Assembly (NCBI GenBank): GCA_023136775.1
Contig: JAGLQO010000018.1
Coordinates: forward strand, 20,452 to 84,451
DNA length: 64,000 nucleotides
Source: Candidatus Pacearchaeota archaeon
GTDB lineage: Archaea; Nanobdellota; Nanobdellia; Pacearchaeales; GW2011-AR1
Direction of reading: 5' to 3'
Shown: in pieces, positions 1 through 64,000 of the stretch
Layout of the letters: each line of letters starts with the position of its first letter
Position numbering within the stretch: position 1 is the stretch's first letter
The notes under the pieces: model-generated
Database searches by the model: none
The model's input: only the letters and a program-made list of their open reading frames with translations
Told to the model about the DNA's origin: nothing
Program-made: the position numbers and the translations under genes

Positions 1-3000
1 CTACTGGGGCTGTTGTATCAACATAAAATGTTTGATTTATTGTAGATGTAACTAAATTTGCATTATCAATACATGACACCGACCAATTATATTCTCCGTC
101 TAAAACACCTACTATACTAAAATCGAGTGATGCTCCTTGAATTATTGGTGTCGAATTTGTCTGATTGTATATCCCATTTATGTAAAGTGAACAATTTTCT
201 ATTTGATCATTGTCTGTGACATTGTATTCTAAATCTACACTACTAGAATCAAACCATGTTAAATCCGCAGTCAAAAGCTCTACTGTTGGTGGGGTGTCAG
301 ATACCGTGAAATTTCTTGTCTCACTAAAATTTAAATTTCCTGCATTGTCTTGACATGATATATTCCATAAGTGGTCTCCTAATCCCACTGTTTTTGTTAA
401 GTTTGTATAGCTTGAATTTATTGCCGAAAATCCTGTTTCGATTATTGCACCGTCCAATATTAAATCGCAAGTTAAATTTGAATCTAAGTTGTCTAGTGCT
501 GTGAAGTTAAAATTGACCGAAACCGAACCTAAAGATTCGTCAACTATTGGGTTATGTAAAATCATTTGTGGTAATATTGTGTCTATTGTGAATGTCCTTG
601 CTGTGGCGTCAGTTGCTGTTTCTCCTAATGTATCCGTTGTATTAACGGTCCAATTATAATTTCCGTCTAGTAGGGAAATTGTAAAATTATTTATTTGATT
701 ATTTATAATTATTGAAGCATTGGTCATGTTTTCTTGACCATTTAAAATTAATGTTGTATTGGCTATGTTATTATTTTCGTCGGACGCATTGTAAAATAAA
801 GTTACTTGACTCGTGTTGAATATATATGTGTCAACTGGATTTGTTAAATATATGTTCGGTGGCATATTTGAATCTTCAACTTCGATGTTTTGGGTGGTTG
901 TCCCTGTTGCACTCGAATACGTTGAAGTTGCGATACATCTTATGTCATTGAACGATGCGGCATTTCCCCTAAGTGTAAAATTTGTCTGGACTGCCGAGGA
1001 CACAGAACCGAGCGAATGCGGATTTGTTTCTCCTGTATTTAAAATCAAACTGCCTGATGAACCTATGTTTAGCCAATCGGTTCCGTTGTACCTTTGTATA
1101 TATGCGTTTGTATTTGGGCAATTTCCGACTGAACATGAAGCTTCACAGGTTACGTTTGTTGTGGATTCACGCGCAATACTAACGTTAGATGTTGGATAAA
1201 CTAGGTCTGTACTTAACGCACCTAAAACCGTGAAGGTCATAAGATTTACGTAAGCCCATCTGTCATCGTCCCATGTATGTGTAAAATCCAATGTAGATGT
1301 ATCTGAATTATAAACATTCAAAACCATTTTAATTCGGTCAGACTTTTTTAGAACTAAATCATATGCTGGGGAATTGCAAGTTCCGTCCCAATTTGCCGAG
1401 AGAGAACTCATTCTTGTTCCCGATGTAAAATCGTCACCTGATTGACAAATTAAGAAATTTCCTGAACTGTTTTCCACATAAAGTTTCCACGTTAAATATC
1501 CCACATTGCTTGTTGATACCGTTGTGGGTGCACTAAAATCTATAATTGTTGAACTTGGTATTATTGCTCCACCATTTCCTAGATATGGAGTTTTTGCGAT
1601 CGTGACTGTTGTAACCGCCGAAGCTGGTAACGTCATTGACACTGTATTTTCTGTTGCATCCCTAGAGTTTGCCAAACCTATATTTGCTGCAGATGTGAAG
1701 TCAATTGTTGAAGTTTCATAAAATCTATTTCCCCAGTTATATGTTTGCGGTCCTGACACATTGAGTTGTCTGGATTCTGAACTTGAGGTTAATCCTCCGT
1801 CGTCGCTACAATTTATGTACCATATATAAATTCCGTTGTCCAAATAAACTTCAAAAAATTGCAAAGTTCCCATTGCTATTGATGTATCTGTCCAGATTAT
1901 TTCTTCGTTTGCTATTAAAGAACATGAATCCACTCCTGAATTGTCTGTTGCATTATAGGAAAAATATAATGTGTTTGTCGTGTTTGTCGTTTGGTTCGCG
2001 GGACTAATGGAAGTTACTGTTGGAGGACTTGTGTCTATATCAAATACTACGTTATTTGATTCGTACATTGTCCCTAGCGTGTCGTTGCAATAAAATGTCA
2101 TATTGTGGGTCGTTGAAGAAAGTCCTATTTGAGTATAATAAAAGTAAGTTGAATTAAGGCTCGTCATTGTTACATTAGCTGCTCCATCTAAAGAATATGC
2201 ACACCAGCTTCCAGCGTCAGTTAGTGTTACATTGAAGTCAATTGTTGTTGTTGAATATGTTTGAGCTTTTGGGGAAATAATTGATAAAAAATCTACTGGA
2301 GCTTCACCTAATGCTATTACAAACCAATTTGTATTTTGAGTCTGACTACCTGTTCCCTTTTGAAATTGAATTGTAGTTGTATTCAATATTTTATTTGTTG
2401 TAAATGCATTAGCAAATGTTGTTCCTCCACCTGTACTTGTATGAGACTCTAAGGAAAATGATTTATTCAATTCTATTTGATTTATGTTAGCGTTAACTGC
2501 GGTTGCTCCCGCTACTGATGTTAATCCACTTTGAGTTGTAAATCTATTATTTTCTACAACAAACCATGATATTCCATGAGTTGCTGAACCCGTATTTTTG
2601 TAAAACTCTATGTTATCTGAGTCTGTAAAGTACCCTCGGATAAATGTTTCTTGAAGACTTGTTTGTCCTGCAATTTGACTAGAAAATGTCAGAAAACTTC
2701 TTGAAGTGTTAACCGTGTTTGTCAATGCTTGAGGAGAGGTCACTCCTGTACCAGATAAAAATCCCGACTGAATTTTAGAATCGTCCCACTCTATTGCTTG
2801 CCAATGAAATTCTCCAGTAGTTCCAGTTGTCCCTCTTGACATAGCAATCTGCGTTGCACTATTAAATTTACTCGACCAAAATCCCTGGACATTTTGACTA
2901 GTAGTTCCAGAATTTAATCTATTTGATATTGTTGCAAAACTTTCTGTTAAATTAATTTGTCTTATTGATGTCGTATCTGAAGAATCACCCGTTGAATATT

Positions 3001-6000
3001 CATTGCTTCCTCTTTGAACATATAAGTCTTGGCTTTCCACTACCGTCCATTCTATGTAGACATCTCCAGTGGATGAATACCTCCTGAAATTTATTTTATC
3101 TTCCATTAATTCTCCTAAAATTTGAATTTGATTAGGTCCACTTGATGCACTTCTAAAAGAGAAAAGTAAAAATGCTTTTGACAAATCTTGTGTTGGAAAT
3201 GTTATATTTACTTCACTGCTTCCGTCGGGCAAAATAGTCGTTCCCCTACTTACGTTTTCTGTTGTTCCTATATCAATTGAAAAAGAAACTGAATCAGAAC
3301 TAGCGGGTCCCACAATTCCTCCACAATAATAATCCACGTCATAATCTCCTTCTCTGAGGTATTTTTTATATGCGCTAAAATAAGTTGAATTAATTTGGGT
3401 CATTGATACGTTAGTTGCGCCATTAAGAGAATAACTACACCACGAAACTGGCTTGCTAGTATTAACTATAAAATTTAAATTACTGGTGTTGTATGTTTGT
3501 GCGAGTGGTTGGATTGCATTAATAATTAGAGGGGCTGAATCCACTGAGAAAAAATATTGTTCACTTGAATATTCTCCACCGTAAGTATTGTTACAATAAA
3601 ATGTCACATTGTGAGTTGTGTCAGATAATCCTGACTGACTATAATCAAAATTCTTACTGGTTACTTCATCCATTGTCGTATTGGCTGCTCCGTCCAAAGA
3701 AAACCAACAAGAATCTGAATCTATTAACGTCGAGACTTCAAAATTTACCGTTGAGCTACCATAAATTGTATTATTGATTGGGGCATCTACCTCCATCATA
3801 TTTAATATTTTTTCAGAATATAAAAAACCCGTACTTGAATTGAAAAATAAAAGCTCATAAGGTTCTGGTGTATGTTGCTGCTCTTCATCTCCGAATTGAT
3901 CTTCGTCAGAAAGTAAATATACAATATTAGAAGGAGCTGAATAATGGACTGTTGGAAAAACTCCATTAGTTCCGTCTACCCTTATTCCTGAGCCTAATGC
4001 GATACCCCCCTCATAGGACTGTGATAATGTTACAAAATAATTACTCATTGGATATGGGTCATTTTGTGAACCCGCAACATTATCATTTTCCCAGTAGGCC
4101 TCCCATGAATATCCCGTTACCCCATCTCCTGATGTCCCCGTATTGTCTCTGGTTTCTGAATTTGACCAGTCTGAATCCATCTCCCATGCGATATAACCAC
4201 CTTCCTCATTTTGAGTATGCAACTCACATGGTCTAATTTCTTCATCATTTTCCATCCCATTAAGACCAATTTCAATACAAGTCGTGTTCCATGTGTCTGA
4301 GTTTGTATTGGTACAGCCTCGAAGATATTGTGAAATTGGGTCTACGTCATTTGCTGTTTGAACTGCTGCTAAAACTAGAGGTTGAAAATCCCATGAATTT
4401 TGAAAAGGTCTGTGGTTGGCTGCATAAGTCCAATCAACTGGATTTGCACCACTACCACAGGCATCAACGTCCATTGTGAAATTTACAACCTCTACTTCCC
4501 TAACTGGAGTTCCTGCGTTGGAAACATTGTGAATTCCTTTTTCCATTGCTAACCAATATCCATTTATTCCTGTTGATGGGCAAGATGCGGCTTCGCTCCA
4601 CGAATCTGTTCTAATTTGAAACCCGTCTTTTGTTATTGCTCTAACTCTTGTGGTACAGGGGTTATCATCGTAATCATAACCATAATCTATTTGATGAACT
4701 ACCACTGGAACTTCTCTGAAAGAATGCTGAAAAGATACTGTGTTCCATGTAGCTGTTGGAATATCTTCTACAACTCCCCATTCCCCTATTGATTCATATT
4801 GAGTGGTGTCGACCAAAAATGTTGTATTTGAAGAATTGTATAGTCCAAATGTATCGTTGCAATAAATTTCTAAGCTGTACTCTCCTCCGCTTAATGATTT
4901 TATGTCTGAAAAAAATGTATCGTTAATTTTTGTCATTGTTACGTTTGCCGCACCGTCTAAAGAATATCCACACCAATCTGTTATTTTGTTTGTTGTTACG
5001 TTTATATAGATATTTGAAGTAGAATATGATTGCGGTGTTGGGGACACTATGTTTACCTCAATTGGAATTCCTGGATCAATAACCGATAGGCTAGAACTGT
5101 TCACCCATGTGCTATAATCTATTCCGTCATATCCTCTCATTGAACATGTCCAGTTGTCGCCATTAGTTGTGTTGGAACTTAGTAGTATCGCATTAAAGAA
5201 TGTGCCGTTTAAATATGAATTGTTGTAATCTATCGATAAATTTAGTACTTCATTTTTATACCACCTAATGGAGACGTTTATCGAATCTCCGTCTGGGTCG
5301 TGAAGTGTATCAAAGCAGTTTAAATCTTGTGTCTCTTTATTCGTCCCATCTGTTGAATTTATTTGAGGAGTTGGAATTGGAGGCATGTTAATAAAAATTT
5401 CTTTCTTAATTTCAAAACAATCTATATAGAAATCCTCTTGATTTGAATTTGCTTCTGTTGCGAAACGAACTGCAAAGTCTGATTGTAGTTCTGCTCCTGA
5501 AATTATACGTTCATAGTAAGTCCAATCACTTCCTGTACAAGCTCCTAAATCATAGGAGAATACGTCGTTGTGCCATGCTCCAGAATAATATTCATCATAA
5601 GAGAAATAGTCGTTTGCATCAAAACTTGAATCACATCTCCAGTAAAAACTTATATTCGCAGATTTTGCTCCGCTTAAATTAACTAATCCTGCATCCATTG
5701 TTATGTATTGTGTGGCGGATGCTGTACCATCTACGTGTGCAGCTGCACTGCCACAAATTTCTGCAGACTGAGTATTTCTATCCCATGCGTTTGTGTCTCT
5801 TGACCAATTTCCTGCAGCGTCATAATAATAAGGGCTTGTGCTTTCAAAACTATCGTAAAAAATCGAGCTATTAAACCAGGGATCTATTATTAAATCAAAC
5901 ATTATTGTCCCTCCTAAAATTAGTAGGTCGAAAGTATCTTGCATCGATTGTAAATTTGTTAGGAATATTTGATATTTCTTGTTTTCGTTAATTATGCCGA

Positions 6001-7189
6001 AGTCTGCTATTTTTTCAGTTCCATTTTTCTCATAGACTTCCACTGTTGCATTTGGGTCGCTACTTTTTGCGTAGATTGTAATATCATTTTTAGAAGTAAG
6101 GAGTTTTTCAAATGTTACTCTCGCATAATGTCCAGCTGTAATTTCTTGCCATATATCATCTTTCTTCGATACTGCTTCGTAAATGTCTTCTATGACTTGC
6201 CTATTTTCATCGAGATGTTGTGCGTGTGTTATTTCAATTATTATTTCAAAAGTCTGAGTTGAAAGATGGGGGACTGTCCATTCTATTTTATCCAGTAAGG
6301 AATTGTTGTTTGTGTCGTAGGCTTTGAATGGTAAAAATTTCTTTTCTTCTTTCCAATAAACATTTATTGAAGACTCTTTTTCGAAAGGTAATTCTTCTGT
6401 AAGATTTGTAAATGCTAAAACATTTTTATAATGTAAATCTGAAGAAATTTCTACTTCCTTTATTTTCTTTGAAATTATTTTTTCTTTTTTTATTGGGGCT
6501 GGAGTAATATATTCTATATTTGTATTTTCTGGGACCTGCAAAATTGCAATAGTTTTTTTCTTTTCTTCTATAACTAAATTTGCTAAGTTATCGGCTAAAG
6601 AATTTTTTATTTTGAAGTCTATTGAGGAGTTTTTTGAAGATATTAAAATATTTGTTGATATTTCTGGGATTTTTATTTGGATATTGTTTCCTGAGGCTAT
6701 TTCTTCTTTCCATTTTACATCTTCTCCTACTTTAATTTGATTTAATATTGAATTGGTTGGTGGTGGACAGTTAGATACATTGCTTTGTGATTCGTCTACA
6801 CTTTCGTCTGGTACTTGAATTTCAATTTCTTCTAGTGGAATTTCTACTGTTTTATATTTTGGAATATCTGCTTTATCTAAAACTTTGAATTCTATTTGCT
6901 TTGACGATTCATCGCCTTTGATATCCATTATATAATCGCCAATATAATCTGGCTTGAAAATGAAATAAGTTTTATTTGATTCGTAGAGAAATGTTTGCTC
7001 TGGAGTTTGGATTGTCATTATGTAATTGCCAATTTCTCCTATATCGACTTTTACTTTTTCACCTAAGGTATAGATGTCTTCTGGTGTTGCCGAAGTCAAA
7101 AGGATGAAGAAAAGTGACGTTGTTAAAACGAGAGCTAGCACTAGTCCCAACTTCGCTGCTCCCACTTTTAACATACATCTCTTGTTCAT
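1..7189 (-). CDS. Giant secreted adhesin-like surface protein, N-terminal 2396 codons only (C-terminus beyond the left window edge)
   Basis: Absent from the ORF track because no stop lies in the window. My reverse-strand read from ATG 7189-7187 (MNKRCMLKVGAAKLGLVLALVLTTSLFF, signal/anchor helix) stays open to position 1, and no other minus-strand ORF of 60 aa or more is reported in 1..7245. The N-terminal ~450 aa align with the 3608-aa protein (YWKEEKKFLPFKAYDTNNNSLLDKIEWTVPHLSTQTFEI vs YWKEESKYLDFQAYDTNNDTFLDQIEWIVPHLSNQTFEI). Repeated (W/C)xYSLDGAANVT modules and dense N-x-S/T sequons. Confidence 0.8.
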   Translation of the reverse strand, partial: MNKRCMLKVGAAKLGLVLALVLTTSLFFILLTSATPEDIYTLGEKVKVDIGEIGNYIMTIQTPEQTFLYESNKTYFIFKPDYIGDYIMDIKGDESSKQIEFKVLDKADIPKYKTVEIPLEEIEIQVPDESVDESQSNVSNCPPPTNSILNQIKVGEDVKWKEEIASGNNIQIKIPEISTNILISSKNSSIDFKIKNSLADNLANLVIEEKKKTIAILQVPENTNIEYITPAPIKKEKIISKKIKEVEISSDLHYKNVLAFTNLTEELPFEKESSINVYWKEEKKFLPFKAYDTNNNSLLDKIEWTVPHLSTQTFEIIIEITHAQHLDENRQVIEDIYEAVSKKDDIWQEITAGHYARVTFEKLLTSKNDITIYAKSSDPNATVEVYEKNGTEKIADFGIINENKKYQIFLTNLQSMQDTFDLLILGGTIMFDLIIDPWFNSSIFYDSFESTSPYYYDAAGNWSRDTNAWDRNTQSAEICGSAAAHVDGTASATQYITMDAGLVNLSGAKSANISFYWRCDSSFDANDYFSYDEYYSGAWHNDVFSYDLGACTGSDWTYYERIISGAELQSDFAVRFATEANSNQEDFYIDCFEIKKEIFINMPPIPTPQINSTDGTNKETQDLNCFDTLHDPDGDSINVSIRWYKNEVLNLSIDYNNSYLNGTFFNAILLSSNTTNGDNWTCSMRGYDGIDYSTWVNSSSLSVIDPGIPIEVNIVSPTPQSYSTSNIYINVTTNKITDWCGYSLDGAANVTMTKINDTFFSDIKSLSGGEYSLEIYCNDTFGLYNSSNTTFLVDTTQYESIGEWGVVEDIPTATWNTVSFQHSFREVPVVVHQIDYGYDYDDNPCTTRVRAITKDGFQIRTDSWSEAASCPSTGINGYWLAMEKGIHNVSNAGTPVREVEVVNFTMDVDACGSGANPVDWTYAANHRPFQNSWDFQPLVLAAVQTANDVDPISQYLRGCTNTNSDTWNTTCIEIGLNGMENDEEIRPCELHTQNEEGGYIAWEMDSDWSNSETRDNTGTSGDGVTGYSWEAYWENDNVAGSQNDPYPMSNYFVTLSQSYEGGIALGSGIRVDGTNGVFPTVHYSAPSNIVYLLSDEDQFGDEEQQHTPEPYELLFFNSSTGFLYSEKILNMMEVDAPINNTIYGSSTVNFEVSTLIDSDSCWFSLDGAANTTMDEVTSKNFDYSQSGLSDTTHNVTFYCNNTYGGEYSSEQYFFSVDSAPLIINAIQPLAQTYNTSNLNFIVNTSKPVSWCSYSLNGATNVSMTQINSTYFSAYKKYLREGDYDVDYYCGGIVGPASSDSVSFSIDIGTTENVSRGTTILPDGSSEVNITFPTQDLSKAFLLFSFRSASSGPNQIQILGELMEDKINFRRYSSTGDVYIEWTVVESQDLYVQRGSNEYSTGDSSDTTSIRQINLTESFATISNRLNSGTTSQNVQGFWSSKFNSATQIAMSRGTTGTTGEFHWQAIEWDDSKIQSGFLSGTGVTSPQALTNTVNTSRSFLTFSSQIAGQTSLQETFIRGYFTDSDNIEFYKNTGSATHGISWFVVENNRFTTQSGLTSVAGATAVNANINQIELNKSFSLESHTSTGGGTTFANAFTTNKILNTTTIQFQKGTGSQTQNTNWFVIALGEAPVDFLSIISPKAQTYSTTTIDFNVTLTDAGSWCAYSLDGAANVTMTSLNSTYFYYTQIGLSSTTHNMTFYCNDTLGTMYESNNVVFDIDTSPPTVTSISPANQTTNTTNTLYFSYNATDNSGVDSCSLIANEEIIWTDTSIAMGTLQFFEVYLDNGIYIWYINCSDDGGLTSSSESRQLNVSGPQTYNWGNRFYETSTIDFTSAANIGLANSRDATENTVSMTLPASAVTTVTIAKTPYLGNGGAIIPSSTIIDFSAPTTVSTSNVGYLTWKLYVENSSGNFLICQSGDDFTSGTRMSSLSANWDGTCNSPAYDLVLKKSDRIKMVLNVYNSDTSTLDFTHTWDDDRWAYVNLMTFTVLGALSTDLVYPTSNVSIARESTTNVTCEASCSVGNCPNTNAYIQRYNGTDWLNIGSSGSLILNTGETNPHSLGSVSSAVQTNFTLRGNAASFNDIRCIATSTYSSATGTTTQNIEVEDSNMPPNIYLTNPVDTYIFNTSQVTLFYNASDENNNIANTTLILNGQENMTNASIIINNQINNFTISLLDGNYNWTVNTTDTLGETATDATARTFTIDTILPQMILHNPIVDESLGSVSVNFNFTALDNLDSNLTCDLILDGAIIETGFSAINSSYTNLTKTVGLGDHLWNISCQDNAGNLNFSETRNFTVSDTPPTVELLTADLTWFDSSSVDLEYNVTDNDQIENCSLYINGIYNQTNSTPIIQGASLDFSIVGVLDGEYNWSVSCIDNANLVTSTINQTFYVDTTAPV

Positions 7190-7245
7190 TTTCCCCCAAC
7201 TCTCCCGATGAATTTTTCAAGTTGATTCTGCCTAACTTGATTTTA

Positions 7246-7452
7246 TTATTTTATTTGCCAGAGGTTGATTCTGCCAACCCTGAAGCCTAATATTTTATCA
7301 TCGATTTGTAATTTTAGGCATCTTGTTTGTATTGAGTGCCAGGGTTTTTCTAGTTTTAAGGATATATCTTGTGTGGAAATAGGGTTTTGTTTTGTTTTGA
7401 TAAAAGTTAAAATTTCTTTTTTTAGCGGGTCTGTTTGTTGATTTATCACCAT
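7246..7452 (-). CDS. Small winged-helix DNA-binding protein (68 aa), upstream of and co-oriented with the giant gene
   Basis: ISTQDISLKLEKPWHSIQTRCLKLQIDDKILGFRVGRINLW fits a helix-turn-helix plus beta-wing pattern. Only 56 nt separate its stop from the ATG at 7189. Confidence 0.55.
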   Translation of the reverse strand: MVINQQTDPLKKEILTFIKTKQNPISTQDISLKLEKPWHSIQTRCLKLQIDDKILGFRVGRINLWQIK

Positions 7453-7588
7453 CTTGTTAATGTAATTTTGTGGGGATTTTTGTTTATAAATATTGTGATG
7501 TTTCGTATGATTTATGGTACGATAGATAGTGCGATTGGTCGCAGAATTTGTTGATGGATAAATGAAGATTCAAGATAGGGGAAGGAAT

Positions 7589-7824
7589 GCAAATTGGTCT
7601 CAAACGACATGATTCTGGTGAACCCGCTCGCGGATTTATAGAATTTGGTGGATTTAAGACAGGAGAAGGAAGACAATTTTTAGCTCACGGATTTACACGG
7701 ATACCTTCGGTATTCACGGATTCAAGGCAATGATTTTGGGAGTGGTTTTGAGTTTATTTGTTGGGGTGTTCTTCCATAAAAAATTGCGCCATCTTCGGAC
7801 GGCGCATTTCTTATGGAGTTTTTT
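7589..7824 (+). repeat. Composite intergenic element (modules C, B, A, then a T-run)
   Basis: C module 7589-7637 (GGTCTCAAACGACATG..CCGCTCGCGGATTT). B module 7683-7722 (GCTCACGGATTTACACGG-ATACCttcGGTAT-TCACGGATT). GGATTCAAGGCAATGATTTTGGGAGTGG linker. A hairpin 7771-7818, then T6 at 7819-7824. Confidence 0.9.
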
Positions 7825-7884
7825 ATTTGTTTGTAAAATGAATCCTATAGTTAGCTTTATTAATTTTGAAAGCTGTTTTTTATT

Positions 7885-8247
7885 ATGGCTATTGGCGGAA
7901 TTGGGCTTTTTGAAGATGTAATGCCAGAAGATTATTTGGAATTATCTAATGGGGTTATTGTGAAGAATTTGTCGGAGCTAGTGGATGCTTTGGGAAAAAT
8001 GGACAAAAATGACTTTGAACTTCATGTTACTAAATCTCGAAATGATTTTGCGGAATGGATATTAGAGGCGTATAATGACGAGAAGCTTACGAGGAAATTA
8101 TTGGGAGCTATTGATAAAGAAAAGAATTTAAGAATTTTGAAAGATGTTGTTAAGAATACTGAAAGTAAAAAAGTTAATAGGATTAATATGCCAAAAAACA
8201 AGAAAAGTATTTTGAAAAATTTGGAGGGTATTGATGGCGGGATGTAG
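7885..8247 (+). CDS. Small cytoplasmic protein made of the ~60-aa module also found at the C-termini of both HerA-like ATPases
   Basis: LELSNGVIVKNLSELVDALGKMDKNDFELHVTKSRNDFAEWILEA aligns with LTFDNGAMISSLAEIKDMLPTLDEDIFKLHVNEEKNEISDWLKEL (ATPase 1). AT-rich TATA-like stretch ~25 nt upstream. Alternative ATG at 7921. Confidence 0.6.
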   Translation: MAIGGIGLFEDVMPEDYLELSNGVIVKNLSELVDALGKMDKNDFELHVTKSRNDFAEWILEAYNDEKLTRKLLGAIDKEKNLRILKDVVKNTESKKVNRINMPKNKKSILKNLEGIDGGM

Positions 8248-8391
8248 GGTTATTGGGATAATGTCATATACGCTTCGCGGGGTAACTGGTAACAGGACGG
8301 AGGTAGCAGGTGAAACACATTGTTGCGCGATTCTTTCGCGCCTGCGCATGGAGGGCTGTTATGAGATGTAGGGTTATTGGAGTAATGTCAT
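8241..8391 (+). repeat. 27-bp direct duplication of the minD 5-prime end flanking a 97-nt GC-rich insert
   Basis: GATGTAGGGTTATTGGGATAATGTCAT (8241-8267) vs GATGTAGGGTTATTGGAGTAATGTCAT (8365-8391), 25/27 identical. The insert 8268-8364 is ~55% G+C by my count and contains the hairpin GCGCGAttcttTCGCGC. Confidence 0.85.
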
Positions 8392-9095
8392 TTAAGGGAG
8401 GGGTTGGAAAGACTGTTTCTGCGATTAATTTGGCTACTGGGTTGAGCTTGAAGGGTAAAAAAGTTTTGGTAATTGATGGGAATTTTCTTAGTCCTACTCT
8501 TCATTTTTATCTTGGACTTTTGAGGCCGAAGACAACTTTAAAGGAAGTTATTAGAAATAATCTAGCACCTGAGAATGCAATTTATGAACATAAATCGGGG
8601 ATTCATTTATTACCTTGTAATTTTTATAAGGGAATTGATTTGAATAAATTGAAAAAAATTGTTGATGAGTTAAAAGAAAAGTACGATTATATTATTGTGG
8701 ATTCTGGGCCTAGTTATACTGACGAGATAATTGCTATTTTGATGATTAGTGATGAGTTGATATTTATTACGACTGCTGACTACCCTACTCTTGCTTCTAC
8801 TGTTAAGGCGGCTAAATTTGCGAAGTATAAAAACGTTAAAATTCTTGGAATTGTTGTTAATCGAAAACGGAATAAAAAATATGAGCTTAGTAAAAAAGAT
8901 ATTGAGGCTACTGTAAAATTGCCTGTCATTTGCACAATTCTCGAAGACCATAAAATGATGAGTTCTGTTTTAGAATTTGTTCCTGTTGTTTGGAAATATA
9001 GACGAAGCAAAAGTGCCAAGGCATATTTAGAATTGGCGGATAAAGTTTGCAAGTCCGATAATTCATGGTCTTTAATTGGCAGTTCTCTTCGTTGA
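8361..9095 (+). CDS. minD: MinD/ParA-family deviant Walker A ATPase
   Basis: MRCRVIGVMSFKGGVGKTVSAINLA carries the KGGxGKT signature, followed by VLVIDGN and IIVDSGP. I place the start at ATG 8361. The track start at 8310 lies inside a GC-rich insert and adds a non-conserved leader. Confidence 0.85.
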   Translation: MRCRVIGVMSFKGGVGKTVSAINLATGLSLKGKKVLVIDGNFLSPTLHFYLGLLRPKTTLKEVIRNNLAPENAIYEHKSGIHLLPCNFYKGIDLNKLKKIVDELKEKYDYIIVDSGPSYTDEIIAILMISDELIFITTADYPTLASTVKAAKFAKYKNVKILGIVVNRKRNKKYELSKKDIEATVKLPVICTILEDHKMMSSVLEFVPVVWKYRRSKSAKAYLELADKVCKSDNSWSLIGSSLR

Positions 9096-9135
9096 TGTCA
9101 AATCAGTTAACCGTCTTTATTATCTTATAAAAAGT

Positions 9136-10185
9136 TTATTTTGTTCTTGATTTTGCCAACAATACTAGCCCTAAAATTGATAAAGAAATTCCGAATATCG
9201 TTACTATTATTGCAATTGATTTTGGGATTCCTAATGCTTGGATATCTAGATAAGCTATTGCTAGGCTGAATCCTATTATTTCTAGGGCGATTTCTTTTAT
9301 CGAAGTTCCTCCGCTAAACATTAAGAGTAATGCTATTGCTATTGGAAGTAGGATTCCTGATAATATCCATATTTGTTTTTGGGATTCGTCTTCGCAATTA
9401 ATTTCAGTATGGGGAAAGCCATTCATTTCGTAAACTATTTTTGTTCCTTCACAATCTGAAATCTGAGCCGACACAGCGTGTCCTAATTCGTGAACTGCGA
9501 CTGTCCCTATAAAAACGAAGTTAGTTATTATTATTATAAAAATTAGATGTTTTAGAAATGGGATGATTGGAGAACTTTGTAGATGAGCGGGATAATGTTT
9601 TGGTTTTTTATTGACAAATAATGTTTTTAAAAATTCTGCAAAGAATAAAAGAAAAATTGTTGTCGAGATTAAAGTTAGGATTAAGGTTGGTTTTGTCGAA
9701 ATGAATGCTGATAGATAAAACATTAGGGAAATTGAGGCGTATGCTATTAGGATTGTAATATGATGTTTGTGTTCATCGATGAAAGTTAGGAATGTCATAA
9801 TTGTAATTAGGAATGCTACTGGGATTGTAATATGGAGATAAGATTTGTTGATTAGGGCTGGAATTATTGAAAGTAATAGTAAGGGGATTTGATATGTTAT
9901 TTTTTTGTTCTTTTGGATTTTTGACAAGATTAAAATTAGGGAAATTGTTTGGATTATTATTAGTGATGCTAGTAATGTTGTTAATTTTTCTAATGTGAAT
10001 TGCTGTAAACCCATTGACCAAAAAAATGTTATAATTGCGAAAATTAGATATGTTATTGAGATTGGTAGGGTTAGGAGGTCGTGGGGTTTTAGGGTTTTTG
10101 CTTTGTGTTTTTTTAGGAGGTAGATGCTTGATATGACTGGAATGAAAAATGCTGTTATCGCTATTAGTAAAAGTAATACTCCCAT
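9136..10185 (-). CDS. Polytopic membrane protein with an HExxH motif (putative membrane metalloprotease)
   Basis: 349 aa, at least 8 hydrophobic helices. The motif VAVHELGHAVSAQ follows a TM helix. Family assignment was not verified. Confidence 0.55.
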   Translation of the reverse strand: MGVLLLLIAITAFFIPVISSIYLLKKHKAKTLKPHDLLTLPISITYLIFAIITFFWSMGLQQFTLEKLTTLLASLIIIQTISLILILSKIQKNKKITYQIPLLLLSIIPALINKSYLHITIPVAFLITIMTFLTFIDEHKHHITILIAYASISLMFYLSAFISTKPTLILTLISTTIFLLFFAEFLKTLFVNKKPKHYPAHLQSSPIIPFLKHLIFIIIITNFVFIGTVAVHELGHAVSAQISDCEGTKIVYEMNGFPHTEINCEDESQKQIWILSGILLPIAIALLLMFSGGTSIKEIALEIIGFSLAIAYLDIQALGIPKSIAIIVTIFGISLSILGLVLLAKSRTK

Positions 10186-10230
10186 ATTTTATAAAAGGAA
10201 ATATTGGTTTTAAAGTTTGGGGAATGGAGG

Positions 10231-10527
10231 AAATTTGCTCACGGCACCCTCACTAATTTATTTGATTAATTTTGTTTGTGATTATATATCTAATTTTGGG
10301 GATTATGCTGATTCAATGCAGGAAGACAAATTTGCTCGCAGATTTACACGGATACCTTCGGTATTCACGGATTTTGTTTTGGGAATTTTTCTTCCATGAA
10401 AAATCGTAGCATCTGCGGACGCCACGATGTTCTCATGGAGTTTATTGCTGAAGCGAGGCTAATGAGCGATTGTGTTGCTAAGCATATGGGAGCGAGAGTA
10501 AGGAGCGAGTGGGTAACTGAGCGACTC
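10231..10527 (+). repeat. Composite intergenic element (modules G, B, A, F)
   Basis: G 10231-10253 (AAATTTGCTCACGGCACCCTCAC, also at 30901). B 10334-10373. A hairpin 10391-10440 with a TGCG loop. Purine-rich GAGCGAG module F 10451-10527. Confidence 0.9.
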
Positions 10528-10561
10528 ATTAAATAATCGAACGCTAGTTCTAGAAAAAAAT

Positions 10562-10620
10562 AAAACAAAAGAAAGAATAACTCCCAAGAGGAGTAGGGTA
10601 GTTATTCTTTCTTTTGTTTG
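10562..10620 (-). terminator. Long perfect stem-loop ~75 nt downstream of 10694..11419
   Basis: AAACAAAAGAAAGAATAAC (left arm) and GTTATTCTTTCTTTTGTTT (right arm) form 19 contiguous base pairs around a 19-nt loop. Function as a terminator is inferred from position only. Confidence 0.4.
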
Positions 10621-10693
10621 TGATTTTGCCAGTTCAACGTGGCGTGTTTTTTGTAATAATAAAAATAATAATTTGTTTGGTTTGAAACCGTAT

Positions 10694-11419
10694 TTATTCT
10701 AGTTCAACGTAGAAGAAATAATCGGTTGTTTCTGTGTTGCCGTGTCCGTCTTCTAAAACTAACATTTGGAAGTCGTGAGTTATGGAATTGAAGCCATCTA
10801 CATCCTGCTCCAAAAGAGCTGCGAAAATTGGATTTCCACTTGCATCTGATAATAATACTTCTTCAAATACTCCTGGATTCTTATCTCCAGAACTATCAAA
10901 AACTTCTGTGCTCATACATGCAGTTGTCTCATTGAATTCTGTAGATCCTACTATAAAATCGGCATGGGCATTTAATATATATGTCTCAAATGTCTCATTG
11001 ATACCGTCTGCAGCATCATCAATATTCATTGTTGATTCTAGATCTGTACCATTTTCTGTCCAATTGAAACACTTAACACCTGTCCAATCTAGATTAAGCC
11101 CATTTGTTGAGGCAAAAACTTCTCCTTGAGGTGAAGCTAGTGACCAGTTGTACATTGGATTTCCTGCTGAATCTGATAATGTAATTGAACCAGAAACGTT
11201 ACCGTAGTAACCTTGCCAAGATTGTGTGATTGTTCGTCCTGTAATATCCAACTCTGTAACATTACCCGCTATTGCGGTATAATTTTTTGGACTGTCAGCA
11301 GCGAGTCTTGTTGAATTCTTATACGACACTTCATTAGCACCGTTTGGAATAGCAAGAGTCACTCCCAACGTGAATACAAGCATTAATGCAACCATTGCGA
11401 TTGTAAAAATTTTGTTCAT
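10694..11419 (-). CDS. Secreted protein, family shared with 13198..13962
   Basis: Signal peptide MNKIFTIAMVALMLVFTLGVTLA. Shared blocks are AGNVTE, TQSWQGYYGN, MYNWSLASPQGE, CFNWT and HDFQMLVLEDGHG...YFFYVELE at the C-terminus. Its start lies 1 nt after the stop of the ArsR-like gene. Confidence 0.8.
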   Translation of the reverse strand: MNKIFTIAMVALMLVFTLGVTLAIPNGANEVSYKNSTRLAADSPKNYTAIAGNVTELDITGRTITQSWQGYYGNVSGSITLSDSAGNPMYNWSLASPQGEVFASTNGLNLDWTGVKCFNWTENGTDLESTMNIDDAADGINETFETYILNAHADFIVGSTEFNETTACMSTEVFDSSGDKNPGVFEEVLLSDASGNPIFAALLEQDVDGFNSITHDFQMLVLEDGHGNTETTDYFFYVELE

Positions 11420-11420
11420 C

Positions 11421-12038
11421 TTACTTTAGTCCTCCTTTCAGTTGTTCTCCCAAAAGTAAGCCTTTTGGATCATAAATTGGAACAAGATACTCTTGTTCAA
11501 GTTTCGACAAAGAGGAGGTAGTCGTTACTTGAAACAGAGGTTTCTCGTCCGAATTTTTTTGAATCTCATTTATTTTATGAGTTAAATCTGCATCTTTTGA
11601 CAGAAGGTAAATTTTGAGTTTCTTGCTATTTGTATATACGACTATTGCCTCAATAACATCAAAATATTTATGAACTCTCCAAAAGAATTTTTCTATTGTT
11701 GATTGGATACTTGCATCGTCAAGTCCCCAAATTTGTATTATTACTTTATGCTCGGTTGACAGTGGGATTAATTTTTTTTCACCCAAGCCTTTTGCTAAGG
11801 GTACCATGTAAAATGATTCTTCAGATATTGAGAACAAGGTTCTTGGCTTGCCTTTAGAAACTTCTCCTGTACGTTGTCGCTTTACGATGTCTGCTGCTTC
11901 TAAGAGTTTTAATTGTTGAGAAACAAAAGAAACTGTTGTGTTCACTGTTGATGCTATTTCCGTCGGAGATGACGGTTTCTCTATTATCACCCTAAGAATA
12001 TCCCACCTTGGACTGGCAAGGAATGAATCTAGTTCCAT
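11421..12038 (-). CDS. ArsR-like winged-helix regulator with an uncharacterised C-terminal domain
   Basis: SPRWDILRVIIEKPSSPTEIASTVNTTVSFVSQQLKLLEAADIVKRQR is a typical ArsR/SmtB HTH. 205 aa. Confidence 0.7.
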   Translation of the reverse strand: MELDSFLASPRWDILRVIIEKPSSPTEIASTVNTTVSFVSQQLKLLEAADIVKRQRTGEVSKGKPRTLFSISEESFYMVPLAKGLGEKKLIPLSTEHKVIIQIWGLDDASIQSTIEKFFWRVHKYFDVIEAIVVYTNSKKLKIYLLSKDADLTHKINEIQKNSDEKPLFQVTTTSSLSKLEQEYLVPIYDPKGLLLGEQLKGGLK

Positions 12039-12074
12039 GTTAATTTTAACTACTGAGACTATTTAAATGTTTAC

Positions 12075-12203
12075 TTAAGTTAATTACTTAAAGTGGATAA
12101 CAAATTAGAATAATTTATTTATTAGTTATTTTTGTTAAGTTAAGTAATTACTAAAGTAATGTGTAAAAAGAGGGGATTTGTTATAGATTAAGTAATTGGT
12201 AGT
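12075..12203. promoter_or_regulatory. Three TTAAGT..TAATTAC..AAAGT repeats upstream of the ArsR-like gene (candidate operators)
   Basis: TTAAGTTAATTACTTAAAGT at 12075-12094, TTAAGTTAAGTAATTACTAAAGT at 12135-12157, TTAAGTAATTGGTAGT at 12188-12203. All lie in the 187-nt region 5-prime of ATG 12038. Confidence 0.4.
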
Positions 12204-12225
12204 GATAATTATTGTCAGGATAATT

Positions 12226-12633
12226 TTATTCTATAAAGGATTTTATTTCTATCAAAAATTCGTTGATGTCCATAACTAGCTCTTTTGTTATTGTTTCGAA
12301 GACAATCAAATTATCTATTTCTCCATACTTGTGAGCTATTATATTTCTCATTCCTTTTGCATCTTTTAATTTTACTAAAAGATCTTTTGAAATGATTTTG
12401 TTTTCTTGCAATATCGTAAAAGATTTTAATTTATCATCTATTTCTAGACTTTCCTTTCTACAGATTAGATAAGAAATAGACACTACAAATTCTACGATTT
12501 TTTCAAAATACCGTTCACATGCTGCTCGTTTTTCAAAATTTTCTTGATACTCGCTATAATGGTTAGGAATTATAGAAGTCAACTCTTTTAGGTAATTTTC
12601 TAAATTAATTATTTCGTCATTTAATCTAGTCAT
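12226..12633 (-). CDS. hepT: HEPN-domain toxin (HepT/DUF86)
   Basis: R-x4-H-x-Y motif in GMRNIIAHKYGEID. 135 aa. 4-nt ATGA overlap with the upstream nucleotidyltransferase gene. Confidence 0.85.
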   Translation of the reverse strand: MTRLNDEIINLENYLKELTSIIPNHYSEYQENFEKRAACERYFEKIVEFVVSISYLICRKESLEIDDKLKSFTILQENKIISKDLLVKLKDAKGMRNIIAHKYGEIDNLIVFETITKELVMDINEFLIEIKSFIE

Positions 12634-13121
12634 TTTTTAAAAATTATTTTTCCTTCTTTATCTATTTCGTTTTGAATTTTTTTTGGAAGTGATGAGAAAA
12701 TTTGAATATCAACGCCTTCCCTGGTTTCTCCTAATAGTCTTGCTCTGATTTTAGTTGGATTGAGTTTTGTTTTTTTTAATTTTATACAAATATCTATATC
12801 TGAAGAATTTATGTTTGTTTTCCGCGCATGACTCCCAAATAAAATAATTTCACTTACTTCTGATTCAAAATTTTCTAGAATTATCTTTTTGGTTTCCTCT
12901 ATTATCTTTTTTATTTCTTGGTTTTTTTTAAGACTAAATTCATTTTTATATTTTGAGATATTTTCAATTGCTTTCAACTTTTTTCGTATATCCCTAGATA
13001 ATCTTGTTGTTTCAGATGGAATTAATTTTCTTCCTAGAAGTTGCTTCTCAATTATTTCCAATTCCCTCTTGCCAAATAAAAGTCGTGCTTCTTGCAATTT
13101 AATAAACTTTAACAATGTCAT
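12630..13121 (-). CDS. mntA: Minimal nucleotidyltransferase antitoxin (MntA-like) with an N-terminal extension
   Basis: The G-S-x(9-13)-D-x-D signature is in ILFGSHARKTNINSSDIDICI. Paired with the HEPN gene. Confidence 0.8.
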   Translation of the reverse strand: MTLLKFIKLQEARLLFGKRELEIIEKQLLGRKLIPSETTRLSRDIRKKLKAIENISKYKNEFSLKKNQEIKKIIEETKKIILENFESEVSEIILFGSHARKTNINSSDIDICIKLKKTKLNPTKIRARLLGETREGVDIQIFSSLPKKIQNEIDKEGKIIFKK

Positions 13122-13130
13122 TTTAATTTA

Positions 13131-13169
13131 TTATCACTATTGTGATATTTATTATCATAATAGTGATAA
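13131..13169. promoter_or_regulatory. Two palindromes upstream of the MntA-HepT operon (candidate autoregulatory operators)
   Basis: TTATCACtattGTGATAT at 13131-13148 and TTATCAtaatagTGATAA at 13152-13169, 10-50 nt 5-prime of ATG 13121. Confidence 0.45.
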
Positions 13170-13197
13170 GTATTTAAGTTTTACTATTGTATTAGAA

Positions 13198-13962
13198 TTA
13201 TTCTAGTTCTACATAAAAATAGTAAGTTGATTCTTCAGTGTCTGTTCCGTGTCCATCTTCTAATACTAGCATTTGGAAGTCGTGGGATCTGTTGTCAAAT
13301 CCCATTACGTCTTCGTCAATTATTGAAGCAAATACTACAGATCTGGTTGTTGGCTCATACATTAAAACTTCTTCAAATTCTCCGTCTGTTCCATTACCTG
13401 CGTCTCCGAAAAGCCTTGTGCTTCTGCATTCATTTTCGGAGAATTCTAAGTTATTTGTATAAAATTTATCATGGTCGAACAAATTAAATGTTTCATTTAC
13501 TCCATCTACGTCGTCCCAATCAATATTAAATAACTCTTCTAATTGCGTAAGGTTTGTTCCATACATACTTGTGTTTCCCTCATTTCCTGTTTCAGGGTTA
13601 TAGTTTCCTTCAGCTGTAAAATTAAAGCATTGAATATTCGCCCAGTTGATTGAATCGTTAGTTGATGCATAGATTTCACCTTGAGGGGAAGCTAAGGACC
13701 AGTTGTACATTACATTGTCGCCTGCGTCGGCCAGCTGGATTGTTCCTGTGATATTACCGAAGTAACCTTGCCAAGTTTGCGTTGGTGAATATCCAAAAAT
13801 ATTAATTTCGGTTACGTTTCCAGCTTGTGCTTGAATTGACTGAGCCTCATCTATTGGGGCTCTTGTAGAATTAATGAAAGTTGTCTCGGCTCCGAATGGC
13901 TGGACAGCTAAGACTAGAGAAATTTGGAATAAAATCAAAGCTGCTAGAATTAATTTTTTCAT
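13198..13962 (-). CDS. Secreted protein, paralog of 10694..11419
   Basis: Signal peptide MKKLILAALILFQISLVLA. Same conserved blocks as its paralog (AGNVTE, TQTWQGYFGN, MYNWSLASPQGE, CFNFT, HDFQMLVLEDGHG, YYFYVELE). ATGA overlap with the upstream gene. Confidence 0.8.
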   Translation of the reverse strand: MKKLILAALILFQISLVLAVQPFGAETTFINSTRAPIDEAQSIQAQAGNVTEINIFGYSPTQTWQGYFGNITGTIQLADAGDNVMYNWSLASPQGEIYASTNDSINWANIQCFNFTAEGNYNPETGNEGNTSMYGTNLTQLEELFNIDWDDVDGVNETFNLFDHDKFYTNNLEFSENECRSTRLFGDAGNGTDGEFEEVLMYEPTTRSVVFASIIDEDVMGFDNRSHDFQMLVLEDGHGTDTEESTYYFYVELE

Positions 13963-14798
13963 TTAAGTCCGTCCATTATTACTTTTAGTTGATCAATGTC
14001 TTTTGAGAATGATGTTTTCTTCTGCAACTCGTTAAGAGAATTAATGTATCCTTGTAATTTTGTTACCAATTTGTCTAACTCTTGTTTTTCTACCAAATTA
14101 GAAATTTTGTTCTTAGCAAACTCTATATCTTTTGTATTTTGTTCTATAGAAGCTTTAAAATCTTGAGTCTCTGCTTTGAACCCGTCGAGATCTTGGATTC
14201 TTGTTCTCATTTCCGCATAAATACTTTGAACCTTATCTGTTTGAATATTAATTAATCCTTCAACTTTTTTTATTTCGATTAATTCTTTTTTTACTTCTTC
14301 GGATAACTTAATAATTTCTTCCACTCCTCTAAAGAATTTTATTTTCTTTCTAGTCTCACTAACTTCCTCCATAACTCTATTCATTACTGATTCATTGCCT
14401 TCCAGATTGGCTTTAATTGCTTCGATTTTTACTTCTTGCTTTTGAACTTCTGTCATTAATTTTTCCGGCTGAACTGAAGCTACCATATCTGCTGACTTCA
14501 CAGCTTTTAATTCGACTTCTTGTAAAGCTCTACTTTGCTCTAGAATCATTGAACGAAGTTCTCCTATTTGTTCACTAGCTTGTGTAAATCTTTCACTAAA
14601 AGAATTTCTAATTTCTTTGGACGCTTCGCCCCCAGCTTTTAGTTTTTCAATTTCAGTTTTCAGTTTTATGATTTCGGTGTTTGGGATTCCTGTTGGTGGG
14701 GCAACGACTAGCTTTTTTTCTTTACTTTCCTTAGGGCTCTCGCCCTCGGCTGCATCTGCTGCATCTTCTCCCTTTTTCTTTTTCAAAAAATTAAACAT
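13959..14798 (-). CDS. Coiled-coil protein (279 aa), cytoplasmic
   Basis: Heptad-rich E/K/L/I sequence throughout, with no TM or signal peptide. 8-nt overlap upstream and 4-nt overlap downstream indicate an operon. Confidence 0.7.
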   Translation of the reverse strand: MFNFLKKKKGEDAADAAEGESPKESKEKKLVVAPPTGIPNTEIIKLKTEIEKLKAGGEASKEIRNSFSERFTQASEQIGELRSMILEQSRALQEVELKAVKSADMVASVQPEKLMTEVQKQEVKIEAIKANLEGNESVMNRVMEEVSETRKKIKFFRGVEEIIKLSEEVKKELIEIKKVEGLINIQTDKVQSIYAEMRTRIQDLDGFKAETQDFKASIEQNTKDIEFAKNKISNLVEKQELDKLVTKLQGYINSLNELQKKTSFSKDIDQLKVIMDGLK

Positions 14799-15114
14799 TT
14801 CCCAACTCGCCCTCGATTTCTTTTATTAATTTTTGAACTACCGTGTAATCCCTTTTGCTAAATGTTGACTTAAAGATTTTAATTTTAGAAGGCAATAAAA
14901 TTAATTTTATTTCTATAAGTTTAGCTCTTTTATATTCAAGCCCCCTTAGTTTTATTTCTAACTCCAAGTGTCTCAACTCTAATTTAGAAGCTGTTAGATA
15001 TTTTAAACCTTCTGTTCTTTCCTTGTAACTATTTAACTTCTTTATTTTTTTATAATGCTCTTTACCTACAATCTTTTTTGAAACTTTTTTTATTCTATTA
15101 AATTCTTTTTTCAT
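14791..15114 (-). CDS. Small basic helical protein, conserved partner of the HerA-like ATPase
   Basis: Start corrected to ATG 15114, 1 nt after the ATPase TAA. The track start at 15195 overlaps the ATPase by 80 nt. KLILLPSKIKIFKSTFSKRDYTVVQKLIKEIE aligns with KLLQIPLKTKIWKSSIVKKDLESIYKIFTEVE in 49258..50064. Confidence 0.6.
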   Translation of the reverse strand: MKKEFNRIKKVSKKIVGKEHYKKIKKLNSYKERTEGLKYLTASKLELRHLELEIKLRGLEYKRAKLIEIKLILLPSKIKIFKSTFSKRDYTVVQKLIKEIEGELGNV

Positions 15115-15115
15115 G

Positions 15116-18100
15116 TTATTTTTTAGATGGAGATTTTTTCTTAGTCGTAGATTTAGTTGATGCTTTTGGTTTTGACGGAGAGGATTTTCCATCAAATGCT
15201 TCTAATATTTTTATCATATCTGCTTTGTTTATTGCTGGTTTTAATTTCGTAGCTAAACTTGGAGATAATTCTTTTAACCAATCTGATATTTCATTTTTTT
15301 CTTCGTTTACATGAAGTTTGAAAATATCTTCGTCCAATGTTGGAAGCATATCTTTAATTTCTGCAAGACTAGAAATCATCGCTCCATTGTCGAAAGTTAA
15401 TGAATTAAGTTGTTTATTATTTAGCAATTCCATTGGATCTTTTGCGTCTTCTTTTTCTTCACTTGCCTGTGCCTTTTCTTTTGATTCTGCTTTTGAATGC
15501 TCTTTTTTTGCTTCCGTAACTGACGCTTCAATATCTTCTAAGTCTGCTAATTCTATTTCTAACTTCTTTGGTTTTTTGCCCAACTTTTCCCATTGCTTAG
15601 TAATCCGCGGAACCAGTCCTTCAAGATAAATATCAACAACAGAAAAATTTCCGACCATCACTTTATCTTTTACTAATTTTAATTCCATTTTCAAATCGAA
15701 TACATCAATCTTCAAATTTTCTAGCTGCTTAATTTGATAGTCTAATTCATCTACTTGATCATTATATTTATTATACTTTTCTAATTCCTCGTCGGAAAGT
15801 CTTCTTGTATTATGGAGAATTGGTCTGAACTGAATAAAATAAGGAAGCCCTTTGTTGTACTCTGCATTTTGAAACATGGCAACTCCAACTTCTGATTTCA
15901 CTAAAGATTTCAAAAAACTTTCTCCGAATTTTGTTTTGATTCTTTCTAGGTCGCCTTCTTCTACCGTACGGGTCTGAACTTCAGTATTAATATTCGCTTT
16001 AATTTCTCCAACAAAATCGTTCATAACCTGTGAAATTAAAATTTGCCCTATTCCCCATTTACGAAATTCTCTGCAACCTCTTTCAATTTGCAAGAATCCT
16101 GCCCCCGTTCCACCAAACTTTGGAAGAAGTCGATGAACTTCATCGAATACCAAAAGGATTTTTAATTCTTGAGCTTCTTGAGGGTCGCTCTTAAAAACTT
16201 GTCTAATTGTATTTGCTACGAAGATGTCCATGTCTTTTGGTTGAAGTTTGTTTAATGTAAAAATTTGTATATGCCCTGGATCAAAGAATTTATTGATATT
16301 AATTATTTGACGAGCATCTTTTACGGCTCTAATGTTTCCAGGAAAACCCCTAGCCTCTGTTGTCTTCATTCCAAATTTTGAATAAAATGAAAACATTTTT
16401 TTGTCTTCACATTTTCTAAGCATCCCAGACCACTGGGCTGTTGGGTCGAATACAATTACACAAACTCCCTTTAGCAAGGCTTCTTCAATTATGACTTGTG
16501 CCGAAATGGATTTACCCATACCTGTTGCACCCGCGACAATCGTATGAACTTTTAATCTTTCTAGTTCAAGATACGCGGGCTTTTTTGATTCTGCAATTAA
16601 TCCTAACTTTGCTGTTTTTTCCCCTGGACCTGGAAGTGAATTAAAATCTACTCTAACGCTGTAACGTTCTTTCTTCGCCATATGCCGCTTATAGACAAAT
16701 ATGTTTAAAGCAATAAAACTAAGGAAAGAAATACCGACAAGATAAATCCAAACTTGAATTCCCAAGAAAGCATAAAGATAAATTGGTTGGACAACCTTAA
16801 ATGCCGTCGACGTTTTTGAAACTAGATTAAGATAAGTTGTCCTTACTTCTAAAGTGTATTCACCAATTGGGATTTCTTCTGGAAGTTGTATAGCTTCTAA
16901 AAGTGTTAAAGATGATGCGATTTCTGACTGCGTGTTTGTTTCTGAATAGACAATTGAATTATTTATTCCTTTTATTTTAGAATTAATATAAACTATATAG
17001 CCTTGATCACTTAGTAAATTTTGCAATGTTAATTTGTATTTTAATTCTTCGGATTTTTTAATTGAGTCTTCAAATAAATCCACTCTAATTAACATCGTTT
17101 CAATTGGCATTCTTCGCTCTACGATATCTATTGTTACTGGGATTTTTTGATTCAGCGAACCTGAAATTGTAATATTTCCTACATATCTCCCTATGTTTTC
17201 TGTCCCATAAAATGTCAATCCTATTTCTCCAAAAGAGTTTGATGGAATTGTTATTGAAGTTTGATCTACTGTTAAAATGTTAGTTAACTCTTGAGGCAAT
17301 GCAATATTGAGCGTCATTGTTCCACCAAAATTATAGATTCCAATTGACTCTTCGACAAATGTATTTTTTCTTACTTCCTTTTTTATTTCTTTTGTACTTA
17401 TCCAATAATCGTCCCCGTTCTTGACTGCTTGTTCTTTTATGTTTGAAATTTTTTTATCAGTGAAAGGTCCTGTTTCAAAATTCATGTCCGACTCTGAAAT
17501 CGCGGCTGCTAGTAAGGTAAAATTTACATCTAGATGGGCTGGCTTGTCTGAAAAATCTATTGTTTTTATTCCATTATCATAGCCTTGTTTAATTGCAAAA
17601 ATTGTCTGATTATTTGGAATCACCGAAGGGAAAATAGTGTAATAACCTTGAAGATTTGTTTGTGTTGAAATTCCTCCTATTGAAATTTTTACGTTGCTTA
17701 TTGGAACGCCTACCTCATCAGTTACGTAACCTTCAATATTTGTTATGATTATATCATCTACTCCTGGAGTCTCTGGTGGCAAAGTTATGTTTCTTTGTAT
17801 CATACTTTCATTTAGCGTTATATTCGCACTTGAAAATCTACTGTCGTAACCTGATTTTTCTGCTATAATGCTGTAATCTCCTTCTAGTAATTCCATTGTG
17901 AAATTATAAAGTCCTGTAGCGGTTGTATTTTGAATTGAGCCTACAAAAGTAACTACTGCATCTTCTATCGGATTTCCCATAATGTCTTTAATGTATCCAA
18001 ATATCGTTGCTGATACCGTATTTCCTATTCCGCCGCCCTCGGGGCATATGTCATTTGGGTCTGTGAAGAAATAATATGTTAGAGTTGTTGCCTCTGGGGT

Positions 18101-18799
18101 TGGAATTAACATTTGATAATTTACCGTCACGTCTTGGCTGTAACCTTTTTGCATCGATGAAACATGTGTTACGTAAACGTAATTTCCAAGGTCATCTTTT
18201 AAAATTCCTATGTCAAAAATTTCGTTATCTCCGTCCCATTTATGCGTATGTGTCGACGGAATGTTGGTTATATTTTGTGCTCCAAGCATTATGCTCATGT
18301 TATTTGTAAATGTATTTGATGAACAATAAATTTCTCCGCCGCAACCCATATATGCATCTAATTCAGAAGGTGTTAGTGGTTCTAATGTATCGAAATCTAT
18401 GGCGTCTGATGTTGATGCGTAAATTTCGTTTCCGTTTGGGTCTGATGTGTCCATGCAATCGAAAAATAAGTCTTGTCTTTTTATTTCATTTTCTAAATCT
18501 CCAGAAAGTTGTTCTGTGAATCCTGGGACTCTTAATGCTAGTCCATATATTCCGTTCCAATTGGGTGTTGGGAATCTTCTGAAAAGTGTCATGCTTGTTA
18601 TACTTCCGGCTTCGGCGTTGATATAGGTTGCATAGCCTGTTATTAGGTAGTGGGATGTTAGGAGAATTAATAAGATCGAGGTTGACAAAAGCGTTAAAAA
18701 AAGAAGAAAAAGTTCTATCTTTGTTGCTTCTTTTTCTTTCCATAATTCCCGTTTTGCAATCCTAGTCGCGGCTAGTCTAGATCTCCCAATCCTCTTCAT
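15116..18799 (-). CDS. Fusion protein: N-terminal anchor, ~650-aa ectodomain (two carboxypeptidase-regulatory-like repeats plus beta-sandwiches), TM helix, HerA/FtsK-superfamily P-loop ATPase, conserved C-terminal module, Lys/Ser/Pro tail
   Basis: Walker A VAGATGMGKS (DNA 16508-16537), FDPTAQW, Walker B LLVFDEVHRLLP and ILISQ. TM IYLYAFLGIQVWIYLVGISFLSFIALNIFVY. Ectodomain repeats GYIKDIMGNPIEDAVVTF..GLYNF..GDYSIIAEKSGYD and GYVTDEVGVPISNVKISI..GYYTI. Tail KSSPSKPKASTKSTTKKKSPSKK. Confidence 0.85.
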   Translation of the reverse strand: MKRIGRSRLAATRIAKRELWKEKEATKIELFLLFLTLLSTSILLILLTSHYLITGYATYINAEAGSITSMTLFRRFPTPNWNGIYGLALRVPGFTEQLSGDLENEIKRQDLFFDCMDTSDPNGNEIYASTSDAIDFDTLEPLTPSELDAYMGCGGEIYCSSNTFTNNMSIMLGAQNITNIPSTHTHKWDGDNEIFDIGILKDDLGNYVYVTHVSSMQKGYSQDVTVNYQMLIPTPEATTLTYYFFTDPNDICPEGGGIGNTVSATIFGYIKDIMGNPIEDAVVTFVGSIQNTTATGLYNFTMELLEGDYSIIAEKSGYDSRFSSANITLNESMIQRNITLPPETPGVDDIIITNIEGYVTDEVGVPISNVKISIGGISTQTNLQGYYTIFPSVIPNNQTIFAIKQGYDNGIKTIDFSDKPAHLDVNFTLLAAAISESDMNFETGPFTDKKISNIKEQAVKNGDDYWISTKEIKKEVRKNTFVEESIGIYNFGGTMTLNIALPQELTNILTVDQTSITIPSNSFGEIGLTFYGTENIGRYVGNITISGSLNQKIPVTIDIVERRMPIETMLIRVDLFEDSIKKSEELKYKLTLQNLLSDQGYIVYINSKIKGINNSIVYSETNTQSEIASSLTLLEAIQLPEEIPIGEYTLEVRTTYLNLVSKTSTAFKVVQPIYLYAFLGIQVWIYLVGISFLSFIALNIFVYKRHMAKKERYSVRVDFNSLPGPGEKTAKLGLIAESKKPAYLELERLKVHTIVAGATGMGKSISAQVIIEEALLKGVCVIVFDPTAQWSGMLRKCEDKKMFSFYSKFGMKTTEARGFPGNIRAVKDARQIININKFFDPGHIQIFTLNKLQPKDMDIFVANTIRQVFKSDPQEAQELKILLVFDEVHRLLPKFGGTGAGFLQIERGCREFRKWGIGQILISQVMNDFVGEIKANINTEVQTRTVEEGDLERIKTKFGESFLKSLVKSEVGVAMFQNAEYNKGLPYFIQFRPILHNTRRLSDEELEKYNKYNDQVDELDYQIKQLENLKIDVFDLKMELKLVKDKVMVGNFSVVDIYLEGLVPRITKQWEKLGKKPKKLEIELADLEDIEASVTEAKKEHSKAESKEKAQASEEKEDAKDPMELLNNKQLNSLTFDNGAMISSLAEIKDMLPTLDEDIFKLHVNEEKNEISDWLKELSPSLATKLKPAINKADMIKILEAFDGKSSPSKPKASTKSTTKKKSPSKK

Positions 18800-18892
18800 T
18801 ATATTAGGTAAGGAATGTAATTAATAAAGATTATGTTGATACTTTTATCGTTGGTGGATTAATGATATTTGGAGTGTTAGGATTGGAACATG

Positions 18893-19160
18893 GGGGCAAA
18901 TTTTGCTCACGGATTTTGGGGATTCAAGACAAAAGGCGATTTTGCTCACGGATTACACGGACGCCTTTGGCGTTCACGGATTTAAGGCAATGATTTTTGG
19001 AGTGGGTTTTTTATTTTTGGGAAGTTCCTTCCATAAGAAATTATGACAATTTTTCCTTCGGAAAAAACGCCACAATTTCTTATGGAGTTTTTTGCTTGTT
19101 GGAGCGTGGTGAGGGGCGGGGGCGGCGCGTGAGTGAGAGAGTGTTAGCGAGTGAAGGAAC
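18893..19160 (+). repeat. Composite intergenic element (core, B, A, T-run, F)
   Basis: GCTCACGGATT core 18905-18915. B 18944-18982 (stem ACGCC/GGCGT). Long-form A hairpin 19028-19087 (TTTTCCTTCGGAAAAA centre), then T6 at 19088-19093. GC-rich F module 19101-19160. Confidence 0.9.
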
Positions 19161-19292
19161 TATATTATATTAACGAAACGAAGTTTCGACTATTGAGCGA
19201 TTTGAATGAATGAAATTTTAGAATGAATAAATAGGGAAATTAATTTTGTCGTCGAAGTTACCGAAAGGTATATAAAATATTTTTGGATTTTA

Positions 19293-20105
19293 ATGATGGG
19301 AGATTATATGGGATTTTTAAAAAAGGAGAGAGCGCCTAGCGAATTACCTGGTTTGGCATTAGAGAGTTCTAATAATTCAAATGTGAATAAAATCTCTGCC
19401 CCTGAAATTGCGCCCGTGACAAGTAAAAATGTTGTTGCTCATATTGCACCTATTAATAATGAGCCAGAACCTATTAATTATTCTAGACCAACTTTCCCGA
19501 GCCTTCCTCGCGATGAGCCAGTAATTGCCGAGCCTGCTAGAGCAGTACATGTTGAACATAAAAACATACATCATGAAACAAAACAAGAACATACTCACCA
19601 CAGGGAACATAAAGTTAAACATAGGGAAGAAATCGCTGGAGAGGATTATTTGGAATTTTCGCATAAGGATCATGAGAGAATTGATGCGGAAGAAATCAAG
19701 GCAAAAATTTCTGAACATATTGATGGCGATGAACATAATAAATTGAAATATTTTGATAAGGTTCTTGATGATATTAATGACGGAATTCAAGATCTTGGAA
19801 AGTTAGAAGATTGGTATGAAAATAAATTTTCTTCTGAAGATATTGTTTCTAATATGAAAGGATACTGGGAAGGAAACAAGGCTGATATTATTATTCAAAG
19901 TTTTGGATCTGAATATAAAAGAAAAATTAATGAGAATGTAAAAAACTTGCAAAAATTAGAAGAAGACTGGCGAGCTATTTATTTTCAATTGATTAAAAAA
20001 GAAGAGGAAATGAAAAAAGTTGAACAGGGATTAAAGGGTACGTTATCGGAATTTGTTGATTTATGCAAGCGGAGAAATAATGGGAAAGAAAGAGAGAAAA
20101 AGTAA
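19293..20105 (+). CDS. Hypothetical protein with a His/Glu-rich middle and a helical C-terminus
   Basis: 270-aa ORF. TATA-like GTATATAAAAT at 19268-19278. In-frame ATGs at 19293, 19296 and 19308. No recognisable domain. Confidence 0.55.
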   Translation: MMGDYMGFLKKERAPSELPGLALESSNNSNVNKISAPEIAPVTSKNVVAHIAPINNEPEPINYSRPTFPSLPRDEPVIAEPARAVHVEHKNIHHETKQEHTHHREHKVKHREEIAGEDYLEFSHKDHERIDAEEIKAKISEHIDGDEHNKLKYFDKVLDDINDGIQDLGKLEDWYENKFSSEDIVSNMKGYWEGNKADIIIQSFGSEYKRKINENVKNLQKLEEDWRAIYFQLIKKEEEMKKVEQGLKGTLSEFVDLCKRRNNGKEREKK

Positions 20106-20415
20106 AAAAAATAGCAAACATAACAGTAACGTAACAAAATTATATTTTGGAGTTGGCGGAATTCTTGTTGCGATTCTTGTTGGATTAATTTTATTTAATA
20201 GTGGAATATTTGAGGAAGCTCATGATATTTCTAAATTTAGTATTGATGATGAATGTTCAATTATAATGGGCAACCTTATTCATAATATTCGGGACGGTGG
20301 TGATTGCAAAATTAAGTGTGTGAATAATTGTGAGATTCGAGAATTAGATTTTTATGACTCGGAATTTACATTTGAAAATAGTTCTTGTCATACTTGCGAC
20401 TGTTATTGCAAATAA
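20080..20415 (+). CDS. Small N-terminally anchored Cys-rich protein
   Basis: From ATG 20080: MGKKERKSKKNSKHNSNVTKLYFGVGGILVAILVGLILF (TM), then 8 Cys including CKIKCVNNC and CHTCDCYCK. The track start at 20053 overlaps the previous gene further. Confidence 0.45.
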   Translation: MGKKERKSKKNSKHNSNVTKLYFGVGGILVAILVGLILFNSGIFEEAHDISKFSIDDECSIIMGNLIHNIRDGGDCKIKCVNNCEIRELDFYDSEFTFENSSCHTCDCYCK

Positions 20416-20477
20416 ACACCGTGGGAATAATTGATGATATTTACAAACAAGAATCTGAGGATATTGATAATAATTTT

Positions 20478-21122
20478 ATGAAAAATCTTGAAGACGGAAA
20501 AAAGAAAAAAGCTGTTATAAGAAAATATTTAAGAAATCTTCATAAATCTAAAAGAAAGTATGGTAAAAAATACCATAGACATCTTGTTGTGAAAAAATGG
20601 AAAATTTGGCACACTAAAAAAAAGAAAACTAAAAAATCAAAGTATAAACATTTGGAAGTTAAGCATTTTGATTTTAGACTTAATTTTAATGAAAGGTTAA
20701 AAATAAGTCTAAGTATTTTTTTCTTCAATTTGAAAAGGTTTTTTCTTAGAATCTGGTTAAAGATTACTCCTAAATTAATTTTATATGCTTATTATAAAAT
20801 AACAAAGATGACTATTTCTGCATATAAAAACACTCGAGACAGTATCGAAAATAAAAAAAATAATACAAAAACTAACTTGGCTAAATTTTTTATTGCGACT
20901 TGGGTCAGAATAAAAAAAGCCCATGCCGAAAACGTAGAGAGAATTAAAGAAATTAAAGAGAGCATTATGTTTTGGAAAAAATTAAAGAAGGGCGGAGAGA
21001 CTGAGGATAGTGAAAGTGGCGAGGGAAATGAAAATGAAGAAGAAGGTTTAGGGAGTGATGAAGGAGATGAAGATGAATCCAAAGAAGATGGTGGTGCAGA
21101 TGATAAAAAAGAAATTGTTTAA
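20478..21122 (+). CDS. Hypothetical Lys-rich protein with a hydrophobic segment and an acidic tail
   Basis: ORF 20385..21122. The first ATG is at 20478 (GTG at 20421 is possible). Low-complexity K-rich N-terminus and a D/E/G-rich C-terminus. Coding status uncertain. Confidence 0.4.
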   Translation: MKNLEDGKKKKAVIRKYLRNLHKSKRKYGKKYHRHLVVKKWKIWHTKKKKTKKSKYKHLEVKHFDFRLNFNERLKISLSIFFFNLKRFFLRIWLKITPKLILYAYYKITKMTISAYKNTRDSIENKKNNTKTNLAKFFIATWVRIKKAHAENVERIKEIKESIMFWKKLKKGGETEDSESGEGNENEEEGLGSDEGDEDESKEDGGADDKKEIV

Positions 21123-21224
21123 TTTTTTAGATAAATTATAATGTTTTGATTGACGATTTGGTCAATAACTTTTTGTTGTTGGAAAAACAAATTGCTCGCG
21201 GATTGTGAGAATTTCGAAAATTCA

Positions 21225-22457
21225 TCAGCACAGAACTTTATTGATAATCCAAAAAACATTCAAATAATGGGTAAAAATTACTTCGCAACCGTTGTATTTT
21301 TTCTTTACATCTGAATTTTCACAGAAAACATAAATTCTTTTTACTTTATTCAAATCAATAAATTTTTTCATAGAAGAGCTAATTTCTGCATTTCCTATTC
21401 TAGATTTTATTTCAAACCCAAAAACTCCTTTTTCTCCCTCGATAACAAAATCCATTTCATGAGAACTTTTATAATTCCAGAAATTGACATTCAATCCAGC
21501 TTTAACAAAAGAATTCAATATAAAATTTTCGTAGACTTCTCCCTTATCTTGTTTCAAATCAACATCGTTAAAATTGTTTATAATAGAATTCTTAAATCCC
21601 AAATCAAACAAATATGTTTTAGGGGATTTAATTAACTCCTTAGATTTATTTGACAAATAAGGTCTAACAATATTCAAAATGGTTGTCTTTTCTAAAACAT
21701 CAATTATTTCCCTAATTTTATTATTATGAATTCCCAAGTCTTGGGCAACAGAACTTTTATTTAAAATTTTACCATCCTGTAATGCAAGTTTTCTCAACAT
21801 ATTTTCAAATTCACTCAAATCTCTATAATTTAAAACCCCGCGAATTTCTTTCAATAAATAAGTATTTTTAATATTTCTTAATATTTCTCTTTTTATGCCC
21901 TTCCCCCGATCTAAAACAACTTCTGGATACCCTCCGAACTTTAAATATTCTGAGAATTCTTTTTTTAATATATTAAAATCTTCAAACTTTCTCATACTAG
22001 AGAATAAAAAAGAATTTTCCTTCGAAAAAAAATCTATAAAATTCTTGAAACTTAGCGGATAACATTCAAAGATAAAAACTCTTCCAACAAGATATTGTAA
22101 AGAATGTATTGCAACTTCTGATCTCGAAGAACCAGAAATAAAAATTTTAATTTTATATTTATCATAAATCAACTTCAAATATTTGCCACTATTTTTTGAA
22201 TATTGTATTTCATCAATAAAAAGAAAATCATTACTTTCCACATACTTCTCAATAAAAAGATTTATATTATTTTCAAATAAATTTAAAATATCTAAATCAT
22301 CAAATGTAATGAAATTAGATTTATTCGTCTTTACTTTATTATAAAAATAATTCATAATAGTTGTTTTCCCAATTTGCCTAGCACCAACTATTGCAACAAT
22401 TTCTTTTCGATTCAACGCATTTGTTATATTTTTTACTATATCTCTTTGAATAAACAT
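21225..22457 (-). CDS. AAA+ ATPase of the COG1373 type (P-loop N-domain plus DUF4143-like PD-(D/E)xK-like C-domain)
   Basis: Walker A VGARQIGKTT, Walker B LFIDEIQY, and a C-terminal MDFVIEGEKGVFGFEIKS block. Confidence 0.8.
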   Translation of the reverse strand: MFIQRDIVKNITNALNRKEIVAIVGARQIGKTTIMNYFYNKVKTNKSNFITFDDLDILNLFENNINLFIEKYVESNDFLFIDEIQYSKNSGKYLKLIYDKYKIKIFISGSSRSEVAIHSLQYLVGRVFIFECYPLSFKNFIDFFSKENSFLFSSMRKFEDFNILKKEFSEYLKFGGYPEVVLDRGKGIKREILRNIKNTYLLKEIRGVLNYRDLSEFENMLRKLALQDGKILNKSSVAQDLGIHNNKIREIIDVLEKTTILNIVRPYLSNKSKELIKSPKTYLFDLGFKNSIINNFNDVDLKQDKGEVYENFILNSFVKAGLNVNFWNYKSSHEMDFVIEGEKGVFGFEIKSRIGNAEISSSMKKFIDLNKVKRIYVFCENSDVKKKYNGCEVIFTHYLNVFWIINKVLC

Positions 22458-22563
22458 ATAAAAACATATTTTCTATATTTATAAGCTTTTTGTAAATATC
22501 CTGGATATTCTTACAATTAATTTTTCAATAAATATAATAATAAATATACAGTTTTATCATTGT

Positions 22564-22872
22564 TTAATTTTTTAGATAAATTATAATGCTTTGATTGGTA
22601 TAAATTTCATAATCTTTATTTGATTCTATTAATATATTTGTTCCAATTCCGCCTAGTGCATTTATGTATCCAAATGTTGAGCCATATTCTACAACAGAAA
22701 CTGATTGCACTTGTGGGTATTTTTCCATTAATTCACTTGCATAAATTGATGGAAAGTATTCGGAAATTGTGAAATTATTTTTTCCTTCAATCAAGCTTAT
22801 ACTTAATGGATTATCTGCTATTATTGAAGTCATTGATAATGCTAGAATTATGAATATTAACTGAATTTTCAT
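22564..22872 (-). CDS. Small secreted protein (102 aa), last gene of a four-gene surface operon
   Basis: Signal peptide MKIQLIFIILALSMTSIIA. 4-nt overlap with the upstream gene. Confidence 0.65.
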   Translation of the reverse strand: MKIQLIFIILALSMTSIIADNPLSISLIEGKNNFTISEYFPSIYASELMEKYPQVQSVSVVEYGSTFGYINALGGIGTNILIESNKDYEIYTNQSIIIYLKN

Positions 22873-24938
22873 TTTTTATGTAAATGTGAAATTTTATTGA
22901 ATACTTTTGATTTTTCGTCTTCTGTTAAACTCGCATAGTCCAGCTGAAGAGAATTGTATAGGGAGTTTGCCTCGTCATGACTTCCTTTGCTTTGAAGACC
23001 CTTAACTTTTCTGGCTTTTTGAAGGAATGATGCTATTGAATATTGTTGTTGCTTTTTTTTCATTACTGTTAAATAAATTACTAGCGAACAAACCATTAAG
23101 ACTAGGAGTGTCATCCCGAGAGATCCTGAATTTGGAATTTCTGATAAAAAATAACCTGTTAACATGTTAGAATCTTGTGAGATTTTTACGGGAGATAATA
23201 TTATTTGATTCAAAACCTGAACATCTGTTTTGTCATCCAAAATATAAGTTATAACTTTTACATCTGTTCCAAAACTGAAAAGTCCATATTTCTCCTCGGT
23301 GTAATCTAGGTTTTTAATTTTTATATAATCCGAAGATATTGCTGAGGGAAGTTTTAGGAGTAAATATTTATCTGAACCTCTTTCTAAAACTGAATTTATG
23401 AAATGTTTTATTATTGTTTTACTCGACTTTGACCCATCAAGATAAACTGTTTCAAAAACCGTAATCTCGCTTACTATTTCTAAATTATTCTCTTCCATCA
23501 TTTTGAAAGACTGTTTAATACTTTTGTCAATCTGTGACGGTGTTAATTCTGTAGAATATTCTATTAAGGCTGTCCTTAAATCGTCGTCTGTAATTTTTAT
23601 TTCTTTTCTTGAAGAATCTATCGTTAAGATTTGTGATGGAACTTTCTTTTTTATTATGTTTAATTTTATTCTAGAACTACTGAGCCTCGAATTTAATACA
23701 TCTGAATTAAGATTTTGTAATTTGTAATTTGTAATTTCTCGCTCCAGTGCATTTAGTTCTGACAAAGAACTTGATATACTACCAGATATTCCAAGCGTCC
23801 TTAGTAATTCTTTTTCTGAATCTGATTTATCATCCAGTATAGATTGTGCATTATTTATATCATCGTCCAATAGCTTTAATTCTGTTAACATGGCATCTAC
23901 TAATGAAACCAACTCTGAAGACAATCCTGTTGCGACTGTATTATTATCTCGTCTTGTCATTGCGCTTACTTCTGGAGATAAATCCGCCACGTTAGACGCT
24001 TCATCTACTGGAGAGATTCTATAATAATATGTTTTTAATTTTGAAACATCATTGTCTGAATAATATTGATTGTCTGCATCAATTGTTTTATACAAATCTG
24101 CTCTACTAACTCCTGGAGTAATTGACCTGTAAATATTTATTGATTTGATATCGTCTTCGGGAGAAAACCATTCTAATCTTATTCGTTTATATTCCCCTAT
24201 TGCTTCTACATTTGAAATTGATGTTGGCGCAGTTGTATCTATTGAGAATATACTCCCTGATCTTATTTTTGTTCCTCCTCCTCCTTCTAGTGCCGTTGCT
24301 TCGAATTTAAATGTTCCAATTTTTTCTCCTGCTGATTTTGGAATTACTAAGTATCCTTTCCAAAAATTTCCCGAGCTATCTCCCGAGCTATCTATAATTA
24401 TTGGCTTATACGAAATTCCGTCATATGAATATGATAAGCTTGGTGTTGCTGATGGTCTCTTCGTGGTTATAAGTGAAACTTTATATTTTCCTGCTTTCAA
24501 TACATCGTTTCCCATTATATCCTGCGCTGCGTCTTCTATTATTATATCTGCTGCGATTGGGGCATTTATCCTGAAAACTATTTCTAATTCTGCTATGTCA
24601 GTTAAGGGAAGAACTTCATCTGGCGACCATTCAGTACATCTAACAAAATACCTGTGGATTCCGTCAGTTAATTCAGTTAATGGTTTCTTGTGTATTATTT
24701 CGAAATTATCCTCAAAATTTGTCATATCATGAAATGGCGCCCACGGAGTTTTACTATATCTACATAACTTGCTTACACTTGTGCTTACCTGAAGAACCAA
24801 AGAATCTGAAGGTATTACTTCAATGTGTGTGTCCGATATATTAGTAGATGCGTCTCCAAAGTTAGGAGATATAACTATTGCAGAAATAAAAGAACAAGAC
24901 ATTGAAATTAATATTAATATTATATAAACTACTTTCAT
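22869..24938 (-). CDS. Type I membrane surface protein with an FN3-like domain and a short helical cytoplasmic tail
   Basis: Signal peptide, then the FN3-like YKRIRLEWFSPEDDIKSINIYRS...YYYRISPVDEASN. TM LGMTLLVLMVCSLVIYLTVM. Tail ANSLYNSLQLDYASLTEDEKSKVFNKI. Confidence 0.75.
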   Translation of the reverse strand: MKVVYIILILISMSCSFISAIVISPNFGDASTNISDTHIEVIPSDSLVLQVSTSVSKLCRYSKTPWAPFHDMTNFEDNFEIIHKKPLTELTDGIHRYFVRCTEWSPDEVLPLTDIAELEIVFRINAPIAADIIIEDAAQDIMGNDVLKAGKYKVSLITTKRPSATPSLSYSYDGISYKPIIIDSSGDSSGNFWKGYLVIPKSAGEKIGTFKFEATALEGGGGTKIRSGSIFSIDTTAPTSISNVEAIGEYKRIRLEWFSPEDDIKSINIYRSITPGVSRADLYKTIDADNQYYSDNDVSKLKTYYYRISPVDEASNVADLSPEVSAMTRRDNNTVATGLSSELVSLVDAMLTELKLLDDDINNAQSILDDKSDSEKELLRTLGISGSISSSLSELNALEREITNYKLQNLNSDVLNSRLSSSRIKLNIIKKKVPSQILTIDSSRKEIKITDDDLRTALIEYSTELTPSQIDKSIKQSFKMMEENNLEIVSEITVFETVYLDGSKSSKTIIKHFINSVLERGSDKYLLLKLPSAISSDYIKIKNLDYTEEKYGLFSFGTDVKVITYILDDKTDVQVLNQIILSPVKISQDSNMLTGYFLSEIPNSGSLGMTLLVLMVCSLVIYLTVMKKKQQQYSIASFLQKARKVKGLQSKGSHDEANSLYNSLQLDYASLTEDEKSKVFNKISHLHKK

Positions 24939-26149
24939 CTCATAAATCCTCTTGATTTAGATATATACGATTTTCTTTCTTTATGAATTTTGAAAATTAA
25001 AGTTGCGATTATTAGTATGAGAATAAAATACGCTGACGTCCTCGTGACTGAACCTATTGTTACCCCTTTTGATTTTACGTTTAATATTGTGGACTGCTCG
25101 TAAGTTCTTTTATTATCATAAAATACTCTTCCTGAAATTACATACTTTCCCGCTTTTCTTGGCGTAAAATAAAATTGGAAATTTGACTGTTCATTTATTG
25201 GGACAAAAAGTGATTCTTCAGATTCGATGAGTTGAATTATTTTATTCTTGAAAGTTATTTTTCCAACAAACTTTGCATCGAGTGGTTTTTCTCCCGCATT
25301 TTTGAAACTTGCAGCTATCGGAACTATTTCATCAATGTCTGCCCATGGTGCTACAATTATTCTGTCTAAACTCCCAAAAGCTCGAAGAGCACCAACTTCT
25401 AAAATATCAAAAGTCAAAGTTTGTGATGCGTAACAATCTATAGCTGACATATCTACCCAATATTGTCCAACCTCTAAACCGTCTGAGGGAATTTTTATTA
25501 AGAGTGATTCTCTTTTTGTTGGTATTATTTCTACGTCCGAAAACTCTACTTGCTTAACTAAGTTAATAGAATCTTGGTCCCAAATATCAAAAGTAATTTG
25601 CGGGGATATCCTAATGTTTCCTGTGTTTAAAACGTCAAGAGAGAAAATTATGTCATCGCCTTGTTCCGCACTTGTCACCTTAAAGGAAGTTGCTTGACAT
25701 GAAATTGATTCTTGGTCCGTAATCTGTACCGTTACATACACATCTAAAGTTGGAATCACTAATCCCGTTGCAAAACCCTCTACCCCCTCTCCTAGCTCTG
25801 AAATTTTTACGGTTACGAATCCTGAATATATCCCATTTGGAGTATCTCGTGGGGGGTTGGTTGAAACCATAAGTTGCATAGGAGCTCCTTTTGATACTGA
25901 AAAATTTTCCTCAGAAAAAGCCAACCATGATGCGATTTCTCCTCTGGTTGATACAGTTACGTCTACTGGACTTTCTGCATCAATCGTTACAATAATTGGA
26001 CGCTCGGCATATCCTCCTCTTAATACGTCCTTGAAATTAATATTGGCTGGACTAACTCCGACATTTGCGGCAGACACAGTTGAACAAATTAAAACTAGCA
26101 TCGCTAACGCTATTACAAAAACTCTCTCTCCCATTTTATTATCTCCCAT
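24935..26149 (-). CDS. Type I membrane surface protein (tandem beta-sandwich domains, C-terminal TM)
   Basis: Signal peptide VFVIALAMLVLICSTVSA. C-terminal TM AYFILILIIATLIFKI. 4-nt overlap downstream. Confidence 0.75.
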   Translation of the reverse strand: MGDNKMGERVFVIALAMLVLICSTVSAANVGVSPANINFKDVLRGGYAERPIIVTIDAESPVDVTVSTRGEIASWLAFSEENFSVSKGAPMQLMVSTNPPRDTPNGIYSGFVTVKISELGEGVEGFATGLVIPTLDVYVTVQITDQESISCQATSFKVTSAEQGDDIIFSLDVLNTGNIRISPQITFDIWDQDSINLVKQVEFSDVEIIPTKRESLLIKIPSDGLEVGQYWVDMSAIDCYASQTLTFDILEVGALRAFGSLDRIIVAPWADIDEIVPIAASFKNAGEKPLDAKFVGKITFKNKIIQLIESEESLFVPINEQSNFQFYFTPRKAGKYVISGRVFYDNKRTYEQSTILNVKSKGVTIGSVTRTSAYFILILIIATLIFKIHKERKSYISKSRGFMR

Positions 26150-26203
26150 TTGTTATTTTGTTTTACAAAAAGATCTTTAGACCTTCATGCCATTTTATAC
26201 TTA

Positions 26204-27385
26204 TTAAACTTGTGTTGCTCCGACGACGATGCTTCCTTGACAAGATTCTCTTACGTCTCGCGGAACATGAACTCTCCAATATGTTTCATTTATTGCATCG
26301 TTGATTAAATCATCTTGTCTTGCGTCTAATCCATAGGGTTCTACGACTGGTACCGAAGACAAATTTGTATAATATAGGTGTGCATCTTCTGGAGCTACTT
26401 CTCCGAGTGTTGATAAAGATACACTGTATTTCATATTTTCTATTGAAATATTATTTTCGGTACAAATCATGGATTCTCCGTCGCCCTGTGAATTCCCATA
26501 TCCACTCAAGCTTAAATTGATTTTTACATTTCCGTAATTTACTATTTGAATTATTTTTTCTGAACTTAATTTTGTAGAGTCTACTGTGGTAAAATTAATC
26601 GTGGAATTTACACCGATTGCGAGAAGTGAATTCATGAAGGTGGTATCTGTTCTTAGTGCTATCATTGACATATTATTTGTTACATTTGCTAAACAATTCC
26701 ATGTTTCTGAATTTGCATAATATTCTACTTCAAACGAGCAGAAAAATTGTCCCTCTTTTGATGTTCCGTACGATTTGTTTAGATAACATGAATTATTTGT
26801 ATAATGAAAGTTATTGTCATCTGAAGCCGAGGCTGAAGATGAATCGGCATATAATACTGAGGTTAAATTTTCTATTGAGTCTATATGGCTGTAAGTTTCT
26901 ACTACTCCTATGCAAGTTACTAGCGTTGTCGAGTTTGGGGTTAAATCTAATTCGTTTACGGGAGAAGAAAAATTGTCATCTACTTCTAAAGATGTAATCA
27001 TAAATGGTGTTGTCATTGTCATATTATCTGCCATGTCAAATCCCGCTCCTGAGACTGTGACTTGAATTGTTTCTTCTGTATTATGGAAAGTTCCGTCGTC
27101 CACTAACGTTATATTTAGAACATCTCCGACTATACAGGGGATTGCCATTAATTCACAGTCTACCATGTAAACATTATCTGTTCCTGACATTCCAAGAGGT
27201 CCTACTATCCCGAATACTTCATTTAGGTCTGAAGTTTTCAAAATAGAGACTGTTCTTCCATTTGGCGAGGTTGCATCAAGTGCGTCTTCGATATAACCGA
27301 CAATCCAATGTGCAGCTGAAGCTTGAGGGATTATTAATAATGTTGCTAGCAATAGGATTGTAAAAAAAATGTTTTTATTCTGCAT
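26204..27385 (-). CDS. Secreted protein sharing a ~100-aa N-terminal domain with 44107..45954
   Basis: Signal peptide, then AAHWIVGYIEDALDATSPNGRTV...NVYMVDCELM...VGDVLNITL..VTVSGAGFD. The paralog reads AAHYISGYVNDALDGESANGKIV...NVYLIDCEML...VGDILSLKI..VTVSSAGYD. Confidence 0.8.
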   Translation of the reverse strand: MQNKNIFFTILLLATLLIIPQASAAHWIVGYIEDALDATSPNGRTVSILKTSDLNEVFGIVGPLGMSGTDNVYMVDCELMAIPCIVGDVLNITLVDDGTFHNTEETIQVTVSGAGFDMADNMTMTTPFMITSLEVDDNFSSPVNELDLTPNSTTLVTCIGVVETYSHIDSIENLTSVLYADSSSASASDDNNFHYTNNSCYLNKSYGTSKEGQFFCSFEVEYYANSETWNCLANVTNNMSMIALRTDTTFMNSLLAIGVNSTINFTTVDSTKLSSEKIIQIVNYGNVKINLSLSGYGNSQGDGESMICTENNISIENMKYSVSLSTLGEVAPEDAHLYYTNLSSVPVVEPYGLDARQDDLINDAINETYWRVHVPRDVRESCQGSIVVGATQV

Positions 27386-27539
27386 CTTTTATCTCCAATG
27401 TTAATTTATTTTTTGCTAGATCAAATTTGATTTCTACGCCTTGTCCTTCTTTTAATCCTAGGGTGTCCACTATAGCTTTTGGAATTTTCACACGGTAGCC
27501 TTTTTGGATTTTCCCGTCTTTGAATATCATCTCTTTCAT
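27375..27539 (-). CDS. AbrB/SpoVT-type small DNA-binding protein (54 aa), missed by the ORF track
   Basis: My translation is MKEMIFKDGKIQKGYRVKIPKAIVDTLGLKEGQGVEIKFDLAKNKLTLEIKDAE. The RVxIPKxIxxxLGLKxGxxVEI signature is present. Its stop overlaps the ATG (27385) of the downstream 393-aa gene. Confidence 0.6.
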   Translation of the reverse strand: MKEMIFKDGKIQKGYRVKIPKAIVDTLGLKEGQGVEIKFDLAKNKLTLEIKDAE

Positions 27540-27619
27540 GGGTTCTTTTGAAAGACTTTTTCAGTCCTAGTAAAAGACTATTCAAAGGACTTTAAATATG
27601 TTGACATTTTCGCGAATTT

Positions 27620-27856
27620 GATGGATTTAGGGCAGGAAGACAAAAGACAAATTGGCTCACGGATTATGGGGATTTTGGGGATTCAATACAGGGGAAGAAA
27701 GACAATTTTTGCTCACGGATTTTCACAGATGTCTTCGACATTCACGGATAGGGGCAATGATTTTGGAAATGATTTGATTTTGGCGACTTTCTTCCATGAG
27801 AAATTATAGCAATTTTTCCTTCGGAAAAAACGCTATAATTTCTCATTGAGTTTTTT
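27620..27856 (+). repeat. Composite intergenic element (core, B, A, T-run)
   Basis: Core 27655-27665. B 27711-27749 (stem ATGTC/GACAT). Long-form A hairpin 27791-27850, then T6 at 27851-27856. Confidence 0.9.
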
Positions 27857-27908
27857 ATTTGTGGTAATTAAGAGAATCAGATTAGGAATAATTGTATTTT
27901 ATAAAAAA

Positions 27909-28712
27909 TTAAATCAAAGCTGAAATGTAAACTTCTAGGATTGCGGCTATGAGTAATAGTAGTACTGAAATTCCAAGTAGGACTATTGTGTCTATTGTTA
28001 TTCTTTTTACTTTTTCTTTCTTTGTTAGGTCACCTTTTATGAACGCGAAATAAACTATTCCTCCGGCTAAAGCGGCTGTTATGTATGCTAGTATTTCTGG
28101 AATTCCGTGAATGAAATATTTTACGAATGCTATTGGGAGTGCTATTAATCCTAATGATTCTCTGGTTACTGTTCCGATGACGAGTCCCATTACACTTGCG
28201 TTCCATGCTAAAATGTAAATCACGCCCGCTCCGTAGAATAATGCGAAGACTAATGAAACTAAAACTATGTTTAGATTATTCCTAAGTATTGTTGAAATTG
28301 AACCTGTTATATTTGTGGCGTTTCCAGTTATCATTTTTATTTGTTCAATTGAACTGCCTTGCATTGCAAAAACATTTGCTGAAACTTGCGGGGGCAAAAC
28401 AAGCGACCATATAGAAAAAGAAATTGTGAATCCTATAAATAAACAAAGTATCATAACTATAATTGGCTTGTGATGTTTGAGCGTCCATTTTTCGGAATTC
28501 CAATTATTTTCTCTTCTCTCTTCCATTTTCATTGCACCTTGCACAACGTAAAGACAGGAAAGGACTGTTAGAAAAACTATAGCCAGGGAGGAATTCGATT
28601 TGAAAAGCCAAAGCCCTAAAAAAATTGAAAGTGAAGAATAAAAAATTCCGATTAGAACTATTTCTATTGGATGCCTTTCTGCCTTTTGCGGATTGAGTAA
28701 TAAATCTAGCAT
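27909..28712 (-). CDS. SpoIIM/DUF95-like polytopic membrane protein
   Basis: 267 aa, ~6 TM helices, with the FIHGIPEILAYITAALAGG block typical of this family. Confidence 0.55.
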   Translation of the reverse strand: MLDLLLNPQKAERHPIEIVLIGIFYSSLSIFLGLWLFKSNSSLAIVFLTVLSCLYVVQGAMKMEERRENNWNSEKWTLKHHKPIIVMILCLFIGFTISFSIWSLVLPPQVSANVFAMQGSSIEQIKMITGNATNITGSISTILRNNLNIVLVSLVFALFYGAGVIYILAWNASVMGLVIGTVTRESLGLIALPIAFVKYFIHGIPEILAYITAALAGGIVYFAFIKGDLTKKEKVKRITIDTIVLLGISVLLLLIAAILEVYISALI

Positions 28713-28743
28713 TTTATTTTATTGTGTATGTTGTTTATATTTG

Positions 28744-30741
28744 TTATGCAGAATTTTTTAAATTTAATATATTCTTGATTATGTTATAGGTTTTTGGATA
28801 CTCTTCAACTTTGAGTATTTTATTGTGTAAAAGTGTAGCTCCGTTGCATGTTCCGTTCACATAATAATTGTCTGCCCAAGAAAGATATGCACTGCTGTTT
28901 TTTACTACTCCGTCGGCGACTTCATCGTCTAGATCGCAACCGATTCCAATTATAACGCTCGTATTAATTTTTGGCTTATTTCCAAAATTTAATTTATTCA
29001 AAAATAAACTATTTTTATCCATAGATTGACAATGAATATCAGAGCCCAAAATAGAACACCCGCTTAAGATATAACCATCAATGCCATGGTTTGGAGTTGC
29101 TATCATTATTAATTTTTCCACACTGTTTTCTCCGAAAAGTTGCAAATATCGACGAGAAACAAGTCCTCCCATGCTGTGGGATATGATAATAACTTTATCT
29201 TTTTGTGTCATAATTTTTACGTTTTCTATTATATCTTTGAGACGAATTGCATAAGTTTCCAAACTGTCTCCTTTGGTTTGTAAAACTAAATCTTTTTCCG
29301 TGGTCTGATAAATATCAAAATAGTAGCTAGTTGCAAAGACTATTGGCTTAGAAGTTCTTTTGAATGTTCCAGTATTCTTTAAACTTCTTATCAAAACATA
29401 ACCTCCGTCTATATAATTTTCGTCGCTCAGAGTTTGTTGAATACTATCTAAATCTCCGAGACTACTTTCTGCGGAGATTGCATTATTGAAGGAATGTCCA
29501 TGAACTAAAATAATTGGATATTTGGATGGGTCACTTTGGCAACTTGCATCGCAACAGGCTTCGCATTCTCCGTTGTAGCAACATATTGGTTTTGGGATTT
29601 GCATTGATTTTACAAAAGAATAATTTGAGGAATTGAAGGATTGAATTCTGCTGACGTTTAATTGCGCCAAAGCTGTATAATTAGAGGGAAATTTGGAAGT
29701 CCTGTTTAAGTTTGCGGTGATATTAAAAATTCTTTTGGAAGTTTTAATTATTTTATTATCTATTGAGCCTATGCTAAAAATATTATTTACAATGTAGATT
29801 ATTTTATTATAATCTGTTATTAGAGAAGATATATTATTGTAGTTTTCGAGGCTTATGTTTTCCTCGGCTGTTAATTTAATTACGGACAACTTTAATGATT
29901 CTATTCTGGATATTATGTCGTTATGTAAGTTTATTTTTGATAATAAATCTTCATTAGTATTATTTATTATTTTGTAACTTTCTGTAATGTTTTGTTTATG
30001 GTTTTGCTTTAGTATAATATCGTAGTTATACTTTTCCCAATTGTCCAAAGAAATTTCTAGATTTTTTTCTATTGAATCTAATTGGATTATTGATATATTC
30101 GAAAGAATTATTCGCTTTGATAAATTATTAAAATTATTAAAAATTTCCAGATTTGCTTTTTTTAATTTATCAAAATCGGAAATAAATTCTTTTAATAAAA
30201 GCTCTGATCTCTTTTTCTTTGCTTTTTCTTCGTCGCTTAGCTCGTAATTAAGTGCAACTAAATAGCTTCTACGTTTTGGGCTTTCTTTTGTTTTACAAAA
30301 GGAAGATTTTTTGCTACTACAAGTTATTTCAAAAGAATATAAGTTTTGACCCTCTCCTTTGTTTGGGGCTGTAAGGGGATATTTGAAGCGACCGGGGTTA
30401 GATATCTTTGTGTCGAAAATATTCTCATCTAATATTTCTCCTGAACTTAAATCTTGGAAAGAATATTCGCAAGTTGCTTTACAAAAAACATTAACTGAAA
30501 CATATGCTTCGAAATTCACTTCGCCTACTTCGGAATTTACCATGAAAAAATCTTGCTTGTCTGCGGTTAATTTGACTAAGGTGTCGTTCCCTAAGATAAA
30601 ATTAAAAAATAAATAAAGTTTGGTTCCAAAGAAGAAGAAGAAAAGAAGAAGAAGTGCTATGGCTGAAAAAAGTAGCCATTTGTTTTCTTTAATTTTAATA
30701 ATTACTTTTTTTATAAAATTGTTTTTTGTCTTTTTCCTCAT
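28744..30741 (-). CDS. N-terminally anchored protein with a C-terminal alpha/beta-hydrolase (lipase/PGAP1-like) domain
   Basis: TM WLLFSAIALLLLFFFFF. Cys cluster CCYNGECEACCDASCQSD. ILVHGH oxyanion-type block and the nucleophile elbow IISHSMGGLVSR. Confidence 0.7.
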   Translation of the reverse strand: MRKKTKNNFIKKVIIKIKENKWLLFSAIALLLLFFFFFGTKLYLFFNFILGNDTLVKLTADKQDFFMVNSEVGEVNFEAYVSVNVFCKATCEYSFQDLSSGEILDENIFDTKISNPGRFKYPLTAPNKGEGQNLYSFEITCSSKKSSFCKTKESPKRRSYLVALNYELSDEEKAKKKRSELLLKEFISDFDKLKKANLEIFNNFNNLSKRIILSNISIIQLDSIEKNLEISLDNWEKYNYDIILKQNHKQNITESYKIINNTNEDLLSKINLHNDIISRIESLKLSVIKLTAEENISLENYNNISSLITDYNKIIYIVNNIFSIGSIDNKIIKTSKRIFNITANLNRTSKFPSNYTALAQLNVSRIQSFNSSNYSFVKSMQIPKPICCYNGECEACCDASCQSDPSKYPIILVHGHSFNNAISAESSLGDLDSIQQTLSDENYIDGGYVLIRSLKNTGTFKRTSKPIVFATSYYFDIYQTTEKDLVLQTKGDSLETYAIRLKDIIENVKIMTQKDKVIIISHSMGGLVSRRYLQLFGENSVEKLIMIATPNHGIDGYILSGCSILGSDIHCQSMDKNSLFLNKLNFGNKPKINTSVIIGIGCDLDDEVADGVVKNSSAYLSWADNYYVNGTCNGATLLHNKILKVEEYPKTYNIIKNILNLKNSA

Positions 30742-30816
30742 TGTGATTATAGGGTTATTGCATTTAATAGTTTTTTCAATTTTGATTGTGGGTTATGAAG
30801 TTTAGGGGAGGGAGGA

Positions 30817-31015
30817 AAATTGGTCTCAAACGACATGGCTTTGGTGACCCCGCTCGCGTATTATGGGGATTTGATGAATTCAAGACAGAGGGAGGAGGGC
30901 AAATTGCTCGCGGCACCCTCACCATTTAAATTTTAATTTGGTTGGGGCATGCTAATCTGCACAGATGCTTCGCATTCACGAATTCAAGACGGGGGAAACA
31001 ATGATTTTTGGAGTG
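30817..31015 (+). repeat. Composite intergenic element (C, G, truncated B, linker; no A hairpin)
   Basis: C 30817-30862. G 30901-30922. B-like 30957-30984 (stem ATGC/GCAT). CAATGATTTTTGGAGTG 30999-31015. Confidence 0.85.
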
Positions 31016-31055
31016 TGGTTTTAAATTTGAAGTGAATGTAGTGCTATTCTGTTTA

Positions 31056-32963
31056 TTATTTGTATGAGGAATTTATTCTTAAAATGTAGAACCGGGCTTT
31101 ATCGAAAAACATTTGAAGTTCTTCTCTAAAATTTAATTTGCTTTTTTCTGCGAATATAAAAAATTCCGATAATGCCTCTGGGGATTCAAATCCGTAAGTT
31201 ATTGTACTTTCGTCTGAAGAAATTACTCCTCCTGTTATTGTGAAGAAATTGCCCTTCTTCTTTCCTTTGAATTTTATATCTTTGTAATTATTTTCTTTTA
31301 GAAAACTTTTATTTATTTTGTATTCAAATTTCATGTTTCCTTTTTCTTCTTCGCCCATATTTGTTTCTACCGAATATGATTTTATGTAGTCTAAGGTTCT
31401 ATCAGAATTTCCATTGTAGGTAAATTTAAATAAATCAAATGCTGCTTTTTCTTTGAATAATTTTGAGTAAAATGCAACCCTTACGTCGCCATCCTCTTTA
31501 ATTATTGGAAAAGTTTCAGTTACTTTTGAAAATTCTTTTGGAGTATATTTATAGATAATTTCCGTTAGATTTTCTTCATGTTTTTTTCTTTTTCTTCTCC
31601 GAAAAAAATTAGAAACTTGAACTGATTTTTCTTCTAATACGCTATCTCCTAATTCACTTACAAATATAAAATCGCCTGTAGCCTGTGGGATAATTGTGAA
31701 ATTGAAATTGAAATTATCTCCTGAGAAATTCCACACTATTACATTGTGAGTTGATGTTGATGATTCTAATTTTCCGCCATTTGAAATATTAAAAACTTCG
31801 AAATTTTTTGGAATGTATTCCTTGAATTTTATATTAAAAACATTGTGTGATAAATTTCCATTTAGACTAATCTCTAAGGCTTTATTTTTTTTAATTATTG
31901 AATGTAAATTAGAATCGAAATTTACGAATTCTATCATTTGAAATGAAACTTGATTTGAAAAATTGCATTCAGAATAAAAATCGTTAATCTTTAAATCTAC
32001 CACTTCTCCTTTTTTCCATGTTTTATATCCTAAGTCTTTTGTTCCGTAGCCTATTTCACAATTTTTGAGTTTGTCTTTGGGTCTAATATAATAAGAATAA
32101 TTAAATGGACTTCTATAGGCATTCTTCCATTCGATTGCGTAATATCCGTCTTCTTTGAAAACTTTTCCATTGTTGCTGACATTAAAAACCTCATATTCAT
32201 CTGGGATAAAATCTGTTATGGGGAAAATACCTTTGCTCTTTGTTCCGTAAAAATTAATTAAAATTTCGTTGTTGTTTGTGGGGTTGATGATTAGTGTTTT
32301 TTCGTATGTGGCAGTTCTGTTGCTATCTTCTGGAAAAATCATTTCGCGACTTCCTCCTTTGATTCTTTTTTTTGTGTGACAATTGGCAATAAAATTAATT
32401 GCATTAAATCCAAATTCTCCTTCAAGTGAATTATTATATTCTCCACAATTATTACATAATAAATTAAGGGAATTCTTTTCTTTGATAAAAAAATCACACC
32501 CAGTATGGATATCTGCTTTTATATTAAAGCTATTATTTTTTGAGATTACTAATTTTTTATTTGGCTGTTTTATCTGAACGACTTCTCTAAATTCCATCTT
32601 TGGAAAAATGTCATAATTTTCTCCGGTTAAAATCATTTCTGTGGGTCCTGCCATAAATCCATTTTCGAAATCTAATATTTCTGCACGAACAACTGCACCA
32701 TCATCAAAAAGTTTATGGTCTGTTCCGGGCTCTACGTTGGAAAACATATATTTGTTGTCACTCGGACTAACCATTACTTTGACATAATCATTAACATCTT
32801 CAATGGCGTAAACGAAAACATTTTGCCAATAAGGATTGATTCCTTTTGTATTGTTTGTGAAAACTTCTCCTCCAATAATTTGCGAAGAAGCTAATGGAAA
32901 TGAAATTAAGCAAAGCAGTAAGACTAATTTTATTACCATATTTATTTTTATTTTATTTTTCAT
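31056..32963 (-). CDS. Secreted protein co-transcribed with the 3608-aa giant gene
   Basis: Start corrected to ATG 32963 (MKNKIKINMVIKLVLLLCLISFPLASS), 1 nt after the giant gene's TAA at 32965-32967. The track start at 33008 overlaps the giant gene. Confidence 0.7.
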   Translation of the reverse strand: MKNKIKINMVIKLVLLLCLISFPLASSQIIGGEVFTNNTKGINPYWQNVFVYAIEDVNDYVKVMVSPSDNKYMFSNVEPGTDHKLFDDGAVVRAEILDFENGFMAGPTEMILTGENYDIFPKMEFREVVQIKQPNKKLVISKNNSFNIKADIHTGCDFFIKEKNSLNLLCNNCGEYNNSLEGEFGFNAINFIANCHTKKRIKGGSREMIFPEDSNRTATYEKTLIINPTNNNEILINFYGTKSKGIFPITDFIPDEYEVFNVSNNGKVFKEDGYYAIEWKNAYRSPFNYSYYIRPKDKLKNCEIGYGTKDLGYKTWKKGEVVDLKINDFYSECNFSNQVSFQMIEFVNFDSNLHSIIKKNKALEISLNGNLSHNVFNIKFKEYIPKNFEVFNISNGGKLESSTSTHNVIVWNFSGDNFNFNFTIIPQATGDFIFVSELGDSVLEEKSVQVSNFFRRRKRKKHEENLTEIIYKYTPKEFSKVTETFPIIKEDGDVRVAFYSKLFKEKAAFDLFKFTYNGNSDRTLDYIKSYSVETNMGEEEKGNMKFEYKINKSFLKENNYKDIKFKGKKKGNFFTITGGVISSDESTITYGFESPEALSEFFIFAEKSKLNFREELQMFFDKARFYILRINSSYK

Positions 32964-32964
32964 T

Positions 32965-35900
32965 TTATTGCTGTGTCCACTCGGAATTTTGAGTAACTGA
33001 AATTTCATAACCTTCTTCCATTATTATATCTGCTCCGCCAAGATAATCTAAAGGTATCCAAGAGAATGGATTGGGGATTAATCCTTCGGAATTTTGCTCT
33101 TCGGAATTCCAACGAGTAATCGCATCTTCGTTTAAGATGCCCCCATTATCATCATCGGCTAATTCAATAGTTGTTGAAAATGTGGTTATGGCTGTCATGC
33201 TAATCCAATTTTTATTAAATCTCGCTCCAATTTCATGGACAAGATTTATTGTAACAGGGGTACTAACTATTCCAACTCCTGACCAATTAATATTTGCTGT
33301 TTCGCTTAAGTTTAGGAGGACTTCGTAACCTTCTCCAACTTTCAAATCGAAATTACAGGCTGTATTTGTACATGCAAAACTTTCTGGACAGCTAAAATTA
33401 TTACAACTAACTTGCTTTTGTGAAGTTGCGTTCAAACGACTAATGGAAGTAATGCCTGTCATCTCATTTAGCGTTTCGTTAGCATTTTTAATATAACTAA
33501 AATTTGTTGGGAATCCTATCCAATTTCTATTCGTAATGCTTCCTGCTGGAGTAACATTATTGTGTTTTAATTCATACACATGAACTCCAAAAGTTTTAGT
33601 GCTTAAATTGGTTAAAGTTGGATTCCATGCCTCAACCTTGTAAAATCTTCTTTTGTTTCCTGAAAATGTATTGTCTGTATAATTTGTATTGGCAGTTTCT
33701 GCTAAAAATTCAAAGCTGCTCGCGTTTGATGAATAATAAATATTATATTTAGATGTGTCATTTGTTTCGTTCCAACTAAAGAAAATATCGCCTGTCCCGT
33801 CATTTGTGGTTTGAGTTATGTTTGTAAAGATGGGTTCTGTTGGCGACAGATAAGAACTAAAACTTCTATTTGTCGTCATAAAACCATTTCCATAAATATC
33901 AAAACATTCAACTGACCAATTATAAAATCCACTTGTTCCTATGTCTACAGAAGAAAAACTGGTTGGATTTTCTGTATCAATATTATATAATGTTTGGTTT
34001 TTGTGCCAGCCTCCGTTCCATGTTCCAAAGAGAGAGCAGTTGCTCATGTTGCTTTCATCAGTTATTGTATAGCTAAATGGTCCTACTGTATGCGCTGTAT
34101 AATTATTTGTATCCAAGGGTGTAGTTAAATTTACAATTGGATTATTCAAGTCTTTAATTTCGATAGCGAACCAAGAAGTTGTTCCAGCTCCACTTGCAAG
34201 ACCTTTTTGTAAATCGATGGTGTTATTGTCATGTATAGAACTTGTGACATATGCGAAACCAAAATTATTAGGTAATCCGTTATTCTCATTAGAATGAATA
34301 TTAAATGACCTCTTAACATTAATTAAATCATAGTCCAAATCGATAGGCTGAGTATCTGTTGTTAATGAATGAGCATAATCACCTCTTTGTGTGTCAAACA
34401 TATCAGAGCTTACAACGAAATAATTAATGACTATATCTCCTGTGCTGCCCGTTCTAGAAAACTCTAAGTTAGAGGAGTTAGAGAAATTTCCTTTAACCAT
34501 TAGGTCATTAACATTTTCACCTCCGTATAACGAATGAGAAAAAATCAAAAATGAATTATTCAAATCTACTGCGTTAATTCCTTCACTAACGCTGCTGGAT
34601 GAATCACTAATATTAACACTTCCATTTTGAACATTGACTCCTTCCCAGCTCACGATTTGATAACTTAAAACTCCTGAAGCACTTCCACTTTCACGAATGA
34701 ATTCTATACTTGAGTTACTAGAAAACCTTCCAGTAAAAAATCCTTCGACATTTTTAGATGAATCACTGGAATTTAATTTAGTATTAACTATGATAAAACT
34801 GCTGCTTAAATTAACAGCTCCAATATTTGTACTTAAGTTTGTCTCGGTAGTAAAAGCAATGTCGCTTCTTTGAGTTTTGATTTTTGGACCACTAATTAAA
34901 GACCATTCAACCATTGCACCGCTAACGCTGTTATAATTTTCGAATCTTATATTCTCGCTTGTAGTAAAATCGCTAATGACTTGTAAAGTATCTGGTCTGT
35001 GATTCCCTGCCCTAGTTGAGTGCAAAATGAAGGACTTACTCATGTCTGTGATTCCAATTTCAACACCGTTTCCTCCATTCGTAAAGATGTCCCCGTGTAA
35101 AACTTTGTAGGTTGGAGTTTGGATGGAGCTTGAATTAACGGAGAATGTAACACTGCTACTATTCATATATCCAAGAGTATCGTTAACATACAAATCAAAA
35201 GTATGAGTCGTCTCGTCGACAAAATTAAAAACTTTTGCTCCACATCCTGGCAAGGTCACATTTGTAGCTCCGTCTAAACTATACCAGCAAGTGTCTAGAT
35301 GAACATCTTTTGCTATGTATTCTAATCTAATTCCATCATTATATGGATAAGTTACATTCTCTGGAGAAGTCAAAACCAAACTTGGATTTGTTGTATCAAT
35401 TAAAGTTATATTTCTTGTGGATGTTGTTCCAAAATTATTTGCCCAATCCCAAACTATTATGTCATAGAAGTATGTTTTGTTTTCTCCAGATGCTGTGAAA
35501 TTGATATTATATGTTCTAGAAAAATAAGTTGTCTCGTTAATTAATTGGCTATTGTTATTATATAATCTGTAGCTCATGTTTCTGAAGTTTGTTTCTATTA
35601 TGTCGGCAGAAGAATCAACATAGATCCAATCTCTTTCAAATTCTGCCCCATCGTCTTCGGTTGAATCTCCAAATCCAAGGGATGGCTTTGTTATATCTAG
35701 TGTTATTTTTCTTGTTGGCAAATTTGTACATTGCTTTGCTTTGTCACAGGTAGTTACATTGTAGAAATATTCTTCTTCGTTTAAATCTGTCCAATTAATT
35801 TGTCTTGTAGAGTTTGTAAAAAATGTGGAGTCAACTAATCCTGCGTTGTTGTACAATTTAAAAGTGATGTTTTGGAAATTGGTTTCTGTGACCGTTGTAT

Positions 35901-38900
35901 TTACGAAAATCCAATCTTGACTTTTATTTGCAAAATTAATTTCAGTTGGATATACGTAATTTACGACAGGGAAAATATTATCTAAAGTTATGTTTCTTGT
36001 TTCACTTGAGTTGACGTTTCCTGCCTTGTCGTAGACTGTGACATTGTATTCGTAAAATCCATTTTCTGGTAAATTTGTCCAGTTAATGTCGAACTTGTTG
36101 TCTGTACTGTCAAAAGTATTTGACTTGCTTTCTGGACCAAATAAGTAAAGGGTAATATTATCAAAATTCTCATCTGTAACTGAAGTATTCAAATAAATAT
36201 AATCTTGGGAAATATAAGTATCTGTTTGTTTTGTGGCTGGGATAAAATCAACTAGGGGCAGGGTTGTATCGATAATTAATGAATGATTTGTTGCGTTGTA
36301 TAGATTTCCGACTGTATCTTCTACTTGGTAAAACCATTGATAAATTCCGTCAGTTAAAAATTCGTACACAACTCCGAAGGTTGCAGTTAAAACTCCTCCT
36401 AAATCTACAACTTGACTATAAACAAATCCTGTTTGATTAAAGATATACAGGATTGCTTCCTTTAATCCGTTTTCATCACTAAATGTTCCAGTTAAATTTT
36501 GTGTTGCGTTATTGACATGGCTATTGTGGTTTGGGCTAATTAAATTTCCTGTTGGTGCTTTTGTGTCTAACATAATTTTTCTGGTTCCACTTGAGTTGTG
36601 ACGATTTGCGGAATCGAATACTGTTATATTATAATAATAAATTCCGTCGTCTAGGCTTGAGAATGTGTGGTCAAAAGTTGAATCGTTATAAAATTGACTG
36701 GATATGAAATCTGTGTCATTGTAAAGATAAAATGTTATATTCTTATAATTGGTTTCCGTGATTGATGAATTTACGTAAATAAAATTTTGACTTACGTTTG
36801 AATTATTAGGAAGAGTGTTTTCTCCGAAATCTACTATTGGATTTGTTACGTCGAAAGTGATTGAGTAATTTGCGACTGCCCAAGTCTCATAAGATTTCGT
36901 GTCATTACATTTTACATTCCATTTATGGGTCCCTTCTTCGGAAAGGTTGAGTGTGAAATTACCTGAGGGTTTATTATAATCCTCTTCATAGTTTACTTTA
37001 ATTTCATCCATCCAATAATTTTCGTTGTTCTCTGGATCTGCAAAAAACCTTATTGAAAAACCTGGGTGTTGATATTGAACACCTATTGATGAAACAGTAT
37101 ATGTATTCCACACATCGTCTGATGTCCCTAATGTTCCAGCGTCTATGTTTCCCATATTATCCCAGTTCCCCAGACTATTATTGAAATATAATATTATGTC
37201 CCCAGCATCACAATCATCGTCCCTGTATCTGAAAGTTACATTTATCAAAGTTGCAGATGAAGCATATGTATCATTTTTTGAATTCATATCACAGTTTGAT
37301 ATCTCTGTACATTTTGCGCTGTATGTCCCTATGGCTTGATCGGAATCTATCGCCCAGTTGACGTTTGTCCAATTATCAAAAGTAGAACTCTCAAAGTCCT
37401 CTGTCTTGCTAGAATCCTCTGTAAAAATCCAATCATAATCTGTTTGATTTAAGTGCCAACCTCCGTTCCATGTTCCAAAAAGAGAACAGGATTCAGTTAA
37501 ATCTGGATCTTCTGCAGTATAGTTGAAAAATACTTCTGTTGCTTGGGAATAAAAAACATTATCTTCTGGGTTCAATAATAAAATTGTTGGACCCGTCACA
37601 GAGATTAAGAATGTTATATTTTTATAACCTAAATTTCCTAGTGTGTCGTTTGCGAAGTAATGTAATGTATGTCCTCCATCGGAAGCATTAAATGTTGATG
37701 AGCCAAAACAGTCTACCGTTGTGTTGTCTCCATTATCAAGATTGTACCAACAGGTGTTAGGTTCAGTTATTATATCTGATATTATATATGTCAATGGTAT
37801 ACTTTCGTTGTAATTATATGAAGTTGCTTCTGGGGAAGTAATTTGAATTGAGGGTCCTATATAATCTATTCCTATTTTTCTTGTTTCTGTGATATTTACA
37901 TTTGAAGCTTTATCTGAAGTTGTTATATTGTACCAATAAACTTTTGACTGAAGATTCGTCCAGTTGATTTGTCTAGTTGTGTCTGTAAATGTTGTTTGGT
38001 TGATTAGCGAAATTTCGTCATACAGAGAGAATGTTATATTTTGAAAATTTGTATCTAATATGGTTGTATTTACATATATCCAATTTTGTGTGGTATTGAA
38101 ATTATCTATTTTTGTTGGGGATGTGAAATCTATCGCTGGAAAGATTGAATCTAATGTTGCATATCTTGATTGAGTTGTGTCTGAGTTTCCTGCCTTGTCG
38201 TATGTAGTTATATTATACCAATAAGTTGCGTCTATTAATTCCGTAAAGTTAATTTCTCTAGTCGTGTCTGTAAATGTTGTTTGGTTGATTAGCCCTGAAG
38301 AATTATGCAATGTAAATGTTATATTTTGAAAGTTGTCTTCTAACAATGTTGCTTTAATAAAAATCCAATTTTGATTCACATAACTATTATTATCTAAGGT
38401 TTCACTTCCATAGCTAACTTGTGGTGGAGTGTCATCTATTATTATTGAACGGGTTGCTGTAGATGTGGAAAAACCGACTTTGTCTATTACTGTGACGTTG
38501 TAATAATATATTCCTTCATCGTATAAATTAGTCCATGTAATTAATCTACCCTGCTCTGTATTTGTGTTTTCTCTAATTTTTGAACCTGTCGAATTATATA
38601 GGAAAAATGTTATATTTTCCTCATTTGCTTCAGTTACTGATACTTCTAACGATATGCTGTCTCCTGACACAAAGGCTCCATTGGGTTTTGTTATTCCAGA
38701 AAAATCGACCACTGGAGCCAAATTATCTAGTGTCATATTTTGTGTTTGAGTCGTGTTTGAATTTCCTGCTTTGTCGTAAGCCGTGACATTATAAAAATAT
38801 ATTTCGTCTGGAAGATTCGTCCAGTTGATTTGTCTAGTTATGTCGGTGAATGTGTTACTATATATGTGTTCATCGGAATCGTATAAATCAAAAGTTATGT

Positions 38901-41900
38901 TTTCCCAATATTCGTCTGACGATGTTGAATTTATGAAAATATTCTTTTGCTTTAGAATTAATCCTGACTCTTGCATTCCATCTCCATATGCAATTAATGG
39001 GTGGGTTGTATCTATTGTTAAAGTATTTGATGTTGTATTAATTTTGTTTCCGACTATGTCTTCTATTGAATAGAACCATTGATAGATTCCTTCTTGAATA
39101 AAATTATAAACTACTCCTATTGTCGCTGTCAATGCTCCGCCTAGTTCTACGACTTCTGAGTATATTGTGTGACCTGTTGCGTTTAAAATATAAAGTGTTG
39201 CGTTCAATAATCCAGTTGCATCTGTAAAATTTACCGTTAAATTTTTAGATGTGCTACTTGAATAACTATTGTTTGTAGGTGTTAGTAATTCTCCCGTTGG
39301 TGCAATTAAATCCAAATTGATTATTCTTGTCTCTGAATATCCTGCATTGGATGCTTTGTCATAGGCTGTTATGTTATAACTATAAAATCCACTTTCTAGA
39401 CCTGTCCAGTTAATTTGTCTAGTTGTGTCGGTGAATGTATTTTCATTTACTAATGTTGTCGAATTATACAAACTGAATGTTATATTTTGAAAATTGGTTT
39501 CTATTAAATTTGCGTCGAGGTAAATCCAATTTCTTCCTACATTCGTATCGTTGACTTCAGTTCCTGAACCAAAAAATACTTGCGGGTCCGTAACATCTAT
39601 TGTGAATGTATAATTTTCTAATGCGAACGAACTGTAGCCTACTGTATCATTACATTCTATGTTCCAAAAATATGTTCCCTCATCTGACATTTGAGCCGAA
39701 AAGACTGAAGAGTTTTCTTCTTCTTGGAGTACCACATAAGAATCATTTTTATGCCAACCTCCGCTCCATGTTCCGTATAATGAACATGTGTCTACTGTAT
39801 CTGGATCTGAAGCTGTAAAATTAAAATTAACTAAAATTGCTATCCCATAGAATGTATTGTTTTCTGGTACTTCTAACTCTATTGCCGGACCCGTTACTGA
39901 CACTGAAAACGAAACTGAATCCGTGCCTAAATTCCCAAAGGTGTCGTTTGCGAAAAAATAAATTGTATGTGAATCTACTGTTGTATTAAATGTTGTTGCG
40001 GAGTTACAAGTGATTGATTGATTCTCGCCACCGTCGATATTCCACCAACATGAATCAACATCGGAAACAGTGTCGGAAACTGTATGGTTAAGTGGCAGGC
40101 TTTCATCATATCCATATGTTTTTGTAATTGGTTTTATTATTGTTACAATTGGACCTTCGCTATCTAACCCTATTCGGCGAGTTTCGGTTGAATTTTGATT
40201 CTGGGAGTAATCTGCAACTGTTACGTTGTATTCGTAGTTTCCGTCGGGGAGTGAGGTGAAGTTGATTTGTCTGGTTGTGTCGGTGAATGTTGTTTGGTTG
40301 ATTAGCCCTGAAGAATCATATATAGAAAATTTTATTTCTTTAAAATTATCTTCTATAACTGAAACATTTATGAACGTCCAATCTCTGCCTACATTTGTGT
40401 CATTGTTTTCAGTTGAGGGAATAAATGTTACAATTGGTAATGTTGTATCTAGGGCTATTGACCTTGTTGGAGTTGTTGAATTTTGAGAAGCTTTGTCAAA
40501 AATTGTTACATTGTATTCGTAGTTTCCGTCGGGGAGTGAAGTGAAGTTGATTTGTCTGGTTATGTCGGTGAATGTTGTTTGGTTGATTAGCCCTGAAGAG
40601 TTGTAGAGGTGGAAAGTTATGTTTTTGAAGTTTTCTTCTGTTATTGATGTATTTATGAAGATGAAGGTTTGGGATTTGTTTGCGTTATCAATTTCTGTTA
40701 AGGGGATGAAATTTACTGCTGGTGGAGTATTATCTATGATTATTTTTCGGGTTGATGTTGAATTTAAAAGTGATACCTTATCTGCCATTGTTACATTATA
40801 AGAATAGACTGCGTTTGGGGCTAAGTTGTCCCATGTTAGTGTTCTACGTCCATCTGTAAAAGTGCTTAATGGTTTTGCCAATACTCCATCTTCATCGTAT
40901 AACGCAAAGGTTATATTTTTCTCATTAAGTTCTATTGCTGTCACCTCTGCTGTTATTTCTGTTCCCGTTATTACAGAATTGTTTGGCAATGTTTCACCTG
41001 AGAAATAAAGAGTCGGGGCGGTTGTATCGAGGGTTATTAATCTTGTTTCTGAATATCCTTTATTGTTGGCCAAGTCATAAGAACTTACGTTGTATTCGTA
41101 GTTTCCGTCGGGGAGTGAGGTGAAGTTGATTTGTCTGGTTGTGTCGGTGAATGTTGTTTGGTTGATTAGCCCTGAAGAGTTGTAGAGGTGGAAAGTTATG
41201 TTTTTGAAGTTTTCTTCTGTTATTGATGTATTTATTAAAATCCAATCTCGCAAAAATATTTCCTCGCTTGCTTCTGTTGGAGAAATGAATGTTATTTCTG
41301 GGGCTGTTGTGTCTATTTCTATTATGTTTGAAGTTGTGTTATACTCATTGTCTACGGAATCTCTAGCGCGATAAGCCCAGGTAAATACTCCATCGTAAGG
41401 AAATTCGTAAACCGTTCCAACTATCGCGGAAGTTAATCCTGTTAATGTAGTTAGATTTGAATAAATAATATGTCCTGTCGAATTATAAACAAAAAGTGTC
41501 GCATCTTTTAATTCGATAACATCTTCAACGGTCGCTGTTAGATTTTGAGTATTGTTATTAGAGTAGCTGTCCGATAATGGTAAAAGGTTATTTCCTGTTG
41601 GGGCGGATGTATCTAGGGCTATTAATCTTGTTTGAGTTGAATTTGAATTGTTTGCTATATCGAATATAGTGACGTTATAATAATAAGTTTCGTCTGGAAG
41701 ATTTGTCCAATTAATATTTATTGTCTGTGATAAGAATGTTGTTTGGTTGACTAAATCTGTTGAATTGTAGAGGTGAAAAGTTATGTTCTTGAAGTTTGTT
41801 TCGGTTAGAGAAACTTCTGCGTAAATCCAATCTCTGGAAAATATTGTGTCGTTATTTTCAGTTGGTGAGGTGAAACTAATTAATGGATAAGTTCTGTCTG

Positions 41901-43791
41901 ACAAAACAGATCTATTTGAATCTCCCCAATCGTTTTGACCTGATGTATCTAAGCATTGAATATTCCAAATGAAATAATTATCCGTTGGTAAATTTAACTC
42001 GAAGGATGTGGTATTTGTCGTCCCTGTTACTGTTTTTGTTTGGTTTAGATGCCAGGTCTCGGTATGATTGGTCCATAATGAACAGTTTATTAATTCTGAT
42101 TCGGCTACTACTGTTGCATTCAATATTAATGGAGATGTGGATGAGTGGATATAATTTGTGACAGGATATTCTAAGGTTACGTTTGGGGGTCCGGGTATTA
42201 ATGGAATAATATTTATATTATCTGTCCAATAATTTTCGTTGTTTCCTAAAACCGAATAAAATCTTACTGAAAAACCTGAGTGCCGATACTGGATATCTGT
42301 TGTTGAGATTGTATAAGTATTCCATATATCGTCTGATGTTCCTAATGTTCCAGCGTCTATGTTTCCCATGTTGTCCCAGTTCCCCAAGCTATTATTAAAA
42401 TACAATATTACATCCCCGGCATCACAATCATCGTCCCTGTATTCAAAAGATACGTTCACCCTCAGGGCAGAGGATACGTCTGCATCGTTGGTATTTATAT
42501 CACAACTCTGCCATTCTGCACATTTTGCACTATATACGTCTCGGGCCTGATCTGAGGCAATTGCCCAATTGGTGTTTGTCCAATTATCAAAAAGTTGAGC
42601 TTCCCAATTTTCATAAAACAAGGAAATATAAGATGGGTCTACAATATAATCAAATTCTAGCGAACCATCGAGTATTTTTAAATCGAATGTATCTTGGAGT
42701 TTTGTAAGTTTCGTCAGATAAACTTTATTTCCCCCTTCTTTTAGATTAGTAAATTCTGCTATTATTTCGCTGCCATTTTGCTCATAAATTTCAATCCTTG
42801 GATTGCCTGAAATAATTCTTGGATAAACTGTTATGTCTTTTGTGTTGTCTAATTTTTTTTCAAAAGTTACTCTTACATACTCTCTATCAAATATAGTTGG
42901 AGACCAGACATCGTCTAATTCTTTAACTTCGTTGTAAATGTTTTCTAAAAATATTTTGTTTGCGTCTAGGTGTTGTGCATCTGTGATTAGAATAATTTCA
43001 AAAGTTTGATTGCTTAGGTGGGGGACTATCCATTCTATTTGGTCTAAGAAGGTATCATTATTTGTATCATAGGCTTGAAAATCTAAATATTTACTTTCTT
43101 CTTTCCAATAAATCTTTAATTGATTTTTATTTTGAGGGATTAGTTTAAAATTTATTTTTGTTGTGACTGTGACATTTTCATAATGCTCTTCAGAATAAAC
43201 TAAGACTTGTTTTCCATGAGAAAGATTAGTTTCTATTTTTTTTGGGGCTTGGGTAACGTATTCTATTTCAATATAGTCTTTTGATTCAGATGTAGAGAAA
43301 GTGCTTAGTAAAATTGGAGATTTTATTTTTTCAGCGTTTTTTGGGATTTGTATTTTATAATTTGAATCATTTGTATAAACTCGTTTTGTCCATTTTACTT
43401 TTTCCCCAACTTTTGCCGGATTTTGAATTAGTTCTATTCTTAGTTGTGTTGTATTTTCTTGGGTAGAATTTTCTTGGGAGATTATTTTTTGGTCTTCTAT
43501 AAAAAATTGAGAAGTCTTCGACTCCTCATTTCTTATAGAAGAATTATCTGTAGTTTGATTATTTGAAGAATTGCCTTGAGACATATCAATTGTTTTATTT
43601 TCTGAATTATTTTCTTGTGAAACTTCTATAGTTTCTTCAGAAATATTTTGTGAGATAGTTTGGTTAATAACTTGTGTTTTATTTGGAACAAATGATATAT
43701 TTGCGGACGAAGAAACTATTGTAATCATCAAAGTATAGACGACAAAAAGTGTAAAAATGTCTCGCAGTCCCACGTCTCCCTTATTATTCAT
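32965..43791 (-). CDS. Giant (3608 aa) repeat-rich adhesin-like surface protein
   Basis: N-terminal hydrophobic helix IFTLFVVYTLMITIVSS. About 14 canonical ~95-aa repeats (NF.NITF.LYNSSGLINQTTFTDTTRQINFTSLPDGNYEYNVT) plus 3 TAPTG variants. Two copies of an FDNWTN..YRDDDCDAGD..LYFNNSLGNWDNMGNIDAGTLGTSDD domain. CSL(Y/F)GTW.GGWH modules and a C-terminal FN3-like domain. No C-terminal TM. Confidence 0.9.
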   Translation of the reverse strand: MNNKGDVGLRDIFTLFVVYTLMITIVSSSANISFVPNKTQVINQTISQNISEETIEVSQENNSENKTIDMSQGNSSNNQTTDNSSIRNEESKTSQFFIEDQKIISQENSTQENTTQLRIELIQNPAKVGEKVKWTKRVYTNDSNYKIQIPKNAEKIKSPILLSTFSTSESKDYIEIEYVTQAPKKIETNLSHGKQVLVYSEEHYENVTVTTKINFKLIPQNKNQLKIYWKEESKYLDFQAYDTNNDTFLDQIEWIVPHLSNQTFEIILITDAQHLDANKIFLENIYNEVKELDDVWSPTIFDREYVRVTFEKKLDNTKDITVYPRIISGNPRIEIYEQNGSEIIAEFTNLKEGGNKVYLTKLTKLQDTFDLKILDGSLEFDYIVDPSYISLFYENWEAQLFDNWTNTNWAIASDQARDVYSAKCAEWQSCDINTNDADVSSALRVNVSFEYRDDDCDAGDVILYFNNSLGNWDNMGNIDAGTLGTSDDIWNTYTISTTDIQYRHSGFSVRFYSVLGNNENYWTDNINIIPLIPGPPNVTLEYPVTNYIHSSTSPLILNATVVAESELINCSLWTNHTETWHLNQTKTVTGTTNTTSFELNLPTDNYFIWNIQCLDTSGQNDWGDSNRSVLSDRTYPLISFTSPTENNDTIFSRDWIYAEVSLTETNFKNITFHLYNSTDLVNQTTFLSQTININWTNLPDETYYYNVTIFDIANNSNSTQTRLIALDTSAPTGNNLLPLSDSYSNNNTQNLTATVEDVIELKDATLFVYNSTGHIIYSNLTTLTGLTSAIVGTVYEFPYDGVFTWAYRARDSVDNEYNTTSNIIEIDTTAPEITFISPTEASEEIFLRDWILINTSITEENFKNITFHLYNSSGLINQTTFTDTTRQINFTSLPDGNYEYNVSSYDLANNKGYSETRLITLDTTAPTLYFSGETLPNNSVITGTEITAEVTAIELNEKNITFALYDEDGVLAKPLSTFTDGRRTLTWDNLAPNAVYSYNVTMADKVSLLNSTSTRKIIIDNTPPAVNFIPLTEIDNANKSQTFIFINTSITEENFKNITFHLYNSSGLINQTTFTDITRQINFTSLPDGNYEYNVTIFDKASQNSTTPTRSIALDTTLPIVTFIPSTENNDTNVGRDWTFINVSVIEDNFKEIKFSIYDSSGLINQTTFTDTTRQINFTSLPDGNYEYNVTVADYSQNQNSTETRRIGLDSEGPIVTIIKPITKTYGYDESLPLNHTVSDTVSDVDSCWWNIDGGENQSITCNSATTFNTTVDSHTIYFFANDTFGNLGTDSVSFSVSVTGPAIELEVPENNTFYGIAILVNFNFTASDPDTVDTCSLYGTWSGGWHKNDSYVVLQEEENSSVFSAQMSDEGTYFWNIECNDTVGYSSFALENYTFTIDVTDPQVFFGSGTEVNDTNVGRNWIYLDANLIETNFQNITFSLYNSTTLVNENTFTDTTRQINWTGLESGFYSYNITAYDKASNAGYSETRIINLDLIAPTGELLTPTNNSYSSSTSKNLTVNFTDATGLLNATLYILNATGHTIYSEVVELGGALTATIGVVYNFIQEGIYQWFYSIEDIVGNKINTTSNTLTIDTTHPLIAYGDGMQESGLILKQKNIFINSTSSDEYWENITFDLYDSDEHIYSNTFTDITRQINWTNLPDEIYFYNVTAYDKAGNSNTTQTQNMTLDNLAPVVDFSGITKPNGAFVSGDSISLEVSVTEANEENITFFLYNSTGSKIRENTNTEQGRLITWTNLYDEGIYYYNVTVIDKVGFSTSTATRSIIIDDTPPQVSYGSETLDNNSYVNQNWIFIKATLLEDNFQNITFTLHNSSGLINQTTFTDTTREINFTELIDATYWYNITTYDKAGNSDTTQSRYATLDSIFPAIDFTSPTKIDNFNTTQNWIYVNTTILDTNFQNITFSLYDEISLINQTTFTDTTRQINWTNLQSKVYWYNITTSDKASNVNITETRKIGIDYIGPSIQITSPEATSYNYNESIPLTYIISDIITEPNTCWYNLDNGDNTTVDCFGSSTFNASDGGHTLHYFANDTLGNLGYKNITFLISVTGPTILLLNPEDNVFYSQATEVFFNYTAEDPDLTESCSLFGTWNGGWHLNQTDYDWIFTEDSSKTEDFESSTFDNWTNVNWAIDSDQAIGTYSAKCTEISNCDMNSKNDTYASSATLINVTFRYRDDDCDAGDIILYFNNSLGNWDNMGNIDAGTLGTSDDVWNTYTVSSIGVQYQHPGFSIRFFADPENNENYWMDEIKVNYEEDYNKPSGNFTLNLSEEGTHKWNVKCNDTKSYETWAVANYSITFDVTNPIVDFGENTLPNNSNVSQNFIYVNSSITETNYKNITFYLYNDTDFISSQFYNDSTFDHTFSSLDDGIYYYNITVFDSANRHNSSGTRKIMLDTKAPTGNLISPNHNSHVNNATQNLTGTFSDENGLKEAILYIFNQTGFVYSQVVDLGGVLTATFGVVYEFLTDGIYQWFYQVEDTVGNLYNATNHSLIIDTTLPLVDFIPATKQTDTYISQDYIYLNTSVTDENFDNITLYLFGPESKSNTFDSTDNKFDINWTNLPENGFYEYNVTVYDKAGNVNSSETRNITLDNIFPVVNYVYPTEINFANKSQDWIFVNTTVTETNFQNITFKLYNNAGLVDSTFFTNSTRQINWTDLNEEEYFYNVTTCDKAKQCTNLPTRKITLDITKPSLGFGDSTEDDGAEFERDWIYVDSSADIIETNFRNMSYRLYNNNSQLINETTYFSRTYNINFTASGENKTYFYDIIVWDWANNFGTTSTRNITLIDTTNPSLVLTSPENVTYPYNDGIRLEYIAKDVHLDTCWYSLDGATNVTLPGCGAKVFNFVDETTHTFDLYVNDTLGYMNSSSVTFSVNSSSIQTPTYKVLHGDIFTNGGNGVEIGITDMSKSFILHSTRAGNHRPDTLQVISDFTTSENIRFENYNSVSGAMVEWSLISGPKIKTQRSDIAFTTETNLSTNIGAVNLSSSFIIVNTKLNSSDSSKNVEGFFTGRFSSNSSIEFIRESGSASGVLSYQIVSWEGVNVQNGSVNISDSSSSVSEGINAVDLNNSFLIFSHSLYGGENVNDLMVKGNFSNSSNLEFSRTGSTGDIVINYFVVSSDMFDTQRGDYAHSLTTDTQPIDLDYDLINVKRSFNIHSNENNGLPNNFGFAYVTSSIHDNNTIDLQKGLASGAGTTSWFAIEIKDLNNPIVNLTTPLDTNNYTAHTVGPFSYTITDESNMSNCSLFGTWNGGWHKNQTLYNIDTENPTSFSSVDIGTSGFYNWSVECFDIYGNGFMTTNRSFSSYLSPTEPIFTNITQTTNDGTGDIFFSWNETNDTSKYNIYYSSNASSFEFLAETANTNYTDNTFSGNKRRFYKVEAWNPTLTNLSTKTFGVHVYELKHNNVTPAGSITNRNWIGFPTNFSYIKNANETLNEMTGITSISRLNATSQKQVSCNNFSCPESFACTNTACNFDLKVGEGYEVLLNLSETANINWSGVGIVSTPVTINLVHEIGARFNKNWISMTAITTFSTTIELADDDNGGILNEDAITRWNSEEQNSEGLIPNPFSWIPLDYLGGADIIMEEGYEISVTQNSEWTQQ
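40511..40656 (-). repeat. Intragenic near-identical DNA repeat (copy Y)
   Basis: 146 bp, identical at 144 positions to 41090-41235. An 89-bp stretch at 40226-40314 is identical to the start of the 41090 copy. Confidence 0.95.
41090..41235 (-). repeat. Intragenic near-identical DNA repeat (copy Z)
   Basis: See 40511-40656. Encodes part of the NFKNITFHLYNSSGLINQTTFTD.TRQINFTSLPDGNYEYN unit. Confidence 0.95.
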
Positions 43792-43828
43792 CTCCCATAT
43801 CTCCCAATGATATGAAAAGCTAAAAATT

Positions 43829-43849
43829 GTTTATATAGTTTTATATACC
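43829..43849 (-). promoter_or_regulatory. Tandem TATA-like boxes upstream of the 3608-aa gene
   Basis: The minus strand reads GGTATATAAAACTATATAAAC, 40-55 nt upstream of ATG 43791. GGGAG-type purine tracts sit next to the ATG. Confidence 0.3.
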
Positions 43850-43860
43850 GAGGAGAGAAT

Positions 43861-44032
43861 ATGGATTTTGGGGTTTTGGGGGCTTAAGATGAAAGACAAA
43901 TTTAGCTCGCGGATTTTAGGGACTTTAGGGATTCAAGATAATGATTTTTGGAGTTTTGATTTGGTTTTGGGAGTACTCTTCCATAAAAAATTACGGCATC
44001 TGCGGACACCGCATTTCTTATGGAAGATTTTT
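43861..44032 (+). repeat. Composite intergenic element (core, linker, A)
   Basis: GCTCGCGGATT 43905-43915. GGATTCAAGATAATGATTTTTGGAGT linker. A hairpin 43978-44026 (TGCG loop), then ATTTTT. Confidence 0.85.
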
Positions 44033-44106
44033 ATTTTGGATTTGTCGTCTATTAGTATAGACACCTTTATTAAATTTGGAATAGATTAAATATTGGGAGA
44101 TTAAAT

Positions 44107-45954
44107 ATGAAAAGAGAAATTGTTGTTGTATTATTCTTAGTATTTTTTGTGCAATTTTCTAGTGCTGCTCATTATATTTCTGGGTATGTTAATGATGCTC
44201 TTGATGGGGAAAGTGCGAATGGAAAAATTGTGACACTTTGGAATTATACTGCTGGGCAGTCTGACAATTTGACTGATATTGTTGGGGTTACTGGAAATTC
44301 TGGGGTTTCAAATGTTTACTTAATTGATTGTGAAATGTTAAATGGTGGATGTAGCGTTGGAGATATTTTGAGTTTGAAAATTTTTGGAACAAACTATATT
44401 ACAGAAATTGTAAATGTTACTGTAAGTAGTGCAGGATATGATGCTGTCCCAAATTTAACACTTAATTCTCCGCCAACTGCAATTCTTAATTATCCCGTTA
44501 ATTTTGGAAATGTTTCTGAGAATGTTGATTTTAATTGTTCTTATAATGATCATGATGAAAATATTGTAAGAGTAGCTCTTTGGGGAGATTGGCTTGGTGG
44601 ATGGCAGGAAATTGAAAGTCGAAACTTGGGCCCGAATAGTGGCTCAGTTATTTTTAGTAAAATTTTAACTCAGGATAATTATAAATGGAATTGTCAGGTT
44701 GAAGATGAACTCGGGGTAATGGATTTTTCGTTTAGCAATAATAGTTTTTTTGTTGATACTACCGCACCTGTAATTAATTTTGTTACTCCAGAATCTTTGG
44801 ATGTTTGTGGATATGGATCAATCGAAGTTAACTGTAGTGCTTATGACGAGAATTTAACTATTGGCTCAGTTATTATTGAATCTATTTCTCCGACAAATGA
44901 CAAGGTAAATTATTCTGCTAGTTTTGTTTCTGGAAATATATATAGGTCCAATGTTTTAGTTAATTCTATTGGGGATTGGAATTTTACCTGCTTTACAAAT
45001 GACAGCGTCGGGAATATGAATAGTTTGACTAGTGATTCTGTTGAGGTATTGTCTGGGAATGCTGAACTTTTGTTTACTAGTGGCATTGTTAATTTTGATA
45101 AAACTCCTACGGCGGAAAACGAAGTAATTAATGTTTCTGTAACTCTAGAAAATATTGGATGTGGAGTTGCCAACAATTTAATTGTTGGATTTTTTGATGG
45201 AGAAAAATTTAGCGGATTTAATTTTGACAACAAAACTGTTTCTATTGGGGCGAAGTCTACGATAAATGTTAGTGCTTTGTTTTCTACTAAAATTGGAATT
45301 AGCAATATTTTTGTTTATGCGGATTTAGAAGATTCTATTACAGAAGATAATGAAAGTAATAATGAAGCTAATAATTCGCTTTATTTGAAATCTTGGCAGA
45401 AGGTTTTTGGGAATTTGTCTGTTGATAAAATTTTGATGGGTGACGGAATTAATATGAATTTTTGGAGCGGAGAAACTAGTTTTAATGGAAATGTATTTAT
45501 TGCGGACACTGAAAGTCAAATTGAGTGGACTCAACTGCAAGCGATTGGTCGAACAAAAACTGATGCTGTTAGTTCTGACGACTTTAGTGAACTGGATAAT
45601 TTTCTTGGGATGAATCAATATAACGATTCGATTTATGATTTATTCACTGACGCTGGAAGTCCAAAAACTCTTAGTAATTTGAATGTTTTCAAGCGTGACA
45701 TAAATAATGTTGCTATTGTGAATACTTCTGTATCTGGGAATTTTGCTACTGGAATTTTATGGGATATGTCAGACTCTGCTAACGCGGAATATGATTCTGT
45801 TGAGGGTGAGGATGTTGTTTTTGTTACTCAAATAAATCGTGGGGCTGTTGGAGAGTTTGGAGTTTATGATTATGAGTTGGAGGTTCCTGCTAAGCTTCGG
45901 TCTTATGATGATGGGGAAGAAAGTGAAATATACCTTTACTACGATTTAAATTAG
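44107..45954 (+). CDS. Secreted multi-domain beta-sandwich protein (615 aa)
   Basis: Signal peptide IVVVLFLVFFVQFSSA. Shares its N-terminal domain with 26204..27385. CARDB-like block VINVSVTLENIGCGVANNLIVGFFDG. GGGAG 8 nt upstream of the ATG. Confidence 0.8.
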   Translation: MKREIVVVLFLVFFVQFSSAAHYISGYVNDALDGESANGKIVTLWNYTAGQSDNLTDIVGVTGNSGVSNVYLIDCEMLNGGCSVGDILSLKIFGTNYITEIVNVTVSSAGYDAVPNLTLNSPPTAILNYPVNFGNVSENVDFNCSYNDHDENIVRVALWGDWLGGWQEIESRNLGPNSGSVIFSKILTQDNYKWNCQVEDELGVMDFSFSNNSFFVDTTAPVINFVTPESLDVCGYGSIEVNCSAYDENLTIGSVIIESISPTNDKVNYSASFVSGNIYRSNVLVNSIGDWNFTCFTNDSVGNMNSLTSDSVEVLSGNAELLFTSGIVNFDKTPTAENEVINVSVTLENIGCGVANNLIVGFFDGEKFSGFNFDNKTVSIGAKSTINVSALFSTKIGISNIFVYADLEDSITEDNESNNEANNSLYLKSWQKVFGNLSVDKILMGDGINMNFWSGETSFNGNVFIADTESQIEWTQLQAIGRTKTDAVSSDDFSELDNFLGMNQYNDSIYDLFTDAGSPKTLSNLNVFKRDINNVAIVNTSVSGNFATGILWDMSDSANAEYDSVEGEDVVFVTQINRGAVGEFGVYDYELEVPAKLRSYDDGEESEIYLYYDLN

Positions 45955-46126
45955 TCTTTCGTTGAGAAGTATTCGCTGACAGAAAATCTACATTTTATTA
46001 TTAGCATTTTGAACGTTTGTTATTTTTTGAAGAATTAAATGTGGATTATTTTTTAAGTATCTAGAAAGGCAATTTTGGCCGTGGATTACTCAAGACTTTG
46101 CAGGATTCAAGACAGGAAAGCAATTA

Positions 46127-46165
46127 GCTCACGGATTTACACGGACGCTATCGCGTTCACGGATT
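46127..46165 (+). repeat. B module (CACGGAT-flanked variable hairpin)
   Basis: GCTCACGGATTTACACGG-ACGCtatcGCGT-TCACGGATT. Identical to the copy at 60743-60781. Confidence 0.9.
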
Positions 46166-46211
46166 CAAGACACTAGTCTGTATATTATTTTGTCTATTAA
46201 GTCATTGCCTT

Positions 46212-46251
46212 AATCTGTGAATGACGAAGTCATCCGTGAAAATCCGTGAGC
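46212..46251 (-). repeat. B module, the only minus-strand copy
   Basis: The reverse complement reads GCTCACGGATTTTCACGG-ATGACttcGTCAT-TCACAGATT. Its stem matches the copy at 59332. Confidence 0.9.
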
Positions 46252-46351
46252 AATTTTGTCTTGGAAATTTAGCAACAAGCATTTATTTTCGATAATTAAT
46301 AAATTAAATGTCGAAGACAAGATTTATATAATACTTTTTTTATGTTTTGAT

Positions 46352-48034
46352 ATGGGGAGAAGTGCAGTTGGGAGATTTGTATTATTTGCTTTAATCGGGA
46401 TGCTGATAACCAGTGGGGCTTTGGCTTTTGAGGCTGACCATATTGTTTCTAATTCGGAAAACTGGGAAGATGTTTATTCTACTATGCTTTATTCTAGTTT
46501 GAATGGGATTGGTGGGGATTTTTTAACGAGTACTAAACATGGTCCAATTTTACTTAGTTCTATTTCTACGGGTAAAGAAGTTTTGGTAGTAACTAGTAAG
46601 GATGAGCCCTTTGTTTTTAATTACGATTCTCAAATTAAAGCTCGGGGATTTGAAGACGCCGAGGAAATAAAAGTAGATTCTGCGAATTTAGAATTAGTTA
46701 AGGAGATGAAGGATACAAATAATTTTATTGTAGTTGGAAATTCATATGGATATAATGCTGTGGCAGTTACTCCTTATGCAATCCAAACTGATTCTTGGGT
46801 TTTTTTAGCGAATAGGGTTAATATTGCGGAAATTGAATCTATACTTAATAGAAGAGATATTGGACAATTGCTTGTTTATGGATATATGGATAGGGAAGTT
46901 AAGGAGGCTTTGGAAAAATTTAATCCTGTTGTAATTGATAACGGTAATCGATTTGAAGATAATGTTGAAATTGTTGAAAAATTTAAAGCTACTGATAATG
47001 CAAAACAAGTTTTGCTTAGCAATGGGGAATTTATTGAGCGAGAGATTATGCATGGGAAGCATCCTATTTTGTTTACTGGAAAAGAAAATGTTCCTGAACA
47101 GATTGCTGACTATTTGAAAACTAGTGATATTGAGGTTGGTGTTTTGATCGGGAATGAATTGATTAATGCTGCTACAAATATTCGAAGATCTACGGGAATT
47201 AGCGTTATGGTAAAATTCGCTCAAGGAGCTCGGGCTCAGACCGCTGGGATTTCTGCTGTTGAGGGTCTTGATTTATTTTACTTGCCAACACCAACGCTGA
47301 AATTAGATATTTATTCTGTTAAATATAATAAGGCTAGTTCTCAAATTGAGGTTACTTATCAAAGTAAATCCAATGTTCCTATTTATGTTAAGGGTACTTT
47401 GACTGCTAGTAGCGATGATGATGATATAAAAATGGGGGACACTGAACCTGTTTTTATTGCTCCAAGCGATTATAAAACTCTAGTTTATCCTGATGTCAAG
47501 TTAGAGGGGACTGGACTTAAGGCTAATATTTTTGTTTTATTTGGTGAGGTTAGTGACTCTTTAGATAGGATGATTGAGGGTGAATTTGATATGGGAATTA
47601 TTAATGTTATTGACAAATGTGAAGTTGAAATTAATTCTGTTCATTATAATAAACAAGCTAAAAAGTTTTATGTGACTGTTAAAGACAAAAGTAAGGTTGA
47701 TTGTTTTGTAGATATTGAACTTACTGATGTTTCTATTAATGGAATTGAACAAACTATTGGAACGGAGGGTTCGGTTTTAGTTAAGGGTGGAAAGAAAACC
47801 AAAATTGAAATTAAGCAAAGAATGAATAACGACGATTTATATGATAATCAATTTGTGAATGCTGTTGCTTATTTTGGAGAGAGAGAAGAAACTTTGATAA
47901 AAGTATTTAGAGGAAAGTTTGAACTTAATGTTGATAATTTGACTGGAACTACTTGGGCTATAATTTTAGTTTTGATTTTGATTATTGTGATTGGGCTTGT
48001 TTTATGGAAAAGAAAACGGGATGATGAATGGTAA
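46352..48034 (+). CDS. Secreted, C-terminally TM-anchored envelope protein
   Basis: Start moved to ATG 46352 (MGRSAVGRFVLFALIGMLITSGALA). The track's upstream extension translates a repeat module. C-terminal TM WAIILVLILIIVIGLVLW, then KRKRDDEW. Confidence 0.75.
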   Translation: MGRSAVGRFVLFALIGMLITSGALAFEADHIVSNSENWEDVYSTMLYSSLNGIGGDFLTSTKHGPILLSSISTGKEVLVVTSKDEPFVFNYDSQIKARGFEDAEEIKVDSANLELVKEMKDTNNFIVVGNSYGYNAVAVTPYAIQTDSWVFLANRVNIAEIESILNRRDIGQLLVYGYMDREVKEALEKFNPVVIDNGNRFEDNVEIVEKFKATDNAKQVLLSNGEFIEREIMHGKHPILFTGKENVPEQIADYLKTSDIEVGVLIGNELINAATNIRRSTGISVMVKFAQGARAQTAGISAVEGLDLFYLPTPTLKLDIYSVKYNKASSQIEVTYQSKSNVPIYVKGTLTASSDDDDIKMGDTEPVFIAPSDYKTLVYPDVKLEGTGLKANIFVLFGEVSDSLDRMIEGEFDMGIINVIDKCEVEINSVHYNKQAKKFYVTVKDKSKVDCFVDIELTDVSINGIEQTIGTEGSVLVKGGKKTKIEIKQRMNNDDLYDNQFVNAVAYFGEREETLIKVFRGKFELNVDNLTGTTWAIILVLILIIVIGLVLWKRKRDDEW

Positions 48035-48100
48035 ATCGAAAAAATTTCTGGTGGTCATTTGACACTCCCAGATACAAATCTTCGGGTCGAAATTTTCTTC

Positions 48101-48299
48101 GTAAAAATCCACACGCGGCTGCGGCACACCTCTAATTTGTAAATTATGAGGCGATTTTAGATTCCAAATCCCTTACCGACTTCGTCGCAGATGATTTGAT
48201 ATATTGAGGGAATTTCTTTGAAATTCCCGACTTGTTCAACTTTCTTCCATAAGAAATTACGGCATCTTCGGACGCCGCATTTCTCATGGAGTGTTTTTT
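48101..48299 (+). repeat. 3-prime element: multi-stem module E plus an A hairpin and T-run (candidate structured RNA or terminator)
   Basis: GTAAAAATCCACAC..ATTTTAGATTCC, P1 CAAATC/GATTTG, hairpin GGGAATTTCtttGAAATTCCC (48208-48228). A hairpin 48244-48291 (TTCG loop), T-run 48294-48299. Starts 67 nt after the stop of 46352..48034. Confidence 0.85.
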
Positions 48300-48309
48300 G
48301 ATTCTATAA

Positions 48310-48319
48310 TTTTATATAT
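48310..48319 (+). promoter_or_regulatory. TATA-like box for the phosphoesterase gene
   Basis: TTTTATATAT is centred ~28 nt upstream of ATG 48343, consistent with a leaderless archaeal transcript. Confidence 0.35.
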
Positions 48320-48342
48320 CGTGATTTATTATATTTGTTAAG

Positions 48343-49146
48343 ATGAAAATTTGTGCTATTGGCGACCCTCATGGGGATGTAAAAAAAATAAGAAAGATTC
48401 CTTTGAGGGGTGTTGATTTAATTTTAATCACTGGAGATGTCGGTAAAGCTGATTTTGCTCGAAATAGATTTTTTGAAAATAAGAAGAGAGAAATTGATGG
48501 GCTGGAAAAATTAAAATATACTAATAAAGATAGTATGACTGCTACTTTGGAAATATTTAATTCATCTATTAATGTATGGGAATACACTTCCAAAATTGCA
48601 CCCACCTATTCAATTCTTGGAAATGTCGGAATGTATATGATTTATGATTCAAACATAAAAAAAGAAGAGAAGAAATATGGATTAAAACTTCCTTCACTTA
48701 GACAAGGTATGAACAAGGTAAATGATTTTTATTTTGTCAGAAATCGAACAAGAATTATCGATGGACTCCGAGTTGGATTCTTAGAATATTTCGTTGACGA
48801 TTGTTGGAATAAAGAATATAGGGTAAAAGATAAAAAGAAAATTGCTGCGGCAAAAAAAGAAACCATAAAGGCAAAACGTATTTTAAATAATTTTAAAGAT
48901 TTAGACATTCTTGTTTGCCATCAGCCGCCTTATGGATATCTTGATAAGACAAATAACCCTTCGGCTCTAAAAGAATGGCAGGGGAAACATGCTGGAAGCA
49001 AGGTTATTCTAGATTATATAAAAAAGAATCAACCGAAGTATGTCTTTTGTGGACATATCCATGAGGCTGAAGGTCATGTGAAAATTGGAAAAACTGAAGT
49101 TTATAATTTAGGTGTAGCTGGGCACAAAATTATCGATTTAAAATAA
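48343..49146 (+). CDS. Calcineurin-like metallophosphoesterase
   Basis: Motifs ICAIGDPHGD, LITGDVGK, GNVG, HQPPYG and GHIHE appear in the canonical order. Confidence 0.85.
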   Translation: MKICAIGDPHGDVKKIRKIPLRGVDLILITGDVGKADFARNRFFENKKREIDGLEKLKYTNKDSMTATLEIFNSSINVWEYTSKIAPTYSILGNVGMYMIYDSNIKKEEKKYGLKLPSLRQGMNKVNDFYFVRNRTRIIDGLRVGFLEYFVDDCWNKEYRVKDKKKIAAAKKETIKAKRILNNFKDLDILVCHQPPYGYLDKTNNPSALKEWQGKHAGSKVILDYIKKNQPKYVFCGHIHEAEGHVKIGKTEVYNLGVAGHKIIDLK

Positions 49147-49179
49147 CCTTTCTTGACCAATGGCAGATTTAATAATTTT

Positions 49180-49240
49180 CTTCCATAAAAAATCATAGCG
49201 ATTTTTCCTTTGGAAAAAACGCCAATGATTTCTCATGGAG
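49180..49240 (+). terminator. Long-form A hairpin between convergent genes (possible terminator)
   Basis: CTTCCATAAAAAATCATAGCGATTTTTCCTTTGGAAAAAACGCCAATGATTTCTCATGGAG. Lies 34 nt after the stop of 48343..49146 and 18 nt from the stop of 49258..50064. The following T-run is weak (TGTTTTGG). Confidence 0.4.
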
Positions 49241-49257
49241 TGTTTTGGTTTAGAATA

Positions 49258-50064
49258 TTATTTTTTGGGTTTTTTTGGAGAGGTGGGTTTTTTTGGAGTA
49301 ATTTTTGTTGGTTTTGGTTTTGTTGTGGGTGATTTCATCTTAGCTTTGGGTGTGCTTTTTGTTGGTAGTGGTTCTAATAGTTTCTCATTAGCTTCCTCTG
49401 CGGCTTGTTTTTCTTGTGTTAATTCTATTTCTTTTCTGTTTAAGTTTTTTTCATGCTCTTCGTCAATTTTTATTTGCAATCCTTTCATTGGAATTATTAC
49501 TGATTCTACTTCTGTAAAAATTTTATAGATTGATTCTAAATCTTTTTTTACAATAGAAGATTTCCATATTTTTGTTTTTAATGGAATTTGCAATAATTTC
49601 AAACCTTGGAGTGATAAATTATTTCCTTTTTTTTGTAAATCCGATTTGTCTTGTTTTAGTAAATTTGTCTTGTCTATTATTGCTGCAACTATATCCTCTT
49701 TAGCGATGTCTTCGGCTTCTTTTACTGTATCGAATTTTATTGTTGATTTTGACTTTTGCATAAATTTGTTTGTTTTCATGTAAAGCATTGATTCGATTAA
49801 TTTTTTGTCTTCGACGGTCTGTGGTTTTGGTTTTGGCTCTGGGGGCAATGTGGGACAAGGTGGTAATTTTAAAGACTCTCCAAGCTTTGGTATTGGAAAT
49901 TTTTTACCGTCTTTAGTTATACCTTCTGTTTTAGTTGTAGCTCTCGAATTTTTTGAGCTTGACTTAGAGCTAGCTTTGGGTTTTTTTGAGGGTTTGACTG
50001 GTTTTGGTTTACGTTTAACATTTGAGGTTTTTTTAGGTTTTTTAGAAGTTGTTTTTCGTGCCAT
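49258..50064 (-). CDS. Lys/Pro-rich protein with a helical core homologous to 14791..15114
   Basis: Both termini are K/P/S/T-rich (KKPKKTSNVKRKPKPVKPSKKPK and KSPTTKPKPTKITPKKPTSPKKPKK). The core is KLLQIPLKTKIWKSSIVKKDLESIYKIF. Its ATG overlaps the ATPase stop by 1 nt (TAATG). Confidence 0.7.
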   Translation of the reverse strand: MARKTTSKKPKKTSNVKRKPKPVKPSKKPKASSKSSSKNSRATTKTEGITKDGKKFPIPKLGESLKLPPCPTLPPEPKPKPQTVEDKKLIESMLYMKTNKFMQKSKSTIKFDTVKEAEDIAKEDIVAAIIDKTNLLKQDKSDLQKKGNNLSLQGLKLLQIPLKTKIWKSSIVKKDLESIYKIFTEVESVIIPMKGLQIKIDEEHEKNLNRKEIELTQEKQAAEEANEKLLEPLPTKSTPKAKMKSPTTKPKPTKITPKKPTSPKKPKK

Positions 50065-52508
50065 TATTTTTTAGAGGATTTAGTCTTTGGTTTTGCTGGT
50101 TTTGGTTTTGCCTTAGGTTTTGGGCTTGCTGGTTTTTTAGAGGTTGGTTTTGGCTTGGTAGTTTTTTTTGTTGGGATAACTGATTTTTCTTTTCCGTCCC
50201 ATGCATTTATTTGTTTTATTAATTCTTTTTTGTCTTTTACTGATGACATCCTTGCTCCGAACGATTTTGAAATTTGCTCTAACCATTTTGCTATTTCATT
50301 TTTTTCTTCGTTTACATGAATCGCAAAAGTTTCGTCGTCTAATATTGGCATATATTGTTTTAATTCTTTCAAGCAGGAAATCATTGCTCCATTGTCAAAA
50401 GTTAATGGACTTACTATTTTTTCATTAAGTTCTTCCATCGGGTCAAAGTTTTTGTCGGCTATTGCCTTTTCTTCTGCTGCGGCAACCTCCTTTGCTTTAT
50501 CACTTTCTGCTTTTGCTTCTGCAACTGAAGCTTTAATTTTCTCCAAATCTACTAATTTAACTTCCCTCTTCTTTGGTTTTTTTCCAAGCTTGCTCCACTG
50601 TTTTGCCATTCTGGGTTCAATACCTTCAAGATAAATATCTACAACTGAAAAATTACCTGTCATGATTTTATCTTTGACTAATTTTATTTCCATTTTCAAA
50701 TCAAAAACATCCACTTTCAAGACTTCCAGTTGCTCTAATTGATTTTCAAATTCATCTACTTTGTCGTTGTATTTATTGTATTTTTGCAATTCCTCGTCGC
50801 TAAGACGTCTTGTATTATGAAGTATTGGACGAAATTGCACAAAGTATGGGTTTGCGTGATTATATGCTGGATTAACTACCATTCCAACTCCAACTGAAGC
50901 TTTAACTAAAGACTGCAAAAATTCATCTCCATATTTTGTTTTAATACGATTTAAATCTCCTTCATCCCTCGTTCTCATCTGAACTTCTGTTGAAATATTT
51001 GCTTTAATTTGTCCTGCGAAGTCGGACAAGACCTGAGAAATTAAAGCTACTCCATATCCCCACTTTCGAAATTCTCGGCAAGCTCTTTCGATTTGCACAA
51101 ATCCTTCGCCTGTGCCTCCAAACTTTGGTAAAATTCTATGAATCTCGTCAAAAACTAAAAGTGTTCTAAGTGTTGGATATTCTTTTGGGTCACTTTTAAA
51201 AATTTGTCTAATAATATTTGCAATGAAAATGTCCATATCTTTTGGCTGAAGTTTATTTAATGTAAAAATTTGAATATGTCCTGGTTCGAAATATTTTTCT
51301 ATATCTATAACTTGTCTTGCGTCTTGAACCGCTCTTATATTTCCTGGAAATCCTCTAGCATCTGTTTTTTTCATTCCAAATTCTGGATAAAGTGCAAACA
51401 TTTTTTTATCATCACATTTTCTAAGCATTCCAGACCACTGAGCTGTTGGGTCAAAAACAATTACGCAAACATTTTGTTTCAAAGCTTCTTCGATTATATC
51501 TTGAGCGGCAATTGATTTTCCACCTCCAGTTGCTCCAGCCACAATACAATGTGTCGTTAATTTATGTGGGTCAATATATGCCATTTTTTTTCTTTCCGCA
51601 ATTTTACCTAGCCATAAAAACTTTTTATTTGGTTTTTCTAATGTCTTCATATCTAAAGTCATTTTATATTTCTTAGAATTTTTTATATGCCTAAGAATTA
51701 ATAATATTATGATTATGATTGTTAAAATTGAGCTTATAAAAACAAAAATTGTCCAAACAGGAAATACCCCAAAAAGCTTTCTTTTCATAAATGGAATTTC
51801 TGCTAGAAATAAAGATTCTGAATAAATTAATTTATCGCCGTAATTTGTGGTTACTGTTAAAGTATAATACCCTGAAGTTAGATTATCTGGGAAATCAAAA
51901 TCTTTTAGGATTTGCGTGGAACTTGTTATGTTTAAAATTTCTTTTCCGAGAAAAATTGTGTCATTGGATATTCCGACCATTTTGTATTCAAAAAAAACGT
52001 CGTTGACATCTTCTGGTTTTAATTTTGTGATATCTATTCTTGCTTCGATTTCTTTTGTTAATAAAAATTTATTTTTTATTAAATGTAAATCTACTAGTAA
52101 TAACGGGTCGAGTGAATAATCTACTATTGATAAATTAATTGGAATAATTTCAGAAACTCCTCCTGACAATTTTACTTTCCCTTGATAGTTTCCTATTTCA
52201 ATTCCTTTAATATAAAAACTTAATTCTGAAATATTTTTTGGTTCAATTGTTAATTGAGATTTTTCTAGTGTAATAAATTCTGAGGCGTCGCCTTCGATAG
52301 AAAATTCAATTTTTAATGGTAAATTTAATTTGTTTTCAACTCTTATTGAATCTTCTAAAATGTTTCCTTCTTTTACAATTCTATGAATCTTGTCTCTGGA
52401 AATTTCATAGTTTTCTGAAATAATTGCTTCTCCATATTGTGCCCCTGCAGAAACAAACGAGGAAAATATTATGAATGATAAAAATAAGATTATTAATTTA
52501 TTTTTCAT
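50064..52508 (-). CDS. Second ectodomain-TM-HerA/FtsK-type ATPase fusion (814 aa), paralog of 15116..18799
   Basis: Signal peptide LIILFLSFIIFSSFVSA and a ~240-aa ectodomain. TM FPVWTIFVFISSILTIIIIILLIL. Walker A VAGATGGGKS (DNA ~51514-51543) and Walker B LLVFDEIHRILP. Long near-identical stretches with ATPase 1 (FDPTAQWSGMLRKC, GFPGNIRAV, HIQIFTLNKLQPKDMDIF, FRPILHNTRRLSDEEL). Tail KPKPTSKKPASPKPKAKPKPAKPKTKSSKK. Confidence 0.9.
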   Translation of the reverse strand: MKNKLIILFLSFIIFSSFVSAGAQYGEAIISENYEISRDKIHRIVKEGNILEDSIRVENKLNLPLKIEFSIEGDASEFITLEKSQLTIEPKNISELSFYIKGIEIGNYQGKVKLSGGVSEIIPINLSIVDYSLDPLLLVDLHLIKNKFLLTKEIEARIDITKLKPEDVNDVFFEYKMVGISNDTIFLGKEILNITSSTQILKDFDFPDNLTSGYYTLTVTTNYGDKLIYSESLFLAEIPFMKRKLFGVFPVWTIFVFISSILTIIIIILLILRHIKNSKKYKMTLDMKTLEKPNKKFLWLGKIAERKKMAYIDPHKLTTHCIVAGATGGGKSIAAQDIIEEALKQNVCVIVFDPTAQWSGMLRKCDDKKMFALYPEFGMKKTDARGFPGNIRAVQDARQVIDIEKYFEPGHIQIFTLNKLQPKDMDIFIANIIRQIFKSDPKEYPTLRTLLVFDEIHRILPKFGGTGEGFVQIERACREFRKWGYGVALISQVLSDFAGQIKANISTEVQMRTRDEGDLNRIKTKYGDEFLQSLVKASVGVGMVVNPAYNHANPYFVQFRPILHNTRRLSDEELQKYNKYNDKVDEFENQLEQLEVLKVDVFDLKMEIKLVKDKIMTGNFSVVDIYLEGIEPRMAKQWSKLGKKPKKREVKLVDLEKIKASVAEAKAESDKAKEVAAAEEKAIADKNFDPMEELNEKIVSPLTFDNGAMISCLKELKQYMPILDDETFAIHVNEEKNEIAKWLEQISKSFGARMSSVKDKKELIKQINAWDGKEKSVIPTKKTTKPKPTSKKPASPKPKAKPKPAKPKTKSSKK

Positions 52509-54496
52509 TTTTTCTTCACCTTCGATTTTTTAGATTTTTTTACTGAAGAATGTTTTTTTGACTTTGGAGCGACAGCTTTAGCTGGAGCGATTGGCTTCTT
52601 TGATTTATTAGTAGTTGGTTTTTTTGGAGCGACGACTTTTGTCGAAGCGATTGTCTCTTCTTCCGTCGTTGTTGTTTCTGGAGCGTCGGAAGTTTCTGAA
52701 GTTGAATTTTCCGAGGTTGGAGCATCAGGCTTTATTGGATTTTGTTCTAACAACTTAGAAAATTTATTTAATTCTATTTTAAATTTTTCTTGATTTTGTT
52801 TAAAATCTTTAGATATATGTTGCCCATATGTTACTTTAATTCTTTTATAAATTACTGCTGCTTCCGAAGTTTTTCCTTCTTTTACTAAACCCCTTAATTC
52901 ATTTAGCATGACATATAACTCTAAAGCCTTTTGTCTTTTCTTATTTTTCTTAAAAATGGTAATTAATATTATTATAATTAGAAATAAAATTAGAAATAAA
53001 AACGGGTATAGGAATTTTTCTAAAAGTCTCGCTATTTGAAATCTTGATCCAACGAAGAAAACGTCAGAACCTATGTCTACTATATCTTCACCCGTCGCCC
53101 TTACATAAAATAAATATTCTCCGTCTTCTGTACTTTTTGGAACTGTCAAATTTAAAGATTCTTCTGTGGAGGAAAACATTGTTGTGTCAACACTCCCTGA
53201 TTCTAATATGTTTCCTTTGAAATCTTTTATTGAATAAACTAAACTCAAATCTGTTTCTCTAACATCTCTTATACTAGAAATTGCAACTATCGCTTTTACT
53301 TCTCTACCCGGTTTTACGGCTTTGTATTTTTCTGGGATCATTACGTTAATAGATATTTCCGATTCAAATTTCCTAACATCTAACACTATTGGAATCTCAA
53401 TTTCTTCACCTGCTTCTATAACTAAATATCCAAAATACTGATCTGGCATTGTGTCTTTTGAAACATTAAAATCAATTAAAAGTTCATGAGTTTCTCCTGA
53501 CTCTAATGAAAAAGTACTATCGCTAAGCATCGCAAAATTATTTAAGTTTCCGAGTCTAGTTGTAAAATCTAATAAAATTCCACCGGTATTTGTAACTTTT
53601 ACTATTTTTGTTAAAACGTCTCCTTGACGCATTGAAAGTTTTATGTTACTCACATCTGTCTTAAAATTTGCAGTTGCAAATTCTCCGATAGTTGCCGCTG
53701 GGACTTGTGTTGCAACGCTTGAATCTCCAGAATCATCAGCTGCGTCATTGTCTGTGTCTTCTGAAACTTCTCCTCCAGTATAATCAAACTCTTTTATTGT
53801 GAAACTTTGCACTGTTGTCTCATTTGTGTTTCCATAAATATCTGTTGCTGAAAATTTCCAAGAAACTGTTGTTAGGGGCGAGGCACTCATTTTTACTGTT
53901 ATTTTTGATGTGTTTATAAGTCCTGAAAATAAGGTCGTTGGATGCTGAACCCAGCCCGCACCCTGATTTATAAAAAATATAAAATTTGCCAACCCCATAT
54001 TATCTGTCCAATCGGTTGCAAACTCTACATTATAATTTTGATATACCGATGCCCTATTTTTTCTAACATTAAACCATTTTGGAGCTAGCGTATCTTGCCC
54101 TACCGTTAGGTTAAACCAGTTTCCGTCAATTTTTGTTTTATTATCTGCAACTGAGAAACGTAACTCTTGGGTTCCCATATATAATGGATCTGGATAAAAA
54201 GAAACTCTGTGTTCTGAATCTATCGTTATTGTTATATTTGATATTGACGAAAATGTTATATTCAATTCTTCGCCATTATCTTCTCCGAAATAATCATCTA
54301 AATCTAAAAAATTTGTTGAGTTTTCTCCACCAATTAAAAAAATATCTGGAATATTTTGGATAATGTATGGTGGTGAATCTTCTACAAAAACAGAGGTTGG
54401 AACGTCGCCTGAACCTGTTGAAATGTTTTCTGCGGATGCAAAGCTCAGGCTAAGCAATATACAAGATGCAAGTAAAACTAATGACAATCTCCCCAT
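52505..54496 (-). CDS. Type I membrane surface protein with a Lys-rich cytoplasmic tail, first gene of the second ATPase operon
   Basis: Signal peptide LSLVLLASCILLSLSFASA. TM FLYPFLFLILFLIIIILITIF. Tail with AAVIYKRIKVTYGQHI, then APKKPTTNKSKKPIAPAKAVAPKSKK. ATGA overlap with the ATPase gene. Confidence 0.8.
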   Translation of the reverse strand: MGRLSLVLLASCILLSLSFASAENISTGSGDVPTSVFVEDSPPYIIQNIPDIFLIGGENSTNFLDLDDYFGEDNGEELNITFSSISNITITIDSEHRVSFYPDPLYMGTQELRFSVADNKTKIDGNWFNLTVGQDTLAPKWFNVRKNRASVYQNYNVEFATDWTDNMGLANFIFFINQGAGWVQHPTTLFSGLINTSKITVKMSASPLTTVSWKFSATDIYGNTNETTVQSFTIKEFDYTGGEVSEDTDNDAADDSGDSSVATQVPAATIGEFATANFKTDVSNIKLSMRQGDVLTKIVKVTNTGGILLDFTTRLGNLNNFAMLSDSTFSLESGETHELLIDFNVSKDTMPDQYFGYLVIEAGEEIEIPIVLDVRKFESEISINVMIPEKYKAVKPGREVKAIVAISSIRDVRETDLSLVYSIKDFKGNILESGSVDTTMFSSTEESLNLTVPKSTEDGEYLFYVRATGEDIVDIGSDVFFVGSRFQIARLLEKFLYPFLFLILFLIIIILITIFKKNKKRQKALELYVMLNELRGLVKEGKTSEAAVIYKRIKVTYGQHISKDFKQNQEKFKIELNKFSKLLEQNPIKPDAPTSENSTSETSDAPETTTTEEETIASTKVVAPKKPTTNKSKKPIAPAKAVAPKSKKHSSVKKSKKSKVKKK

Positions 54497-54585
54497 TTCT
54501 CCTCTATGAGTTTAAGTTTTGGATTTATTTAAGTCTTTTTGAGGTCCTGCAAAAGCCTTATAAAGTATCTTTTAGTACTTATTTT

Positions 54586-54786
54586 ATGCCTAAGAAAGAC
54601 CTAAATAAGGTTCGTGCAGAAACGGCTGTTGTGAAGGGGACGATAACTGCGAATCAGAAAGAAGCGATTGCTAATTTAGTTGGAATACTTGGAAGTAACG
54701 AGCAAGATGTTGTCGGAAAAATATTAACTCTTTGGTTATACAATGAGGGATTTTTAAAGGCGAAAATTTCGGAGGGAACTTCTTAG
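54586..54786 (+). CDS. Small hypothetical protein (66 aa)
   Basis: ATG 54586 (MPKKDLNKVRAETAVVKGTITANQKEAIANLVGILG). The track start at 54466 overlaps the divergent gene's 5-prime end. TATA-like CTTATAAAG lies ~25 nt upstream. Confidence 0.45.
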   Translation: MPKKDLNKVRAETAVVKGTITANQKEAIANLVGILGSNEQDVVGKILTLWLYNEGFLKAKISEGTS

Positions 54787-54804
54787 TAGTTTTATAGAAT
54801 AAAA

Positions 54805-57348
54805 ATGGGGAGAGTTGGGAGACTAAATATAATTGTATTAATTTTGATGATAATTGGAGTTGGACTTGTTTCAGGTTCTAGTCAATTTTATAATCTTAAT
54901 ATTGATGTAGAAAAAATAGAAAATTTAAATTCTGAAGAAATAATATTAACTGTTAATTCGCCAAATGATGGATCAATTATTCTAAGTCCGATTGAGTTTG
55001 ACTTAAGTTTGAATTATTCTGACATGTCTCAGGTTGATTGTAAATTATATATTGATGGATTAAGTTATGACTTTGGAGCTAACGGAGATTCTTTTTACAA
55101 TATTGAATTATCTAGTGGTCAAAAAAACTGGGAAATAACATGTCGTGATTTTGAAGATTCTAATATTAACACTTCTGTTGATGGAAACTTTAATGTTTTT
55201 GATTTTTCTATTAATTCTTTAGATGAATTTTATTTTAACGATAGTACTATTTCTGGAACTGTTAATAGTCAAGGGGATTTTGAACTAAAACTTAAATGCG
55301 GTTCTGATGTCCAAACAATTAATACTAGTGGCGGAAATTTTAATGTTGAAAGTCCTGCAATTTCTGCTCCTGGGAAATATGAATTAATTGCTACGACTAA
55401 TTATTATAGTGAAGAATTGTCTGTTTCTAGAAATTTTTCGGTTGGTTATGCTAGTGTTAAATTTGTTGAAGAAAATTCAAATGTTGAAGAAAATGTTGGA
55501 GTTAAATTATATATTGATTCTCAGGGATTTTCTGGGAATTATTATATTAGAGTTGGAAGCGAATTGATTGCGGGGGATGGGTTTACTGGAGCGACTGTTA
55601 TTAATATTGACGCTGGGAATTTTAAATCTAGCAGTGACGGAAGTTATTCTTTAGCACTTACTGGTCAGGTTAATAATAAAAATTATAATTTTGCTGGACT
55701 AAATACTTTGACTGTTGCTAAGGCTGGGAATTCTGATATTGATAGTCCAGATATTGATTTGAAATATCCTGCGTGGGAAGAAACTGTAACAGGTTCTGAA
55801 ATAGAATTTGTGTACACGGTTGAGGACGATTATAATATTAGTGAATGTAAATTAAAAATATATAATGCTTCAAAAAATTCTGCCGGGGTTTATGAAACGG
55901 ATGGGTTGATTTTTCCTTTAAGTAATAGTGATAAAACTTTAGCGAATGAAGACGGTTTAGATAAAAGTGATGAGGTTAAATTGAAGTTAATTGATTTTGA
56001 TGCGGGAGACTTTATTTGGGAAGTTAAATGTAAGGATGGGTCTGGGAATACTGAATGGGATTTTAATTATTTTAAGGTTGATTTTTCAAGTACGAGCTAT
56101 GCTAAAAAAATAACAGATGCAACTAATAATTATACTCGAGAAGATGAGGTTAATGATTTAATTGGTAAAATTAATACATTTTTGGAGGCGGAGTCTAACT
56201 TAGGTATTGAGGAAAGGAATGCTTTGGAGATTTTAGGGATTGATGGCGATATGAGTTTTTATAAAAAGCAACTTATTCAGATGGATCAGGACTTAAAGTT
56301 TAATTTGAAATTTATGGAAGAGGCAAAACGAGAAAAGAGAATTTTGGAGATAGATGAGGAGATAGATGAGATAAGGGATGGAGTTGTTGTGAAAATAGAG
56401 GTGACGGATAGTTATGAATATTCTAAAAATAGCATTGATGTTGATGTCTTTGAGATAATTTCTAGATATTTTGTGGCGACTAATCACAATATAAAATCTA
56501 GTGCGCTTAAGGGGATTTCTAGATATAACGAAGGATTGCAAAGCAAGCTTGGTTCTCGAGTTGAAGCTTTGAGGTTGACTATTGATTATGTTGATGAATC
56601 TCGGGAAATGATTCTTGTTAGTAAAAAACTTACGTTTGATGCCGAGGGAGAAGAAAAACTTTTGGAGATTATTGATGAAGATATTACCAAGGAAATTATT
56701 TTTGTTAATGATGCTAGGGGTATTGGGGAATGTATTTGGGAAATTGAGGTTGATAATTTGATTAATGATAAACTTGTTTATTATTTTTATGATGATTTGT
56801 CTTTACAAAAGATTGAAAAAACCGAAAGTCTTCTGTTTGATGAGGAAGGACGCTTGGAAACCAATATGATAACGGGATTTGTTGTAGGAATTAGTGATGG
56901 ACTTAGTTTTTCGTTTTACTCATTCTTGATTGGATTCTTGTTTATGGGATATGTTGGATTCTTTTTGTTTGGGAAAGCTCGTCTTGAGGTTTGGAAAAAA
57001 GATGTGGCGGTTTCTAATTTGTTGAATTTAATTGAGAAGACTAAATTATTGCTTCGTCAAAATGATGTTGAAAATGCACGAGAGAATTATCATAAGATGG
57101 GGGAGGCGTATAAACTTCTTCCGAATAAATGTAAATTGTTTTTCTTTAATGAGATAAAGATGGTTCGGTTGGCGATTGATAAAAAGGATGTTTTGAATTT
57201 GGTTAAGGAATACGAAAAGGCTAAGATTGAAAATCGGAATGAGGATACTATTCGGCTTCATGCTCGGATTAGCGAGATTTACAAGAAGTTGCCTAAGAAA
57301 TTTCAGGATAAGGTTTATCAAAGATTGGTGAAGAATGAGGTTCGTTGA
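54805..57348 (+). CDS. Type I membrane surface protein (847 aa) with a ~150-aa helical cytoplasmic tail
   Basis: Signal peptide LNIIVLILMIIGVGLVSG. TM FSFYSFLIGFLFMGYVGFFLF. Tail with ARENYHKMGEAYKLLPNKCKLFFFNEI. Confidence 0.8.
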   Translation: MGRVGRLNIIVLILMIIGVGLVSGSSQFYNLNIDVEKIENLNSEEIILTVNSPNDGSIILSPIEFDLSLNYSDMSQVDCKLYIDGLSYDFGANGDSFYNIELSSGQKNWEITCRDFEDSNINTSVDGNFNVFDFSINSLDEFYFNDSTISGTVNSQGDFELKLKCGSDVQTINTSGGNFNVESPAISAPGKYELIATTNYYSEELSVSRNFSVGYASVKFVEENSNVEENVGVKLYIDSQGFSGNYYIRVGSELIAGDGFTGATVINIDAGNFKSSSDGSYSLALTGQVNNKNYNFAGLNTLTVAKAGNSDIDSPDIDLKYPAWEETVTGSEIEFVYTVEDDYNISECKLKIYNASKNSAGVYETDGLIFPLSNSDKTLANEDGLDKSDEVKLKLIDFDAGDFIWEVKCKDGSGNTEWDFNYFKVDFSSTSYAKKITDATNNYTREDEVNDLIGKINTFLEAESNLGIEERNALEILGIDGDMSFYKKQLIQMDQDLKFNLKFMEEAKREKRILEIDEEIDEIRDGVVVKIEVTDSYEYSKNSIDVDVFEIISRYFVATNHNIKSSALKGISRYNEGLQSKLGSRVEALRLTIDYVDESREMILVSKKLTFDAEGEEKLLEIIDEDITKEIIFVNDARGIGECIWEIEVDNLINDKLVYYFYDDLSLQKIEKTESLLFDEEGRLETNMITGFVVGISDGLSFSFYSFLIGFLFMGYVGFFLFGKARLEVWKKDVAVSNLLNLIEKTKLLLRQNDVENARENYHKMGEAYKLLPNKCKLFFFNEIKMVRLAIDKKDVLNLVKEYEKAKIENRNEDTIRLHARISEIYKKLPKKFQDKVYQRLVKNEVR

Positions 57349-57376
57349 CATTTTTTTCTGGTGAAAAAAATCGTCA

Positions 57377-57530
57377 GTAAAAATCCACACAGGATTTTAG
57401 ATTCCGAACCGCTTACCGCACAGGTCGCAGACGGTTCGATACACGAAGGGAATTTGTTTCAAATTCCCGTGATTCGGAATGTTCTTCCATAAGAAATCAC
57501 GACATCTTCGACGCCGCATTTCTCATGGAG
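57377..57530 (+). repeat. Second copy of 3-prime element E plus an A hairpin
   Basis: GTAAAAATCCACAC-AGGATTTTAGATTCC, P1 GAACCG/CGGTTC, hairpin GGGAATTTGtttCAAATTCCC (57448-57468), outer ATTCCGAA/TTCGGAAT. A hairpin 57484-57530. Starts 29 nt after the stop of 54805..57348. Confidence 0.85.
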
Positions 57531-57595
57531 TTATAAATTTTTTAACGGATGTTTTTTTATTTTGAAAATGATTATTATTTTTACTTCGAGACTTT

Positions 57596-57644
57596 CTTCC
57601 ATAGAAAATCGTAGCATCTGCGGACGCTACATTTCCCATGGAAG
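57596..57644 (+). repeat. Stand-alone A hairpin
   Basis: CTTCCATAGAAAAT-CGTAGC-atcTGCGgac-GCTAC-ATTTCCCATGGAAG. Confidence 0.9.
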
Positions 57645-57774
57645 ATTTAAATTATTTTATTTGAAGTCATGGGAAAGACGGACGATTTTGTTTATATTTT
57701 CTCTCCACGAGAAGTCGCGACTTTTTGTGGCCTCAACGGGCATTGCTCTACTGACCCCGATTTGGTTTTAATTT

Positions 57775-57819
57775 GTTGGAACGAGTGAATGGAGCTTTAG
57801 CGAAATGAGGGAGTGAATC
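57775..57819 (+). repeat. Purine-rich F-like module
   Basis: TTGTTGGAACGAGTGAATGGAGCTTTAGCGAAATGAGGGAGTGAATC resembles 10451-10527 and 19101-19160 (TTGTTGGAGCG..GAGTGA). Confidence 0.6.
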
Positions 57820-57826
57820 TTTATTA

Positions 57827-58381
57827 TTAACTATCTAACATATCCCACTCTTCTTTTAGAACCCATCGTAATGCTGAAAGTTTTCCATTTAGCATACCCC
57901 ATTCAAAATCACTCCATGGACCTAATTCTCTTTTCCCATATTTTTTTAAAATATTTTTTTCTGTATTAAGAGCCTCTTTCCATATCTCTTGATTAATCTT
58001 TTTTTTGTTTTTTTTAATGTTACTTTTTACTACTTGATGTCTATCATACCATATCTTATCAAACAAAATTTCTAAAGCATCTAATATTTCTTTTTCGTTT
58101 CTAAATATCTTTTTGTTTTTTTTGATTTTGTTTTTTACTTCTTCTTTGAGCTTATGAAATGCAGCAATTTCTTTAACATCTTTAGACATTTGATCAATGG
58201 TTGAATAAATATTTTTAATCTTGTCGTCCCTTTCATATTGTTCTGCCTGACGCTCTGTTTCCTCCATGGCTTTTATTGTACTTGATAATAGGGGTATTTT
58301 TTTAGCAATATCTTTTGGTATTTGCTTTGCAAGATTTTTATGAAATCTTTTTGTTTTCATTTTTATGGTCATTGTTTTCAT
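57827..58381 (-). CDS. Hypothetical Lys-rich helical protein
   Basis: 184-aa ORF immediately downstream of, and co-oriented with, the recombinase gene. No recognised motif. Confidence 0.5.
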   Translation of the reverse strand: MKTMTIKMKTKRFHKNLAKQIPKDIAKKIPLLSSTIKAMEETERQAEQYERDDKIKNIYSTIDQMSKDVKEIAAFHKLKEEVKNKIKKNKKIFRNEKEILDALEILFDKIWYDRHQVVKSNIKKNKKKINQEIWKEALNTEKNILKKYGKRELGPWSDFEWGMLNGKLSALRWVLKEEWDMLDS

Positions 58382-58401
58382 TTTTATTAAAAAATAACTA
58401 A

Positions 58402-59226
58402 TTATATTAGACTATCTATTGGGGATTTGATTTTTTTAAGCTGCATTGCTGAAATATGGGTGTATAATTCTGTCGTGGAGATGGTGCTGTGCCCTAATAA
58501 CTTTTGTATTTTTCTTATGTCTACGTTATCTTCTAATAAATGGGTTGCGAAAGAATGGCGAAGTGTGTGGCAGTGGGTTCCGTTTAATTCTGCTCGTTTT
58601 GCGGCTGATGCGATTATTTTTTGAATATTTCTTGTGGATAATTTTCCTGATCTTCCTGTGAATAGGTAAATTTGTCCTTCTTGATTTTTTGCTTGATTTT
58701 GTAAGTCATCAGTTAGAAATTCTGGAATGTTAAAAATTCTGTCTTTGTTTCCTTTTGATTGTCTTACATGTCCGATTTTTTCTGGGAAATTTAAGTCTTG
58801 GATTTTTAGATTGACTAATTCAGAAACTCTGAATCCGCAGGCGTACATTAGACTTGCCATTAATTTTGATTTTTGATTTTTAAGTTCTTCAAATAATTTT
58901 TTTACTTCGGTTTTTGATAATGTTATTGGTAATTTCTTTTCTTTTTTTGGTCTTCTTATTCCTGTTGTGATGTCATCATTGAATGCTGTTACGTATGCAT
59001 ATTTTATTGCAGCTAGAAATAGGATTGTTGACATTGCGGCTTTGTCTTGTAGTTTTTCTGCCATGAAAAGTTTTACGTCATCTGGGGTTACTTCTTTTGG
59101 ATATTTGTCTAAGAAATTTAGTAAGTCTTTATTTGAGGAAATATAATTACGAATAGTATAATGCGAGTTTTTTGATATTTTCAACTCTATTTCAATTTTT
59201 TTAAGAAAGTCTACTGATTCCATCAC
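58402..59226 (-). CDS. xerA: XerC/XerD/XerA-family tyrosine recombinase
   Basis: Catalytic-signature blocks ACGFRVSEL (Arg), HTLRHSFATHLL (H-x-x-R) and LLGHSTISTTELYTH (His/Tyr). The 274-aa length fits archaeal XerA. GTG at 59226, first ATG at 59223. Confidence 0.8.
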   Translation of the reverse strand: MMESVDFLKKIEIELKISKNSHYTIRNYISSNKDLLNFLDKYPKEVTPDDVKLFMAEKLQDKAAMSTILFLAAIKYAYVTAFNDDITTGIRRPKKEKKLPITLSKTEVKKLFEELKNQKSKLMASLMYACGFRVSELVNLKIQDLNFPEKIGHVRQSKGNKDRIFNIPEFLTDDLQNQAKNQEGQIYLFTGRSGKLSTRNIQKIIASAAKRAELNGTHCHTLRHSFATHLLEDNVDIRKIQKLLGHSTISTTELYTHISAMQLKKIKSPIDSLI

Positions 59227-59331
59227 CTATTGAATTGTACGAACCTTAGGTTTATAGAATTTTTGATGGAATAGTTATGGATAGGTATTTTGATTATGAG
59301 TTAAGAATATTTTTTATTTCAGTGCAAAATA

Positions 59332-59371
59332 GCTCACGGATTTACACGGATGACTTCGTCATTCACGGATT
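59332..59371 (+). repeat. B module
   Basis: GCTCACGGATTTACACGG-ATGACttcGTCAT-TCACGGATT. Confidence 0.9.
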
Positions 59372-59463
59372 TTTTGTTTTTGGGAATGGATTAGTTTTGT
59401 TGGATATAAATGGGAAATGGATATTAATATTATATTGACTTTGTAGGGCAAATCGATTTTCGT

Positions 59464-59477
59464 TTAACCGAATAACT
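59464..59477 (+). repeat. Left copy of a 14-bp direct repeat, TTAACCGAATAACT
   Basis: Exact 14-mer also at 62902-62915. Identity extends to 19 of 20 positions (TTAACCGAATAACTtTTATT vs TTAACCGAATAACTaTTATT). Confidence 0.9.
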
Positions 59478-59594
59478 TTTATTCTCTTTGATTCATGTGT
59501 AATTTTAACGTATTCTTAACATATTAAACTAACTTATGTGGATTTAATTTTTTATTTTATCTTATGGATTGTGCGAACTATTTTAAAGTGACAA

Positions 59595-59778
59595 CTCACT
59601 TATTTATCTAAACAGCGTCGCTGTTGGTGATTTTATGATACTCACTTTTTCACTAAACTTTTTTTATTTGTTAAAAAATATCTAGATATTTTGATCAAAA
59701 TTTTACTCACATTTTTACCCGATTTAAGAGTCTCACTTTTCGCCCAAAAACGCTGTTTTCTAACTCTCACTTTTTCAC
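59595..59778 (+). repeat. Array of five CTCAC(T/A)TTTT motifs
   Basis: Copies at 59595, 59641 (CTCACTTTTTCAC), 59706, 59732 and 59766 (CTCACTTTTTCAC). Confidence 0.85.
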
Positions 59779-60082
59779 TTTAGAAATGTGATAATTAACG
59801 GATTGTGCGAACCCTTTTGTCTCTGGGCGATGCTATTTTAAAAAAAATGGCTTATTTTAGTGTTTTTGGCTGATTTTTGAATTTTGGTGAAAAATATTTT
59901 TGAAAATAATTGGTGAAAAATGACTCTAAAGCGATTTTGGGTATTCTTAGAGACTTTTGTCTAAAAGTTAAGGGAATTATTGACTAAATGCGTTAAAATT
60001 CTGTAAAGATGGTTTAAAATTCGAAAAAAGGTTATCTGAAGTCAGACCTCTAGGCCTGTTTGGTCCCTCGGCACACCCTGGC

Positions 60083-60601
60083 TTATTTGAATTCTGGGGC
60101 GTGGAAATCTAATTTTTCATCAAATGGTAAATCGAAGCCCTTTTCTTTTAAGATTTGGAAGATTTCGTTTCTGAATTTGAAATTATGGATCATCCTGTGG
60201 TGGTTTGGGCAAAGTCCTACGAGATTCTTGGAAGAGTTGTTGGACTTGTTTGTGTCGATGTGATGAATATCTACGATCTCGTCAAATCCGCAAATTGCAC
60301 AGGATTCGGTTGTTTTTCTGAAAGTCTTGAGATCTACTTTGTTTTGTTTTCGTTGGTGGTAGGCTTTGTTTGATTCTAGGTGGAAGACGTAGTTGTAGCA
60401 TCCGGGACAAAGTCCTTTTGCGTGAATTTGCATTTTTCGTTTGCATCGTTTGCAGGTTGCCAGCTTTGGTTGCCATTTTAGTTTCTTGTAGCAACTGTAG
60501 CAAAGCCCTTTGGCATGATGCTCTTTTTCTTCGCAGCAGTTTATACAAATTTTTACAACGATGTAAATTAAATCCGTTCGTACATTAAATATTTTGTGCA
60601 A
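60083..60601 (-). CDS. HNH endonuclease with a duplicated N-terminal Cys4 motif
   Basis: DIHHIDTNKSNNSSKNLVGLCPNHHRMIH is an H-N-H core. Two HAKGLC(Y/P)xCY zinc-ribbon-like repeats lie upstream. The only in-frame start is TTG, so the 5-prime end is uncertain. Confidence 0.7.
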   Translation of the reverse strand: MHKIFNVRTDLIYIVVKICINCCEEKEHHAKGLCYSCYKKLKWQPKLATCKRCKRKMQIHAKGLCPGCYNYVFHLESNKAYHQRKQNKVDLKTFRKTTESCAICGFDEIVDIHHIDTNKSNNSSKNLVGLCPNHHRMIHNFKFRNEIFQILKEKGFDLPFDEKLDFHAPEFK

Positions 60602-60742
60602 ACGGGCTATTTCCGTTCGTTTTGTAATGGAAGAACATCATACAATCTGTATTATGCGAACTTTTGCGGATATTCGAGAGAAATAAGGATTGTGCGAACT
60701 TTTGGATTTTGGATTTGAGGAAGAGGAGAGGAAATAATTTTT

Positions 60743-60882
60743 GCTCACGGATTTACACGGACGCTATCGCGTTCACGGATTCAAGACAAGGAAACAAATT
60801 GGTCTCAAACGACATGAACTTGGTGGCTCCGCTCGCGGATTTTGGGGATTTGATGGATTTAAGGCAATGATTTTGGAAGTGG
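60743..60882 (+). repeat. Composite element with swapped module order (B, C, linker)
   Basis: B 60743-60781. C 60794-60843 (GGTCTCAAACGACATGAACTTGGTGGCTCCGCTCGCGGATTT). GGATTTAAGGCAATGATTTTGGAAGTGG 60855-60882. Confidence 0.9.
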
Positions 60883-61338
60883 TTTTATGAGTTTTGGGTT
60901 GTTAAATCTTTGAAAATTTTGTGAAAAATATTGAGTTGTTAATTTTGGTTTGCTTAGTTTAAATGTTATTTATGTTAATTAAATTTTTGTTGTAAACTAA
61001 ATCTTGAAGTTTGGGAATTTTGGGGGAAATTATTTTTGGATTTGTTGAAATGTCTGTGATTTCTGAAAATGTTTTTGTTGTAAATTTTGATTTTGAATCT
61101 GATTATTTTTGAAATAAAAATGTTTATTTGATAAATTTGAACAAAGGTTAGCTAAGTTGTAATTGATGATTTTATTTTTAGATATTCTACGAAAAATTGA
61201 GATGAAAATGTTTAGAATTTCTAAAAATATTTAGAGGGGAAATTTGAAAATTTGTTGGGGAAATATTGATTATCTTGAAACATTTCCCCTTAATATTAGA
61301 AATAATTTATGATAGAAATTAGGATGGGAATTGAATTA

Positions 61339-61626
61339 TCATCTTCTTTTTCCCATGAAGAAATGGAAAAATCCAAGAGAAATTATGAAAGAAATTAGAA
61401 TTGTTAAAATGTAAGTTTCGCTTAGAGAAGTTGTATATCCAAGATATTCTGTGATGGTTCCAAGAGTGTGAATCTTGTCTGGATTAAGAGAACAAAGCGT
61501 CCAAGAATATATTGGATTTGGAACTCCTGGTGCTGTTCTACATGGAATAATTGGAATAAAAATTGATGTAATTAATGTGGCTGCGGATATAACCCCTGAG
61601 TACATAACCTTCTTTTTTAATTGCAT
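61339..61626 (-). CDS. Small two-TM membrane protein (95 aa)
   Basis: Hydrophobic helices GVISAATLITSIFIPII and YILTILISFIISLGFFHFF. No homolog recognised. Confidence 0.4.
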   Translation of the reverse strand: MQLKKKVMYSGVISAATLITSIFIPIIPCRTAPGVPNPIYSWTLCSLNPDKIHTLGTITEYLGYTTSLSETYILTILISFIISLGFFHFFMGKRR

Positions 61627-61730
61627 GATTCTATTGAATATTCAAAGTTTATAACTTTTTTGTCAAAGCTTAGAATATAATATCAGTAAAATTAAACTTT
61701 TTTATTGATATTTTGACATAAATTTAAACA

Positions 61731-61948
61731 AGTGTTTGGACACTATCCACGTGTTAACTGGTGTTAAAACAGTCTAAAACGGGTGTTTGGACGGGTGTTT
61801 GAATATTAGTTTGTTAAATATAATAATTTACGGTGTTTATCGACGATAAAAAGTGGTGTTTAATGATTAAACAGTGGGTGTTTAGACGGGTGTTTTCTGT
61901 TAATTTTTAGGTGTTTTTGGTGTTTGGACGGGTGTGGCTGTCCAAACA
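61731..61948 (+). repeat. Iteron-like array: 12 GTGTT-core motifs (mostly GGTGTTT), all on one strand, ending in an inverted repeat
   Basis: Motif starts at 61732, 61750, 61760, 61783, 61794, 61832, 61855, 61877, 61888, 61910, 61919 and 61931. TGTTTGGAC-N9-GTCCAAACA spans 61921-61948. Confidence 0.85.
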
Positions 61949-62587
61949 GTGCGAAAGTTTTATAAAGAAAATAGATTAGATATTACTAAGATGTTAGGAT
62001 TGTTTGGACACAAAAAGAGGCTTAATGCACTTAAATCTGAAGTACATGATTCATTTGGAAATGTAAAAAGAGACTTCAATAAAGTTGGAGAATGGATTAA
62101 ACATCTCGACGATAAACACGCTTCTCATAAGGATGAAATTAGCAATATTAAAGATCAACTTTTGACTATCCAAGATGATTTAATGGAGATAAAAGATTTC
62201 ATAACTTTCTTTGGTCCACAGATATCCAAGAACTTGTCCAAACAAACTCAAACAAACACTATTAAACAAACACCTCATGGCTTTGTCCAAACAGGTGTTC
62301 AAACGGCTGTTCAAACAGACATTTTAAGTAATCTTACTGTGATGGAGAGAGCTATTGTATGGGCATTATTAAATTCAGAGATGAAACTTAGCTATGAGGA
62401 TTTGGCTGCTTTGCTTGGTAAAGATAAAAGTACCATTAGGGGTCAAATCAATACTATAAAACAAAAAAATGAATTAATTATAATGGAAGCTATAGAGGCA
62501 ACTGGCAAGAAAAGATTGTATATACCTGCAGATATTAGAGCAAGGATAGTAAAAAGCGTAAAGGTTAAGGTAAAAGGTCAAAAATAG
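61934..62587 (+). CDS. Coiled-coil / Gln-Thr linker / C-terminal winged-helix protein (candidate iteron-binding protein)
   Basis: C-terminal LTVMERAIVWALLNSEMKLSYEDLAALLGKDKSTIRGQINTIKQK is MarR/wHTH-like. GTG start at 61934, first ATG at 61991. The upstream GGTGTTT array overlaps the 5-prime end. Confidence 0.6.
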   Translation: MAVQTVRKFYKENRLDITKMLGLFGHKKRLNALKSEVHDSFGNVKRDFNKVGEWIKHLDDKHASHKDEISNIKDQLLTIQDDLMEIKDFITFFGPQISKNLSKQTQTNTIKQTPHGFVQTGVQTAVQTDILSNLTVMERAIVWALLNSEMKLSYEDLAALLGKDKSTIRGQINTIKQKNELIIMEAIEATGKKRLYIPADIRARIVKSVKVKVKGQK

Positions 62588-62600
62588 ATAAAAATACCTA

Positions 62601-62877
62601 AAAAGTGAGAGCTAAGTGTATAAATTTGCCTAAAAAAGCAGTAAAATTTTGGCAAAAATTGCTATAATATAATAAAAGAGAAAAAGTGAGAGCTAAAATT
62701 GGGTCCATTTTGGAGAAAAGTGAGACCAATTATATATTACATTCAAAAAAAACTAGCCTAAATAAAAAAAGATTTAGGGTTTTAAGAGAAATTAAAATCT
62801 TACCAAAAAAGGTGAGAAATACATACTTAGCATGTTTCAATGGATGAAAATCTAAAGATTTCCTGGAAAAGTGATAG
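62601..62877 (-). repeat. Array of five AAAAGTGAGA motifs, the reverse complement of the 59595-59778 array
   Basis: Copies at 62601 (AAAAGTGAGAG), 62682, 62717, 62807 (AAAAGGTGAGAA) and 62867 (AAAAGTGATAG). Confidence 0.85.
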
Positions 62878-62901
62878 TAATAAGTGGTAATCAATAATCG
62901 G

Positions 62902-62915
62902 TTAACCGAATAACT
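62902..62915 (+). repeat. Right copy of the 14-bp direct repeat TTAACCGAATAACT
   Basis: See 59464-59477. Confidence 0.9.
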
Positions 62916-63300
62916 ATTATTTCTGTAATATTCCGTGTAAAAAAACGATTAGATATATCTGTAAATTTTTATTTTATCGTCGATAAAACTTAATTTTCTT
63001 TAATTTTTATGTTTTTAACCTTGGTTAATATTTTTGAAAAAACTCCTTCACTTTACCTAATGTGTGTGACTTTGTTTGAAAAATAATAAGTCTTAATGAT
63101 TATTTTGGATTGATTTTATAGAACTTTATTGGGAAAATTTGTATATTATTGTAGCTTTGCTAGTAAATTAGCTCATAAATTAATTTTGGGTTAAGGATGA
63201 TTAAAAATTGAAAAAAATGCCGTGAAATGCCGTGAAAATCATCTAGAATATGGTTTTTGAAGTGAGCTACGGTATTAAAATGAGTTAATAATTACTCTAA

Positions 63301-63436
63301 ATTGTAGCTAAAGTAACTTTAAAGTAAAGTTTCATCGAGCTATAATCCTCTTAATGTTTGAATTGTAGCTAAAGTAGCATTTTTAAATGTTTCAAATATC
63401 TACAAACTTCGCAGACTCTGAATTGTAGCTAAAGTA
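63301..63436. repeat. Three copies of ATTGTAGCTAAAGTA spaced 60-61 bp apart
   Basis: Copies at 63301-63315, 63362-63376 and 63422-63436. The last lies inside the 3-prime end of CDS 63400..64000. A tandem TGCCGTGAAA x2 sits at 63218-63237. Confidence 0.9.
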
Positions 63437-64000
63437 GCTATTTTTTTTAGATCTGTTGACACTTTTAGTAGGATTGTTTTGTTATTCTGTCTTATTTTGT
63501 CTATTGGTATTCCTTTGTTTATTAATTTATTAATATAATCTCTAATTGAAGATTCACTTAATTTAATTTTATTTGCTAATGTTTTATATGTAATTTCTTC
63601 AAATTTTTGTTCCTCTAATGTATAAAGATGGCTAAATACTAGCATTTCTTGTGGGGTCAATCGTTTAAACTTTAATCTTATTCCTTTTTTGATATTATCA
63701 AGGGATTCTAATATGTTATTTGCTTGTTTAAAGTCTGATTCTAATGCATAATCTACCAAATCCTGTGTCTGTTGATGTGTTTGTTTGTCTGTATGTTTGT
63801 CTGTTGGAACCCCCCTATTTCCTATGGAACTATTAGAATTTACATGGTATGGGTTCTGTACGCTATGATTATGTGTTGGAGTTGTCTGATTATGTGTCTG
63901 AATGTCTGTTTGTTGGCGTATATTTGAAATATTATGTGTTGGAGTTGTCTGATTATGTGTTGATATATCTTTAATTTGTAATCTAAGACTAGAAATTTCT
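63400..64000 (-). CDS. Paralog of 61934..62587, 5-prime end outside the window (coiled-coil / Gln-Thr-His linker / wHTH)
   Basis: The track starts at TTG 63759, but my read shows the frame open to the window edge (EISSLRLQIKDISTHNQTTPTHN...QTHQQTQDLVDYALE). C-terminal LTPQEMLVFSHLYTLEEQKFEEITYKTLANKIKLSESSIRDYINKLINKG is a wHTH. Confidence 0.6.
   Translation of the reverse strand, partial: EISSLRLQIKDISTHNQTTPTHNISNIRQQTDIQTHNQTTPTHNHSVQNPYHVNSNSSIGNRGVPTDKHTDKQTHQQTQDLVDYALESDFKQANNILESLDNIKKGIRLKFKRLTPQEMLVFSHLYTLEEQKFEEITYKTLANKIKLSESSIRDYINKLINKGIPIDKIRQNNKTILLKVSTDLKKIATLATIQSLRSL

Follow-up and report, generated by a model that had tools for sequence, protein, structure and literature searches.

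A lineage-specific modular repeat in the intergenic spacers of an archaeal genome has a core identical to the arms of bacterial palindromic elements

The window, i.e. the whole 64-kb stretch of DNA analysed here, is part of a 198-kb metagenome scaffold with an archaeal gene content including HerA-like ATPases, the winged-helix HVO_A0114 domain, CARDB and giant surface proteins, and together with 18 kb beyond it about 82 kb of this one genome were covered. The host is a Pacearchaeota (DPANN) archaeon, the name Candidatus Pacearchaeota being carried at NCBI by homologues of the 393-aa protein and by an identical NT5C protein. The stretch from 7589 to 7824 represents one copy of a modular, non-coding repeat that is specific to this lineage and about 170-250 nt long. 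In its composite form the repeat is made up of between one and four units in tandem, each about 40-57 nt long, a G/T-rich linker, a hairpin of 47-61 nt (hairpin A) and a T-run. Each unit consists of a purine run, GACAAWTT, the core GCTCRCGGATT, a variable stretch and GGATTYAAGRCA. Read on the plus strand, this first composite is led by a purine run and CAAATTG (7572-7595), a junction that stands before every core, and continues with module C (7596-7625), a 30-nt insert between CAAATTG and GCTC that base-pairs with the following unit and has further exact copies at 30822 and 60801. Since module C has the usual purine-run junction on its left, it is an internal insert, and its interpretation as an outer terminal repeat was rejected. 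Unit 1 (7626-7682; direct-repeat family D17) comprises GCTCGCGGATT ... GGATTTAAGACA, a purine run and GACAATTTTTA, and is followed by unit 2, or module B (7683-7729; D7), a unit with GCTCACGGATT and three CACGGAT boxes, of which boxes 2 and 3 enclose a hairpin of 5-7 bp. Then come the G/T-rich linker ATGATTTTGGGAGTGG...GGGGTGTT (7730-7770; D8, D10), which is homologous among the composites, hairpin A itself (7771-7818), with an A-tract arm, a GC-rich upper stem and a U-tract arm, and a run of six T on the plus strand (7819-7824).

Modules of the same kind are found in all nine spacers in which the initial annotation had placed them, the remaining ones starting at 10231, 18893, 27620, 30817, 43861, 46101, 59332 and 60743. 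On the plus strand, composite 2 (10231-10445) has the variant core GCTCACGGCACCCTCAC at 10237, module B at 10334-10372 and hairpin A at 10391-10440; composite 3 (18893-19093) has cores at 18905 and, as part of B, at 18944, a linker, a long-form hairpin A (19028-19087) and T6; composite 4 (27620-27856) has a core at 27655, B at 27711-27749, a long-form A at 27791-27850 and T6; and composite 6 (43861-44032) has a core at 43905, a linker, hairpin A at 43978-44025 and a T-run. Also on this strand, composite 5 (30798-31030) combines module C at 30822, a core at 30852, a variant core at 30906 and a degenerate B at 30956, composite 8 (59327-59400) consists of core and B only, and composite 9 (60738-60890) has B at 60743, C at 60801 and a core at 60831, followed by GGATTTAAGGCAATGATTTTGGAAGTGG. 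The left half of composite 7 (46060-46172) is a degenerate plus-strand unit with B at 46127-46172.

A lone plus-strand core GCTCGCGGATT lies in a convergent spacer at 21194-21204. Four A hairpins stand on their own: one after a plus-strand gene (48244-48291; D10, D12), one of the long form between convergent genes (49180-49240; D14), and two, again between convergent genes, within 57484-57643 (57484-57530 and 57596-57643). Two of these solo hairpins, those at 48244 and 57484, are preceded by a separate module D (about 48085-48243 and 57375-57483, respectively). The lone core and the solo hairpins at 48244, 49180, 57484 and 57596 were absent from the initial list. In the 64-kb window there are ten spacers with arrays in addition to the four solo A hairpins, and no ORF lies inside the elements.

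With at most one mismatch, GCTCRCGGATT has 19 matches in the 64 kb as compared to 0.63 expected, a number reached in none of 100 shuffles; 18 of these are on the plus strand and one, at 46241, on the minus strand. The box TTTCTYATGGAR found in the hairpin arms occurs 21 times in the window (3.4 expected), 18 of these occurrences being the two arms of the nine A hairpins. The direct-repeat families D7-D10, D12, D14, D17 and D18 link all nine named spacers, and a core or a hairpin A is present in 11 of the 13 intergenic spacers of at least 300 nt in the window. A further array of three units is located 770 nt past the window end (L129, 12837-12863).

In a multiple alignment, the order of unit(s), B, linker, A and T-run is common to the copies at 7589, 10231, 18893, 27620 and 43861, and the copy at 30817 shows the same order, with a homologous linker, only up to the linker. 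This common order and the homologous G/T-rich linker suggest that the composite was copied as a whole. The modules, described earlier as a shuffled set, were therefore not shuffled freely. The exchange of B and C at 60743 and the lack of hairpin A at 30817, given as the two exceptions to a usual order, are both seen, but A is also absent from the copies at 46101, 59332 and 60743. The family had furthermore been described as a plus-strand one, which does not strictly hold, as the B unit and linker start at 46195-46255 are inverted, the sole copy on the minus strand, and form a full palindrome of 125 nt with 46127-46172. Nor are divergent, convergent and tandem spacers occupied alike, as had been stated: eight of the nine unit arrays adjoin the start of a minus-strand gene, and the only convergent case is the lone 11-mer at 21194.

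In hairpin A the lower stem is formed by an A-rich and a U-rich arm, and the GC-rich upper stem occurs in two length forms. The pairing of hairpin A is maintained, with 99.3% of the cells paired in the nine-copy alignment, four pairs changed on both sides and a covariation score that none of 500 shuffles reached; for module B, 95.7% are paired, and in three pairs both sides have changed. On the minus strand each of the nine A hairpins has the lower energy (mean -28.1 vs -18.3 kcal/mol on the plus strand), and together they comprise 174 Watson-Crick pairs and 26 G·U pairs there, free of A·C mismatches, whereas there is no G·U pair on the plus strand, on which the same 26 positions are A·C mismatches that affect every copy. 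The G·U positions vary among the copies, with the G residing on the arm adjoining the T-run in 25 of the 26, and the A-for-G changes lengthen the minus-strand U-tract of the hairpin. Module B has one fixed G·U pair on the plus strand and a slight preference for that strand. For the whole composite compared to shuffles, the z-score of the RNA fold is -1.2 on the plus and -3.7 on the minus strand.

From its form, i.e. A-tract, GC-rich hairpin and U-tract, hairpin A has the shape of a two-way terminator. On the plus strand the whole hairpin is followed by T6, T-runs after A being found on this strand only, and the loop sequence in A and B is UUCG or UGCG; on the minus strand a pattern scan calls terminator-like sites inside A, consisting of the upper stem and then AUUUUUUAUGG. 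Like intrinsic (bidirectional) terminators, A hairpins are found after plus-strand genes and between convergent genes; unlike these, they have an unusually great length (20-26 bp) and a repeated sequence. Termination in archaea normally requires oligo-T only.

Around the spacer of composite 4 the local gene order is kept in three relatives, L126, L127 and L128, whose proteins are 75%, 54% and 57% identical, respectively, to those of the window: a giant protein, a 636/650-aa protein, a SpoIIM-like gene (in L126 and L127), an ORF of 51-55 aa and a protein of 388-393 aa. In none of the three was a core, a CACGGAT array, an A arm or module C found, and blastn likewise returned nothing; no module was found in L130, L131 or the right-hand part of L133 either. 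Absence from related genomes, which the initial annotation had named as speaking against its view of the repeats as RNA units, is in this way observed for the relatives compared. L126 and L127 have 112 and 86 nt, respectively, between the SpoIIM-like gene and the small ORF, as compared to 369 nt in the window (27540-27908). All three share a conserved block immediately upstream of the small ORF, the promoter region of this neighbouring gene, and the additional sequence of about 270 nt, located upstream of that block, is the composite. Given the longer orthologous spacer beside a conserved promoter block, the composite is an insertion in the lineage of the window. This one presence/absence polymorphism, seen at one orthologous spacer with two relatives, is the evidence for mobility in this genome; no target duplication is visible at the borders in the window, and divergence at the empty sites of L126 and L127 is too high for exact junctions to be read.

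The first 19-26 nt of unit 2 (7683-7729), GCTCACGGATTTACACGGA, are identical to subterminal repeats, phased at 10 bp, of short palindromic elements found elsewhere, namely in Chloroflexota, Cloacimonadota, Armatimonadota, Spirochaetia, Bacteroidota and one Nanoarchaeota MAG. A scan of the 19-mer GCTCRCGGATTTWCACRGA against one genome per species yielded at least 114 loci. Comamonadaceae and a few others contribute chance matches, located within conserved genes, the remaining matches listed being intergenic, and most of the non-coding matches listed are arms of palindromes of 50-230 nt. There the motif makes up the outer portion of an arm with two or three CACGGAT boxes 10 nt apart, and the inverted arm is usually 50-230 nt away; among the matches listed, 30 clusters are palindromic and 40 have a single arm. 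Next to the bacterial copies lie ordinary genes of diverse kinds, from 157 Pfam families.

In Anaerolineales the elements are about 250 nt long with inverted ends of about 60 nt, which consist of CTAGCTACCYGACACTTTTAGAAAACA and then the arm, and at six loci they are flanked by 9-bp target duplications (AATTAAGAT, ATTCGCGGC, ATATATCTG, AAATCTCGA, AAAGCAAAT and ATTCGGTAA). A subfamily in Caldilineaceae has related ends in the form of the inverted repeat CTGGTTGACTGACAAATTTAAC, and four of its loci show duplications of about 9 bp (8-10 readable). The palindromic elements of the Chloroflexota are true MITEs, which presumably belong with an IS4-like DDE family, judging by the 9-bp duplications and the 5'-CT termini. 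Between or beside the arms in the 114 loci listed, as well as in the window, no transposase and no autonomous partner with the same ends was found, and in a BLAST comparison of the consensus palindrome with plasmids and phages there were two unannotated Bacteroides matches and no phage match. According to blastn, what the window composite shares with the bacterial elements is limited to about 26 nt, TAGCTCACGGATTTACACGGATAC, while hairpin A, module C, the linker and module D are private to this genome. A match to MITEs with inverted repeats and target duplications, which the initial annotation had likewise counted against RNA units, is in this sense found for the core only. Also the archaeal type of unit is rare, with one true match (L123) and three chance matches in coding DNA in 241 million metagenome records.

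Since the core is identical to the arms of bacterial mobile elements, the family most likely represents mobile DNA rather than a conserved small-RNA gene. Of the candidates named at the outset, it is the MITE-like mosaic that is supported, by the terminal inverted repeats and 9-bp duplications of the elements to whose arms the core belongs. As the core of the unit is homologous to the CACGGAT repeats in these arms, the family might best be understood as a MITE-derived, selfish, lineage-specific mosaic repeat that supplies terminator-like hairpins, a reading to which we assign a probability of roughly 0.55. Like the Chloroflexota MITEs, the window repeats are short, non-coding, multi-copy and intergenic and have no internal transposase. 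Unlike these, they form direct tandem arrays that run in one direction and show neither inverted ends nor recognisable duplications, with only 46127-46251 being palindromic, are fused to the private linker, A and C, and reside in an archaeal host; they are therefore referred to as MITE-derived and not as MITEs.

Following this MITE-derived reading, an element of this kind would have entered the archaeal lineage, where its copies may have multiplied by transposition in trans through a putative transposase, and its units also by local tandem or inverted duplication. The repeats would then have persisted in the spacers, where an inserted hairpin A with its T6 would stop or insulate transcription between neighbouring genes. 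A comparable organisation as variable mosaics of a few modules, confined to spacers and rich in hairpins, is that of BOX in Streptococcus pneumoniae and of BIME/REP in enterobacteria, which are also often located at gene ends and able to act on transcripts. However, those repeats are bacterial, occur in both orientations and have no sequence relation to the window family, which is strand-biased and linked to MITE arms from several phyla.

Against the MITE-derived reading stand the missing inverted ends (except in 46127-46251) and target duplications of the window copies, the lack of a transposase in the window and next to the bacterial copies listed, the limitation of the shared sequence to the core, and the single presence/absence comparison behind the mobility in this genome. 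A further point against it is that 11 of the 12 array loci are on the plus strand and one on the minus strand, and that all nine A hairpins point the same way (nine versus none). A cut-and-paste DDE element is not expected to give such a one-way orientation. With respect to the neighbouring genes, plus-strand arrays occupy 8 of 11 upstream spacers of minus-strand genes, but a mirrored array is found at only one of seven plus-strand genes, and in the Nanoarchaeota MAG the arrays are placed after gene ends. The bias therefore follows the strand of the chromosome and not the neighbouring gene, and a promoter-linked orientation rule was discarded on the same two observations.

A 477-nt spacer lies upstream of the cdc6/orc1 and PolD genes, about 3.6 kb past the right end of the window. 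It contains an extremely AT-rich stretch between the inverted boxes GTTTCTCATGGAAAG-T6 and A6-GTTCCATAAGAAAC, and a third box followed by GGGGT. At this position L131, a relative sharing the gene order, carries canonical origin boxes TTTCCAGTGGAAAT...GGGGG. Judged by these sequence features, the spacer is a putative replication origin. The whole window lies to the left of it, with most genes running leftwards, away from it. All copies are thus on one side of the putative origin and nearly all oriented one way, and to its right no element copies were found in 9 kb. The GC skew was not used as a marker of replication, as it is dominated by the coding strand and does not switch at the putative origin.

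The box TTTCTYATGGAR of the A arms occurs exactly three times in the 20.6 kb of L133 (6280, 6430 and 6539), in each case in the spacer upstream of cdc6, as the inverted boxes around the AT-rich stretch. The correspondence between A arms and origin boxes continues into the flanking T/A run, and it is the most unusual feature of the family. The arms (TTCCATRAGAAAT / ATTTCTYATGGAR) thus carry the sequence of the genome's own origin boxes, and they match the canonical archaeal ORB/mini-ORB TTCCAGTGGAAAT at 10 of 13 positions. Unlike ORBs, which are inverted boxes around an AT-rich element beside cdc6, the A copies are scattered with a density of about one per 7 kb, paired in a hairpin with a GC-rich stem, located 4-60 kb from cdc6 and absent from the relatives, in which such boxes are found at the origin only.

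From these observations one may construct a reading as DNA-level sites, related to the clustered protein-binding sites named at the outset, in which the A arms would be extra landing boxes for Orc1/Cdc6, the CACGGAT arrays would bind a second protein and the polarity would be kept relative to the origin. A folded A stem would then rebuild one duplex origin box. The confinement of TTTCTYATGGAR in L133 to the cdc6-upstream spacer, the canonical boxes of L131 at the same place, the match extending into the T/A run, the one-sided and nearly uniform arrangement of the copies and the 10-nt spacing of the CACGGAT boxes are all in line with it. So is the strand asymmetry of folding: if forks come from the right-hand origin, the minus strand, on which A folds best, is the lagging-strand template. 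We nevertheless consider such DNA sites unlikely, given that dispersed copies are missing from relatives with canonical origin boxes, that a new insertion is hardly to be expected as an essential site, that the compensatory changes in the arms argue for a hairpin and not for two independent duplex boxes, and that the GC skew does not switch at the origin. A related and distinctly unlikely scenario would have a mobile family of bacteria and DPANN archaea take up the origin box of its host, its copies becoming dispersed, polar landing sites for Orc1/Cdc6 or fork-handling sites with their polarity kept relative to oriC, and each A hairpin folded on the lagging-strand template again rebuilding one duplex origin box.

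The same asymmetry could be taken to indicate RNA elements of the minus strand within leftward transcripts, as part of 3' UTRs, intercistronic regions or leaders, where hairpin A would act as terminator or stabiliser and C/U-rich runs resembling anti-Shine-Dalgarno sequences would be regulators. Apart from the better minus-strand fold of the composite (z -3.7 vs -1.2), the 26 G·U pairs of A as opposed to none on the plus strand and its lower mean energy there (-28.1 vs -18.3 kcal/mol), it is the terminator-like minus-strand sites inside A and the position of eight of nine arrays upstream of a minus-strand gene start that speak for such a role. It is made quite unlikely by the composite in the one spacer compared with relatives (27540-27908), which lies upstream of the conserved promoter block and hence outside the gene leader, and by the sequence to the right of A, which in four of nine cases is the start of a plus-strand gene and not the end of a minus-strand gene. 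Moreover, the elements are absent from the relatives, and G·T pairs are also tolerated in single-stranded DNA.

According to a further reading, the family would be a single-strand-DNA mobile element of the IS200/IS605-derived (PATE) or REP/RAYT kind, with hairpin ends and with insertion into the lagging-strand template setting its orientation. REP/REPIN-RAYT systems and IS200/IS605 PATEs are likewise hairpin repeats without target duplications, with strand-specific folding and an orientation bias. The window copies lack inverted repeats and target duplications, have hairpins near both ends (B and A) and show the bias described above (11:1 for arrays, 9:0 for A). In bacteria three of four genes for the small nuclease PDDEXK_3 are nested between palindromes, as is RAYT between REPs. 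However, PDDEXK_3, TnpA, TnpB and RAYT were not found in the window, and neither a Y1/HUH transposase nor TnpB was found in the window and the 18 kb beyond it. A GTAG motif is absent, the borders show no conserved target tetranucleotide, A has no sequence relation to B, and the 9-bp duplications made by the bacterial relatives point to a DDE enzyme. This origin therefore seems very unlikely.

Highly improbable, finally, are the independently transcribed, structured plus-strand sRNAs of about 200-240 nt ending at A and a U-tract that had been proposed initially: the T-runs after A on the plus strand only, the UUCG or UGCG loops, the constant order of the modules and the one G·U pair kept by B on this strand would fit them, but syntenic relatives lack the modules, the plus-strand fold is no better than that of shuffles (z -1.2), A is weaker on this strand and has A·C mismatches in every copy, no promoter-like motif (TATA/BRE) is conserved at a fixed distance upstream of the units (by inspection), the copies at 30817, 46101, 59332 and 60743 have no terminator, and Rfam gave no match beyond chance even at E = 10.

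Specifically, the Rfam comparison suggested in the initial annotation gave no gathering-level match in the window or in 18 related loci, and relaxed searches (7400-8000 at E<=10 and 48030-48345 at E<=1) only matches at chance level (E 0.8-5). Several known systems were considered by inspection and rejected, i.e. CsrA-sponge-like GGA repeats (the host is archaeal, and the bacterial arrays sit in the arms of mobile elements), C/D-box sRNAs (the D box is absent), integron attC sites (no R'/R'' GTTRRRY), and parS, DnaA box and dif, with partial resemblance only. The literature searched, on MITEs in DPANN archaea, Chloroflexi and Bacteroides and on GxxExxY/PDDEXK_3, does not describe the family, in agreement with the statement made at the outset that it is not a described one.

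For annotation, the MITE-derived reading carries the warning that repeats of this type should not be called sRNA genes. DPANN archaea have very small, tightly packed genomes, and a recent burst of a non-coding repeat that accounts for most of the long intergenic DNA here is unexpected for them, with no description found. The base-for-base identity of the core with MITE arms in at least five bacterial phyla would represent a rare crossing of a small mobile family between bacteria and archaea, and offers a handle for tracing the transposase. The match of the A arms to the origin boxes, together with the one-way orientation beside the putative origin, provides a testable link between selfish repeats and archaeal replication, and if the reading as Orc1/Cdc6 sites were true, the elements would be neither mere junk nor terminators.

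With respect to the CACGGAT palindromes, the bacterial short elements that share a core with the archaeal repeat units, inspection of the bacterial loci reveals that they directly enclose three of the four small nuclease genes of the PDDEXK_3 family (PF13366, 'GxxExxY'), namely those at L063 2545-3358, L114 2751-3409 and L116 960-1569. This nested arrangement is similar to that of RAYT genes, which have REP sequences on both sides, and it suggests that the PDDEXK_3 nuclease could be a partner enzyme.

Another module that recurs within the window is D (AAAAATCCACAC...GATTTTAGATTCC...GGGAATTTNTTTNAAATTCCCG), for which no match was found in Rfam. Its two copies, at 48085-48243 and 57375-57483, each lie downstream of a large plus-strand gene and precede a hairpin A that stands without a unit array. 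In addition, there are variant units (10237-10333 and 30906-30955) where CACCCTCAC and about 45 nt of AT-rich sequence come after GCTCRCGG; they look like units with an extra small insert. Next to a gene for a XerC/D-like integrase (58402-59226), the long spacers flanking a small zinc-finger gene contain other repeats (59560-60700), with four direct copies each of GATTGTGCGAAC(Y)WTTT and CTCACWTTTTYCAC; this region may be a recombination site or an element that has integrated. Upstream of the gene at 61934-62587 there are also direct repeats that resemble iterons (GGTGTTTGGACGGGTGTT, 61700-61940).

Two HerA/VirB4-like ATPase gene clusters of the window (15116-18799 and 50064-52508) are paralogous and have DNA blocks of 72-74% identity in common (15264-15787 versus 50269-50792). 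The minus-strand gene at 32965-43791, coding for 3608 aa, is made up of domain repeats in tandem that have diverged and whose periods are 285, 579 and 585 nt (35700-42500), and a second giant surface-type protein is encoded by the minus-strand ORF that leaves the window at its left end (1-7189).

About 3.6 kb past the right end of the window, a putative replication origin lies upstream of cdc6/orc1 in two sequences of the same organism (L129 15626-16102, corresponding to L133 6161-6637), with inverted boxes GTTTCTCATGGAAAG / GTTCCATAAGAAAC on both sides of an AT-rich stretch and an additional box followed by GGGGT. Canonical origin boxes are found at the corresponding place in L131, a relative with the same gene order. 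Between the window end and the putative origin there is a minus-strand tRNA-Ser (CGA) gene (L133 5251-5334). Downstream of the gene for the archaeal PolD large subunit, at a distance of about 600 nt and beyond one small ORF, the same Pacearchaeota scaffold also carries a DNA polymerase III alpha gene of bacterial type (L133 14703-17843; domains PHP, DNA_pol3_alpha and HHH_6).

Finally, a separate minus-strand hairpin with a T-run, unrelated to the modular repeats, is located at window 10560-10660, just downstream of the gene at 10694-11419. The use of hairpin-plus-T terminators thus seems to be general in this archaeon.

Follow-up and report, generated by a model that had tools for sequence, protein, structure and literature searches.

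A strand-locked family of covarying hairpins among the intergenic repeats of an archaeal genome

What is the short hairpin that recurs between the genes of this archaeal genome, and on which strand does it act? The stretch of DNA analysed here (64,000 nt, C10:20452-84451, hereafter the window) belongs to an archaeal MAG of 1.2 Mb in 38 contigs, with 33% G+C and a completeness of ~87.5%. The initial annotation described nine copies of the hairpin, called Module A, with outer stems held in common, inner stems that change in a compensated manner, and loops of the UNCG type. It took the element to work as RNA on the plus strand. The genome was assigned to Archaea because it encodes two TBP genes and one L7Ae gene; an SSU rRNA gene that could serve for taxonomy is absent from the assembly. 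The sequencing runs that carry this DNA are cold-seep and marine-sediment metagenomes, with no RNA run listed among them. A tRNA scan of the window found no tRNA gene, and Rfam gave no match in the window at gathering scores. When three repeat-rich contigs were searched with E-values up to 1, nothing was found over the repeats.

All nine copies were recovered at the starts and with the arms originally given. The outer-arm pattern occurs 25 times in the window with at most two mismatches (both arms of each palindrome being counted), while shuffled windows have a mean of 2.45 occurrences and a maximum of 7, so that none of 100 shuffles reaches 25. The copies in the window, including a tenth that had not been listed, are as follows.

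7771..7819, minus strand: Module A copy; minus-strand apex C-CGAA-G; CACGGAT array upstream on the plus strand
10391..10441, minus strand: Module A copy; apex CGCA; adjoining CACGGAT array
19028..19088, minus strand: Module A copy, long form; T6CC-GAA-GGA5 apex; between divergent ORFs
27791..27851, minus strand: Module A copy, long form
43494..43541, minus strand: tenth, degenerate Module A copy; outer stem CTATAA / TTATAG
43978..44026, minus strand: Module A copy; apex CGCA; between divergent ORFs
48244..48292, minus strand: Module A copy with a CGAA apex; leads a composite as its 5' module, ahead of the B-E multi-hairpin element
49180..49241, minus strand: Module A copy in the long form; stands alone between two convergent ORFs that are 111 nt apart
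57484..57531, minus strand: Module A copy with a GAA triloop; likewise leads a composite as its 5' module, ahead of B-E
57596..57644, minus strand: Module A copy; apex CGCA; stands alone

Copy 7771 sits between the divergent ORFs 2-7189(-) and 7885-8247(+). The degenerate copy falls within the 5' end of a listed ORF of 3,608 codons, 32965-43791(-), whose true start codon probably lies downstream of 43494. A profile search of the whole genome identified 39 complete copies of 48-61 nt, plus fragments, plus three copies split near the loop by a nested insert (C15:33670-33778, C34:81613-81728, C35:12159-12276). This insert of ~70 nt starts with GGGTCTGCCCCAACC and ends with GTGAGGGTGCG, and is also found inside stems of B-E. 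The ends of Module A read ACTCCAT or CTTCCAT ... ATGGAAG. By crude ORF calls the 39 copies are intergenic, save three that overlap doubtful ORF starts. No two of them are identical: nearest neighbours differ by 2-14 nt, and over all pairs the median is 15 differences in ~49 nt.

We measured covariation on an alignment of 37 copies. Paired cells make up 96.4% of the stem, versus 91.1% in shuffles (0 of 500 reach the observed value), and sliding the registers as a control brings pairing down to only 42-54%. Nine of the 18 stem pairs show changes on both sides, which bears out the claim that the inner stems vary and yet stay paired. Because pairing and covariation are well above both the shuffle and the slide controls, we regard the hairpin and its compensatory changes as real. 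The family thus has the character of a selected single-strand hairpin, as had been proposed, and not that of a product of a palindrome-making mechanism without covariation. Folded on the minus strand, the element has a near-invariant outer stem of 12 bp and an inner stem that is variable but compensated, with G·T (G·U) pairs both fixed and polymorphic, one bulged A, and a C-GNA-G apex.

The plus strand had been put forward as the functional one, and here the data point the other way. With RNA parameters in RNAfold, the minus-type strand is the more stable in all 39 copies (mean -26.4 vs -17.8 kcal/mol), and with DNA parameters it is so in 37 of them (-13.9 vs -11.3). It folds better because the positions that are not Watson-Crick pairs are G·T on this strand and A·C on the plus strand. 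Over whole folds, G·U pairs number 93 on the minus-type strand vs 17 on the plus-type strand, and the outer stem alone has 35 G·T vs 1 A·C on the former. Pair 8/57 illustrates the pattern: it is A-T in 15 copies, G·T in 14, G-C in 8, and A·C in none.

The loops had been given as an argument for the plus strand. The strings TTCG, TGCG or TTTG are indeed present on that strand in all ten window copies, but a closed UNCG loop is not general: a properly closed c-UNCG-g can form on the plus-type strand in 19 of the 39 genomic copies. Copy 57484 (ATCTTCGAC) has a TTC triloop on the plus strand, because a UUCG loop would there be closed by C and A. With a closed loop in only 19 of 39 copies, and on the strand that is weaker in every copy, the stability of UNCG loops no longer argues for a plus-strand RNA. 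The apex on the other strand, C-GNA-G or C-GNNA-G (including C-GAA-G and C-GCA-G), fits 32 of the 39 copies. The reverse complement of a UNCG string reads as a GNA triloop, so the letters of the loop cannot by themselves pick the strand, whereas the wobble pairs can. Motif reading in general calls for caution on this account: the same loop looks like UNCG or like GNA according to the strand that is read, and which strand folds is decided by the wobble pairs. C-GNA-G is the core of d(GCGNAGC), which like d(GCGNNAGC) is an extraordinarily stable DNA mini-hairpin (PMC13037366; PMC3201870), and the special stability of the GNA triloop is a property of DNA and not of RNA (PMC13037366).

The folding strand of the hairpin is rich in G and T, yet it is embedded in a chromosome strand rich in C and A. 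Because the asymmetry of the hairpin opposes the local composition, skewed mutation cannot have made the excess of G·T pairs; we infer that the strand asymmetry was designed into the family or is maintained by selection. The G·T asymmetry and the covariation do not separate single-stranded DNA from RNA.

The genes around the copies bear on the reading first given to them, in which an RNA hairpin of the plus strand with a UNCG cap serves as an intrinsic-terminator-like or processing signal; a T-run behind the hairpin would be part of it. T-runs speak for this reading in part of the copies. On the TTCG strand only, a run of at least 5 T follows the hairpin within 15 nt in 15 of 39 copies, against 9% in the intergenic background, and a run of at least 4 T in 25 of 39, against 21%. 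Archaeal transcription is terminated by oligo-T tracts. The far end of about half of the composites of Module A and B-E also abuts the stop codon of a gene on the plus-type strand, and in these Module A and its T-run would close a structured 3' UTR. Placement speaks against it. Read along the plus (TTCG) strand, no more than 17 of 37 copies have a co-oriented gene on their 5' side, and read along the other strand 18 of 39 do; relative to its two neighbouring genes, Module A is spread 11/9/9/8 over the four possible arrangements; and divergent genes flank three of the window copies (7771, 19028 and 43978). The plus-type hairpin is moreover the weaker one in 39 of 39 copies, with A·C mismatches, and can close a UNCG loop in only 19; the reading leaves unexplained the strand lock described below; and the closest orthologue of a flanking gene, that of ORF 48343-49146 (77% amino-acid identity), has no Module A on either side. 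Gene order is not conserved around this orthologue, so that the comparison shows only absence beside the orthologue. Overall, a role of Module A as the main terminator or processing signal of particular genes is not supported, and we consider this explanation improbable. The T-run may let some copies stop read-through as a by-product, which would make a terminator role at most a secondary one.

The orientation of Module A, which ignores the direction of the genes, follows instead the composition of the chromosome strands. We defined the compositional strand by the GC skew at third codon positions (GC3 skew), averaged over plus- and minus-strand genes to remove coding bias. The skew keeps one sign along whole contigs, where it reaches 0.3-0.7. 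It is very large, at 0.2-0.7 in most 10-kb bins of this genome and up to 0.9 per gene in relatives. Of the 39 copies of Module A, 37 have their folding strand on the C-rich strand, and one of the exceptions is a nearly perfect palindrome whose orientation is ambiguous. Contig by contig, the majority of copies obeys this rule in 15 of 15. It had been stated that the loops never read as the complement. This is true within the window and becomes, in contig coordinates, a split of 17 to 22 over the genome; the plus-strand TTCG or TGCG of all window copies reflects the fact that the window lies in a single skew domain. Copies thus do occur on both strands, with complementary loops, as far as contig coordinates go, and the real pattern is a lock to the GC skew.

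Relatives were searched with a covariance model in 36 other species of the genus and in 24 genomes from eight other families of the order. Module A is present in 9 of the 36 congeneric species, with 1-23 matches each, and in none of the 24 genomes of the other families. Within the genus, the C-rich-strand rule is followed by 32 of 32 matches in 19 loci of the nine other species; the skew at these loci is 0.5-0.76 in most and 0.12-0.28 in two. Genes are without a lock like that of Module A: 55% of coding bases are on the G-rich strand. Of the tRNA genes, 24 lie on the C-rich strand and 11 on the G-rich one. A single orc1/cdc6 gene is found at C10:89378, on the same contig as the window. No change in the sign of the skew was found at orc1/cdc6 in five genomes, and cdc6 itself is on the G-rich strand in every one of them. 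A repeat so strictly locked could serve as a marker of the replication strand in fragmented MAGs.

The lock and the wobble asymmetry together make it very improbable that Module A is read as a duplex, be it as a palindromic site for a dimeric DNA-binding protein or as a neutral palindrome kept perfect by template switching. Its outer arms are a near-perfect inverted repeat with invariant bases, and TTCCA...TGGAA has what we take to be a loose likeness to the dyads of archaeal origin-recognition boxes. A duplex site is strandless, yet the copies are strand-locked and show 35 G·T vs 1 A·C, and a protein that reads the duplex would not require the inner stem to pair while its sequence changes. 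Template switching, for its part, yields Watson-Crick arms, in which later skewed mutation gives A·C, not G·T, on the C-rich strand.

Module A often comes in company. Followed in the folding orientation, 19 copies lead into B-E within 60 nt, 6 into an ATCCGTG array, and 14 are alone or next to other modules. B-E is an element of four hairpins and ~138 nt, present in ~70 copies, with the same strand bias in 63 of 78 matches. Its stems covary, and the last one keeps a G·T pair on the same strand as Module A. With Module A it forms a composite of ~190 nt and five hairpins. The partner modules of the window include the following.

57344..57480, minus strand: B-E multi-hairpin element joined to copy 57484; its GTCAA end overlaps the stop codon of ORF 54805-57348(+)
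48153..48238, minus strand: 5' part of the B-E joined to copy 48244; the remainder, with a nested insertion, runs to ~48040
7683..7724, minus strand: ATCCGTG triple array with a small covarying C-GAA-G hairpin; adjoins copy 7771

Similar ATCCGTG arrays lie beside copies 10391, 19028 and 27791, and a degenerate one beside 43978; the heptamers have a strand bias in the same direction as Module A. We conclude that Module A is a non-coding, interchangeable module of mosaic repeat arrays that fill intergenic gaps, in this genome and also in some of its congeners. Several details of the partners can be added. The triple CACGGAT / ATCCGTG arrays span 7683-7724, 10335-10375, 18943-18984 and 27710-27752, and their minus-strand apex is again C-GAA-G. 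The GTCAA end of B-E is positioned with remarkable precision. In 19 of 25 cases it meets a convergent gene, at a distance of -4 to +7 nt from its stop codon, and at -4 it supplies the TGA itself. In the other cases a start codon follows 31-47 nt downstream, and a TATA-like box lies in the interval. Genes for PF05635 (23S rRNA IVS protein, or 'GxxExxY') are two in number (C12:17818 and C23:11786), and neither is flanked by Module A or by ATCCGTG arrays; one has a small GCGTCG-A5-CGACGC hairpin downstream.

An array of covarying hairpins with G·U pairs invites an explanation by RNA made from the minus-type strand, in which small structured RNAs would begin with Module A as their 5' stem-loop, or in which Module A would be an element of RNA stability or processing. 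The asymmetry of G·U vs A·C and the covariation are classic signatures of RNA. The downstream B-E behaves in the same way on the same strand, with covarying stems and a G·T pair in the last of them. Independence from the orientation of neighbouring genes fits separate small RNA genes, and A/T-rich, TATA-like words are found immediately 5' of the hairpin on the minus-type strand. These words abut the hairpin, however, and are not ~25 nt upstream as an archaeal TATA box is. No Rfam family matches, even with E-values up to 1, and the distribution within the genus is patchy. The GNA triloop is specially stable in DNA and not in RNA (PMC13037366), and a nearly complete lock to the compositional strand (37 of 39 and 32 of 32 copies) has no known reason at the RNA level and is not shown by genes. 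We therefore consider a minus-strand RNA unlikely, albeit less so than a terminator.

The reading that we favour, with about as much doubt as confidence, is by analogy with well-described bacterial elements: Module A would be a single-strand hairpin recognised by a protein, likely as single-stranded DNA (ssDNA), and akin to the hairpins of REP, of IS200 ends and of attC sites. The active form would be a single-stranded nucleic acid, and most likely DNA that replication exposes on one strand in particular. A protein would read the invariant outer stem by its sequence and the inner stem by its shape, which is how REP sequences, the end hairpins of IS200/IS605 and integron attC sites are read. 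Such recognition could spread copies in one orientation or keep them in it, or else remove those in the opposite orientation.

Y1 transposases were considered as mobilisers of the copies. In this genome five loci match PF01797, among them these.

C24:10757-11312, C23:55362-55917 and C20:15801-16359: IS200-type element of 556 bp with a 150-aa Y1 transposase; the copies are 95-99% identical and one has an in-frame stop
C15:24685-25050: separate, single Y1 gene of 170 aa

The resident 556-bp IS200 was rejected as the source of Module A: its left-end and right-end hairpins are unrelated to it. We also rejected a Y1 transposase as the general mobiliser, PF01797 being absent from eight of the nine other carriers, including one with 23 matches; these carriers are incomplete MAGs (72-89% complete), in which such an absence is not proof. 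Neither TnpB nor a reverse transcriptase was found in this 87.5%-complete genome. Around the composites of Module A and B-E we found no target-site duplication: the longest word shared by the two flanks averages 5.58 nt, against 5.64 nt in mismatched pairs. The contigs of four other DNA runs are short, of low depth, and chimeric in their joints at repeats. Two joints with short sides would remove 43477-43596 and 57533-57728; they are weak and repeat-induced, and we did not count them as evidence.

One close likeness of Module A is to the REP sequences and BIMEs (REPINs) of proteobacteria. These too are short, imperfect, extragenic palindromes in tens of copies (39 complete ones for Module A), they enter into mosaic intergenic arrays with other modules, they form families with compensated stems, and they are thought to act as ssDNA hairpins. 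REP sequences and REPINs have a conserved GTAG or CGTC tetranucleotide at one end (PMC3733652), a tag that Module A lacks. Module A is also longer, at 48-61 nt, and its copies are single and in one orientation instead of forming inverted doublets: 57484 and 57596 are direct, and the runs along contigs are uniform. REPIN populations have a master sequence, whereas Module A has no identical copies. Finally, genomes with REP sequences each have a cognate RAYT (TnpA-REP) gene, which encodes a Y1 transposase and is flanked by REPs. For Module A there is no cognate single-copy RAYT, and the Y1 family as a whole is missing from most other carriers, as seen above. In Archaea, only Y1 proteins of the IS200 type are known (PMC6006769). 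We thus regard Module A as a variant of the REP-like kind and not as a member of it, because the tests of tag, doublets and cognate transposase fail.

IS200/IS605 elements operate through hairpins of ssDNA, and they have a tie to the lagging-strand template (PMC6006769). Module A resembles the ends of these elements and of their gene-less derivatives (PATEs) in being a strand-specific hairpin, probably of ssDNA, with mismatches or bulges and in the lack of a detected target-site duplication. The orientation of IS200/IS605 elements is tied to the replication strand (PMC6006769), and the lock of Module A to the GC3-skew strand may be a counterpart of this. Module A differs in having one hairpin in place of a left-end and right-end pair, and in the unrelated ends of the resident IS200. 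The strand may differ as well. Should the lagging-strand template be the G-rich strand, as it is in bacteria, then Module A folds better on the other, less exposed template, opposite to the arrangement of IS608-type elements.

The attC sites of integrons share with Module A a centre that is conserved in structure over sequence, conserved outer boxes, and probably the activity of one folded strand only. The orientation of attC arrays is linked to replication. Unlike attC sites, the stem base of Module A has no R''/R' core sites (RYYYAAC / GTTRRRY), and its neighbours run both ways, ORFs of 2,400-3,600 codons among them, with no cassettes in one orientation. Bacterial BOX, RUP and Correia elements and archaeal MITEs resemble Module A in their modular make-up, their intergenic position, their ability to form hairpins and their uneven spread among relatives. 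They carry terminal inverted repeats, come with target-site duplications and insert in either orientation, whereas Module A is a single, strand-locked hairpin. Terminators made of a hairpin and a U-tract, and UNCG hairpins more generally, have in common with it a stem that contains GC, the UNCG strings in the loop and, for 40-60% of its copies, a T-run that follows on the plus strand. They differ from it in that Module A is always weaker on that strand, is not placed behind co-oriented genes, and has a closed UNCG in half of the copies.

One may go a step further and suppose that Module A and its partners are what can be seen of an archaeal system of ssDNA hairpins that does without Y1 transposases. 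We put this forward tentatively, as a possibility that we judge rather doubtful. In such a system, a putative protein would recognise the folded hairpin on one replication strand, and this recognition would either copy the hairpin or serve a task of the host at the fork. If that is true, Archaea would have here their first REP-like system, with a new enzyme, in genomes whose GC3 skew reaches 0.5-0.9. Dispersed hairpin repeats such as REP with RAYT, IS200 ends and attC sites are well studied in bacteria. No such hairpin family in DPANN archaea was described in the literature that we searched. Module A provides one whose structure is kept through ~30% of sequence divergence, which is found in only some species of the genus, and which has the same orientation in ~95-100% of copies. 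Through it, strand-specific processes on ssDNA become open to study in archaea beyond the reach of culture.

The carriers of the genus offer some further arrangements. The order of Module A, a B-E-like element and a convergent 5S rRNA gene is kept in two species (C9:1123-1463 here; G003:C36, L058). In this 5S-adjacent arrangement the hairpin, which keeps its two G·T pairs, has changed far less than the element beside it, and the copy kept in the second species fits conservation in place as well as mobility. In other relatives (L044, L046 and L059; G015 and G027), Module A is followed by short tandem repeats on the C/A-rich strand, with units such as CTAATGT, AAACCTAATCTCT and CCGAACAA.

Follow-up and report, generated by a model that had tools for sequence, protein, structure and literature searches.

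A predicted HerA-clade ATPase joined to a surface stalk in a large, apparently undescribed protein family of DPANN archaea

Architecture and topology of the motor-adhesin protein

The window, a 64,000-nucleotide stretch of contig JAGLQO010000018.1 from a tiny DPANN archaeon of symbiotic type (Candidatus Pacearchaeota archaeon), contains two genes in which an N-terminal surface region, a transmembrane (TM) helix, and an ATPase are encoded as a single polypeptide (type A and type B). Their parts and conserved neighbors are listed in Table 1.

Table 1. Coordinates of the motor-adhesin genes, their encoded domains, and neighboring genes in the window
Feature	Position	Strand	Basis or remark
Whole type-A motor-adhesin gene	15116..18799	-	ORF with ATG start, 1227 aa
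Conserved basic cytoplasmic N-terminus + TM1 (signal anchor), aa 1-48	18656..18799	-	Hydropathy, charge; pattern recurs in homologs
Distal ecto-domain, aa 49-260	18020..18655	-	Homologous to secreted sec254 and ORF 10694..11419, BLASTP E 1e-7
Two carboxypeptidase-regulatory-like beta-sandwich domains, aa 261-440	17480..18019	-	Pfam PF13620 + PF13715
Linker + membrane-proximal Ig-like pair, aa 441-675	16775..17479	-	E 3e-16 to paralog ectodomain
TM2, aa 676-702	16694..16774	-	Hydropathy; TM at equivalent position in 130/133 representatives
Short linker + predicted HerA-clade RecA-like ATPase, aa 703-1005	15785..16693	-	Walker A GATGMGKS, Walker B FDEVH, REFRKWG, ISQ
Conserved helical hairpin domain, then charged linker, aa 1006-1120	15440..15784	-	AF2 helices
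Small folded C-terminal module (LTFDNG...HVN..KNEI..W) + disordered Lys/Ser/Pro tail + stop, aa 1121-1227	15116..15439	-	AF2
Small basic protein, 107 aa from ATG at 15114	14791..15114	-	Listed ORF begins at TTG 15195
cc279, conserved coiled-coil partner, N-terminal MFxFLKKKK motif	13959..14798	-	AF2: long helices
sec254, secreted, signal peptide	13198..13962	-	Homologous to distal ecto-domain of motor protein
ArsR/MarR-type HTH protein, conserved neighbor	11421..12038	-	Pfam
sec254 paralog, 241 aa	10694..11419	-	44% identity to sec254
up270 + up120, conserved, divergently transcribed	19293..20105 + 20053..20415	+	up120: TM + Cys-rich ecto part
663-aa surface protein, first gene of operon 2	52505..54496	-	Signal peptide, Ig-like domains, C-terminal TM
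Type-B motor protein, 814 aa	50064..52508	-	Signal peptide, Ig-like pair, TM, ATPase, helical domain, C-module, tail
268-aa basic protein, Lys/Pro/Ser-rich tails	49258..50064	-	Start overlaps type-B stop (TAATG)

The type-A product is predicted to be a bitopic membrane protein with its long N-terminal part directed outward and a catalytically intact HerA-clade P-loop ATPase directed inward. By hydropathy, TM1 comprises aa 30-48, after a highly basic 29-residue N-terminus, and TM2 lies at approximately aa 683-701. There are 5 K/R in the 15 residues before TM1 and 0 in the 15 after it, with 6 K/R within the 15 residues that follow TM2; 11 N-X-S/T sequons precede TM2 and 1 follows it. Because of this charge bias and sequon distribution, we place the long N-terminal region outside, as an earlier note made from the DNA letters had proposed. 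The N-terminal anchor of that note corresponds to TM1, and its beta-sandwich or carboxypeptidase-regulatory-like ectodomain corresponds to the sequon-rich region of ~630 aa between TM1 and TM2. Pfam searches recovered CarboxypepD_reg above its cut-off (aa 265-333; E 2e-13) and CarbopepD_reg_2 just under it (aa 355-434; 28.7 versus 32.2 bits). The Ig-like pair was matched at the membrane-proximal position in 73 of the 133 family representatives and, in the giant members, yields faint precomputed NPCBM_assoc matches. These domain types suggest the label adhesin. Elsewhere in the window, many surface proteins likewise have an Ig-like pair followed by a TM and a short helical cytoplasmic tail.

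Sequence conservation differs along the protein, with median identities of 45% for aa 1-48, 54% among orthologs for the distal ecto-domain, 34% for aa 261-440 (the lowest in the protein), 77% for aa 703-1005, and 73% for the helical hairpin (aa 1006-1085), which is retained in stand-alone forms (P0261 and P0342). The AF2 model of aa 703-1227 (pLDDT 89) comprises a RecA-like core, long helical hairpins, the C-terminal module (pLDDT >90), and the disordered tail (<50). The C-terminal module recurs in the type-B paralog and many relatives, is missing from many others, and matched no Pfam family, DNA-binding or otherwise. Many orthologs have a C-terminal tail that is rich in Lys/Glu and not purely basic; therefore, DNA binding by the tail is not a conserved feature.

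Affinities of the motor

The P-loop motifs quoted in the earlier note (VAGATGMGKS, FDPTAQW, LLVFDEVHRLLP, and ILISQ) are all present in the 1227-aa translation, and their key residues (GxTGxGK, DPTAQW, DE.HR, SQ) show no variation across 62 aligned homologs. Pfam recovered DUF87/HerA central at aa 732-836 (40.8 bits; cut-off 23.2) and HerA_C (27.8 bits; cut-off 22). The top Foldseek matches were HerA (4d2i; 3.7e-11), Sir2-HerA, and HerA-NurA, and a profile search of PDB sequences recovered HerA-clade proteins with E values from 1e-11 to 5e-7, whereas FtsK, VirB4, DotL, and TcpA matched around the P-loop only (E >0.02). We accordingly assign the motor, by sequence and predicted fold, to the HerA clade; within the HerA/FtsK-type motor that had been proposed, HerA is the closest. 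Model by model, the scores were 20-23 bits for the NCBIfam HerA equivalogs (cut-offs 800-970), 26-30 for CedD (cut-off 600), 11-17 for TraB (cut-off 800), 16.6-18.9 for Pfam FtsK (PF01580; cut-off 24), and 12.5-16 for the coupling protein family TrwB_AAD_bind (cut-off 20.5), so that none of these specific families was assigned.

Canonical HerA proteins (the HerA-NurA resection helicase and the Sir2-HerA and DUF4297-HerA defense systems) are thus the closest by both fold and profile, and share the same Walker A/B, DE.H, and RE.RK.G motifs. They differ in that the present motor is membrane-integral and without a NurA, Mre11, Rad50, or effector partner. Only the last strands of the HerA HAS-barrel before the P-loop align, and the place of the barrel is occupied by the TM helix and a linker of ~25 aa, the ATPase starting ~25 residues below the membrane.

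A paralog and conserved operons

The type-B paralog had been described as having the same architecture. The shared core stands, as the cytoplasmic parts are 63% identical; the full architecture does not, since the type-B ectodomain (~230 aa, after a signal-peptide-like N-terminus) corresponds only to the membrane-proximal Ig-like pair of type A (E 3e-16). One cassette is common to both paralogs, with two per genome. The predicted translational coupling of the operon is confirmed by overlapping-codon junctions (TAAcATG, ATGTTTAA, and ATGA at the type-A locus; ATGA and TAATG in operon 2, from 52505..54496 onward). For the small basic open reading frame, the ATG at 15114 is the most likely start, rather than the TTG at 15195.

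Across the family, the coiled-coil protein is always encoded beside the motor gene. It has 464 homologs (54-86% identity); its gene follows the motor in Pacearchaeota, in Micrarchaeota (L006), and in L005, and also stands behind two giants, L088 and L089 (4862 and 6253 aa among these). The small basic protein shares a C-terminal motif with ORF 49258..50064, with homologs behind the ATPase in L001 and L002 and in ~23 of the best 80 loci. The HTH gene is found in 21 of the best 80 loci (44% identity in the L002 ortholog), and the position of the sec254 paralog after it is conserved in relatives, as seen in L002 synteny. The type-A genes of L001, L002, and L004 are preceded by orthologs of up270 and up120, as are 35-38 of the best 80 loci; neither protein has a Pfam match. 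An ortholog of the 663-aa surface protein, whose cytoplasmic tail is helical plus Lys/Pro, is the immediate upstream neighbor at nearly all type-B loci for which the upstream sequence is long enough. ORF 49258..50064 matches phrog_20667 (E 1.5e-5). The remaining conserved neighbors are surface proteins, and among all conserved neighbors we recognized no nuclease (NurA-like), relaxase, competence gene, pilin, or polytopic channel protein (CedA/VirB6/ComEC-like).

The superfamily includes protein-handling members such as T7SS EccC and VirB4. The operon could on that precedent encode a motor for protein export or for assembly at the surface, resembling T7SS EssC or VirB4, that secretes co-encoded proteins, extracts them from the membrane, or polymerizes them. 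Candidate substrates include cc279, the small basic proteins, and the sec254 family, which could assemble onto the type-A ectodomain. The homology and co-conservation of sec254 and its paralog with the type-A distal ecto-domain, the translational coupling of the ~107-aa protein, and the pairing of a membrane-anchored with a soluble ATPase copy in some lineages (L005), which recalls split EccC, are consistent with this. However, sec254-type proteins bear ordinary Sec signal peptides, the profiles point to the HerA clade and not to VirB4 or FtsK/EccC, the ATPase domain is single rather than tandem, and the small basic protein shows little conservation and is frequently absent; we regard such a function as improbable.

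A chromosomally encoded family in DPANN archaea

GTDB species genomes encode relatives at no fewer than 561 loci, the best 80 of which are almost all labeled DPANN. The family comprises 986 representative clusters (342 at E<1e-30), with motor identities of 48-75% among relatives. In 130 of 133 representatives a TM precedes Walker A by 30-110 aa, and N-terminal parts span 167 to 6562 aa. What stays constant is the motor with the TM before it and, usually, two Ig-like domains next to the membrane; the distal ectodomain varies by free exchange. The ATPase also exists as soluble, stand-alone copies (P0261, P0274, and P0342). We found no description of a fusion of a surface stalk to a HerA motor in the literature searched, and no characterized family with such an ectodomain in Pfam, NCBIfam, PADLOC, PHROGs, the PDB, or that literature; the stalk and its HerA motor thus define a large, apparently undescribed DPANN-wide family. 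The earlier note's linkage of surface domain, TM, and cytoplasmic motor in one polypeptide is borne out by Pfam, topology, AF2, and Foldseek, and both fusion and operon are kept in relatives; its scope was understated, as the family is DPANN-wide, has ectodomains of up to ~6500 aa, and includes a linked coiled-coil partner.

The family is chromosomally encoded and almost confined to DPANN archaea, with a syntenic locus in many species. This context largely refutes a defense or mobile-element HerA (an antiviral system, a conjugative-element ATPase, or a viral packaging ATPase), which we consider very improbable. Weak PADLOC matches to HerA and mad8 (E 1e-11 to 1e-16), weak PHROG matches to terminase and FtsK-like proteins, and structural similarity to Sir2-HerA and viral ATPases would fit it, but no effector (Sir2, DUF4297, or nuclease) is fused or adjacent, and no close relatives were found among 72,556 plasmids and 50,697 phage records. 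Neither the HepT/MNT pair nor the AAA_14 gene of the window is conserved; both are insertions.

Chromosomal neighbors of family loci include the housekeeping genes gyrB, SRP54, MCM, and RNA polymerase. Together with the broad DPANN occurrence and the action of the HerA clade on DNA, this setting would suit an FtsK-like tethered DNA pump for chromosome clearing or segregation, or nucleoid tethering, with the ectodomain anchored in the wall or S-layer. The frequent automatic annotation of the coiled-coil partner as "chromosome segregation ATPase" points the same way, although it arises from coiled-coil similarity only, as do a ParA/MinD-type ATPase and a tyrosine recombinase nearby in the window, although these are conserved in the closest relatives only. 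Such a role accounts neither for ectodomains that run to thousands of residues and differ from one close relative to the next nor for the two to several paralogs with different ectodomains; moreover, no FtsK gamma domain was found in the motor proteins, and PF01580 stayed below its cut-off. We give it a small chance.

A possible membrane-apposed translocase coupled to adhesion

Our best guess, which we hold tentatively and by analogy, is a hexameric, membrane-apposed polymer translocase, probably for DNA, coupled to surface adhesion; its logic would come nearest to that of CedB/CedD, TraB, and TdtA. Six motor copies would form a ring, like all characterized HerA/FtsK-superfamily members. Since the TM helices attach to its N-terminal face, the pore of this ring would stand perpendicular to the membrane, its axis encircled by a collar of six (type B) or twelve (type A) TM helices and the Ig-like pairs, and the distal ectodomains would bind a partner surface. 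Where they grip another cell or surface, the ring may pump a polymer toward or away from the membrane and so serve for exchange or uptake in the manner of conjugation or of Ced. DNA is the most probable polymer, being the substrate of every characterized HerA-clade enzyme. A scaffold beneath the membrane, or adaptors for the substrate, might be provided by the coiled-coil and small basic proteins, and the two paralogs might cooperate as CedB does with CedD. It is from two things, HerA-clade membership and the membrane geometry, that a role in DNA or substrate transfer is suggested. Against this reading count the lack of any recognized nuclease, relaxase, channel-protein, or pilin gene among the conserved neighbors, the variable tails, and the C-terminal module without a Pfam match. 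In addition, one TM helix per subunit (type B and most members) is few for a proteinaceous DNA channel, and the wide chromosomal, housekeeping occurrence fits a core envelope function equally well as DNA exchange.

The same parts could instead form a powered adhesin, in which a hexameric motor, rather than pumping a polymer through the membrane, would spend ATP on gathering six ectodomains into a spike and on altering their conformation or position, by pulling, retracting, or traveling along a coiled-coil cytoplasmic track, for host attachment, movement, or penetration. A functional parallel is Mycoplasma mobile, in which an F1-like ATPase inside the cell powers giant leg proteins anchored by a TM. 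Consistent with a powered adhesin, the fast-evolving, exchanged part is the distal ectodomain with its adhesin-type repeats while the motor is constant; the protein always encoded beside it is a long coiled coil whose N-terminus bears a conserved basic/amphipathic motif, which would suit a scaffold beneath the membrane; DNA-processing partners are absent among the conserved neighbors; the locus lies within a conserved surface-protein super-locus; and the Ig-pair-TM base recurs in many surface proteins of the window. Nevertheless, no characterized HerA/FtsK-superfamily member works in this way, force would have to pass a single TM helix and the ~25-aa linker, and soluble stand-alone ATPase copies exist, so that we think a powered adhesin rather unlikely.

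Several known systems come close to the proposed translocase. FtsK and TraB are anchored by polytopic segments, lack large ectodomains, and carry wHTH sequence readers at the C-terminus; no reader of this kind was detected in the present motor proteins. FtsK/SpoIIIE and Streptomyces TraB otherwise share the membrane-anchored N-terminus, the linker, and the C-terminal hexameric RecA-like pump with its pore to the membrane, but form a clade separate from the HerA-clade motor. TraB alone suffices for double-stranded DNA transfer between contacting cells, as cited in a paper on Thermus thermophilus transjugation (PMC5365140). CedB and CedD are TM-anchored or membrane-bound HerA-clade ATPases that move DNA across envelopes; like the present proteins they are archaeal, chromosomal, and co-occurring paralogs with an extra N-terminal domain and a TM anchor before the ATPase, and Ced moves DNA at cell-cell contacts (PMC11868833). 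CedD is also among the best NCBIfam matches of the motor protein. In contrast, the Ced N-domains are cytoplasmic and VirB4-NTD-like, versus an extracellular stalk of 200-6500 aa here; Ced requires the channel proteins CedA/CedE and the pilins CedA1/A2, none of which was recognized among the conserved neighbors; and it has no cc279-type partner. TdtA of T. thermophilus, a membrane-associated HerA-like hexamer that pushes DNA from the donor cell, is a further membrane-bound HerA-clade precedent for DNA transport across the envelope (PMC5365140), but it is soluble or peripheral, lacks an ectodomain, and is encoded on an ICE beside a NurA-like nuclease and a restriction-modification pair.

Type IV coupling proteins (TrwB/VirD4/TraD and TcpA) share the type-A topology, namely, a cytoplasmic N-terminus, TM1, an outside loop, TM2, and a cytoplasmic nucleotide-binding domain, with TcpA a good structural match and TraD giving weak matches; they differ in that the outside "loop" is here ~630 aa, no T4SS genes or relaxase lie nearby, and the genes are not plasmid-borne. 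The type-B paralog matches Pfam Zot (E 1e-4; 22.3 bits versus a cut-off of 20.3) over only ~70 residues around Walker B, and there is no phage context. The filamentous-phage pI/Zot proteins likewise combine a P-loop ATPase, one TM helix, and an extracytoplasmic domain in one polypeptide, in pI in the reverse order, with the ATPase N-terminal.

Architecture and topology of the type-A motor

The type-A motor gene encodes a single polypeptide in which Pfam searches recovered a CarboxypepD_reg domain and, further downstream, the central and C-terminal regions of HerA (see the table for coordinates and scores); FtsK and TrwB models matched below threshold only. By hydropathy and charge analysis, a basic N-terminus of ~29 residues is followed by a first transmembrane helix (TM1, aa 30 to 48), an ectodomain of ~630 aa, and a second helix (TM2, near aa 683 to 701), with 6 K/R among the next 15 residues. 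Eleven N-X-S/T sequons lie between the two helices, and one is found in the C-terminal 525 aa. This charge pattern around TM1 and TM2, together with the distribution of the sequons, gives the protein the predicted signature of an N-in/ectodomain-out/C-in topology, in keeping with the proposal of an earlier note that the region ahead of the ATPase is exposed outside rather than cytoplasmic. The P-loop domain starts ~25 residues after TM2, where AlphaFold2 gives two short strands. In the AlphaFold2 monomer prediction for aa 703 to 1227 (62 homologs; pLDDT 89, pTM 0.76), a RecA-like core is joined to long helical hairpins, a small and confidently predicted C-terminal module that matches nothing in Pfam, and a disordered Lys/Ser/Pro tail. 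Pfam, hydropathy, charge, sequons, and AlphaFold2 thus bear out the same note's reading of an ectodomain, a TM helix, and a HerA-FtsK-type ATPase in one polypeptide. Lys/Pro/Ser-rich tails resembling histone H1 (SPKK type) close the cytoplasmic parts of the two window motors and of the 663-aa surface protein encoded beside the type-B motor, and they occur at both ends of the 268-aa basic protein; the tails of motor orthologs are often Lys/Glu-rich rather than Lys/Pro/Ser-rich and are not consistently basic.

Features of the window, with Pfam domains (aa) of the type-A protein
Feature	Position	Strand	Remarks
Type-A motor	15116..18799	-	1227 aa
CarboxypepD_reg	aa 265-333		above cut-off
CarbopepD_reg_2	aa 355-434		28.7 bits, just under cut-off 32.2
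HerA central/DUF87	aa 732-836		40.8 bits, cut-off 23.2
HerA_C			27.8 bits, cut-off 22
Type-A tail	15116..15214		SPKK-type
Small basic protein	14791..15114	-	~107 aa
cc279	13959..14798	-	coiled coil; long helices aa 41-108 and 111-235
sec254	13198..13962	-	secreted protein
HepT-like (HEPN) RNase and minimal nucleotidyltransferase	12226..13121	-	toxin-antitoxin pair, 4-nt overlap
HTH gene	11421..12038	-	ArsR/MarR-type
sec254 paralog	10694..11419
up270	19293..20105	+	divergent gene
up120	20053..20415	+	divergent gene
Type-B motor	50064..52508	-	814 aa
Type-B tail	50064..50160		SPKK-type
Surface protein	52505..54496		663 aa
Tail of 663-aa protein	52505..52640		SPKK-type
Basic protein	49258..50064		268 aa; SPKK-type at both ends
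SpoIIM-family protein	27909..28712	-	polytopic membrane protein
AAA_14/DUF4143 ATPase	21225..22457	-	inside surface-protein super-locus
Calcineurin-like metallophosphoesterase	48343..49146	+	inside surface-protein super-locus
PGAP1/lipase-like alpha/beta-hydrolase surface protein	28744..30741	-	inside surface-protein super-locus
Surface protein	22869..24938
Surface protein	46256..48034
Surface protein	54805..57348
Giant surface protein	32965..43791	-	3608 aa; TcfC/E-set and Big_13 domains
ORF next to giant	31056..33008	-	650 aa
ParA/MinD-type ATPase	8310..9095	+	flanks super-locus
Xer-like tyrosine recombinase	58402..59226	-	flanks super-locus

Placement of the ATPase and comparison with known systems

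Foldseek searches of the PDB with the type-A ATPase recovered HerA as the best match (4d2i; E 3.7e-11), followed by Sir2-HerA, HerA-NurA, TcpA, and the FtsK motor, with a probability of 1.0 against HerA, FtsK, and TcpA. A profile of the ATPase domain matched HerA-clade PDB sequences (HerA of T. kodakarensis and S. solfataricus, Sir2-HerA, DUF4297-HerA, and YjgR) at E values of 7.5e-12 to 4.6e-7, as against 0.02 to 0.55, over the P-loop region only, for FtsK, DotL, VirB4-like, and TcpA sequences. Pfam, motif, and structure comparisons place the motor among the P-loop pumping ATPases of the FtsK-HerA superfamily (with a RecA-like ASCE core, Walker A and B, and Arg and Gln motifs), and the profile search places it, within this superfamily, in the HerA clade rather than with FtsK, VirB4, or the type IV coupling proteins. 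The Walker A (GxTGxGK), DPTAQW, Walker B (DE.H), RE.RKWG, and SQ motifs are invariant across the family (62 sequences aligned), so that the enzyme is expected to be active.

Within the superfamily, the motor departs from each characterized system. Canonical HerA has an N-terminal HAS beta-barrel, whereas type A lacks it, with only ~20 residues before the P-loop aligning to HerA; Pfam and NCBIfam gave no NurA, Mre11, or Rad50 match among the motor neighbors. All NCBIfam equivalogs for HerA, CedD, TraD, TraC, and TraB score 10- to 40-fold under their cut-offs (e.g., helicase_HerA, 22 bits against 970; HerA_Thermprot, 20 against 800). FtsK/SpoIIIE has a polytopic anchor and a C-terminal gamma wHTH, in contrast to the one or two TM helices and large ectodomain seen here; PF01580 gives 16.6 and 18.9 bits for the two motors (cut-off 24), and the Pfam-less C-terminal module offers no FtsK gamma domain. 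We accordingly regard an FtsK-like housekeeping pump or nucleoid tether as improbable. Type IV coupling proteins (VirD4/TraD/TrwB/TcpA) carry a TM hairpin ahead of the nucleotide-binding domain; type A runs TM1-ectodomain-TM2-ATPase, but with a 630-aa insert, and type B and most family members have an apparent cleavable signal peptide and one TM. TrwB_AAD_bind scores 12.5 and 16.1 bits against 20.5 and SXT_TraD 27 against 366, and no T4SS or relaxase genes were found near the motors in the window. The CedD model NF053655 gives 26.3 and 29.8 bits (cut-off 600), matching only aa ~744 to 796; the VirB4-NTD-like cytoplasmic N-domain of CedB/CedD is missing, and neither a CedA/CedE channel nor a CedA1/A2 pilin is annotated among the conserved neighbors. 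The T7SS ATPases EssC/EccC have two to three tandem FtsK-like domains after the TMs, against a single one here followed by helical hairpins; that the motor drives protein export or assembly is, in our estimate, another improbable reading. Because the specific models score far under threshold and defining accessories (HAS barrel and NurA, FtsK gamma domain, T4SS genes, tandem ATPase domains) are missing, with no CedA or pilin annotated among the conserved neighbors, the motor appears to be a member of none of the CedB/CedD, TraB, T4CP, or TdtA families, although by analogy it would work most like these.

Anti-phage HerA systems (Sir2-HerA, DUF4297-HerA, MADS) have an adjacent or fused effector and a patchy, island-like distribution, and the motors show neither. 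PADLOC returned only generic HerA and mad8 matches, and a defense-system HerA was rejected as an identification. A role in defense or in a mobile element is largely excluded by genomic context, with no effector genes and a syntenic chromosomal locus in many species, and we consider it highly improbable. A viral or plasmid origin was likewise set aside: PHROGs matches are weak and terminase-level, likeness in BFVD is at the superfamily level only, and the plasmid and phage collections searched hold no close relatives.

The paralogous motor and conserved partners

The type-B protein combines a signal-peptide-like N-terminus (…VSAGA|QY), a ~230-aa ectodomain, and one TM. The claim that this paralog repeats the type-A architecture stands for the cytoplasmic part (63% identity); the ectodomains share their membrane-proximal portion (E 3e-16) and nothing beyond it. 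Translational coupling of the type-A operon, also claimed, is confirmed by its junctions (TAAcATG, ATGTTTAA, and ATGA), and operon 2, comprising the 663-aa surface protein, type B, and the 268-aa basic protein, has ATGA and TAATG.

The order of the motor, a ~107-aa basic protein, a ~280- to 296-aa cc279 coiled-coil protein, and a ~254- to 268-aa secreted protein is kept in the related loci L001 and L002/L003, alongside the ArsR/MarR-type HTH gene, the second sec254 paralog, and the divergent up270 and up120. The best 80 of at least 561 GTDB loci contain two orthologous motor types. Type A, with the big ectodomain, normally has this gene cassette downstream, and type B, with the short one, nearly always has an ortholog of the 663-aa surface protein upstream where the upstream sequence suffices. 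On many contigs, as in the window, 20 to 35 kb separate the two motors. The cassette is absent from type A in L022 and L080, where type-B genes on the same contigs (L075 and L073) have it, so that the pair of motors with its one cassette looks like a single system. Homologs, synteny, and GTDB loci together show the fusion and its operon context to be kept in relatives more strongly than could be known from the window.

Homologs of cc279 follow the motor in Micrarchaeota L006 (E 4e-28) and in L005 (E 2e-30) and lie directly behind the giant motors P0129 (E 9e-29) and P0172 (E 2e-42). We recovered 464 homologs, the best 120 of them at 54 to 86% identity, with a conserved N-terminal M-x-F-(F/L)-KKKK motif and then an acidic disordered linker. 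By gene linkage, cc279 is the motor's universal, obligate partner. Neither Pfam nor the PDB gave it a specific match, and Foldseek gave none; an ESCRT-III/PspA-like identity suggested by MFxFLKKKK found no support, with no Snf7 or PspA match in 44 members and only generic coiled coils in the PDB profile search. Both sec254 and its paralog are homologous to the distal ecto-domain of type A (E 1e-7), which hints that they may assemble with it outside the cell. Pfam searches assigned no family to the C-terminal module, the small basic protein, sec254, up270, up120, or up245. Further conserved neighbors are surface proteins (a CARDB-containing one and a 592-aa ORF) and, in 16 related loci, the SpoIIM-family protein, the sole multi-TM one among them, whose family is implicated in membrane remodelling (Makarova et al. 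2015).

In the window, the HepT/MNT pair separates sec254 from the HTH gene; relatives carry different small ORFs or none at that site, and so the pair, which is not conserved, appears to have been inserted into a conserved part of the operon. Nor is there conservation of the AAA_14 ATPase, the metallophosphoesterase, or the lipase-like protein, for none of which tblastn found a counterpart in ~89 related loci. An Mre11-like role for the metallophosphoesterase and a role of the AAA_14 gene were dropped, as neither is a conserved neighbor.

A DPANN family with a constant motor and exchangeable ectodomains

Full-length homologs at 47 to 69% identity, named only "DUF87 domain-containing protein," occur in Pacearchaeota, Woesearchaeota, and Nanoarchaeota MAGs, almost all of these homologs having Walker A at residue ~755 to 770. 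A search of 1.84 billion cluster representatives with the 291-aa ATPase domain recovered 986 clusters, including 342 at E<1e-30. Among the matches listed, 133 representatives have >150 aa before Walker A; 130 of these show a TM helix 30 to 110 aa upstream of it, and the membrane-proximal Ig-like pair of the window protein is matched at the equivalent position in 73. Their N-terminal parts span 167 to 6562 aa (median, 925; >2000 aa in 38), and the stretch between Walker A and the C-terminus varies far less in length (median, 434). Median identity of type-A orthologs to the window protein falls from 77% in the ATPase and 73% in the helical domain to 54% in the distal ecto-domain, 42% in the Ig-like pair, and 34% in the CarboxypepD_reg repeats. 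The junction of TM and motor is thus constant across the family and the ectodomain exchangeable. The giant fusions P0240 (6873 aa; 322 kb contig), P0172 (6253 aa; 397 kb), and P0129 (4862 aa; 620 kb; labelled Woesearchaeota) are real genes on long contigs. That the motor powers an adhesin mechanically, or clusters it, we consider rather unlikely.

Named matches come from Woesearchaeota, Pacearchaeota, Micrarchaeota, Aenigmarchaeota, Nanohaloarchaeota, Diapherotrites, and Altiarchaeota. In GTDB species genomes, pattern scanning gave at least 561 loci that encode motor relatives, the best 80 nearly all labelled DPANN or unclassified archaeon. Matches in Patescibacteria, Nitrospirae, Leptospiraceae, and Methanosarcinales all lie on 1.4- to 7.6-kb MAG contigs, are probably mis-binned, and are not counted as occurrences outside DPANN. 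Distant relatives sit among housekeeping genes (RNA polymerase, gyrB, SRP54, MCM), and inheritance is shown to be chromosomal and largely restricted to DPANN.

Stand-alone soluble versions of the ATPase also occur (P0261, P0274, P0342), one adjoining a fused copy in L005. In that locus (1..9254; GCA_053535615.1, 1.23-Mb contig), two small 2-3-TM proteins come after a 2462-aa fused motor, and behind them lie a soluble ATPase copy with a ~40-aa insertion and then a cc279 homolog of 451 aa; this pairing of membrane and soluble ATPases resembles split multi-ATPase translocases. In L006 (3400..8100; Micrarchaeota GCA_026396285.1), a 366-aa "stand-alone" ATPase is immediately preceded by an uncalled open frame of 1566 codons, and this ATPase may belong to a fusion that was split or mis-called instead of being truly soluble.

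Possible mechanism and significance

To our knowledge, characterized HerA-clade enzymes all act on DNA. The ring pore of FtsK, TraB, coupling proteins, and CedB/CedD is directed at the membrane. Two related systems carry DNA through the envelope where cells are in contact: CedB and CedD, two TM-anchored paralogs that are both needed for DNA import (PMC11868833), and TdtA, a membrane-bound "pusher" (PMC5365140). On the strength of the DNA substrates and these precedents, the best single mechanism, tentatively favored, is an adhesion-coupled translocase of DNA or another polymer. The motor would form a hexameric ring, as expected from the superfamily; since its N-terminal face would be tied to the TM helices, the pore would point at the membrane, with cc279 and the basic proteins serving as scaffold or adaptors. 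We keep this possibility short of an even chance for four reasons: no partner of the nuclease, channel, pilin, or relaxase kind was found in the conserved neighborhood of the motor; a single TM in each subunit offers little from which to build a channel; basic character is not a consistent feature of the C-terminal tails; and the structural model is of a monomer. The earlier interpretation is partly supported: its architecture and conservation hold, and its functional part stays hypothetical.

DPANN archaea are a large, mostly uncultured share of archaeal diversity and are thought to live attached to hosts, through contact and transfer molecules that are mostly unknown. A DPANN-specific host-contact organelle, a motor-adhesin in which the exchangeable giant ectodomain grips or pierces a neighbor and the HerA-type ring pumps DNA (for instance, to draw nucleotides from the host's DNA or to exchange genomes) or mechanically drives the adhesin, strikes us as unlikely; if real, it would be a trans-envelope machine without a characterized counterpart, with adhesin and motor in one polypeptide. 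In the largely open-access literature searched, we found no description of large extracellular domains joined to HerA-type ATPases or of this DPANN family. The archaeal "dark matter" surveys consulted describe different systems, and a Pacearchaeota metaproteome paper, in its text and the supplements searched for evidence of expression, makes no mention of the motor proteins. We also rejected the idea that the motor belongs to the "putative novel secretion system" (Makarova et al. 2015), that system being MoxR/vWA/arCOG01314-based with HerA unmentioned. The motor appears to combine HerA-clade identity with an unprecedented architecture and a new partner, and we see a modest chance that it represents a trans-envelope machine of a categorically new type. 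The family is a concrete, testable candidate for the DPANN host interface and equally for a new mode of envelope organization; it adds to the range of architectures seen in the HerA/FtsK superfamily, defines cc279 as a new, obligate partner family, and gives annotation pipelines reason to drop bare "DUF87 domain-containing protein" or "chromosome segregation ATPase" labels.

The surface-protein super-locus

Four surface proteins (22869..24938, 46256..48034, 52505..54496, and 54805..57348) share a plan of signal peptide, ectodomain, one C-terminal TM, and short helical cytoplasmic tail. The tails of the first and last carry an A..lY..l...Y..L-type hairpin motif, and that of the third a Lys/Pro-rich extension. 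The motor homologs P0080 to P0082 have a precomputed Pfam TPR_19 match and end in a TPR-like motif; such ends and the hairpin may be a common cytoplasmic docking motif. The 3608-aa giant overlaps the start of the next ORF by 44 nt, and in related loci giants of 2.6 to 3.9 kaa (AF_1625_C, DUF2341, Laminin_G_3) lie next to motor genes. The flanking ParA/MinD-type ATPase and recombinase are conserved in the closest relatives only (L008/L038 and L039/L041). No tRNA genes were found in the 64-kb window, whose GC content is 28 to 37%, with the lowest values at ~20 to 24 kb and 58 to 64 kb.
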